A DNA stretch of 49,846 nt, filler included, from Jimgerdemannia flammicorona (Eukaryota): NCBI GenBank assembly GCA_003990765.1. It is 2 parts of 2 records of this genome, joined end to end, with 100 filler letters (N's around TTAATTAATTAA, not from the genome) between each part and the next. Parts side by side here need not be neighbours in the genome. Positions count along the whole stretch, not along the records: positions 24,976 to 49,846 come from RBNJ01000909.1; 1 more part is not named here. One strand, given 5' to 3'. Numbering within the stretch: the first letter of the stretch is position 1; the number at the start of each line of letters is the position of its first letter. Position numbers and translations under genes: made by a program. Under the pieces are notes generated by a model. That model saw only the letters and a program-made list of their open reading frames with translations, did not search any database and had not been told where the DNA came from. Below, piece by piece: positions 1 to 49,846 of this stretch.

Positions 1-212
1 TAGTAAAACTTTATTTTACCTTTTTTAGAAATTATAAAAATAATATACATTATTACAGATATTATGGCTAAATAAATTTTAGCAGGCAAATTTGCCTGTA
101 TCTTTAAATTTGCCTGTGTTTTTCTTACAGATCATGAGATAACTTCTAAAATTATAATAACTTTATAAAAAAAATTTTATCAATAATTTTTTATATAAAA
201 GTTCTACTTCTG

Positions 213-243
<31 letters not shown>

Positions 244-1011
244 TATTTAAGCAAATTGAGTTATTTTTTAATAGAAAAATAGTATTTCAGAAAATTATTT
301 TATGTAAATTTTAATTTATCTGTCAAATGAATTTAAAAGATATTCTTATTTACAGATAAAAGGATATAATATAATAATATTATATTATAAATTCTAAATA
401 AGATCTAGAATTTAATATTATAACTAGTTTAGAAAATAGTATTATTAAATAGTATTATTATTATATAACTATTATATCATTATAATATATCTTTTATATT
501 ACTTTTGAATAACTCTATATTTATTATTTTTAGTTAATAGTTAGTTAAACTTAAAAGATTTCTAAAATATATAAATACTTTTAAATAAATGAGTTTTTAA
601 ATCAATTAAAATAAAAAAATATCTAAAAATAGATATTTTAACTTTTATAAATATTTGAACTTTAATAAATAATTTATAAATATTAACTTTATCTAAAAAA
701 AGCTCAGACTTTAAAGATTAAAATTTATAATTAGCTAAATTATTATTAGTTAATTAAATTAATTAAATAGTACTTAAATATCAAAATAATTATTTTCTTA
801 AGCTAAAGATATATAAATAGTTAATATTATTAGTAATTATTAAATATAAAGTATATTTATTATATTTAATAATAATAATATATTATAATTTATCTAAATA
901 AAATAAATTTAATAAGTTAAAATTTATTAAATTTGGATAATTTAAATTAAATTAAAGCTTAATTTAATTTAATAGGTAATAAAATATAACTTAATTATAA
1001 TTTTTCAAGGG
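1..1011. mobile_element. Extremely AT-rich decayed transposon relic with a piggyBac-like terminus (AAGGG|TTAA)
   Basis: Almost no C or G over 1 kb. Composition switches to normal, CpG-containing DNA right after AAGGG (1007-1011) plus TTAA (1012-1015), the piggyBac end signature. The other end is outside the window and no transposase is readable. Confidence 0.45.
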
Positions 1012-1121
1012 TTAATGTCACGTGTATGACAATGACGTATGACTACGTACGTGTGCTGAGTAACGTCTTTTTGGTTTCCTTCTATTCCTGCGCCTCTCCA
1101 ACCCCAACCCACAGACACAAC

Positions 1122-2378
1122 ATGGAGCTCCCTTCTTTAGGAAAGCAATGCTCAGACAAAACCTGTGCTCAGCTGGATTTTCTCCCATTCTCATGCACTT
1201 ACTGCTCGAACGTCTATTGGTAAGAAACCGTATGCAACCCTCTCACCTCGTCAAATAAAGTCCTTTTCACCAATTCCGAGTCGTCTTACCACAATTCTAG
1301 CCAGGAACATTGGAAGCGAGAAAGCCACAAATGTCCGGGTCTTGCTGATGAGACGCTCGATGTCAGGTATACGGCATAACGTATCTTGTCGGTAATGCTG
1401 AGCAAAAAATCGAGGTCAGACCGCCAAAGCTTTAACCACTCTTCGACTACGCCATGTCTCGCAGAGTTCCCGTTTGCCCCATCTGCCAGAAACCTGTCCC
1501 CGTGAACCGGGGCGAGGACCCCAACATTCGCGTCAACGAACACATCGCTGCTGGCTGCGCCAACCCCGGCACGACCACAACCCCCTCCCCGACCTCGGCT
1601 AATCACTGTTCGAACCGCGGCTGCAAGGCGCGCACGCTCGTGCCCATCTACTGCCCCAAATGCAAACTCAACTTTTGCGTCAAACATCGCCTCGAAGTTG
1701 ACCACCAGTGCAGGTCGTTGGGTGCCGGGGGAGGGAGAGCAAGGAGCGTGAGTCCTAACCCGTCCACGTCGTCGGGGTCAGGTACCGCGCAGAGGAACAC
1801 GCCCGCGGCGCTAGCGGCCATGAAGAGGAGCGAGGCGGCAAAGGCGAAGGGGACACCCATGTCTATCCCTAGGGCAGGGAGCGCGCCACCGATAACGAGC
1901 GGGGGCGGACCGAGGGGTCGAGAGGCTCCGGCGGCAACGGGCGGGCCGAGGGGTGGTGCGCCTTCGGGGGCATCTTCGAGCGCAGCTCGACCGGTTTCGG
2001 TGGCGACAAGCAACACTCATGGTGCTACTGGCGGTGGTGCGGCCGACGCGTTGACGAGGGTGGAGATGGAGAGGCAGAGGAAAGAGCGGCAGCAACAGCG
2101 GCTGGTGCTCGAGGAAAAGGCTAGGAAGGGGGTGAGTCAGTTATTGTTCCGCATCACGGGGGGTTTTTTTTTTTTGGAGAGGTGGTGTGTTCACCGTCCT
2201 ACTCTCGTGAACCTCTGTTAGTAGTGAGTTGACATTGACAATTATCATTTTGTTTAATTTCAATCAGCTTCTGACAGAAGAGGAACAGATCCAGATCGCG
2301 ACGCAGATGTCGTTAGAGCGCGAGAATTTCCCTCAGAATGGCTCGAAGTCTCCGAGTGGAAATTGCACCATAAGCTAA
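1122..2378 (+). CDS. ZFAND2B: AN1-type zinc finger protein, AIRAPL/ZFAND2B-like; 4 exons (1122-1219, 1301-1366, 1465-2131, 2268-2378), 313 aa
   Basis: GT-AG introns give a continuous 942-nt frame. Domains in order: AN1 (MELPSLGKQCSDKTCAQLDFLPFSCTYCSNVYCQEHWKRESHKC), C2HC finger (CPICQKPVP...NEHIAAGC), second AN1 (CSNRGCKARTLVPIYCPKCKLNFCVKHRLEVDHQC), low-complexity linker, UIM (LTEEEQIQIATQMSL), and C-terminal CaaX (CTIS-stop). Confidence 0.9.
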
Positions 2379-3867
2379 AGGTGTTGATAACCGATAGACA
2401 TTTGGTTTCTGATATAGACAACCGTTGGTTTTGGTATCTTCTATGTTATTATAACAGCTTCTATGGGTCGTGGTTGTTTATATTGAAACCCCAAGACTTT
2501 TTCTTGTTTCATATTATATGATGGGCGGAGCAACTTTGTGATAGCATACTTCAAGTTATATGGTATTACTACATAGCGGGGAGTCCATAATTACGTATTC
2601 ATCGTACAATCACACGTGCTATACGTTTCCTTGCGCCGTTGCTCTCTGAAAAATCGTATCTCTCATCCTCAATACTCAACCCTACAACTGACCGCTATAA
2701 ACGTTGGTTGTGATAATACGTTCGTCAAAGGAACACCATTCCTCATGTGCCCGCCAACGACGCAGTTCCATGTGCGCCTGCTTTTTTGAGGCAATGCGTC
2801 GCTCTAAAATGTTGCAGTTTCAGTTTCAGTCCTGTCTGTCTGTCCCCGTCGCAAAAATCATTATACAGTGTTCGGGATGCAACTCTCAAGGCAGTGCGCA
2901 GATGGTAAAGAAATCTTCCACAAGACAACAAAACCGCGAGACAGCGAAAAAATACTCTCCACTTCAACAGTCGTTTCAAAGGTACATAATGCATTGCTGC
3001 ATTATTCAGCGTGCAGGTCGGAATTTTCCTGTGGCTTGGACTGTCGGTGTTGGAAAGCCGATCTCCATTAAGGAGATATCCGAAAATGCATCGCCCGAGG
3101 TCGTATTCCAAATTGGTCAACCGCTGAAGGTAGGTACTACCCAAGCAGTGGACAGGTCGTAAGAACCGTACTTACAGTATACGTCCGTATGACAAAGCGG
3201 AGTTTGATTTGCATTATCGAGGGAGGCGGGGGTCACTGGTTCCAAGAACGATGTGCTGCATGCAGGTCCAGCCTGCATCCGAGGAAAGGTTTCAGAATCG
3301 GAGTGTCAGCGTCCCGCGTTGTGCGCCCATGTGCGCCCGTGTTGTGCGCCTGGCGGCTGCGGTAGATCACATGTCGTTTCATGGTAGCGCAGAACGTTCA
3401 AACAGAGAGCGCAGGCATTTGGAAGAAACCCCGATCCAGTAGGGTTTCCAGAAAGATCATGAATGCAAAAAAACCGGTTGTATTCTCTAAAGCTTTATCA
3501 GGTGGAAGGGTCGTTCTTTGCGACAATTAAGCGACTGAACCGGTTGTTGGCACGTTCGATAGTCTGACAATTAACATTTGGGGGAACATGTTGAGACACA
3601 GGTGTGACAACCTCGATCGCGTATATTAGCCACGCAATATAAACATTGACTCTATTGTCGGCAGAGTAAATTTTTCATGTTATGCGGAAAGGCACATTCA
3701 CAATGGTTGTGTTGATTTTACCGCCAGGTACATTTATTACATAACAAGGGAGCGATTCTATTCTAGTGAAATTACACAAGCGATGGAATACACACTGTTG
3801 CCAGCGTAGGTGAATTATTTTGCACTCATCCCGTCATCAGATCAACGAACCTTGCTCGAGTTTACAT

Positions 3868-4605
3868 TTAGTGTTTGAGGGCAACACAAACAGTGCTGCC
3901 GAGGTCAAGGTTGTCGCCAGACGAGTGAAGACCCCTGTTCCAGGCGACGAGTTGCCCCTTAGTGATATGGAATTTGGCAGCGACTTCCTCGAGGTTATCA
4001 TTTTTAACGACTTTGTAGAACGTTTTACAGTCACAGTTGAACGCGCCCTTATTGTACTGGGGGAACTTGCAGAAGCCGCCTTTAGTCGGCGTGGGCTTCT
4101 TGGGTGCGGCCTTCTTGGGTGCGGCCTTCTTTGCGACCTTCTTTACCTTCTTGAGCTTCTTCAGGGCGCCATGAGGCTTGGTGTGGCGGCCATGAGGCTT
4201 GGTGTGGCGGCCATGAGGCTTGATGTGGCCGTCATGCTTTTCCTCGACGTTGCTCTTGTCATTGCTATTGTGAGTGCAGACGTAGCTGTTTACGTCCAAG
4301 TTGTCGCAATTCTTGTGGAGGCCGGGGTTGTAGGTCTGGAGCTTGGCAGGGGTGATGTGGGCCGCCTTAGCAACGCTGGAACAACTGTCGCCTACAACAA
4401 CTGTTATGTGCGTAAAAAACTCGTTAGGTCGACAATATTTGTTGATGCAGAATGAATCTGTATGAGCTGTATATTAAAGCAGATACGAACCTTTGTGGAA
4501 CTCGTCGCATCCGGCAGCGAACTTGCCCTTGGGGGGGGCAGGGACAGCGGTGGTAGTGGACACGAAAGCCAGGGCGGCAACAGCAACAAGGGTGAAGAAC
4601 TTCAT
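3868..4605 (-). CDS. Secreted two-LysM-domain protein (LysM effector-like); exons 4605-4491 and 4400-3868, 215 aa
   Basis: Signal peptide MKFFTLVAVAALAFVSTTTA. A GTTCGT...CAG intron restores the frame. LysM1 reads CDEFHKVVVGDSCSSVAKAAHITPAKLQTYNPGLHKNCDNLDVNSYVC and LysM2 reads CKTFYKVVKNDNLEEVAAKFHITKGQLVAWNRGLHSSGDNLDLGSTVCV. A His/Lys-rich repeat linker lies between them. Confidence 0.92.
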
Positions 4606-7600
4606 GTTGAATGTATTAGACGAAGTTGAGATCTGATGTGTGCGGGAAGGGGCTGTGGAATGCTGCTGGGTAAGGAGTGGAGATATGGAAGCCAACTATT
4701 TATACTCCGTTCGGACCTGGACCGACGTAACAGAGTGCAAATGAAGTTCGGTCGGTTATCCCAAATTGCTGTCCAAATCCCAAAGCGGCACTGTAATTTG
4801 CTCCTCAACCAATCAGGTACTGTGCCATTGAACCGCTTCTTGTGTCCGCATTAGCCCCGCTTTTGTCGAACGACACGTTCTTGCGTCTTTGTGACCCGTC
4901 TGTCAATCAAGCGGACAAACTCTTTTGCAAACAGTGTGCTTGCACACTACTGGTTTGAAGACGGTGTATTCCGTTGGCCCACCCCAAATATCTTTGTTGG
5001 AGTCAGAAAACACCCCGCTTTCTGCACGAAGAAGAAAATGTTGGTGATCCACACGCATGTGGGTTAAAACCTTGATCGGTTGCGGGAATTAGATTAGCAA
5101 ATTTGACGTTTGTATATATATGGTTAACGACATTTGAGGCGGTCACTTTTAAAATGTTACCTCTGGTGGCTTAGTATGAACGTTTTACCTCAATGTACTA
5201 CCCAGTCACATCTACTTTCTGCATGTATGTGACGGTGAACTTAGCTTGATTTTCTAGTACGAGAGGCCCCTTGGGTTAACCCATTTTTGATTCGTCTCTA
5301 CCAGCACGACTAATTTTAGGTAATTCAGATCGAACGCAAAGAGCAGGAAGAGAGACGTGATCGGGAAGTAAAACGAGGGGGGCGAAACGCTAGTAATGTA
5401 TTTCTTGGTTTAGGCCCCTCAGCATTGCGGGCGAAACCGATGATTTGGTAATGACTACGAGTAAGTATGATGCGGCAACAACAGAACTCAGATAAGGCAA
5501 ATCAGAACGAGGTCTACTCGCAAAAAATTCCCATCACCAATCTTCGTCCCGAGGTAAGGATCGCATTTGACGGGTGACTTCGCTGACATCAAACTCAGAC
5601 GTCAGACGCGTATTCCTTCGTGTCAATGCGGACGAGCCAGAAATACGGTTGCAGAGAACCAAATATCGGGGCTGGTGGAGCAACAGGAAAATGAATCATC
5701 GCCACTACCATAAATGCAATTGTGTAGCTGTCTCCCATTATACTCTTCATGATCGATACGGAGACTCATAAATACGTCGCCCTGTGTGCCCCACACCGAC
5801 GACCGCGAACACACGATCCTGCTTACGTTGCGATGCAAAAAGATCTGGGGTGCGACGTAAGGGGTGGTGTGACACGAACAGCAAAACGTCAAAAAGCGGA
5901 CCTCTGAGTGCTAATGGAAAGGAAATCCGACTCCGCATTCTCTTCTGACGCTATGTGTCGTTCAGGTTACGCCGAATAGTTTTATGAACCCAGTGGCTAC
6001 TAGTCTTGTATGCACGTTTCGGTTCATACTGACGACTCAAAAACACTCCAGGATCTAATAATATTAATGACAGAGAAACGGGGTAACAGGAACTTAAACG
6101 AAAATACAGTCTGCGATTTTCTATAGGCTGCGGATCCCAACCATAATTTAAAAATTTTGAAACTCATCCACACGAATCTCATGCACTGCCCCCCACGAGC
6201 TTGACTTTTATGTTATAGCGCCTCTTTTGATGAATCGGAGGACCTCCACACCAAAACCGACTGCGAGATTCATGGAGTTTATGGGTGGGATTGAACGACT
6301 GACACAACAGCCTTACCAGCTCATACATGCCAAAATCTATCGAGTTGTGCGCTCGGCTGACGCGGATGCAGCCTTTGCGAGCGTGCAGACGACGCCAAAA
6401 CACTCCTGAAAATGCCCTAGCCGAGCTTGCCCACAGAATATATAATTCGGTTTCTTGTATTTCCAAAGCGGCTAAGTGCGTCGCAGGCGGTACCAAGGAA
6501 TCCAGCTCGAGGACTCTGCCGATTTTCGGGCAGTTCTGGGATTAAGTCGGTTTGTGGTGATGCTTTACAATAACCCTTGAAATTCCCATTACGGTCAGTC
6601 GTTTTGTCAAATTTCCCTACAGTCCAAATGGGATTTGCACCCACTCCCAACGTCCCGCAAAGTAAAAGAACCATTCCACTATCTTCACCGTGTTCGGATT
6701 TGTATTTGGGATATGGGAAAATCTCTTGTTGCGGAGGCAAAGTACCCTCCCTAGACGATACAGTAAAATCTAGCGAGCAATACTTGAAATACATCAAATA
6801 TATTTGATTGTATGGGATCTATATTTTTCTTTTAGCATGTTCACAACTGTCGTTCAGATGGGTATCTACGACCTCAGAACCGCATGGCGATAGCAACAAC
6901 CGGCCCTTTGCATTTTTCGATCCTCGTGATGACTGTTTCAGGAACCGTTCTCGCCATGATCGCCGAGGTTCCAAGCCCTCGCCACAATGACGCTAATTAG
7001 GATAAGAGTCGGCGACATGCAGTAGCTGTGTACGGTTAACTGCCCCAACACCAGGGACAAGGTGGTGACAGGCGCGCGTATGAAAAATTATTTCTATTCT
7101 TAATATATATAGACGAGCAATTTACGAAGTTTATCTCGCGACTTAGCGACGTATGTGGTAACAACGCTAATTAGGATCACACATCACAACTTCCTTCTGA
7201 ATAGGTTACTTTGTCCCCAAAGTATCTATTCAAACTTCCAAGCTTCTATGTCCTGTTGTGCCTTATATTGCTCAATCTGACTGATTACACTTTCTCAATG
7301 GTGCCTTCTTATCTGCATAAAGTCTCTTGGAGTTATATCTTGAAAATGAAATAAGGCTGGTTCATTATTTCAAAATAATTTATAAATCCATTTTGCAATT
7401 GTGACTAGCAATATATTCTTTCTTTGATATATCTAATTGTTGGTTGATAAGTTGTTCTAACTTAAAGTACTTCTGAAATATTAATATATCTTAAAGTAAA
7501 AGATATATAATAAATATATCTATATGATACTCTAGATATTATTAAAGAATTTCTCTATAGTCAGAGGTTTAGTAAATCAATACTATCTTTCTATAGCTCA

Positions 7601-7982
7601 TTGAGCAATACTAGTGATCTTGAGAACTACTGATATACTATACTTATATATAAATATATATCAGAACTTTCTCTCTTATCTATCTTTAAGAGCTTGTAAA
7701 TCTTCTTTATATTATTCCATTATAGAGCCTATATCTTAGTTATAATTCTCAGCCTTCTTCCTGATTTAGTATAGTCTCTATATCTCTATATCTATATATT
7801 TCCATATAGTATCACTATTAGATAATAGGATTTTTAGAGAACTTTCTTCTTTAAATAGAATTTCTTAAAAAGTAAAATAGATACTTTATAATCAGATATT
7901 CTAGAGAGCAGATAATACTATTAATAGATAGTGATCTCAGTTTTTATAGTTATTATAGATCTTAATGATAATATTCTTAAGA

Positions 7983-10900
7983 CATACCTTCTCTGATATC
8001 ATTCAGGTTACACAACCTTTGGAAAGCACTTATAACATCATTTTTAGAGAAAAGAGACTAGCAATATAGCAACTGATAGATAATCTGAGATATATACTGG
8101 GTAGGGTAGCTTGAGCACATTCAACTGGCAGTATGTGAGAAGAGGCCCTGGTCTGGGGGGAAATATGAGAGAATTACTAGTAGGAGGATATGAAAGAAGA
8201 GAAAGCAGTAGTAGAGGTCAGGGGTCTGGAAGAGTGAGCTTTGCAGAGATAGAGAAGGAGAGACAGCAGGTATCTGGGCTGGAGAGATGGCTGAGAAAAG
8301 GCAAGGAGATAGAGAAGACAATGGTACATAGGGGAGTAGTCCTTGGCAGTAGGAGCAGTGGAGCTGGGGGTGTAGTGGCTGGAGTAAATATGATAGTTGA
8401 TGGTAATGAGATTGCCAATTTGGAAAAAATCTAAATATAACTACTGATGGCAAGGCTGAGCAGTTGGGGCTTGGAAGGCAGGGGAATTTGGCAGATGGTA
8501 TGATGGATCTAGCAGTAGCCCTATTACTCAAGAAGTCAATCTTGGCATTTGTAATTATGCTGTGCTTCTAGAGTCTAGCAGTGATGGCAAAAATAGTACT
8601 GGGGCTTATTACTAAGCAGATAGCTGGAGCAGTATCTGTAAAGTTTCTAAAGGGATTGGAGGGAGTGAAGGTAGACTTTGAGGAGACTAGACCTTTGAAG
8701 GAGGTGCTGAAGGCTGAATTAACTGTTGGGGAGGTGTGTGTTCCAATAGCATATTGTCTAAGGTGGGATTCCAGAGTGATGCAACTGCTAGTGAAAGGAG
8801 TGCCCATGGTGATGGTAGTGGAGATGAGAAGGAGAGTTGAGGAGATCATAGTTGAGTATGAAGAGGTGGTGGATATCAGATTCAGAGTCTGAGAAGGAAC
8901 CTTGCTCAGGACTGAGGATGTGGATGTAAGGATTTAGCTGATAGAGAAGAAAGCTACTGAGAAGACAAGGGACTGATCTTTGGTGATAGTCTGGGAGACA
9001 ATCTTGTACAAGATGATGAGGGTGAAGGGGAGTAAGGAGGAGAAAGAAGACTTATTAGAAGTGCTGGAAAAAGAGTTGAGTGGTACTGTGAAGTAGTGGG
9101 CAAAGACTTGGAAGGCTTTTATAGAGTCGATATATTTGGAGGTGGTGGATGGGAAGTGGATTCAGGTGGACAAGGGGCAGTGGGAAAGAGCACAGAGACA
9201 TAAGAGATAGAAGGAGCTATTGGCTAAACTAGAGAGTAGACCATAGAAGGATACAGATAGAATGGAGGAAGCAGAAGGTACCAAAGTAAGTATCTGGGCC
9301 AGTAAGAGTGGAGGGAGTGCAGAGAAGGAGACAAGAGAGGATAGAAAGGCAACTGATAATGACCCATATGCTGATGGTATGTTTGAGATCTGGGAGGAGG
9401 CCTGGGAGGACTCAACTACTCCTACTCCTCTTATCAGGTGAGGCCTGGCTTCTCGAAGTAAGGTGGTAGAGGATATACCAATGTGGGGGACTCAGTGAGT
9501 GCAATTTGGAGTTCCAGAGGTAGCAAACAGGGGACAAGTAGTGGCAGTTAGAAAGAAGGAACTGGTGAATGTCCTGGAGGTATGGGATGAGTCTGCAAGT
9601 ACTAGGGCTAATACCACAATACTGGATGGAGAGAGGCCAGTGACTTCTGAAGAGAAGGAGGTGGGAAACCTACTTTGGATATATAGAATAATGAATAACT
9701 TGACAGCTGAAGAGTTGGGGGAGGTGGATCTGAGAGTAATGAGTGATGAGCATTAGGTGTAGATCCTATAGAGAGATGGAGTGGTGATGGTATTGAAGGC
9801 AGAAATTCTTGCAGTATATCTAGAGGAGGAAGGGTATGAGGTGAATAAGGAGTAGGAGATGGAGCTAGCAGATATTGCTGGTGAGAGGGCCAACTACTGC
9901 TGAACCAAGTATCATGGATTGTAGCTCTGACAGAAGGTCTGCCTGGAGTACTAGGAGGAGTTTGAGGAAAAGACAGATAGAGAGATGAATGAGCTGTTGA
10001 CTGGATTGGAGGCTAAGAGGGTTAAAGAGGAGGAGGTAACTGCAGAATATAATCTAGACATAGTGCAGAAAGAGATAAATATAGAGCAGTAGAGAATCGA
10101 CTGGATAATATACTATATTTTATTATGAATAATACAATCAATATTTTTTCTTTGAATGTGAATGGGTTGTGAGACTCTTCTCAACATAGGAACATTTTTA
10201 CTTAGCTGAAGGAATTGGAGGCTGATCTCTTTCTCTTACAAAATGTCAGGTGTGAGGATGATTTGGATAAGCTAGAATAGATGAAGAAATAGAGAGGTGA
10301 GGCAGTTTGAAAGGGTAAGGTTGGGATTCTGGTATGGAGAGGCAGAGGGGAGATACAGAATGTAAGGAGCTGGGGGGATAGATTGGTCTGGAGAGAGTGG
10401 ATGCATACAGGTTGAGAGCCAGTCACAGTGGACTCCTGTTACTACCTTATTGTACAGGGTGAGTATATAGATTGGGTGAAGAGTCTTCAAGAGAGTGAGG
10501 TCCTTGCAGGGATGGATGTACTTGGGGGAGACTTCAATATGGTCTGGGATATACTAGTAGATAGAATAGATGGAGGATGGGAAGCTGAGGGTAGGAGTGG
10601 AGAGCTGATAGTATGAGAGGAAGTGGAAAGACTAAGTGCTCTGATAGATGCTAGCAGGGAGTATTGAGGGGACAGGAGGGTATACACACATTGGGCAGAG
10701 AGCCTGGGGATGAGGATTGACTGGATTTTGACAGCTAGCTGCTGAGATTTGAATGTTTGGAAGTTGCTGGAGGTGGAGTGGTATCCATGGTCAGATTATT
10801 GGGGGCTGTTAGAATAGGGACATTTTGGAGAGAGCAGGGATGGGCCTGAACATTGGCACCTCAATTCCTCTTTATTAGATGATAGGATCTGATAGGATAA

Positions 10901-13849
10901 GTAGACTGAGGACATTTAACTGAGGGTAGAGAGCTGAAGGCAGAAAGGTACCCCAGTTAGTATCTAGTAGATGAGGATGAAAGAGATGGTCAGGATCTAC
11001 TGGAGTGAGGCTGGTAAGGAGGCTGAGAAGCAGAGGAGGCAATGGGTGAGATAGGCTTCTGTTAGACTAGCTAGGCTCTTAGAAGATTAGGCAGAGCTAG
11101 TGATGTTGGAGGGGAGAGAGAATTGGAGATTAATGAGGACAAAAATGGAGATTGGAGAATTACAACAAGTATTGCAGGAAGAGGAAGAGGCAAGGGTGCA
11201 GAGCTTAGTGGTATGGCTTCATTGGCAGGGTTTGAAGGAGAGAGAAAGGCCCTCAAAGTACCTCATGAGGGCTCTTTAGGTGAGAAGAGTACAGCAAAGA
11301 TAGGAGGGGGTACTTGACTCTGATGATATACTGGTGCATGGTATACAAGACATTCTTGGATTGTTAAAGAAGTGATAGAGTAGATTATGGAGTGAGGAGG
11401 AGGGTAGAGTGGATGCTGCTGCCATTGATCAGATATTGGAGGATTGGCACCCCCTACAGACAGATGGACTGGGTGACTTAGTATTGCCAGTACAAGAGAA
11501 AGAGATCCACCAGGTTCTTGCTATGACAACACTGAGCATAGTACCTGAGAAGGATGGTCTGCCCTAGGACTTCTGAAAGAAGATGGTGAGAATTCCAGGA
11601 GTACTAGGTGAGATAATAGTATTGTGTGATTTTATACTACAGTCAGAGAGATGGGTGAGAGAGCAGAATCTGGAGCTGGTGATGCTACTTTACAAGAACA
11701 AGAGAAGAAGAGAGGACTGGAAGAACTGGTAGCCAATTATACTGCTGGATATGGACAGAAAGTTGGTGACTAAGGTGGTGGTCGCAAGGATACAAAAGGT
11801 AGCCCAGTAAGTCTTGGGTATTGAACAGAGGAGCTTTGTAGGAGGCTGGCTCATTAGGGATGGTACAGCCTGGGTACATAGAGTTATTGAAGGGGTACAA
11901 GCTTATAGACTGGATGGGCAACTAGTCTTTTTAGACTAGGAGAAGGCTTATGACTGGGAGTGATAAGTCTGGCTGGTGAAAGTATTAGATAGGACTAGTA
12001 TACTATACCAGTTCTGGTCTATAATGATCAGCCTACTGGAAGGAAGTTGGGCTGCACTCATGTGTAATAGACATAGAGAGGTGTCATTTCTCCTGAGTAG
12101 GGGTGTGCCCCAGAGAGACCCACTGTCTCTCATTCTATATACTCTTTCCCTAGAACCTCTAATGGATAGAATCAGATGAAAGATAGTGGGGCTCTCAGTC
12201 TTTGGAATTAGGTGGAAAGTTGGGGTCTTTGCAGATAACATGGTAGTAGCCTGAGATCAATTGCTGATATTGAAGAGCTCAAGAAGACAGTGGAGTAGTA
12301 TGAGGAGAACTCTGGGGCTAAACTCAATTGATATAAGTGTGAAATAATAGTGTTAGGCAATGGCCTAGTGGGAGGGAATGTTATTGGAACAATTGTATCT
12401 ACTGAAGAGATAGTGTAGTACTTGGGTATCTATTTGTCAGTATATGGGTCAGTCCTACCAAGACTTTGGTGGGAGCAGAGAGTTGTAATCTGGGGGGAGG
12501 CCCTGTAGAGTTGGGGAGGTTGCCACTTGTCTTTAGTGAGGCATATCTCAATTTTGAACATCTATTGACTACTGAAGTTGTGGTATCTGGCTTATCATCT
12601 GGACTTCCCAGCCTAGGTGGTGAAGAGACTGATGAAGCTGGCCAAGGGGTGGATCTGGGCTAGAAGGAGGAGTCAGATCAATTGGGAGGTCTTATCCTTA
12701 CTGGTGGTAAGAGGAGGACTTGGGCTGGTTGACTTTCCAAAGAGGCTGTACTGCTTGCAAGCATAGTGATTAAAGAGATTAGTGGAGTTGAGAGGGGGTG
12801 ACTGGGTCTCCCTATTACAGAAGGTCTAGGAGATGAGGTCCTTATCAAGAGGTTCAATAGATGATCTACTATCCTTGATTGGGCTTTAGAATACTGGAAA
12901 ATTGAGATACAAAGGCTTCTGGTAGGGGATAGCAGAGGGGATGCATTACATTAAAATTCATTAGTAGAGAAATGAAGGAGAGGTGGCTTGGGACCTGGTG
13001 ATGTAGAGATGGGACCAAGTGCTGCTGGGAGATATTCCCTTAATTGAGTTCAATATTAGTAATGGGATAGAATGCCAAAGGAGACCAGACCAGGATCTGT
13101 AGTCTAGTGGATAGCAGTTAGTGGGTATCAGAGAGGAGTAGAACTAGTATGGAGTTTGGGCCTGGAGTGCTGAGGTGAGAAGATGAATACTGCTGAAGTA
13201 CTAGGTGATCTGATAACACATGCTAAGGAGGAATGTAATGCTCAACTTCCACTCAGGGCACCTTATTGAGGGGGGTTGCTTTAACTATGAGGAGTACCAC
13301 AATGTAGGACAGAAAGGGGGATATGTACAGATATCTGAATATTGGCTAGAAGAATATAAGGTACTTAGTAACTTTTGGCAGACTATTGGGAATTATTTGG
13401 GAGTAGTGTGTAGGGGATATGGCACATAGAGTCAGTGAGAGGATTTGAGAGATAGACTGGTGGAGAGAGTGGAGAAGGAGTGGCTTACCTTAGGTTGGAT
13501 TTTGGTGATTTGGGTGGGGCTGGCCAGTTACTGGTTATTTGTTTTTGAGGATGAGAGGAGACTGGGCTTGGGGGTCTAGCTGTTGCAATGGCATAGGCTT
13601 ATGGAAGACACTTTGATGGGCTGGTGGCTTGGTTGGAGTTTGCAGGGTAGTTGGAGGCATTGTTTAGTAGAGAAGGTCTGTGGGCAGAGTGGGGGAAGGA
13701 TTGGAGTAGTGGGTAAAAAGATAGTCTTTATTTATAATGATATGAGAAGAGGCTCTTCTATGGAGATAAGATAGTGGGAGGTGATACTGTAACCTTATTA
13801 ATAGACTAGTAATAAATGGTAAAGTCCAAGTAACTATAAAAAAAAAAAA
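7983..13849 (+). mobile_element. Full-length but inactivated L1/Tx1-type LINE (ORF1, ORF2 APE-RT, poly-A, ~12-bp TSD)
   Basis: The 5' UTR matches the LINE 5' ends at 20604 and 25417. The ORF1 start codon has decayed to ATA (8066). ORF2 begins at 10125. AATAAA precedes an A-tail at 13838-13849. The TSD is ATATTCTTAAGA (7971-7982) and ATATTCTTAAAA (13859-13870), and the Gypsy-A integrase sequence resumes after it. Confidence 0.9.
10125..13770 (+). pseudogene. LINE ORF2 (AP endonuclease + reverse transcriptase), many nonsense codons
   Basis: Endonuclease motifs MNNTINIFSLNVNGL, DLFLLQ, VLGGDFN, RIDWIL and SDY. RT motifs LD*EKAYD, GVPQRDPLSLILYTLSLEPL, VFADN and YLGI. The 3' end is approximate. 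Confidence 0.88.
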
Positions 13850-14587
13850 TATATATATATATTCTTAAAAGTCTTATTAGTTCTTTTTGTTTATTTATTT
13901 CTCTAAAAGTAATAGACAGTAATCAAATATACTAGATCCCTTTATAGTCAGAGGTTCAGTGATATGCTACTATCTCTTTGAGCAGTACCAGTAATCTTGA
14001 GTACTGTTATAGTACTTTAGTTATTGGTTATAGTACTTCTTGAGTCAGTTTTAATAGATAGTAGTGGGGATTATTATGCCTAAGAGCTTTTGTAGCCAAA
14101 AGATAGTTCCTTTTATATCTTACACAAGGTAAGATCCTTCCTACTTAGGCTCTAGTTTTTATGACTATGAAGCTTCTACTATATTCTGATATATCAGGAC
14201 TTTGTCTCCTATCTTAATAATCTCTAGAGACTTGTAAATCTTCTCCGCACTATTCTGTTATATCTTAGTTATATAATTCTTAGTCTTCTTCCTGATTTGA
14301 TATAGTCTCTATATCTCTATATCTATGTATTTCTATATAATATCTTCATTAGACAATAAGGTTCCTTGAGAACTCTAAACAGTATCTCTTGAGAGATAAA
14401 ATAGATACTTTGTAATCAGATATTCTGAAGAGCAGATAATGCTATTGACAGATAGTGATCTCAGTTTTTATAGTTATTACAGATCTTAGCAATGACATTC
14501 TTGAGAGTCTTGTTGATCCTTTCTACTTGTCTATTTCTCTGAGAGTGATAGGCTATAGTCCAAATATACTAGATCTTATACTTTTTG

Positions 14588-14722
14588 AGGAGAGGATTGA
14601 AATAGTGGGTGAGAAGATAGTCTTTATTTGTAATGATGTAGAGAGAGGCTCCCCTATGGGGATTGGGTAGTGAGAGGAGATACTGTAAACTTTTAATAGA
14701 CTGATAATAAATGGTAGAGTCC

Positions 14723-14758
<36 letters not shown>
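14588..14758 (+). mobile_element. 5'-truncated LINE copy (~140 bp plus A32 tail) with 17-bp TSD, inside the Gypsy-A integrase
   Basis: Matches the LINE 3' end at 13697-13832. Poly-A runs 14727-14758. AGATCTTATACTTTTTG is duplicated at 14571-14587 and 14760-14776, and the integrase peptide KKYKI is duplicated accordingly. Confidence 0.95.
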
Positions 14759-14761
<3 letters not shown>

Positions 14762-16879
14762 ATCTTATACTTTTTGTAGAAAACCTCAAAGAACTGGTTC
14801 ATGAATTCTGTTCCTCTATCTGTTGTTACTTGTATTGGGGTCTTGAATTAACAGATAATTTCTTTATAGAAGAAATCAGTAATTAACTATATGTTGGCTT
14901 CTTTAAGAGATTCTGCCTCTATCTATTTTGTAAAAAGGTCTATAATGACAATGATATATTGATTGTAATTCAAAGTCAAGAGTAGAGAGCTGATTACATC
15001 TATTGCCATATATATAAAGAATATTAGTTCTATGTATACTGATCTTGGGATCTGATTTTATTAGTCTTGCTTTTATTTCTAGTATCTGTTATAGTTCTTG
15101 ACAAATCATCTGATATCTTCTTCTATTTCTAGCCATCACATTATTCTTCTTACTTTTTTATAGGTATTTGTTCCTCCTAGATAGCTAAGTTTGTATACTG
15201 ATTTCATTGCTTGCTCTTTCTTATATTCAGATATAACTAGTAGCTTTTCTTTCTTTAGTATTTCTTTATTAGTCTTAAATTATTTCTATATTCTATTGAT
15301 AATCATTTATGTCTATTCTTCCAGATGTTGGGGGTATCCTTTACTATCTCAGATAGATGATAATTCTATAGTAGAGTTTCTTATTTATGATTGATTCACT
15401 GGTTGGGGGTCCTTTGGAGTATCTGTGAGAGGGTATTTATATTAGTATTGGTTTTTCCAAGATAATATATAATAGTTATATCATAAGCTTGCAACTTTAT
15501 AATCCATCTAATATAGATTTCTTTGGATTATCCAGTGGTCAGTAGTCAGATAAGGGCTGAGTAATTTGTCTGAATAGTGAAGTATCTCCCCACAAGATAG
15601 TAGTGGAACTTCTCTATGGCTCAGATGACTGTGAGATATTTTAACTTATGGAATTCATATTCCTTTTCAGCTCCTTGGATTCCTTGACTTAGATATATAA
15701 TAACATACTCTACTTTGTCTTTTTTCTAAGCCAGAACTACTCCTAGTTCTTATATACTCACATTAGTCTATAGAATAAATTCTTGAGTCCAATTGGGTCT
15801 TCTGAGGATAGATATTTAGCTTAGCCTGATCTTGAGTTCATCAAATGCTTTTGTTATCTACTAGTCCATTAGAACTTAATATTCTTCTTGTTGAGTTTAT
15901 ATATTGGATCTACAATATTAGAGAATCTCCTAATAAATCTACAGTAGTATATATGAAGTGAGTCCTATAAAGACTTGGGCTTTAGTAATAGTAGTGGACC
16001 TTAAGTATGCTGTTACTACTTGAATCTTAAGGGAGTCTGTGTATATTCTGTCTTGATTAATAATATGGCCAAGATAGGAGATCTCAATTTCTACAAACTT
16101 GCATTTCTTGAGCTTGATGTAAAGATCATACTTTCTTAGCTTCTCTATCATCTGCTAAATATATTGCAGATATTCTTCAGTCATTTTGCTGTAAATAATA
16201 ATATCATCTATATAAACCATCATCCATCTTCCTATATCATAGCAGAAGATTTAGTTTATCATTCACTAAAAGCCTGCTAGTGTATTATATATTCTGAATA
16301 ATATTCACAAATAGACATAAGTTCTATCTGAGATAATGAAGGCTGATTTTTTACTTATTACTTTGGTGAGGTCAACTGGTAGAATACTGAGTATAAATCC
16401 AAGATACTGTAGTACTATGCTTTATCTTCCAGAGTTATAAGGATGTCACTGATGAGAGGCAGTAATTGGCAATTCTTTTTTATAGTTAGATTGTATTTCC
16501 TATAATTAGTATAGAGTCTTGAGGCAAATTCTCCTGATTTGCTTTCTTTTTTCAGAGCTAGTATATCTAGTGAAGCCCAAGGACTACTGGTTTCTTTAAT
16601 GATACTAGCTTCTTCCATCTGCTTGATTTCTTCTCTGAGCTATTTACAATAGACTGGCAGGATTGGCCTTGCTTTTTGGTAGATTGATTCAGTATCTCCT
16701 ATATCTATATCATAGTAGTAGTGTTAAGTCTTTCTCTTGATATCCTTGAAGTCTGTGGCTAAGATATCCTCAAATTTATAAAGTATCTTCTTGAGTTCCT
16801 TTTTGAGTAGGAATTTATCTCTAATGGTATAGCTATACTTATTTGTAGTTTCCTCCTTCTTGTGATTCAGTTTAGTGAT

Positions 16880-17300
16880 CTTGGTACTAGCAAATACTCC
16901 TCTTCTTATGGATCTGAATTCTTTCTTTTCTCTTTCTATTTCCTCTAACTTCTTGACTTCTATGATCTTTAGCTGAAGAACTGTAAAGATCAACATCTGT
17001 ACCAATTAGTCCTTCTTCTTAATTAGAAATGGAATTGTAAAGTTGTGATTCCTAGCAATGAGTAGTATTTCTCCAATATAGTCTGAATTGATGACTTCTC
17101 TTTCAATAGTAATCTCACTCTTAGCCAGACTGCTTCTTGTCTTGAGGATCCTGATATGGTCTTTTGGAATAGTTATTTTCAGACTAGTTATAAGCAGGGT
17201 AGTTATTTGGGACTCTAGTATAGTCTCTTCAACTATAGTGATATTCATTCTAGCTATATTTTTAGACTTATATTCTGGTTGAACTATATCAGGGTGAATT
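16880..17300 (-). pseudogene. dUTPase domain of Gypsy-A pol (degenerate)
   Basis: ARMNI...LKITIPKDHIRILKTRSSLAKSEITIEREVINSDYIGEI...LVQMLI...RRGVFAST are decayed forms of motifs 1-5 (AGxD, RSGLA, GGVIDSDYxGEI, AQ, RGxGFGST). Confidence 0.85.
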
Positions 17301-19907
17301 TTCCAAATCTTGACCTTGATTTCTTCTTTATCATTACTGTTCTCTAGGAGGGCTGATGGTTCATCATCCTTTTCTTCCTCCTTCTCTTACCTTACCAGTT
17401 TCTTAAGGGCCTTCTGTCTTCTTTCATAGTAGATTTTCTTGATTCTGCTAATACACTAGTAGCAATCATTAATATACTTTATACAGTATATCTTGATTCT
17501 ATAGAGACAGACTTCTTGTGATGTATATCCTTTAATAATTCTTTTGTACCATTCTTTTTTACTGATCTATCTGACTTTCTTTTTCTTTTTCTATATAGTC
17601 ACTATATAGGCTTCTTCTTGTTTACTTTTTTCTTTCTTCATCTCAGGCAGTACTTCTTTATTGATATTGATGGGAATTCACATCTTCTGACCTCAGTAGA
17701 TGATCTGCATCTTCTGAGTATTGAGGTCAATTATTGTCCTGGTCTTATGAAGCCACTGATTGCTGATGAGTATATCATAGTTAGTAGTATTAATTACAAT
17801 CACATCCACTGAGATGGTTACTCTTCCAAACTTGATAGAGATATCTTGAATCTTTCTCAAAGATGTGACTCTTATATTATCTGCTGTGACAAATACCAAT
17901 TTGATTGCTTCTTCAATCTCTCAACCTAGGTAGTCTGCTACTTTCTTATTGAGGAGGCATTCTTCTACTTTAGTATCAATAATGGCCTTAAAGATTCTAT
18001 CTTTGATTTAACAGATTGTATAGGCAGATGTCTTACAATTGTCTTTACTTTCTTCTCCAGAGTCTTCTTGAATATTATTGGCCTCAGTTATTTTCTAATC
18101 TTGCTCTTTGGTTGTCTTGGCAAGTCTATATCTCATTTGCTATCTGAATATAGAGATTTCTGCCAGCTGGCCAAAGATTACATTGACCTTCTGTTAGCTA
18201 AGGTTTTTGATGATATGTATCATACTTAAAGGTCTTGGTCTTATAAAGCTTCTTCTTCTTTTCTCCTTTACTGGCTGGAGTAGTTTCTTAAATAATGCCT
18301 TGAATAGTCTATTCTAGTTCCATATCTTGATCTATTTCTTCATTTTGGTTTTCTGTAGTGGTTTTTATCTGTTTTTTACTAAGTTCTTCTTGGGTCTTCC
18401 TAGTATCTCTTATAGGGTTACTTGTGGATATTTTTCTTAATAGTCTGTATGGAGTAGACCTCTTATTCTTCTTCATTAGATTCTCTAATCTCCTTGAAGA
18501 TGATAGTATTGATCTGTTCTTTATTTTGAGTAGTATTGCTTAGCTGAGTCTTATATTTAGTTTTGTTCATATATTTATATAAATAGTAGTCTTCTTCTCT
18601 ATAAGTATAATAGGTATCTCTCTTTTTATCTGAGATGGTAGTAAACTTCTGAACTGAGTGATAGTCTCTTTCTCTAATTTCCTTTATCATACATATCTCT
18701 GAGATAGGCAGTTATTTCAGCAAACTTCTTGGTAAGTTTCTCTATAGGATTGCTGTTTTTCTGCTATTTGGTAGCTCTTGGCTGAGATATGTTTCAGTTG
18801 ATCACTGTGGTAAAAATCATACTAGTTGTCTTAAGTGCTTCAATTCTGACTCCAATAACTCTTTCTATTATATGATCTTATAGATATCTGGCTATCCAAT
18901 ATCACTGGACATAGGTGACCTTCTGTAGTAGATCCAGGACTACTAGTGATGAACAGATGGCCATAGTTATCTCTAAGTAGACTCTTTTATAAAGATTACT
19001 TCAGCTACTTGATCTCAGATAGCATTAGTATAATCTGTAAGGATTATCTGATATCAGATTCTAGTGTAAAATATATTTGAATTCTCACTTATTCCTTGAT
19101 ATATTATATTGAGCTGATCTTTGATCTTATCTATATAATAGATAGTTCAGAGCCAGGCCTTCCGTGCTGCTAGTACAGTATTATCATCATTTCCTATATG
19201 AGTTATAGTTGTTAATACTGCTCTTACTAGTCCTCAGAGACTGAAGAACAAGAGAGCTACTTGCTGTTGCTATCAGAGTCCTTACAGCAGATACTGCTTG
19301 AATTATCTAAAGTAATAAATCTCAGATTGAAATAGTTCAAAGTAAAGAGAAAGTAAAGAAACTAGTAAGCCTATAGGTAGATATACTTTGAACTTACTCA
19401 CCCTATATTCCAAGAACTCTGCAGAGTCAAAAAAGATCAAGTTTTCAAGATATAGAAATCTAATATACTTATATAATTATATATCTACTATATTATAACT
19501 TAGTATCTATTGACTGATGATTTAAGATGAATTTCTCACTTTTAAGCTAAACAATAAACAATCACTACTATTTAAACAAATCAAACTAAGACATCTAGAT
19601 AAGATAGATATAAGATACTAGTATTCTACAGATATATCTTAGATGAATCAATCATTATATTCATTGATGACTTCAGAGATATTTATACAAGTTTACTAGT
19701 TATAAGATGGGTGGCTAAGTTATAAGTTATTTTAATATTATTGAAATACTATATTATATTAGGTCTTCAATTTCAAATATTTTAAAATATTTAGAAATTG
19801 TTGAAATCAGTAACTGCTAACTATATAACTATACTAATTTAGAACTGATTATAATCAAATATCTATCTCTAATTCCTTCTTTCAAATTTGACTCTACTAT
19901 TACAATA

Positions 19908-20603
19908 TAAAACTCTGAAAGAAATACTATTATTTCTAATACTAATATCTTACTAAAGAAGATTTATTAAATTTTTTTTTCAAATTATTATATCAATTCA
20001 AACTCTTCTTAAAAAAGAAGTATATATAAATAAAAGGAACTATAAGAAATAGTTTTTAAAGAACTTAAGTATTATATAACTATAGTACTAATCCTTATCT
20101 GACCCAATCTATAAAAGCTATTTATCTTATATATAGATACTTCTAAAGATAGTAAGATAGTCTCAGAGTAGTCTTAGTCTAAGAAAAATCTAACTAGTAA
20201 TACTATATATATAATAGCTTATATAAGCTAAGCTATTAATCAGTAGTAAGTCAACTATAGTAGTATTAAATTAATATCTTACAGTCATATAGATAATTAC
20301 TCTATTCAAGCACTATCTTATCAGAAAAAGATTCACTCTAATAACTGACCATACTGCTCTCAAATAACTATTTAACTATAAAAAACTTATTGGAATTCTT
20401 GTTTACTAGATTTTAATCCTATAGAATTATAAAATTACTATTATCCATGAAGTAAAGAAAGTCTATAATAATATTAATATACTTTCTCACTAACTCTAAT
20501 AAACCAAAAGAAAGACATACCTAGAAACTATACTCTAAAGAAAGTTCTTATAACTATTAAAGTACATATAAGAAGATCTCATTTGATAAGAATATCAGAA
20601 AGC
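19908..20603 (+). mobile_element. Heavily mutated fragment of Gypsy family B (RT end and RNase H)
   Basis: Collinear with the reverse complement of ~27830-28505 (for example FILYIDTSKDS, LFKHYLIRKRFTLITDHTALK), but with most C changed to T and G to A. Confidence 0.85.
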
Positions 20604-22465
20604 TATCTTTCTCTATTATAATTTATATTATATAAGTCTTTTATAATACTTTTAATATAGTTTTTGGAGAAAATAAACTAGTAATATAACAATATATAAG
20701 AGTTCTAATAGATATATTGAGTCAAGTAGATCTGGGGTCTTTGACTAGTAATATATCAGATAAGAGTATAGTATGGAGATAGAGTTCTTTAGTAATAGAA
20801 GTAGATCAGAAGAGTAGGGTAAGAGTCAGCTATCTGGTAGAGGTAAAGGAGGATAGAGACTGATGAGTTTTACTAAAAAGGTGAAGACAGGAAATTGGTC
20901 TGATAGTGCTCAGAGTGACAAGACTAAAGTGAGAGAGACAGTAAGTAATGGGAGAGTGGGAGAATTATTGACTAGTAGAGTGGGTGTAGAGGCTAATAAA
21001 GCTGTAGCTGAGAGCAGAATGAGACTATCAGTAGTAGCATAACTGGGGATCTGGCAAAAAATCCAGATATAACTACTTTTTTTTATTTTTTTATTTAATA
21101 GACTCAATATTTAATAGATTTTATTAGAAAAGAATCTAGACTATATAGGCTAAAACTCTCCTTCACCATCTACCAGACATTACCTCTTATTAATCTAGGC
21201 TATTAAATTGTTCTGCAGTTCTATTATTTCCATTATATATATTAGATATGCTGATTCTTACTATATAGACTAGACTTATCTGTTTACTAGAGCTGGATTA
21301 TCATGACTATATATGAGAGTACATCTATATATCAGATCTGCAATACTAGAACTAAATAAGAAATAGCTCTCTGAATTCCAAATAAAGGCCTAAGATAAAG
21401 AAAAACCCCCCAATCAACTAACAGAAGACAGAATAGATTCAGAGTAGATGAGCAAAGAACTTACATATAAGACTCTCTCAAAAGGACTAATAATAGACTA
21501 AGGCTTGAAAAGCCCCACTCTTACTCTCTAAGTCTATAGGTCTTAATTATATTACTATATTAGTTTTTAGTTCTAATTGGATACTGCTAAATAAGGAAAG
21601 TCTCACTTCTCAAGTCTGTGGGCCTCAATTATATTACTATATTAGTTCTTGGTTTTAGTTGGATATAGTTAGGATACTAGTCCCTATACCACTCTACCCT
21701 CTGTCAGTCAATCAAAAGACCCTACTGAGATAACATCCACACTAATCCCAATGACTGCCCCTAGCCTGATACTCTACTGGTCTACTGTTATTGCTCTTCT
21801 ACTTACATATCTGTGACAGCCATCTTTTCTCCCATTCTGACTCTATCTGAAAAACAGTTACTTACACCAGAACTATATTTGCCAGAAAGCTCACTAAAGC
21901 TCAAAGAGCTCTACTATAGACACCAAGGACCTATAGGTAATCTACACTAACACTTGATATTCAAGGTCAGCCAACTCTATATATAGCCTGTAACATACTA
22001 AAATAATATCTTAATGATAATAGTAAAAGAAAAAAAACACCACACCAAAATGAATATACCCTAAATGTAGCCAAAGATACCAGAAACTATAAAAAAGTAG
22101 AAAAGCACTAATCTGATACTAATAAAGAGGCAACTCATCACTATTGTCTCTCTCCTACTACCCTGTAATAGATATAAAAAACCAACCCAAGGTAGAGAAG
22201 ATATAAGTTGTAGAAAGTAGACTTGAAAAGTTGCCTACTAAATCTTATAACTGATAAGATAGTGGAGAAAGAAGTGTCCAGATATAACTACTGATAATAG
22301 GGCTGAGTTGATGGAGCATAGAGGAAAGAGAGACTTAATAAATAATATTACAGATCTGGTGGTGACTCTATTACTCAAAAAGTCAATCTCAGAGTTTATA
22401 GTTACATTATACTTCTAGAGACTAGCAGTGATAGCAAAGATGATTCTGGTGAATCAATATAATCT
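20604..22465 (+). mobile_element. LINE 5' fragment (5' UTR and start of ORF1), interrupted by the 1.2-kb retroposon
   Basis: The 5' end TATCTTTCTCTATTATAATTTATATTATATAAG is a C>T/G>A version of the LINE 5' end at 25416. Segment 21050-21077 joined to 22293-22465 aligns with ORF1 at 8420-8605. Confidence 0.8.
21078..22276 (-). mobile_element. Non-autonomous ~1.2-kb poly(A) retroposon, copy 1, 16-bp TSD
   Basis: T-rich tail at 21078-21097. TSD TCCAGATATAACTACT at 21062-21077 and 22277-22292. It is the reverse-complement homologue of 35827-37012 from end to end. Confidence 0.88.
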
Positions 22466-23190
22466 CTCTAGAACACATCAAGCTACAGCCAGAACAGGTT
22501 AAGAAGAAAACAAAACCTCAACCCAACAAGATTGACTCTCATTCATACTCAAAATCTCTGCTATTGGTCACCGATTGTCAGGCTACACTGATATTGTGGA
22601 ACACTTCTCGTTACCATAATTCATTAACAATCCAACGTTTCTTAGATCAGACTCATTATGAGGATGGAGATAATGGGGACCTTGGGAGAGATCGCGAGCA
22701 GTGTAGCCTCCAAGATCAATTTCATCCAAACATTCTTTTCAGGAACAGGGAGACAATGCCACAATGCCTTAAAATCATGCAGTACTTTGAAGAACTCTAG
22801 ATTACCGAACCTACACCGCAGGGTATCATTATCTAAAGACAGGATAGATATTTGATCGTCCCACTTGTCTTGGAAGTTCGACAGATGACCTCATACCGCC
22901 GGCGTATATCGCCTCTCCTACATCTACGTCGGGGGGGCTCAGCTACGTAACAATAAGTACGAACCTAACATCCGCTGCAGCTCGTCTCTCATGGAATGCA
23001 GCAACATAGCCGGCCTCTTCCTACTAATCGCTGCATAAAAGAGCCAGCCCTTCCGCGCGAGCCGAGCATTGCTACTTGAAGTAATGTCGGTATCGCCTTC
23101 CCAGTTTTGTTGCTTAGACAACAAGAACACAGCATCATCGGTGCCCTACTGCGAGCCGATTGTTGTTGCGAGGACAACATCCTATGGTTC

Positions 23191-23229
23191 ATTGCCACCC
23201 TACGGTCCATCGCCACCCTACGGTCCATC
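23191..23229. repeat. 18-bp tandem repeat, ~2.2 copies, in a degenerate acidic-repeat frame on the minus strand
   Basis: ATTGCCACCCTACGGTCC ATCGCCACCCTACGGTCC ATC. Confidence 0.8.
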
Positions 23230-24875
23230 ACTTCGTCATCCTGCAGCTCTCATCATCCTCATCGTCATGTGATCATCAATGCCTGCCCCGTCGTCCTGCG
23301 GCTCCCCATCATCATTATTTTGCGATGTGATATCAGCTGCCATATGTGGCGATCAAATGTTGGCAGGTCGCGGCCGAAATATATCGGCTTGTTCTCCGCG
23401 CTTATTCTTACGTCATTATATAATATATTAATATTTTGTATCTGCAACAGTGGGGTTTGACGTAAATAAATTGAATTTTTTTTTACTTTATGTGGCGCTC
23501 AAAGAAGGGGTTAGCACGGCAGTATACTTAATAGCGGAGAGGGGTTCCCCCAATCGGTGTATGGCTTTGTTTCACCGTGTTCATGCAACGGCTTCGATCA
23601 GAATAGTACGCTGTAGCAAACTGGGGCTCTCTATAATTACAGAGGCAAACTTGGTTCATTAGGTTGAAGGTTTCTCTCATCTGGAACACGTAAACAATAG
23701 TGGATGGTTACTTCCCTCGTTTGCTTGATTCGCAACATGTAGTTAATTTTTGAATCTTCCATTCGTATCTCCGCAACAAACCGCTGTGGCAAATTATATG
23801 ACGACATGATGAAACGTCGCATGAAATCATCTGAATTGGCATGTGACGCTCTTTTTTTTTTTTTCTTCTAAAGTGAAACGCGTCCTTTTTTCCTTCCTTC
23901 TGCCTGTTGCCTTCGCTTCCTCTTATCTCTCTTAGGTATACACTCCCTTAGTATTTTTCTTCGTGGTCTGCCATCTTTTACTGTTGGTTGCTCTGTAGAA
24001 ATATTTCGCTATTGGTCGCTTTGTAGAAAGGCGATAGCGTGTTGAGTTATTGTTGCGCGAGACTCACGTTGCTTTTTTATTTTTATTTTTACCAAATACT
24101 CACTGAACTGACACGTCAAACTCATGTCGGCGGAACTGTTCGAATGCGGTGAATACCACAATCAAGTTTCGTGGCGGTGGCAGTGGCAGTAATGAGTGCC
24201 GTAGCCGGCGACGTTGAAGGTAAACAACACCACGACTCTGGTAAGTGTTGCAACGACTGACGAGCACGAAAACGCATTGCAAAAAGAATTGTTGAGTAAC
24301 CAACAACAATTGACCTTACCCTTCAAAACGTCGAATTGAATAGCATCGCCCCCGCCCACTTCTTCAAGCCTCTTAAGCGCTTTCTCAACCTGCTCAGCCT
24401 TTTGATTTCGTGGTACATAATTACAATATTCTCCCACCCAATTATGTTTTCCTCACCGTCACTCTGAGTGACGTCACCTGTCACGGCCAATATTTATTAT
24501 GTGGTTGTGTTTGACTCTTCCCATTTCTATCTCTCCCTCATCGAAGGCCGTTTCTATCTCTCTCCCATCGAAGGCTGTTTCCTCCGGTATTGGAATAACG
24601 CATCAAGGTAAGCAGCACATTCATATCTCGGTCAGTTCGAAAGGAAGCATAAACGAGGGAGGTGGGTGGGAGTAGAAAAAGCCGCGCAGTGACGAACTGA
24701 GTGAAGGGGATACGGAACTTCGAAGGTGAATAACTGCTAAATTACATGTATATATATATATATTTACGTCATTCCTAAACTTTCCATTTCTTAACCCATC
24801 CAAGGTATGCATTCAGTTCGCTGTTCATCTTGCCCGCTTGCCTCAGGGTCTCAGGGCCTCGGGCCTCAGGAATGA

Positions 24876-24975
24876 NNNNNNNNNNNNNNNNNNNNNNNNN
24901 NNNNNNNNNNNNNNNNNNNTTAATTAATTAANNNNNNNNNNNNNNNNNNNNNNNNNNNNNNNNNNNNNNNNNNNN
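24876..24975. other. Artificial contig-joining spacer (44 N + TTAATTAATTAA + 44 N)
   Basis: Exactly 100 bp and symmetric. The central 12-mer puts stop codons in all six frames. Confidence 0.95.
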
Positions 24976-25417
24976 CCCCCACCAGCCGTCCCACCCCCAG
25001 CCACAGCCCCTCCAGCCCCTACGCTCATACCGCCAATCTAAGGACCCCCCCCCCTCCCCAGGCTCGCCTTGCCCTTCCCCACAGCAGCACCAGCCCTGTC
25101 TCCAGCCCTGTCTCCAACCGGCCATCCACTCCCCTTCACCTTGTCAGCAAAGCTGGAGGGGCCAGCCCTTCCCCTGTTATCACCTGACACCGGTCCTCCT
25201 CCAGAGCCCTCCCCGCCTTTCGATCCTCCAAAGGCCCCCATCCCCAGGCCAAAACCTCTCCCCACCTCCTGCCAGCCGAAAGCCCCAGCTCCCCCTGACC
25301 CAGTACGCCTGTCGGAACTCTTGCTCGAAGACATGTTGATAGTACCTTTTCTCCTAGTAGTGTCGAAAACTGTTGCTTGAAGTCTTGTGTAACGTGAATT
25401 GTACTGGAGAAAGGTGT
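24976..25417 (-). mobile_element. Young LINE 5' end (5' UTR and ORF1 start, ATG at 25334) inserted in the Gypsy-B 3' LTR; cut by the gap
   Basis: MSSSKSSDRRTGSGGAGAFGWQEVGRGFGLG...SFADKVK aligns with the LINE ORF1 at 8066 (...LSTFNWQYVRRGPGLG...SFAEIEK). The 5' UTRs also align. CpGs are retained. Confidence 0.85.
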
Positions 25418-25428
25418 TGGCATGTCTG

Positions 25429-26307
25429 ATTCAGTAGTTCTCCTTCTTGAGTGACAGGTGATCTCTGTGTAGCATGATGATCTCCAAAAGTATATGATTT
25501 TTGGCAGATGACTCGATTTGGCTCACTGGGAATAACAAATAACTTGGTGGCAGATAATTTGGATAACTTGGATAACTTGGATGTTGCTGGTTCGGTTTCA
25601 ACTGGGAATACTACTTGGATGGCATGGGTTCTCTGGGAATGCAGATAACTCAAAAATGGTGGATGATGTGGATTCTCTGGAATCGGCAGGCTTCTGGGTA
25701 ATAACTCAGATGGCATGGATTCATCTGAATCGGTGGCTCTTTTGGGAATATAATGGCATGGATTCTTCCTGAATCAGTGGCTTCAACTGGAAAATGGTGG
25801 TGAAGTTCTTCTTTGAACTTGGGTGGCAAATCTTCAGGCTTATCTGGCAAGCAAACCAAAAATGGTTCTCATTCTTTATATCAGAAAGTGGACCGGAGTG
25901 GAAAAGAAGAGAACCAAGCTCACAACTTCTTGGTAGTGGCTCATTGGCAGGTGTATCTCCTAAGTATTGCAATCCTTCCTGGATCAAGTGGCTTTTGGCA
26001 GATATTTCTCCTAAGTGTACCAGACAATTGACTTTTGCTTTGGTTTGTATTCAACTTTCGGACTGAGGTTTATTCACTCTTGTCGCTGGGGTAATTTATA
26101 CAAGTTGGTTGCTATCTAGTTACTATGTGGCTAATTATAGGTTTGCTACCTATGGCAGGTGTACAGAGTCTGTACAGGTAAACAGACTCATTCTGGTATA
26201 TCTGGCTATTTATACAGTTTCCACAGCAATGGTTGCTGGTTACTATGCTGTGTATTCACATTATCTGGCTAAGGTATAATTCAGGTGGTATGTTTTGGTT
26301 TGTTATA
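25429..26307 (-). repeat. Gypsy-B 3' LTR (partial, truncated by LINE insertion)
   Basis: Aligns with 34222-35117. Ends TGTTATA, a decayed form of TGTTACA. Confidence 0.9.
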
Positions 26308-26348
26308 TCAGCCCCCACTGAAGGATAGTCTGTCCCAGACTATTCTTC

Positions 26349-26861
26349 AGTCATCATCCCAATAGGTATAAGTAGCTTCTGCATCTATATCTGTTCCATC
26401 ATCTTCATTGTCTGTGCTAGGGTCACTCTATTCTAAAGGCTCCTCCTCTTCTTCAGGGAATAAAATCTCGACAGAATTGATAATGCTCAAACAGGTACTA
26501 GGATTCATTCCTTGAATGTCATTCAGGGAGAACTGTGCCTATGTCAGAGCTATGGCATTTCGTTTGTAAATGGTATATTGTCTGTCTACAGCAGTAGTAT
26601 CTCTTCTGGTTAGACCTGTGGTGTTTCGATATAGGTCTGCTCTGGGGCTGGAAGGTTCTGCAATAGTTCTCCAATTGCATAATAGGTCTGCAGTTGGTGG
26701 ACCTGTAGTAGGCATCTGGCCAAGGTGAGATTTTCTTGGTGAACTTGGATCTTCTGAAGGGGATTTCCATTAGCTTGGCTGAATTGGGGTAGAGGAACTG
26801 GTAGGGTCTAGAAGGAGCTGAGGACTAAGGTCTGGAGGCGCTGATCAATCCTTTGGTTCAT
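26349..26861 (-). pseudogene. Gypsy-B third ORF downstream of integrase (unknown function, acidic C-terminus)
   Basis: The ATG (26861-26859) overlaps the integrase TGA. It reads MNQRIDQRLQTL...LQTYYAIGELL...(frameshift)...RQYTIYKRNAIAL...EEEEEP...DDD. A homologous remnant lies in Gypsy A at 7200-7640. Confidence 0.6.
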
Positions 26862-29743
26862 GGTATAGAGGGAAGATATAGCTTGAGGTGATTGATGTAT
26901 ACTAGTGTTCTCAGGGTTTGTCCATCCATGCTTCTTAAATAGATGCTAGTTCCTCTGATATTGTGTACAAGATAAGGTCTTTCCCATTTGGGCTCCAATT
27001 TGGTGGCAAAATTTGTTTCAATCATGCTTCTCCAAACTAGTACTTGATCTCCAATCTTCATCTCCTGATCCTTCTGTTTCTGGTTATAGTGCTTCTTTTG
27101 TCTTTCTTGGGCTTTGATAATCTGACCTTGGGCTTGATTTTGCAACTGTTCTGCCTTTCTAAGGAGGTCTCTGAGATTCTCCTGGTCAGTAGTTCTGGTT
27201 TTCTTGACAAACATCATTTCAAATAGCTTCTGTTTGGTGGAAGCAGCAGGGGTGTTCCGAATTTCCCATAGGATCTCAGGTAAGCAGAGGTCCCAATTGG
27301 TAGGATTGACTCAGGCAAGTCCTTTCTTAATGGTCTGGTTCATTCTTTCTGTCATACCATTGGTCTGAGGGTAGTATGATGTGGTCCACTTGAGGTGGAT
27401 TTTCTGAATTAGAGCATAACTTGTGATTAGGTTATTGATGAATTCTGTGTCTTGGTCAGAGATGAGTTCTTCTGGGGGTCCATATCTGAGTGTGAGTCCA
27501 TGGAGAAGGCCTACAATGGTTAAGGCATCTGTGATTTCCATTGAGAAAGCCTTGGGCCACTTGGTCAGATATTTCACAAGTATAAGGATATATTTGTTTC
27601 TTCTTGGTATAACTGATAGAGGTCCAATTACATCTACTCCCCATCTTTGAAAGATGTGAGTGAGTGGGGGAATTGGTTGCAGAGGGGCTTGATAGTTCTT
27701 CTTTCTTTGGTACTTCTGACAGGTATCACATTTCTGAATGATGTCTTGGACTTGTGCTCTGAGGTGGGGCCAATGTTGATATTGTTTTTGAATCTTGTCT
27801 TCTGTACTTGTCTGTCCTTGGTGGGCTTTCTGGTGTTCTTGTTGGATGAGATCTTCTTATTCTTTGATGGTTACAGGGACTTCCTTTAGGGTGTAGTTCC
27901 TTGGGACACCCTTCTTCTGATTCATTGGAGCTGGTGGGAAAGTACATCAACATTGTTGTGAGCTTTCCCTGCTTTGTGGATAATGGTGATTTTGTAATCC
28001 TGAAGGATAAGGATCCCACAGGCTAGGATTCTGGTAGATTCCTTATGGTTAAATAACCATTTGAGAGCTGCATGGTCTGTGATCAGGGTGAACCTTTTTC
28101 TGATGAGGTAATGCTTGAACAGGGTGAATGCCTATATGACTGCAAGATATTCCAGTTTGGTGCTATCATAGTTCATCTGCTGCTGATTGGTAGCTCTGCT
28201 TGCATAAGCTATCACATGGTGCTGTTGATTGGGTCCTTCTTGGGCTAGGACTGCTCCGAGGCTATCTTTAGAAGCATCTATATACAAGATAAATGGCTTC
28301 TGTAGATTGGGGCACATAAGGATTAGTGCTGTAGTCATGCAGTTCTTGAGTTCTTTGAAGGCTTTCTCTTATGGTTCCATCCATTTAAATGGCACTCCTT
28401 TTTTGAGAAGGATTCGGATTGGGGTGGCAATTTGGGTGAAATCCTTAAAAGACCTTCTATAGTAGGATACTAGCATCAGGAATAATAATATTTCCTTTGG
28501 GGTCTTGGGTGCTGGCCAATTGTTGATCTTTTTGGTTTTCTTTGAGTCTGCATGGGTTTCTTCTTTTGAGACTATGAAGCCAAGGAATTCAAGTTTTTGT
28601 TTCCCAAAGTAGCATTTCTTTGCATTTAGTCTCAAGTGGTTCTTGCAGGTGAGATTGAAGAATTCCTCTAGGTGGTGTAGGTGTTCTTCGAAATTTGCTG
28701 AATAGATGTTAGAATCATCTATATATACAATCAGGCAGTGGTGGATCAAGGGGGTATAGACTAAATTCATCATCCTCTAGAAGGTGGAGGGTGCATTGCA
28801 AAGTCCAAAGGACATTCGGAGGTATTCAAACAGTTTTCCTAGCAAGAAAGGCTGTCTTTTGAATGTCTTTGGGGTCCATGGGGATCTCATGGAATTCTGT
28901 GAAGAGGTCCATACTGCTGAAGTATCTGGCATCTTGTAACTGATCCAAAAGTTCATCGATTCTGGGCAAAGGATAGGCATTCTTTTCAGTGACTGAATTG
29001 AGTTTCCTATAATCTATGCAGAGTCTCCATCCTCTTTCTTTGGTATAATAAGTATAGGGCTAGCCCAGGAGCTGATAGAGGGTCGGATGACTCCATTGTC
29101 TAAGAGTTCTTAAATATGCTCCTTTTCGAATGTTTTCAAGTGATGGGGTATTCTGTAGAGTTTCTGTTGGATAGGTATTGCATTTCCTGTATTTATGCTG
29201 TGGTGATATGATGGGTTGTATGGCAGATTGCCATAATCAGTGGTGAAGATATCTTGATATTTGTTGAGAAGTTCTACTAGTTGTTGCTATTGTTGGGGTG
29301 TCAATTCTTCTCCAATGTTGGTGGAAGGCTTTACTGTCTCCTGGGTCGCAGAGGGGCCTTTCCTTTCTTCTGGGACCTTTTGCCGTTTCCCAATAGGTTT
29401 AGTTCATAAACTTCCCTATGGGTTCAGTGGAGAAAAGGCACCAGATGTCCTATGATGGTTCCTTTTGGCAGGATGATGGTTTCCCAACTTTGGTTGGTTG
29501 CTTGGGAGTGTACTGGATTCATCTTGTCAGGAAATGTGTATCCTTCTATATCCAGGTGTGGGATATCTTCCTTGGGTTCAAAGAAAAGGTTTCTGGGGTC
29601 AGGTGGTGCAAAGATTTCGAAGGTGGTCTGTTCTCTGGGCTCCAGGATAAGATTTTTATGCAGTCTGACTGGTTGCCAGTACACTTGCTGGGGAACATTC
29701 CTCTTGAGGTGGTTGACTTGAAGGAGGTATACTTTCTTTCTGT

Positions 29744-30120
29744 CCAAACTTCCAAATCCTTTGGCTTGTCTTGTCCCTTCAGTCAGTTTGGAGACTTCTT
29801 GTAATTGTGGGGTCCTGACCTTCATGAAGACTGCTTGGGCAATCTTCTGTCCTCTAATGATTCAGTGTCATTCTGCACTACTATTGTATAGAATGACCTT
29901 AATTTCGCCTATATATTCTGAGTCAATGGTTCCTCCTTCTACAGTTATTCCTTGTCTGGCAAGTCCAGACCTAGAGGTCAGTTGGATGTAAGCTCCTTGG
30001 GGTGGCTGTATGGCTAATCCAGTTCTGATCATGAAGGTTTTTCCAGGCTTGATAGATTCATCCTCCAGACTGTGAAGATCATATCCTATATCCTCTGGGT
30101 GGGCTTTGGTTGGGGGTTTG
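29744..30120 (-). pseudogene. dUTPase domain of Gypsy-B pol
   Basis: PTKAHPEDIGYDL...RTGLAIQPPQGAYIQLTSRSGLARQGITVEGGTIDSEYIGEIKVILYN...KIAQAVF...RQAKGFGS contains all five trimeric-dUTPase motifs, with two in-frame TGA. Confidence 0.93.
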
Positions 30121-33100
30121 GCCTTGGGATGCAGCAGGGCATACTGTGCAATATCCTGAGTTTGGGCTGGCCTAAGGCTGAAGCTCCACTAGCAGAGAGC
30201 CTCCAGGCTCTGAGGTTGAGGTGTGGCCATCTGGCTCCAGAAGAGGGGTCTTGGAGGTAGTTGATTCCTCTTCTTCCTGTGGGGTCTAGGGCTTCCATGA
30301 AGTTGGTGGTATATTCTACCCATCCTTGGTGAGTTGCATGTCTGATGAGAGCTAGGATGTCTTCTCCCAAATCATAGATCTTGAGAATTCTTCTTCCTGG
30401 CTTCTTCTTGGTCTGGCTTTTTCAGATCTGACTTCTGTTGTCTCCTCTCTTCAGAGTATGGATTGCAACATCATGACTGAGGTGAATCTTCTGATGTCTG
30501 CAGTCTTGGCAGTCAGGGTGTCTCCCATGGTTGCAATATCCCATTGCTCGAAAATGATGTTCTTAGTTGTTGATTTTCTGTTGTCTTGGGAATCAGTACC
30601 CATCTTGATCATAAGTTGGTAGAAGAGTAGACAAAGGATATATTTCTGTCTGGGTAAAGAAGCCTTGTCCTCTGAATCAGCTTTGCAACTTAGTGGTAAC
30701 TTCTTGGAAGGTAGTTGACTGTGCAAGTGTGTTCAGGGGTTCTGGTCTCTGGGGTCTCTGTCTTTTCTGTTGGTCTATTAGATGGCACTGATAGCAGTAG
30801 TCTCAAGGAGAGTAGAAGACCATTTGGTGAGGACATCTTCCTAGCTGAAAAGCTCTCTCTTGGTGAGTTTCTTTCTTGGGAGTAATGGTGATTGTACTGG
30901 GCCCTTCTTCTATATTCCAAGGGTCATCATCTTCGGGTGGTATCTAGTGAGGGTCATCCCAGAGAACAAGTTCAGGGACCTCTTCTTCTTCAGGTGCCTC
31001 TCCTTCGGGAACTTCCTGGTCAGGAACTTCTTCTTTCTCAGATGATTCTTGTCCCCAAATGGCTTGTACTTCTGCAGCTTCAGTTGCAGGTGTTTCTGGA
31101 ATATGTCTGTATTTCGTCTTCTTTCTTCTGCACTCAGAGCAGGCTGTGCCAGGCGATTTCCTTGTTCCCATGATCTTGGAGGAATGCTCAGGACACTTGT
31201 ATGTCTTGAGGCAGGTAGGGCATCCTTTAATTTCTCCTGCAATGGCTCCAATGGTGATAGGGATGGTGTTCTTGGCCCACACATTGTCTTCTGGTCTATC
31301 ATCCACCAGGTTAATTCGGGGATTGAGTCTGGGATCATTTCTGTCTTCAGATTCTTCTTCTTCTTCTATGGTAGATTCTTCACTGCTTGCATATTCTTCC
31401 TGAATAGTGACCTTCTTCTTCTTCTTCAATTACTCATAGCTGGTCACCTTAACTCTATACTTCTTGCCTCAGTAGTCAAACTTGAGTACCTGTTGGCCAA
31501 TGTCAACAACTGCATTCATTTCCTTCATTCAGTTAGTGCCAAGAATCATGTCATAGGTGACAGCTTCAGTGACAACAGCTTTTGGGATGGAGCACTGAAT
31601 GTGTCCAAGGGAGATGGTGATATTTCATACTTCTTCAAGGGGTTGAGTTCGGGCTCTATCTGCTACTATGATGCTGAGGTTGGATGCTCCATCAATGGGC
31701 CATTGGAGGGTATTCATGAATCGTTTGGCAATGACACAGACAGCTGCTCCTGTATCTATGAGAATTTTTGCTTTTTGTCCTCCAATATTGCCATATAAGT
31801 AGGTGCTGACATGTTTTTCAGCTGCTTGAACAGGGATGGGAACTGGTTCTTACTGTGGGATTGGAACTCAGCCAGTACTGGACCTGATTGTTCTCAGCAA
31901 TTTGTTTCGGACTCTAGCTGGTGTCAGTTGCAGGAACTGTAGGAGAGGGACTTCCATCTTGGCCTCTTGAATCTCCTGCCATGCTTCATTGTAGATGTCT
32001 CTAGGCATGGTCTTCAGGGTGTACTTCTTCTTGGGCTTTGAAGCATCAGGTTCCCATTCTTCTTGTTCTATTTCTTCATCTTCTGGTGGTAGCTCATTTG
32101 TTTCAGGGACAAAAGGTGAAGGAGTCCAGGGAGGTGTCTCTACTTGTTCTTCTTCATGTTCTTTATCTTCTTCTTGGATGATTCTTCTACTGACATTTCT
32201 GGCTAGCTTTCCTACAGGTCTCTTCCTTTTTCTGCTGGGTAGACCGTTTTTTGGATAGTGACCTTGGTAGGGTACAAGTCCAGGTCGCTGTAGTCTTCAC
32301 TGTTGCTTGCTTCCTCGAAATCTTCAACTGGATGGGCTTCAGTCTTTTTGTACCAAGTGTTATTCCTTTGGTTTGATGATTCTGGGTCTCTTTGGTAACT
32401 TCTTTTATTGTTACATTCAGTGGCATAGTGTCCGAATTGTCCACAGTGGAAGCATTGGACTTGTGCTCTATCTCAAACAGAGTACCTTCTTTCTTCTTGC
32501 TGGTAATTCCTGTTATCTCTTGGTGGATAACCTTGGCTTCTCTGTAATGGGTATCCTTTGTTGTCTTGGTAACTCCGATTTTCGCATGTGGTAAGTTTTT
32601 CAATCTGTCCAACCAATCAGTCCAACTTGGAGCTGAGGTCTTGGATTTCACTTCTGTCCTTCTTTCCTTCCTTGGCTGGCCTTCTTTCTTCATATCTTTC
32701 TTGTCCTTGAAGGAGTCCTTGTAGGGCTTTGACCAGGATATCTTCTTTATCTTCTTTCTTGTCATGATCACTCCAAGTAGTTCCTTGTCTGATATCAAAG
32801 AATCCTTGGGCTGTATCTACTTGCTCTTCAGACCTTCTGATGCCTAGGGTGCAAATATGCTGGGCAATGTTTGGGGGAATTCCATTCATGCAGGTCATTG
32901 GACCTATGATATCCTGGTTAGTGGCATTGAATCCGGTGGCATACATTCTCTTCTGGATTGTTGTGAAGAAGGCTCTGGGTGATTCTCCAAGATTCATCTT
33001 CATTCCTATAATAGATTCTTGAGCCTTGTAGTGGGTTTCATTTCCTGCATACTTTTCAATGAGCTAGTGGACCATGGCCTCATATTCTAGCCCATAAGAC

Positions 33101-33850
33101 ATTGCTGCTTATATCTGTCTCACCAGTTCTGAATCTGGGTTATTTGCTGTTTGATGGAAAATTCCTCTGGCTGGTTCTCTGAGTTGAGCCTTGTAGATGG
33201 CAATTTTTCTTTCATCTGAGAGATTCCTCAAGGCTGTGATTTCTTCAATTCTATCAAGAAATTCTCTGGGTTTCTCTGGATATCCTGTAAAGGTTGGCAA
33301 TGAGGTGGCCATTTCATCATCACTTTCTTCTGATTCTGGTTTGGGTTTGGATTCTGATTCTGATTCACTTTCTGAACTGTCACTGGAGATGGGGGTGCTT
33401 GGGTATCTTGAGGATGGTGTTCTGGACCTTGGACAAAGTGGAATAAGTCTAGGTATTCTTGTAGGAGCTACTTCTAACTCTGTAAGGGGTTGTGGTAAAG
33501 GTTCTATTGGTGAAATTGATGGGACTGGTATGGGGTGTCTGGCTGTAAGATCTCAGGCTTGGGTAATAAGATCTTCTAGTTCTTGGGCAAGTTCTTCAAA
33601 ATCTTCAGCAGGGCCACTGGTATTATCTGATTGATCTATTTGGGGATTTTGGGCTGTACTGCCTTCTGGTTCTAGTTGGGATCCTTCTGATGCTGAGTAG
33701 TTGGCAAGTCTTGATGTGATTACTTCTCTTCCTATCCAGATGCTGATTATAACTGGTTCTCCTATAGTAGCAGAGGTTGGTGTTGTATCAAATGTATCCA
33801 GTTTGACTGTGGATTCTTATGAGCTGAAAAGTCATATTGATTTTGAAATC

Positions 33851-33868
33851 TTCCCAGTTGAGCCCCCA
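33851..33868 (-). promoter_or_regulatory. Primer-binding site, tRNA-Pro-like
   Basis: TGGGGGCTCAACTGGGAA lies 2 nt after the 5' LTR end. It resembles the tRNA-Pro PBS TGGGGGCTCGTCCGGGAT, and two of the differences are CpG transitions. Confidence 0.7.
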
Positions 33869-33870
33869 AA

Positions 33871-35117
33871 TGTAACGTACCCAGGTCAATGGAGGCAAAT
33901 TACAAGGTTGGGGGTTGATGTAGTTTGGCTTGAGCCCCCAGTTACTTTGTCAAAAAGCAATAAAATGTTCTAAGATTCCTGAGGTCCTTGGTGTTTAGTG
34001 GTATAATAGTCAAAGCTGGATATCTGCAAGCGATTTGTATGTCGATTTCCTAATTTGGACAGTTCTCTGGGTATAGTAGCGATTTGTGTGTGAATGGGTT
34101 TCCTTCTCGGGTCAACTGAGAATTGGTAGAATTCGTATATAGTACAACAGGTTCCTTATTTGGGTCAACTGGGAATGCCACAATTTGTGTAGCATGATGA
34201 TCTCTGTGTGACAGTCTGGCAATTCAGCAGTTCTCCTTCTTGAGTAACAGGTGATCTCTGTATAGCACAATGATCTCCAAAAGTATGCAATTTTTGGCAG
34301 ATGACTCGATTTGGCTCACTGGGAATAATGAATAACTTGGCAGTGGATAATTTGGATAACTCAGATAACTTGGATGTTGTGGGTTCAGTTTCAACTGGGA
34401 ATACTACTCAGATGGTGCGGGTTCTCTGAGAATGCAGATAACTCAAAAATAGCAGATGACGCGGATTCTCCAGAATCAGTGGGCTTCTGGGTAATAACTT
34501 GGATGGCATGGATTCATCTGAATTGGCGGCTCTTCTGGGAATACAATGGCGCAGATTCTTCCTGAATCAGTGGCTTCAACTGGGAAACAGTGGTGAAGTT
34601 CTTCCTTGAACTTGGGTGGCAAATCTTCAGACTTATCTGGCAAGTGAACCAAAAACGGACGTGTTCTTTGTATCCAAAAGTGGACTGGAGTGGAAAAGAA
34701 GAGAACCAAGCTCACAACTTCTTGGCAGTGGCTCGTTGACAGGCATATCTCTTAAGTGTTGCAATCCTTTCTGGATCAAGTGGCTTTTGGCAGGCATTTC
34801 TCCTAAGTGTACCAGACAATTGACTTTTGTTTTGGTTTGTGTTCAACTTTTGGACTGAGGTTTATTCACTCTTGTCTCTGGAATAATTTATACAAGTTGG
34901 TTGCTATCTGGTTACTATGTGGCTAATTATAGATTTGCTACCTATGGCAGATATACAGAGTCTGTATGGTGTACAGAGTCTGTATAGGTAAACAGACTCA
35001 TTCTGGTATGTCTGGCTATTTATACAGTTTCCGCAGCAATGGTTGCTGGTTACTATACTGTGTGTTCATGTCACCTGGCTAAGATATAATTCAGGTAGTA
35101 CGTTTTGGTTTATTACA
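33871..35117 (-). repeat. Gypsy-B 5' LTR (1247 bp)
   Basis: TGTAAC...ATTACA termini, adjacent PBS, and homology to 25429-26307, 48690-49360 and 49657-49846. Confidence 0.92.
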
Positions 35118-38100
35118 ATATATATATATAAAATTATAGAATAGAATAAGTATGGGTGAGAGGGAAGTAATTTGGCAAGCAGTAAAATGAGATGAATAAA
35201 ACAAATATGAAGAGTGGAGGTTCAAGCAATCAAACTAAAATAAGCATCAAAGGGGAATATATAGATTACTTTATACTATATCATCTCGTTCCATACTAAG
35301 TCAAGTAGTGTAGCATCTAAAACTGATATACCAATGAGCATTATAAGACCTCTATGTCTGCCCTAACCTAATAACTACAAGTAACTACCACCCAATCCTA
35401 ACCTGGTAGCTATAAGTAACTACCTGTTATATATCCATTGACCAGTAATCTCACTAGATATTAAAAATTCAATATCTCTATACAACTAACTCACTCTCAA
35501 ATATATTATATATGATAAATATATATATATATATATATATATGTCTTATTTGAGAAGTTCCTAAAAGAAAAAAGGGCTATAAATGGAATGAGTAGTAAAT
35601 TCAGCCCAAATAAATATCCTAAAGAGAGATAAAGAGAGAAGGTAAAAGAAATAATAGAAGGAGTAGCAGAGATATACCAAAAGGAAAAAGATAGTATAAG
35701 TGATACAGGGTGAACTAGAGTGATATATAGTTTGCTCAGAAAGAGATAAACAAGTAGTGTGGTAGAAAGGCAACAAGTGTTTATAAAAAGTGGTAAAAAG
35801 AGAGAGAGGGTAATATGTTGTTAGCCAGCTCCTTTCTCTGCTATCTTACCAGTCACAAGGTTTGGTAGGTGACCTTCTGAGTTGCCTTTTCCCTATTATT
35901 ACCCCCTCTATCTTGGGTTGGTTTGCTGTGCCTACAGGGGCATAGTGGGAGGAGAGCAATAGTGATGAGTTGCCCCTTTATCAGTATCAGAGCAGTGTCT
36001 TCTCCACTTTTTTGCAGATTCTGGTGCCTTCAGCTATGTCTGGGGTGTACCAATTTTGGTGCAGCACCTTCTTTCTTTTGCTGTCACCAACAAGGTATTG
36101 TCTCAGTATATCATAGGTTACATAGGGAGTCAGCTGACCTTGGGCATCAAGTGCCCAGTGTAGGTTACCTACAGGTCCTCAGTGCCTGTAGTGGGGCCCT
36201 CTGGCTTTGGCAAGCTTCTTGGTGAGCATGGTTCTGGTGTAGGTGACTATTTTTCAGATGTTATCAGATGGGAGGAGAGATGGCCATCACAGATAAGTGG
36301 AAGAGCGATTACAGTAAACCAGTAGGGTGTCAGGCTGGGGGTGGTCATCAGGGCTGGGGTGGGTACTGCTTCAGTGGGGCCTTTTGATTGGTGTAGAGTA
36401 GTTAGGTCATAGGTGTCACTCTTGGCTTCTTTTGGTGATTTGGCAGGTTGGGCCCCAGTCATTGGGGGGCCCGAGGCTACCCATTTTAGGTGTCTTGATG
36501 GCACTCAACTGGAACTGAAAGCTGACATAGCAATGTGATCAAGGCCCACAAGCTTGAGTAGTGGGGTATTGAGGATCTCCTCCTATCTCACATGTAAGTC
36601 CTCTACTTACCTTATCTGGGAGAACTAGGCCCTACCCACCATAATGTACTTTGATGAGAGTTTTTTCTTTTATTGTCATTCTCTTTAGGGTGGTAGGGGC
36701 TATTCTATTTGGCTCAGGCATGGCCTTATATATACATTGGGGTCTCGGGCATGTGCTTTCAGTTGTTAGTATATGGCTGAGTTTCCCATAGTGGTAGGGA
36801 GAGCATGGTGTATAGAATGAGATGCAGGCCAATATAGGTCCTGCTGTACCTGGTATGGTTAAGCTGCTGGACAATAGCTAGCCTAGGTTAATGGGGGAGC
36901 AGTGCTTGATGGGTAGTAGGGGAGGGTTTTGGCCTATATAGTCTAGGTTCCCTTCTAATAAAAATCTCAAGGACTCTGAGTCTATATAAAAAAAAAAAAA
37001 AAAAAAAAAAAAAATATGTTGTTAGCCTGAAAGGAAGACATGTAATAGCATGGTGAAAAAGAGGTCAGGGAGAGCAAAGCAGCAGTAAGAGGGTGAGGCT
37101 AATGAGTGGTCAGCTTATACTAATGGTGTATATATATATGGTGTAAGTGAAGCAAGGGCAGTTGTGATAGAAGAGTAGGGAGTAGCAGAGAGGTGATGAG
37201 TAGTCAGCTTAAGAAAGGAGTATACATATGGTACAGAAGAGAGAATGATAGAGATAATAGAGAATTAGAGAGAAAGCAAATATGAGATAGGTACATATGT
37301 ATGTAAATATAAGAGTGAAATACATCACTTGTCCAATAGTCCAAAACCTGAATCTCATGGTCTGATAGCCTGACTGCTGCAGTATCCAAGGCAGCACCAA
37401 TCTGAAAACTATACCTAGTGTAAGTGAGGGTCAAGACCAATGTAGAGTAAAAGAGAATATAAATAATTGATCAGCCACTGGTGAGAGAATACATGCTGGC
37501 TGGATAATGAAAATAAAGATATATAATCAGCTGTCAGGAAAGAGAGATAAAGGTATTAAAGGAGAAAAATGATACAGAGCAAGTCTGGGGGGGGGCCAGG
37601 GAATGTGGATAGAGATACCATGATAAAAAGGGTCAGTTTTGGAGAAGGGGAGCATCAGAATGATATAAGAGAGATTGGCAATGGAGGGATGGAAGATAAT
37701 ACAGCCCTGAGAGGTATATTTGAGGGGGTCAAAGGTGTGGTTCCATGTGATCTTACCTGGTCTGAGGAAACCAAAATATGCAAGAGTGATAGCAGTGGTG
37801 AACATAAGATCAGGAGCATCACAACTCAACCAGAGGTGTGGAAGGAGTCATTGAAGACAGGAGGATATCCAAGGAGGTCGAGAACAAATGGGCTGGGTGT
37901 CTAACCATCATTTGACACCATGCAAAACCCTTGGAAGTTACTGGAGACCTAGTAAGGGGTCTGGTAGGCTGGAGTCAATGTGTAGAGACCAGACAGTGGA
38001 AAGATACTTCTTGATGGTAGCAGGCATAAGCTGATGGAGAGCCAATGAACCAACTAATTGCATTAGCACCAGCTCAGATGTGGGGAGGGCAGGTTGGTCA

Positions 38101-38340
38101 GTGGGAGTGTGGAGGGCACAGAAGTGGAAAAAATTCTGCTGGCCAGAGGAGTACGTCCAATGCATAGATCTTGCCAGGCTGAACCAAAGGAAGAAGGCCA
38201 TGAGGGGTGGAAGGGGGGCATGGCCATAGATCAAATTGGCATTGGGAGAGGCTGTGCAAGAGGGGCGAGAGAGCGGAAATGGATGAGGTCAGCATGTGAG
38301 AGGGTGTTGGCTATGCCGTTATCTTGAGAAGAGATGAAAA
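35118..38340 (-). mobile_element. DIRS/Ngaro-type tyrosine-recombinase retrotransposon fragment (RNase H tail + YR), interrupted by the 1.2-kb retroposon
   Basis: RNase H C-terminus DNGIANTLSHADLIHFRSLAPLAQP (38233-38340), followed by YR: TIKKYLS, LAYFGFLRPGKI, LPFSKTDPF and YTRYSFQIGAA...IQVLDYWTSDVFHSYI (decayed GHSFRIGAA...GRWxS..F..YI). The left boundary is uncertain. Confidence 0.85.
35827..37012 (+). mobile_element. Non-autonomous ~1.2-kb poly(A) retroposon, copy 2, 15-bp TSD
   Basis: AATAAA followed by an A-run from 36988. TSD AATATGTTGTTAGCC at 35812-35826 and 37013-37027. Same 5' start as copy 1. Confidence 0.9.
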
Positions 38341-40088
38341 CCTCAGTAGTTAATGCACATATGAAGACTTCCATCCTTCTTAGAAACAAAAAGGGTTTGA
38401 ATCATTGCCATTGTCATCATAACTACTACAACATTTGGAGTGCTTAGGCGGTTTTGTGATCACAATTGGAATCGGGGGCATCGATGTCGTAGATTGGAGG
38501 GAGATGGATTTATGCTCAGGCTGTTGCGACTGCTTGATTCCTTATGTTGTCGGAGTGTGCGGTCTTCGTTGTGCCAAGAAGAGCGCACATGACATTACGA
38601 TCCTTGCATCGCATGGTCATATTCAGAGCCATTTTAGTACGGCAGGTCGGTTTTGGTAATATCGATCTAAACAGATTGATGACGTACTCTAGAACACGTG
38701 ACTGTGAATTGTCGGGTGACCTTGCGGAAGCGATTTGGCAATTCCAGTCGTACGATCGGTTTTATGTGTCTTGTTAAGAGAAAATCGATGGACGTGAATT
38801 CGGTAGCACTGCTGCGCGAAATAAATCCGATTATAAAGGTTTCGAGCATTTTACTCATCACATATAATTTGATAAAAAAGAGCAAACGTTGCATTGCTGG
38901 TACCGTAAAAGCTTTCGTCCCGTTTATTGGTGTGTTCGATTTGCTTTAAGGAAACGTCGGATTGATTCCGCGTGAGCGAGATGTAATTCCGACGTTCAAA
39001 TCAGGAAATTTCCAAACGCGAAACACTGCCACTATTTACATCGTCCAATAAACTTTCTCAGAACTATATCACAAAAGTACAGCACCTACATTTCATACCA
39101 GAAACGTACTTGAAGTGTAGAGTATGGTTAAGTACTGTATTATTATTATGTGTACGGAGCTGAGAAAATTCATTGAACAATGGCAAAATCGGCTTAGATG
39201 ACGCACATGTCTGTTTCCTCTTTATATCCTAAAACTTGTGGACATCATCCTTGAGAAAATCTTGGGATACCCCAAGCGTCCCCGAATCTCCCGCCAAGCG
39301 CCTGCTCAGACACCCGTTTGTGTCATTTACCTTGTACGAAATCCAATTCAATTCTATGGATGTATCGCCCGGCGCTAACGACCGGGACAAAATGTATTGT
39401 TCCCATGTAGATTGCCCGCGAGCGTTCTTCCCATCTCTTGCTACTCTAATAACTGTTTATCTGATAAGCGTGTCATTTTGTCAGTCGTATTAATAGGTTT
39501 TGAATATTTAGCAGAACATACACTCCAGCTTCGCTTCATAGTCCACCTGTACCTTAGGTTATATTGTCCCTTGGTATTTGGGGTCTGTGCGGGCGAATGC
39601 TTCGAAATTATTTCTCGCACACTGTTCCAGTTTCACATATTACGCTCTCGAATCTACATATTTTATCAATAAATACATCGTTACTGAGACCCTATCGTTT
39701 ATAATGGTCAAACGCGCAGTTAAGCGTTCCTGGTCTAGCACGTATGACACGGCAACCGTGAGACACATAGAGATTCAATTGAATTGAGTCATGTTAAACG
39801 GGATATTTAGGAGCTTTTTGTAATTCACTTCACTCCACCAAGGAAGAAACTATATAAAGCTTACCATATAAAACCATATTTATTTAATCTTATAGCATAC
39901 AATCTTATAAATTATAAATTATGTTTTACATATCTCATGTGCATAAATTTTGAAAATTTTACCTCATAATTTCTACATTTCGTACTCTTGTATTAAATCA
40001 TATAAATTAATGCATATAAGTAATCATATGTTTTTTCCGTAGAGGGTTGATGGCAAAGTCGACATGTAGGTCAAGAGCTGTCTTACTT

Positions 40089-40496
40089 TTACTTATGACA
40101 TATTTTACCAAGGTGTTTACAACGTGTGCAGGGCATTCCTCGACAACCTTTCTTGTCCTTCGCGCATTCGAAACACCGCTTTCCGGGTGAGTTCCTTTTT
40201 GTGGTCCTGCCGGTAACATGAATGCGACAACGCCTCTTCTTCTTCAAACAGTCTGGACATTCCTTATACGGAATCGTCCTGGGAATGAAGGTTGTTGAGA
40301 TTTCGGTGGTCGTCTGTTGGGTGAAATTCTCTCTTGGCTTCGACGTTGTGTGATTATTTGCATCCCCATTTGGGAAGTTGCCGACGTAGGCTTCGGAGAT
40401 GAAACGAAGGTCGGGAGTAGGTCCACCGGTTGAGGCGCCGTTCGGCATTCTGTTGTCAAATGACTTCGACATAATATGTTCTTGAAGAGAACCCAT
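40089..40496 (-). CDS. Small protein or exon with a CCCH module plus a Zn(II)2Cys6-like cluster (putative DNA-binding); open copy of a 3-member tandem family
   Basis: CPDCLKKKRRCRIH-x14-CFECAKDKKGCRGMPCTRCKHLGKIC (C-x2-C-x6-C-x4-C-x2-C-x6-C). A pyrimidine tract with CAG just upstream and a GTAAGA just downstream suggest it may be an internal exon. Confidence 0.7.
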   Translation of the reverse strand: MGSLQEHIMSKSFDNRMPNGASTGGPTPDLRFISEAYVGNFPNGDANNHTTSKPRENFTQQTTTEISTTFIPRTIPYKECPDCLKKKRRCRIHVTGRTTKRNSPGKRCFECAKDKKGCRGMPCTRCKHLGKICHK

Positions 40497-41478
40497 ATTC
40501 CCTTCTGGGAAAATAAAATACAGAGAGGAGAGAAGGAGGCATCCTACACGAATTGATAGAGGATTAGCAACTTTCTTAAGAATTTGACAGGGTAAGCGAT
40601 CAGAGAGCTGGGGGGCTGGTTATCTGTTGCGTCTATAATTAGAAATATATTTGTCAATAAAATTAAGTTTTGACCCCATTACTCCAATGAGTGCTATTGG
40701 CTAGAGAGACATTTTGCCAAATATGTGTTATTTAAGCTTCTAATGGTATATGCCACAGAAGAAATGTTAAAGAGTGGCCACCCTGATCAATGCCATTCAC
40801 AGGTTCGTGATATGACCAAAATTTTCTTTTCCAAATTTACCATATAGTAATTTTTAGAGTTTCTTCGTTGCATTCACATACGCAAAATAAAACTAAGTGG
40901 AAAATTCGGATACGACTCCCGCGAACACGAGGCTTAATAAAAATCAGAAACGGTCATTATACATACCTGACTATAGAGAAAGCAACACCGTTAAGCCTCA
41001 CTCCATTTCGAGTCAACTCGCAGGATCGACGCCGGATATGGCAGTGGCTCGAGTCATGAGGTACCAATTTACGTGAAGGAAAGAGACTCTGCAAGAGTAT
41101 GATCTTTGTTGTGTTAGATTTGCTTAAATGAGGCGAATCCAACGAGCTAAAGAATCTAAAGTTCGATATGTTTTCATCTAGTTATACAATTTCAAAGTTT
41201 AATTTAAATTTCGAAATAGAATCGGATCGGCGGGTTGGGTCATTGGTCGGGTAGGGTAGTAGCTCTACCTGCTCCTGAATTTCCTTGTCCGAATTCCGCA
41301 TCCCTCACCCGAAATCTGCAGGATGACGATGTTGATAATGTGTTGTATAATTAATGTGCCTGGAACAAACCAGAACAAAAAATTTCAGGTTGACCAAACT
41401 GAACCGAAGATAACAAGTTCTGCTCAGTTTAAATCCCCGTTCTACTCCTTCGCTAACCCACCCGCTACCAACGGCCAC

Positions 41479-41517
41479 CCGTGAATACCAGACCGTGAAT
41501 ACCAGGCCGTGAATACC
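41479..41517. repeat. 14-bp tandem repeat x3 (CCGTGAATACC core)
   Basis: CCGTGAATACC at 41479, 41493 and 41507. Confidence 0.8.
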
Positions 41518-43056
41518 GAGCCGGAGATGATAATAGATTGGATGAGTAAATCATCGTATGTGTATTTGGGCATGAGGAAAGTTTCTGTCTCGAATGCGTT
41601 GCATCGGTCAGTTCGAAGAACCCGACATACAAGAGATGTACAAATAGCGAGGTGGGTGGGAGTGAAATGTATGGTGACGACGATTGAGCGTAAGGGGAAG
41701 ACAAGTGGATTCCGTGCTATACATATATATAGAGATTGCTAAATCGGGTAAACGTGTCTTTAGCGTGCTATCCCTTCGGGATCCCTTCAACTTAAAATAG
41801 ATTTTGACTAATTTGGCAAGATTTCATCACAGCGAATCGGTAGCACTGCTTGCGCGAAATGAATCTGATTGTTATGGTTTCGAGCATTTTATTCATTGCA
41901 TATACATTGATAAGAAAAGAACAAACGTTGCATTGCAGGTACCGCAGAAATCTTTGTCCCGTTCATTGAGGGGTTCGATTTACGGTCGGATTGATTCCGC
42001 CCGAGCGAGACGGAATTCCAACGTTCGAATCAGTAAATATGGGGGCGGCAATCTCCAAACGCGAAACACTAAATTGTCTCCTAACTATATCACAAAAGTA
42101 CAGCACCTATTTCATACCAGAAATGTACAAGAAATGTAGAGTATGGTTGAGTACTGTATTATTATGATGAGTACGGAACTGAGCAAATTCATTGAAAAAT
42201 GTAAAAATCGGCTGAGATGACGCGCATGTCTGTTTCCCCTTTATATCCTAAAACTAGTGAACATCAAGTTCGAGAAAATCTTTGGATACCCAAGCGTACC
42301 CGAATCCCCCGCCGAGCGCCCACTCAGACACACGTTTGTGTCATTTACGTTGTACGAAATTCAATTCAATTCTATGGATGTATCGCCTGGCTGGGACAAA
42401 ATATGTATTGTGTTCCCATGTCGATTGCCCGCGTGCGACGGTTATTCCTATCTCTTGCTACTCAAATAACTGTTTGTCTGATAAACGTGTTATTTTATCA
42501 GTCATATTAATAGGTTTGCATATTTAGCAGAACATACACGCCAGCTTCGCTTCAAAGTCCGCTTGTACCTTAGGTTATATTGTCCCTTGTCATTTGGGGT
42601 CTGTGCGGGCGAATGCCTTCAAAAGTATTTCTTGCACACTGTTTCGACATTACATATTACACTCTCGATACTACATATTTTATTAATAAAGACATCATTT
42701 TTTCCGTCAACGGAAACCGTTTGTAATGGTCAAACACGCAGTTAAGCCTTCCTTGTCTTACACGTATGACACGGCAACCGTGAGACAGCCTGTGTCACAT
42801 ACAGATTCAATTGAATTAAGTCATGTTAAACTAGTTATTTAGGAGCTATTTGTAATTCACTTCACTCAGTCAAGAAATGATCTGCATAAAGCTTACAAAT
42901 TATAAATTATATCTTACACATGTCAATGCATAAATTTCATCATAATTTGTACATTTCATACTATTTTAAATCATATAAATTCTTGTATATAAACAACCAT
43001 GTAGTTTTGGTTCGTAAAGGGTTGGTGGCAAGTCGACATTTCGGTCAACAGTTGTC

Positions 43057-43466
43057 TTACATTTCATTATGACAAATTTTACCAAGGTGTTTACAACGTG
43101 TGCAGGGCATTCTTTGACAGCCTTTCTTGTCCTTCGTGCATTCAAAACACCGTTGCCGGGAGAGTTCCGTTTTGTGGTCCTGCCAGTAACATGAATGCGA
43201 CAACGCCTCTTCTTCAAACAGTCTGGGCATTCCTTATACGGAATCGACCTGGGAATGAAAGGTGTCGAGATTTCGGTGGGCGTTTGTTAGGTGAAATTCT
43301 CTCCTGGCCTCGACGTTGCGTGATTAAATACATCCCCATTTGGGAAGTTGCCGATGTAGGCTTCGGAGGTGAAACGAAATTCGGGAGTAGGTGCACCGGT
43401 TGAGGCGCCGTTCGGCATTCTGCTGTCATATGGCTTCGATATGCTATGTTCTTGCATGGAACCCAT
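43057..43466 (-). pseudogene. Second copy of the CCCH/Zn2Cys6-like gene, with a premature stop and a frameshift
   Basis: CAA>TAA at 43287-43289 (ENFT* versus ENFTQ). A 1-nt deletion at ~43153 lies between CPDCLKKRRCRIH and CFECTKDKKGCQRMPCTRCKHLGKIC. Confidence 0.82.
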
Positions 43467-44109
43467 ATTCCCTTCTGGGAAAATAGAATATAGGCGGGGG
43501 AGAGAAGGGGGCATCCCATACGAACTGATGTTGTGGAAGAGAGGATAATAACTTTTCTTGGGACTTTAACGGGGTGTGCGATCAGAGAGCGTAGGAAGTG
43601 CGTAGGGGCTGGTTATCAAAGTTCTGGTGGTACGGTCATATGGTTGCTTCCGAGTGTCATTGGTGCCTGCGGTATGTGTCAATAAGTAAAAATAGTTTTG
43701 TCAATAAAAATTAAGATTTTGGCCCCATTACTCCAATGAGTATCATTGGAAGGCTAGGGATAGATTCTGCCAAGTATGTGTTACTTAAGCTTCTATCATT
43801 ATATGCTACAGAAGGAATGCTAAAGAGGGGCCACCCTGATCAATGTCCTTAACAGACTCGTGCTATGGCTAAAATTTTCCAAGTCCCAATTCACCATAGA
43901 GTAATTTTTTAGAGTTTCTTCATTGCATTCACACATGCAAAATGATACAAAGTGGCAAATTCGGATACGACTCCCGCGAACACGAGGCTTAATAAAAATC
44001 ATAAACGCTCATTATACATACCTGATTTATAACAGGATCGACGACGGATATGGCAGTGGCCCGGGTCATGAGGTCAAATTTTATGTACCCCGAATGCCGG
44101 CCATTACTA

Positions 44110-44593
44110 CCGTTTTTTTCCGTCAACCCGATTTTTTCCACCACTGGATTATTTTTCAGAGGATGCACCAATTGCATTATTTTTAGTCTTTGTGGATCGT
44201 CCCACCTCTGGACCTCTCCTCAGCCCATTCCATCCATATTGACAATGACAACAACGACGACAATGGCGAAACGGCAACGATGATCTTCATCCATTTATAA
44301 TCCTTCATTTATCCATTGTGAAATCCAGATTGGATATCGTGAGCGAAAAGGTGTATTATTTGAGCTTCTAAGAACGGTTATTGGGGTCGGAAGTTTGTTC
44401 CATTGTGTTGAAGTTCAAATTTATATATATGTATGTAAGGCAAAGAAAAAAAAGACGTGAACACAGCCATGCATTTTATCAACAAAGATAGCGATGATCC
44501 ACAAAGACTAAAACGGACGTGATGGGTGCGGTAAAAACTCGTCCTCTGAAAAAATCCAGTGGTGAAAAAAATCAGGTTGAGGGAAAAAAACGG
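44110..44593. mobile_element. MITE with ~55-bp terminal inverted repeats, Tc1/mariner-pogo-like
   Basis: CCGTTTTTTTCCGTCAACCCGATTTTTTCCACCACTGGATT...CAGAGGA (44110-44163) is the inverted match of 44542-44593. It is flanked by TA on the left and TG on the right (likely a mutated TA TSD). No coding capacity. Confidence 0.75.
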
Positions 44594-45571
44594 TGGGGCT
44601 ATAAGGTATCCCTATAATTGGAATGGGTCGAATGTTCACAATGCACAGAATTCCACGCTCAGCCCGCCATAAACGGGACAAGATTTTCGCGGTGCTCACA
44701 ATACAAGGATATGAGGCGAGGAAAATGCTAAAATTGTCGCGATCAGGAAAATGAACCGGTTTAATTCATACAGCAGTGCTTCCCCACCAATCACAACCTG
44801 ATCCCAGTCACGCCAATCTGGGTACAAACGACAACACCGACCGACGCGGGAGCTCGGACAGAGTGTGACCGGGCGCTGTAATAAATACACTGGGCTATCA
44901 AGTGATATTCCCTATTTAGTTTTATGTCCTCACTGTGTCATATGGTGCAATTCTTTTGGATGATAAAATTCTCTCAAGTCCATCAACTGTAGCAAGTGGT
45001 TAAACAACACTCAATTATTAAGAATTGCAATGGCTTCAAATCGGGTTTGTGATTGGCCGGATTGCATAGTCATTTTTTTGGTATATATTTTTAATCTCCG
45101 CATCACGCGACAATATTCCCAATAACTTTTGGACATCAAACACATTTCCAATGGCAACATTACAACACAAACAACCCTTCTCGTTTGGAGTCAAGTCAGG
45201 AGATCAATCCGACATATATTCTTCGAAGTCAGACGACCAACTTAGAGCAAAGTAGGCGAGACACGACGAACCATGAGGGTCTGGCGTTCAACCAATGTCA
45301 CATAAAGATTGAATTAAATCGAGTCTCGTTCAAATGAATATTTAGATGCCACTTCACTAGTCAAAAAAGGATAGGCATAAAGCTTCACAATATCAAGTTC
45401 TGAATTTAAGCTATACTATACTAACTAATTAACTATATTTTTAATTTCGATATACATATAAATAAAATCAGAGATTGTCATAATCTACTGATTTCACACT
45501 ATTCTATAAATTCAAGCATGTTGAATAATCATTTGGTGAAGTATATAAATTTGAGATCAATGATTGACTTA

Positions 45572-45990
45572 CCTATCTTGTGACAAATCACACCGAAGTA
45601 TTCGCAACGTGCGCAGGGCTTTCCTCGACATAGTTTCTTGTGCAATTTGCATTCAACACACATTTCTGGGAGAGGTCCGTTTTGTTGTCCTGACAGCAGC
45701 GTGAATACGACATCGCCTCTTCTTCAAACAGTCTGGACATTCTGCGTATGGAATGGGCTCAGAGATAGAAGCGGCTGTGGTGGAAGTGGGCGTCTGTGGA
45801 GCGGCATTTGCGATGGAAAGTATTTGGTAAGATGGTGGATTAGCTTGGAGATTCTGCGAGGTCGGCCGTAGCTTGATTCATTGCGTCGCCATTTGGCAAG
45901 TCGCAAGTGCTTGTCTCAGACGCGACAGTTTGCAGGTTGTCATACGTCGGATGGTTTTCAGCGGTATCCTTGTCGCTTTCTGGGGAAAGC
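45572..45990 (-). pseudogene. Third, diverged copy of the CCCH/Zn2Cys6-like gene, with two frameshifts
   Basis: LPNGD...(fs)...IPYAECPDCLKKRRCRIHAAVRTTKRTSPRN(fs)CVECKLHKKLCRGKPCARCEYFGVICHK, followed by a GTAAGT donor-like site. Confidence 0.8.
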
Positions 45991-48115
45991 GGGTATTGGC
46001 AAGAGAGAGTAAAGGTGGTCACAAGGCGGCATGAAAAACGAGCTGAATTCGATGTCATGGAATTTGGTAGAGGAGAGCAATTGTTTTCTAGGCATTGGAA
46101 AACTGTCGGAATTTTTCAAATGTTTGTACATGTTCTGCTTTTTAAAAATTTACGACGATGAGGCTTCCTTTTTTTCGTCCGTCTATCATATTTTTCTGGA
46201 AGTGTTCCGTGATGATAAGATTGCCTTTTTTTTTTTTTTTTTTTTTTTTTGACAAAAAAAAAAAAAATAAAATAAAAATCGCCAGTTAGCTCAAATATCG
46301 TATGAGGTCCAAGAATACTGACCGCGTGGTTGTGAAGTATATATTAAAATTTACAGTTTGCCAGGTGTTAGTGACATTCTTCGAGCGTCCTGATATATTA
46401 TATCCGTGTAACTAGCGTGTCGGTGTCTAAAATACAGGAAAAGACAATTTGTTTATATTGCCCCAGACGGAATTGTTTATCCAGATATTCTATACTTGCA
46501 TAATCGACGCTGCGGTGTGTTTCTAAAAGAAAGGTACACTGCCTCATGAATACATCAGAATTCTTTGAATTGAAATTATGATTAAGAGTCCCAGAACAAA
46601 ATTTCATCGCTCGATGAGTATTTTCGGGACCCTGGGGTTCCTGAGCAAATTCTTCATAGTAATACATATCAATTAAACTCGGCTCCGAAGCTGTGCACCT
46701 TATCACTCAACCTACATATCGTTTCCTGACAAACCTAAATGACAAGTATCCCGGAATAATACCAAAAGCCGCATCAGAAAGGAAACGACCGTCTAATATT
46801 TTTAAAGGAGACGTTGATACGAATCAGAGCAAATATTAGGAACCACTTATCCGAGGTGCTTCGGGTAAACAAACCAGTACATCATAATAAGTCGATTCAC
46901 GTTAAGTATCAGTGTTGGCGAATTCATAACATTTGGCGGGTTTATCCATTTATCTAAACCCATAATTCATTGGAACTATATGTAATTTTATTTATATGGG
47001 CCACATAGCCAACGTTGATATCCTGGCTGATTTCCGGCCTGCTCTTCACTTAAATTGTCTTAGCTGCCTTGGTGCCGATGTAGTTCTCCATTGCGCCACT
47101 GTCCAGAAGGACTTCAATCTTCTGTTACCTCTATTCTTTTATTCCCCAGTTCCCCAATTGTTGTTTACATGCCTATGTTTATTCGTCAGTTTATATATGG
47201 AAACCACTTCTATTCCATAAAATATACTTTGGAAAAATTCGATTCTGCTTATAAGTGCTTGATTAGTCTTTTTTTTTTTTTTTTAAAAAAAAAATTTCTT
47301 CGAACCAGTTGACGGTCTCATCGAACTTACCCCTGACCCAGCCTCGGGCAATACTTGGAAAAATCCATCGTCATTCAGAGTACAAATAGGAAATCTCATA
47401 CCGCAGGATGGTTTCTTCCACATATCAACCGGCGCAGCCTTCGCACTTTCGGAACTGAAAGGTATCGCGGAGTGACGCAGGATATGGCAGTGGCCCAAAT
47501 CAGTCATCATTGCCTGTGGTCCCAATTTACGTACCCCATTGACCGGAATAGGCAGTTCTAGGATACGGAGTTTCGCGCTGATTTATGTCAATATCTCCCT
47601 TACCTGGGTTTTGGAAATTTCCCTTAATACAATTGTGTTAGCGTTTAACGGTTCAAACGCAGGAATTCATCGGACTAAATCCGACGCTTCTGTCAGTGCA
47701 AGCCAAATCCATCAATAAACGCGTTCAGGACGGACAATTCTGCCTTTGGTTAATGCCGATTCTCTGTTTATCGTAGGATATGCCACAAGGAAAATGCTAA
47801 AATATTTCCTTCAGTAAAATGGAGAAACCGATTTAATTCACGCAGCAGCGGTACTAAACATCGCTTCTGTATATCACATTATCCAGGCGAAAAGCATAAG
47901 TCGTTTTTTTTTACATCTTCAATTTCTGCTTTCCATTAGGCACGACAAACAATGGCCAGCGCTCGGGAGGGGTAATATATACTGTGGTCCATCGAGTGAT
48001 ATCCTTTTTTTTTTTATTTTTTTTTTATGTGTTATATGTTACCTTTCTTTTGGAGGATTAAATTATCATGTCAAATTATTTTTTGGCAGAGGATTAAATT
48101 TAATCTATTCAGGTG

Positions 48116-48223
48116 CAGGCCCTTCCATTACGTATTCCTCGAAATCAGACGTTTAGCCGTCGTCCCCAGGCCCTTCCATTACGTATTCCTCGAAATCAGA
48201 CGTTTAGCCGTCGTCCCCAGGCC
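48116..48223. repeat. Perfect 51-bp tandem duplication
   Basis: CAGGCCCTTCCATTACGTATTCCTCGAAATCAGACGTTTAGCCGTCGTCCC twice, then CAGGCC. Confidence 0.95.
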
Positions 48224-48689
48224 AAAGCGAGCTGGTCAAAGTCGCCTCAACAGCCGTAACAAACGACGCAACCATAAACACGCGTTTGTAGCGGTCTAAA
48301 TGAGGCAGAAACATCTCTGAAATATTCCAAGAACTCGGAAATCTTTGACATGACTTTCAAGAGGCAGCCAAAAAGGCATCATCGCCCCAACAATCGGCTT
48401 GAAGACGCCTTTAATATAAATCGCCTTCCGGACCGGAGCACAAATGATTTTTTTCGCAAAAAAAATTAAAATGACCATTCGCGCCATGCAAATGTGGTTT
48501 CAAATATGGAGCCAGAACGCACGAAAAAAGACGCAAAACCCTGTGGGGTAGAGTGAATATATAAATCTGTATGTCGAGAAGTGACTCAGAATGACGAGCT
48601 TCCAAAATGTTCTCTGAAGTCTGAATCCACAATTTATTTGTAAGACCACAGGTGGGGCAGGCCTGTGCTGTCACTCTGACTGTGTCTAT

Positions 48690-49360
48690 TGTGACGAGCC
48701 ATGAGCATACATATGCACAATTAGAATAGTCACCACATAAATTGGCCACATGCCATACAGAGCACTAAGCAACGAGATCAGTCCTGCTGTGCCAAATTGT
48801 ATAAATAACCAAGTAGCCAAATTAAGGAACATTTCGTTCCTCAGGAGAACAGCACATACCTGCCATAATTACTATACTATAGTTAGCTGAATAGCAATCA
48901 GTTAGTACCCAAACTTGTATAAAATACTCCAGAGATTTGAGTGAATAAACCTCAGTCTGAAATCCAAGTTAAAAAGCAAAAGACAAGTCTGCCTATAATA
49001 TACTTTGAGAGATATACCTGCCAAAAGCCACTTGATCCAAGGAAAGAATTGCAACACTTAGGAGAAATGCCTGCTCAAGAGCCACTGATAAGGAGATTAT
49101 GAGCTTTATTCCTCCAATTCAACTCCAGTCCACGTGCTGAAACCAAGTCAGAAAGATCCACCATCTTACCAGACTAAGCCTGAAGAATTGCCACCAAGTT
49201 GTAAGGAGAGAACTTCACCTGTTTGAAATAGATCCAAAGGATTGATCAAGACAAACCATTTGAACATTTTATTGCTTTTTGATAAAGTAACTGGGTGCTC
49301 AATCCAATCTACATCGTTGCCCCACCTTGTAATTTGCCTCTATTGAGCCGGCACGTTACA
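48690..49360 (+). mobile_element. Solo LTR related to Gypsy-B LTRs, 4-bp TSD CTAT
   Basis: TGTGACG...CGTTACA termini, with CTAT at 48686-48689 and 49361-49364. Segment 49262-49360 matches the reverse complement of 33871-33970, and internal blocks match 34590-34900. Confidence 0.9.
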
Positions 49361-49656
49361 CTATACAGGGGGTAAATGCGATGATATTAAAAGTCAGTTC
49401 AATAATTGTTCTGTCAGGGCGAATTTCCAAACACCTGCGTGAGGGGGATGTTGACTCGGATAAGCGCGAAGATTAGATGCAATTATCCGGAGATCTTCAG
49501 GGTAAAAAAAATTGGCAATCCGCATTAAGTGGCGTTTCCACAAGTGCTAAAGGAAACAGAAATTTGTCGAATTGCTTTTTCTATAGATGACATTAAGGAC
49601 GAACGTAGTTCAAATATTTTTACGTGCTCTAAACAAAACACATGGAAACTCTATAT

Positions 49657-49846
49657 TGTGACAAGCCAAGACGTACCACCCGAATCATATCTTAACCAGA
49701 TGACGCGAACAAGATGACGTGAACACTCAGCTTAGTAACCAGCAACTCTTGCTGCGGAAAACTGTATAAATAGCCAGACATACCAGAAAGGGTCTGTTTA
49801 CCTGTACAGACTCTGTACACCATACAGACTCTGTACACTGTACAGG
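49657..49846 (+). mobile_element. Start of another Gypsy-B-family LTR (runs off the window), CpGs largely retained
   Basis: TGTGACAAGCCAAGACGTACCACCCGAATC...GTAACCAGCAAC...CTGTATAAATAGCCAGACATACCAG matches the reverse complement of 34957-35117. Confidence 0.9.

Follow-up and report, generated by a model that had tools for sequence, protein, structure and literature searches.

A putative zinc-binding module in the pol region of a degenerate Ty3/Gypsy element and its likeness to a neighboring tandem gene family in Jimgerdemannia flammicorona

The window, i. e. the whole stretch of 49,846 nucleotides of Jimgerdemannia flammicorona DNA analyzed here, harbors a degenerate Ty3/Gypsy retrotransposon referred to as Gypsy-B (25429..35115, minus strand; 9.7 kb) that is bounded by a pair of LTRs (25429-26305 and 34222-35115) with 87.7% identity between them. 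Its minus strand encodes a gag CCHC knuckle (32215-32472; zf-CCHC, PF00098, 24.5 bits), a protease with the motif DTGA (31628-31849; three aspartyl-protease families just under their cut-offs), a dUTPase (29871-30188), a reverse transcriptase (RT, 28372-29059; RVT_1, 40.8 bits), a putative RNase H (about 27925-28368), the label of which was read from the translation without family-search support, and an integrase (26861-27856; Integrase_H2C2, 40.0 bits; rve, 22.6 bits, under its cut-off). The assignment to Ty3/Gypsy follows from the two LTRs and the order gag CCHC, protease, RT, RNase H (again as read from the translation) and integrase. This copy of Gypsy-B is dead, with LTRs that are 12% apart as well as many stops and frameshifts. 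The element blocks at 8-22 kb and 26-38 kb are characterized by CpG observed/expected ratios of 0.00-0.24.

Within the pol frame of Gypsy-B, the minus strand at 31103..31222 encodes a zinc bi-module that consists of a C-x2-C-x5-C-x2-H knuckle, a 14-residue linker and a C-S-E-C-x6-Y-R-H stretch. Read from 31222 to 31103, it translates as CPTCLKTYKCPEH / SSKIMGTRKSPGTA / CSECRRKKTKYRH; the strings quoted in the initial annotation for Gypsy-B and for the genes described below match the minus-strand translation exactly. The linker is basic and contains R-K-SPG. Gypsy-B thus has a complete knuckle and linker but just the first third of a cluster: Y, E, A and Q stand where Cys3 to Cys6 would be expected, although the R, P and T between these positions are present. 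The Tyr codon (TAC, 31111-31109) is, as had been claimed, a single G>A away from the Cys codon TGC. A lost second half of the cluster was sought in the other two frames of Gypsy-B and not found there. In a Pfam search, the pol module gave no match to PF00098 at E<=10. A copper-fist or RING identity of the module was considered but finds no support, as Pfam listed only weak RING/ribbon rows (E>=0.13) and the RING match in the PDB reached just 12 bits.

The module is part of an open frame of 161 codons (30944..31429, minus strand) with acidic tracts on either side of it. This frame is in frame with the upstream protease, from which it is separated by four in-frame stops, and continues to about 30190 with more in-frame stops on the way. 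The module lies about 75 codons past the end of the protease and is contained in a protease-to-dUTPase spacer of about 435 codons (30190..31500, minus strand) that has no Pfam match and harbors two more Cys/His motifs (within 30680-30943 and 30425-30562). Thousands of short contigs that are 80-99% like Gypsy-B were available from a soil metagenome (run X1), in which the depth over the bin of the module is 211, with 136-304 in the adjacent bins. Because the module shares the frame of the protease and its depth in run X1 is like that of the rest of pol, it can be regarded as an integral part of pol. At 31116, the module is spanned by 14 of these contigs, all of which read T for G, a change from Thr to Lys that yields the same residue as in the genes. 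Among the changes listed for run X1, this one is present and none affects the Tyr codon, a weak hint that Tyr might be the state of the Gypsy-B family rather than a recent G>A in this copy.

A second dUTPase-bearing Gypsy element, Gypsy-A, lies at about 14-19 kb on the minus strand and is heavily decayed, with about 30% G+C. Only about 300 nt separate its protease (17696-17920) from its dUTPase (17009-17386), and a motif of this kind was not seen in it, which is weak evidence given the heavy decay. To this limited extent, Gypsy-A would suggest that the spacer module is specific to the lineage of Gypsy-B.

The genes that resemble the module form a tandem cluster at 40-46 kb, with all three copies on the minus strand. 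Copy 1 (40089..40619) is the sole intact one and has a 176-codon open frame with its first ATG at 40496; the 5' exon of this gene model is uncertain. Its zinc region (40098-40259) is composed of a CCCH knuckle, a linker and a six-Cys cluster (spacing 2-6-4-2-6) with a stop right after, and reads CPDCLKKKRRCRIH / VTGRTTKRNSPGKR / CFECAKDKKGCRGMPCTRCKHLGKIC from 40259 to 40098. The C-x2-C-x5-C-x2-H arrangement followed by a linker of 14 residues is the same in Gypsy-B and copy 1, in agreement with the initial annotation, which was likewise accurate in describing copy 1 as one Lys longer and its linker as intact; those of copies 2 and 3 carry deletions of 1 nt and 2 nt, respectively. Copy 2 (43072..43565; zinc region 43229-43072) is a pseudogene that, besides its linker deletion, is interrupted by an in-frame stop (43287-43289). 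The stretch 42690-43722 is matched by two contigs of run X2, a run whose RNA nature is a guess, at 0 differences and 0 gaps and hence with the deletion included, so that the frameshift of copy 2 is not an assembly slip. Copy 3 (45583..46115) is a diverged pseudogene with its N-terminal part in a different frame, and a DNA-level match to copies 1 and 2 is left in its zinc region only (45739-45583). The R-x-SPG motif that had been attributed to the shared linker is found in Gypsy-B and in copies 1 and 2, but copy 3 reads SPR at this place.

The family probably does not end with these three copies. Contigs of run X2 that are about 85% alike over copy 1, with a summed depth of 215-380, point to additional gene copies elsewhere. 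Moreover, a hypothetical protein of J. flammicorona was identified as an N-terminal homologue of copy 1 (E 2.6e-17; word-index search among proteins of similar lengths). Its coverage includes the N-terminal part and reaches into the beginning of module 1; just after CPDCLKKK, its frame shifts. The zinc region is thus broken in three of the four known family members, and the site of the break is different in each. For the pair of copies 1 and 2, dN/dS amounts to 0.11 when calculated for the zinc region (54 codons) and to 1.09 for the N-terminal part (82 codons); by this measure, the zinc region is the only part of the gene proteins of about 150-176 residues that is under purifying selection. 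The CpG observed/expected ratio at 38-48 kb, where the cluster lies, is 0.97-1.11 and similar to that of the host genes at 1-8 kb. A CpG-poor element block is located directly downstream of the cluster, at 36-38 kb. Around the gene units, no terminal inverted repeats or LTRs were found, and none of the frames scanned in this region was assigned by Pfam to a transposase, RT or integrase. Given the CpG ratio of about 1.0, the low dN/dS of the zinc region and the known N-terminal homologue, the genes behave as host genes as far as these sequence features go. In a MAFFT alignment, the half-cluster of the genes was placed on their own first knuckle, which hints that the gene knuckle may be an old internal duplicate of the half-cluster.

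The likeness between element and genes was evaluated by several comparisons. BLASTP aligned the Gypsy-B ORF with copy 1 at 33.9 bits (pairwise E 3e-7). In an all-against-all comparison that covered 929 six-frame pieces of the window of at least 30 residues, this pair ranks first of those without an explanation by a DNA repeat or a true domain, with a noise floor of about 22-25 bits. The pairs with higher scores are DNA-level repeats or true domain pairs (dUTPase with dUTPase, RT with RT). Once corrected for the full all-against-all, the BLASTP E value is about 0.03 and modest. A profile built from the genes only assigns 25.7 bits to Gypsy-B (E 6e-7 over the 929 pieces) vs 8.4 bits for the next unrelated piece. 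Against this profile, the real score of the whole module was reached by 0 of 20000 full shuffles and by 1 of 20000 shuffles with each Cys and His fixed, so that the shared two-part zinc layout stands above such Cys-rich decoys. When the parts were evaluated separately, again with Cys and His fixed, the real score was reached by 61 of 20000 shuffles for module 1 (the knuckle) with the linker and by 422 of 20000 for module 2 (the half-cluster; 6.4 bits), so that both halves add to the likeness independently. A Smith-Waterman shuffle test vs copy 1 alone gave a weaker result (119 of 20000).

Known zinc proteins were used as further decoys: a search of 177635 distinct PDB sequences gave nothing at E<=10 for the zinc region of the gene, whereas a RING finger at 12.2 bits came out best for the Gypsy-B stretch. 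On the same scale, Gypsy-B and the genes score 14.9-21.8 bits vs each other. Their alignment extends beyond the end noted earlier and includes [C/Y]-R-x-[M/I]-P-[C/E]-T. Both are collinear in the order of knuckle, equal-length linker with R-x-SP, CxEC, K-rich stretch and [C/Y]R..P.T. By these measures, the likeness is real and above what the Cys/His skeleton explains, and common descent is most probably its cause. Only 7-9 of 25 third codon positions agree between Gypsy-B and the genes; any transfer would therefore be old.

The initial annotation had described the gene family as Zn2Cys6-like and the second module of the element as half of a GAL4-type cluster. Zn2Cys6 is a host fungal domain with the spacing C-x2-C-x6-C-x5-12-C-x2-C-x6-8-C. 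The genes have a Cys3-Cys4 loop of 4 residues, one under this range, and Gypsy-B possesses only the first two Cys. In terms of the Pfam family Zn_clus (PF00172; gathering cut-off 21 bits), the ACSECRRKKTK stretch of Gypsy-B aligns to positions 1-12 at 18.4 bits and the cluster of copy 3 to positions 3-31 at 18.0 bits, while copy 2 reaches 9.6 bits and copy 1 shows no match at E<=10. All four are thereby under the cut-off: the half-cluster alignment stands, and its assignment to the GAL4 type falls short of the threshold. "Zn2Cys6-like" appears fair as a description of likeness, with family membership below threshold. No other Pfam family scores above its cut-off in the Gypsy-B module or the gene zinc region either, so that by Pfam the domain is unannotated in both contexts. 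The nearest language-model clusters of the Gypsy-B stretch are Zn_clus proteins at 0.78, which can serve as a lead only; the best ESM Atlas scores (0.79 and 0.78) are under the level that counts. An AlphaFold model of the zinc region of copy 1 is of low confidence (pLDDT 57). The general Zn_clus consensus is at least as similar to the half-cluster of Gypsy-B as these genes are; the half-cluster may hence stem from any Zn2Cys6 gene or from another member of a wider family. In that case, the specific link between element and genes rests on module 1 and the linker (61 of 20000 shuffles).

Searches for further relatives were conducted with several queries. Word-index searches of longer proteins revealed no relative of the Gypsy-B ORF, and none at E<=1 with an alignment as the query. 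Among 1.84 billion representative proteins, a 96-residue Gypsy-B stretch retrieved no polyprotein with a related spacer; the sole match, an ankyrin-repeat protein (E 9.6e-4), was matched in four stretches and judged spurious. Scans of metagenome contigs with the Gypsy-B stretch and copy 1 yielded no confirmed relative. In viral contigs, an integrase query found nothing, and one match (L001) comprised 17 residues outside the module and was taken as chance. Across the protein, metagenome and viral searches, the J. flammicorona protein mentioned above is the only relative of the gene family that was found. Because no further relatives emerged, the direction of any transfer is not readable from a tree. 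Accordingly, of the three readings offered initially, i. e. capture of a host domain by the element, domestication of an element domain by the host, or a host family acting as mimic or regulator of the element, the underlying shared module is retained, but phylogeny does not separate the alternatives.

The reading that is tentatively favored, at a level just short of probable, is that the lineage of Gypsy-B acquired the module, probably zinc-binding and of shared descent, from a member of the host family or a close relative. Capture is preferred to the other directions on the grounds that Zn2Cys6 is a domain of fungal hosts, that the cluster is complete in the genes and truncated in Gypsy-B, that the spacer is absent from Gypsy-A and that the searches above uncovered the module in no other Gypsy polyprotein. 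This reading is based on one element copy and three gene copies. LTR retrotransposons acquire host domains such as the chromodomain or dUTPase, whereby insertion site and timing change.

The strongest competitor is considered rather unlikely and assumes no specific common origin. Independent knuckle pairs could have become alike through shared constraints, or both sides could descend separately from the large Zn2Cys6 family; convergence on a common design of zinc knuckle and basic arm is possible. The shared region is just about 40-47 residues long, the third codon positions agree at a random level, the other Cys/His motifs in the spacer add chances of a match, module 2 alone is weak, and the pair was chosen after the fact, with the modest corrected E value given above. 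All of this is set against the single decoy among 20000 with fixed Cys and His that reached the score, a distance of 17 bits between Gypsy-B and the next piece of the window, PDB zinc proteins that are nowhere near, and a collinear order with a linker of identical length that carries R-x-SP in both.

Improbable, too, is a transfer in the opposite direction, in which a Gypsy-B-like pol would have been the source of the zinc region of the host family; the family would later have completed the six-Cys cluster and might then mimic or repress the element. The same evidence for homology (25.7 vs 8.4 bits; 0 and 1 of 20000 shuffles) would apply to such a domestication. It would also be in line with a gene cluster that adjoins an element block and with a birth-and-death turnover that left two of the three copies broken, and an N-terminal dN/dS of about 1 would be consistent with a conflict between host and element. 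However, a full binuclear cluster would have to be built from a half, the rest of the genes bears no resemblance to Gypsy-B, the module was found in no other Gypsy polyprotein, and the sister element Gypsy-A has no such spacer. Finally, the genes could be pieces of another mobile element and the likeness one between two transposons, for which the tandem, decaying, multi-copy family, the likely further copies seen in run X2 and the CpG-poor block directly downstream might speak, but this is very improbable in view of a CpG ratio unlike that of all element blocks in the window, units without bounding terminal inverted repeats or LTRs, the lack of a transposase, RT or integrase named by Pfam in the frames scanned, and purifying selection on the zinc region.

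If the module was indeed captured, the following scenario can be envisaged. The stretch of 120 bases encodes a small basic module, probably zinc-binding, that would share its descent with the C-terminal region of a small lineage-restricted host family located at a distance of 9-15 kb. In the genes, this region comprises the CCCH knuckle, the basic linker of 14 residues, which includes an S-P-G-K/R arm, and the Zn2Cys6-like six-Cys cluster; since it appears to be the sole part under purifying selection, it most likely binds DNA. The Gypsy-B lineage would have taken up the module from the host family or a close relative and placed it in the protease-to-dUTPase spacer, akin to the reported uptake of dUTPase by fungal Gypsy elements. 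Within the Pol polyprotein, the module between its acidic tracts would then bind nucleic acid, and it might either tether or target the integration complex or act on the LTR of Gypsy-B itself. CGG-Nx-CCG sites are absent from the Gypsy-B LTRs, which is uninformative, since CpG depletion would erase such sites. A more far-reaching proposal, which has to be viewed as highly doubtful, is that Gypsy-B had a sequence-specific DNA-binding module that functioned between the acidic tracts as a mini activator or integration tether, with the host proteins as competitors at its binding sites in an arms race. The traits cited for such competition are the fast-changing N-terminal part and the birth-and-death tandem array of the genes.

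Should the capture reading be true, a zinc module of the fungal transcription-factor type in pol would represent a new kind of acquired module and point toward self-regulation, or toward targeting directed by DNA sequence, in a fungal lineage that diverged early. The one intact small host protein offers a direct handle for tests on the Gypsy-B LTRs. Since the evidence comes from a single dead copy of the element and a single intact gene, the case is for now a lead rather than a result.

Among known systems, a close precedent for such an uptake is provided by the accessory domains of pol. In the excerpts of PMC2864245, dUTPase between protease and RT is described for fungal Gypsy elements, and the zinc motifs given for these elements are CCHC and HHCC only; a short review (PMC6338049, likewise in excerpt) counts the chromodomain and a DnaQ-like exonuclease among the accessory domains of LTR elements. 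A zinc/basic module of the present type is mentioned in neither excerpt. The literature search, confined to main texts and mostly judged by title, found no paper on a pairing of a retrotransposon with Zn2Cys6-like genes, in keeping with the remark in the initial annotation that no description of this pairing was known. With the accessory domains of Ty3/Gypsy pol, i. e. dUTPase between protease and RT or a chromodomain after the integrase, Gypsy-B shares the principle of lineage-specific extra modules in pol, including a dUTPase at just that position. It differs in that its extra module is a short zinc/basic stretch of DNA-binding type with a look-alike in neighboring genes. The nucleocapsid CCHC knuckle (PF00098) resembles the module as a short Cys/His motif with basic surroundings within a retroelement protein, but follows C-x2-C-x4-H-x4-C and resides in gag, whereas the module of Gypsy-B follows C-x2-C-x5-C-x2-H and resides in pol. 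The GAL4-type Zn_clus, in turn, has in common with the genes the six Cys in two CxxC-x6-C halves, the basic residues and the fungal source. In contrast to it, the cluster of the genes follows a CCCH knuckle and lies at the C-terminal end of its protein, which has about 176 residues, and in Gypsy-B, Cys3 to Cys6 are missing. Taken together, these comparisons suggest that the uptake of host modules into pol is the known part of the proposal, whereas an acquired zinc module in pol would be the new one.

The second Gypsy element in the window, Gypsy-A, lies on the minus strand between 14000 and 19000 and is heavily decayed, with a G+C content of about 30% and a CpG observed/expected ratio of about 0. 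Its protease (17696–17920, minus strand) and its dUTPase (17009–17386, minus strand; 35.2 bits) are separated by only about 300 nt, and reverse transcriptase and integrase persist as remnants. A block of 6 kb (8000–14000) displays an extreme strand asymmetry, with a GC skew of +0.39 to +0.49, a purine-rich plus strand and a CpG observed/expected ratio of 0.00–0.03. No tandem repeats were found in this block, and a Pfam search of its reading frames returned no match.

In Gypsy-B, the degenerate Ty3/Gypsy element, the pol frame that carries the zinc bi-module harbors two additional Cys/His motifs on the minus strand (30425–30562 and 30680–30943). These read C-x-H-x4-C-x2-C-x-H-x3-H and C-P-H ... 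C-x2-C-H, the latter spanning an in-frame stop, and neither was matched in a Pfam search.

Around the tandem host genes with the Zn2Cys6-like region, CGG-Nx-CCG sites are retained in both gene units as the pairs 40907/43962, 38958/41987 and 39750/42772, one of which precedes the first ATG in copies 1 and 2 by approximately 400 nt. Between copies 2 and 3, an inverted repeat at 44109–44594 (arms of 46 nt, 91% complementary, spaced by 394 nt) may represent a small non-autonomous element.

Ordinary host genes are found as well, namely an intron-split gene (990–2218, plus strand) whose ZFAND2-like product carries AN1 zinc fingers, and a gene for a LysM-domain protein (3871–4473, minus strand). The filler includes two runs of 44 N each (24876–24919 and 24932–24975).

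Finally, two open frames occupy CpG-poor DNA at 37530–38288 on the minus strand. Searches of these frames against Pfam and the PDB gave no matches; the two frames tentatively resemble the N-terminal region and the catalytic region of a tyrosine recombinase of the Crypton or DIRS type.
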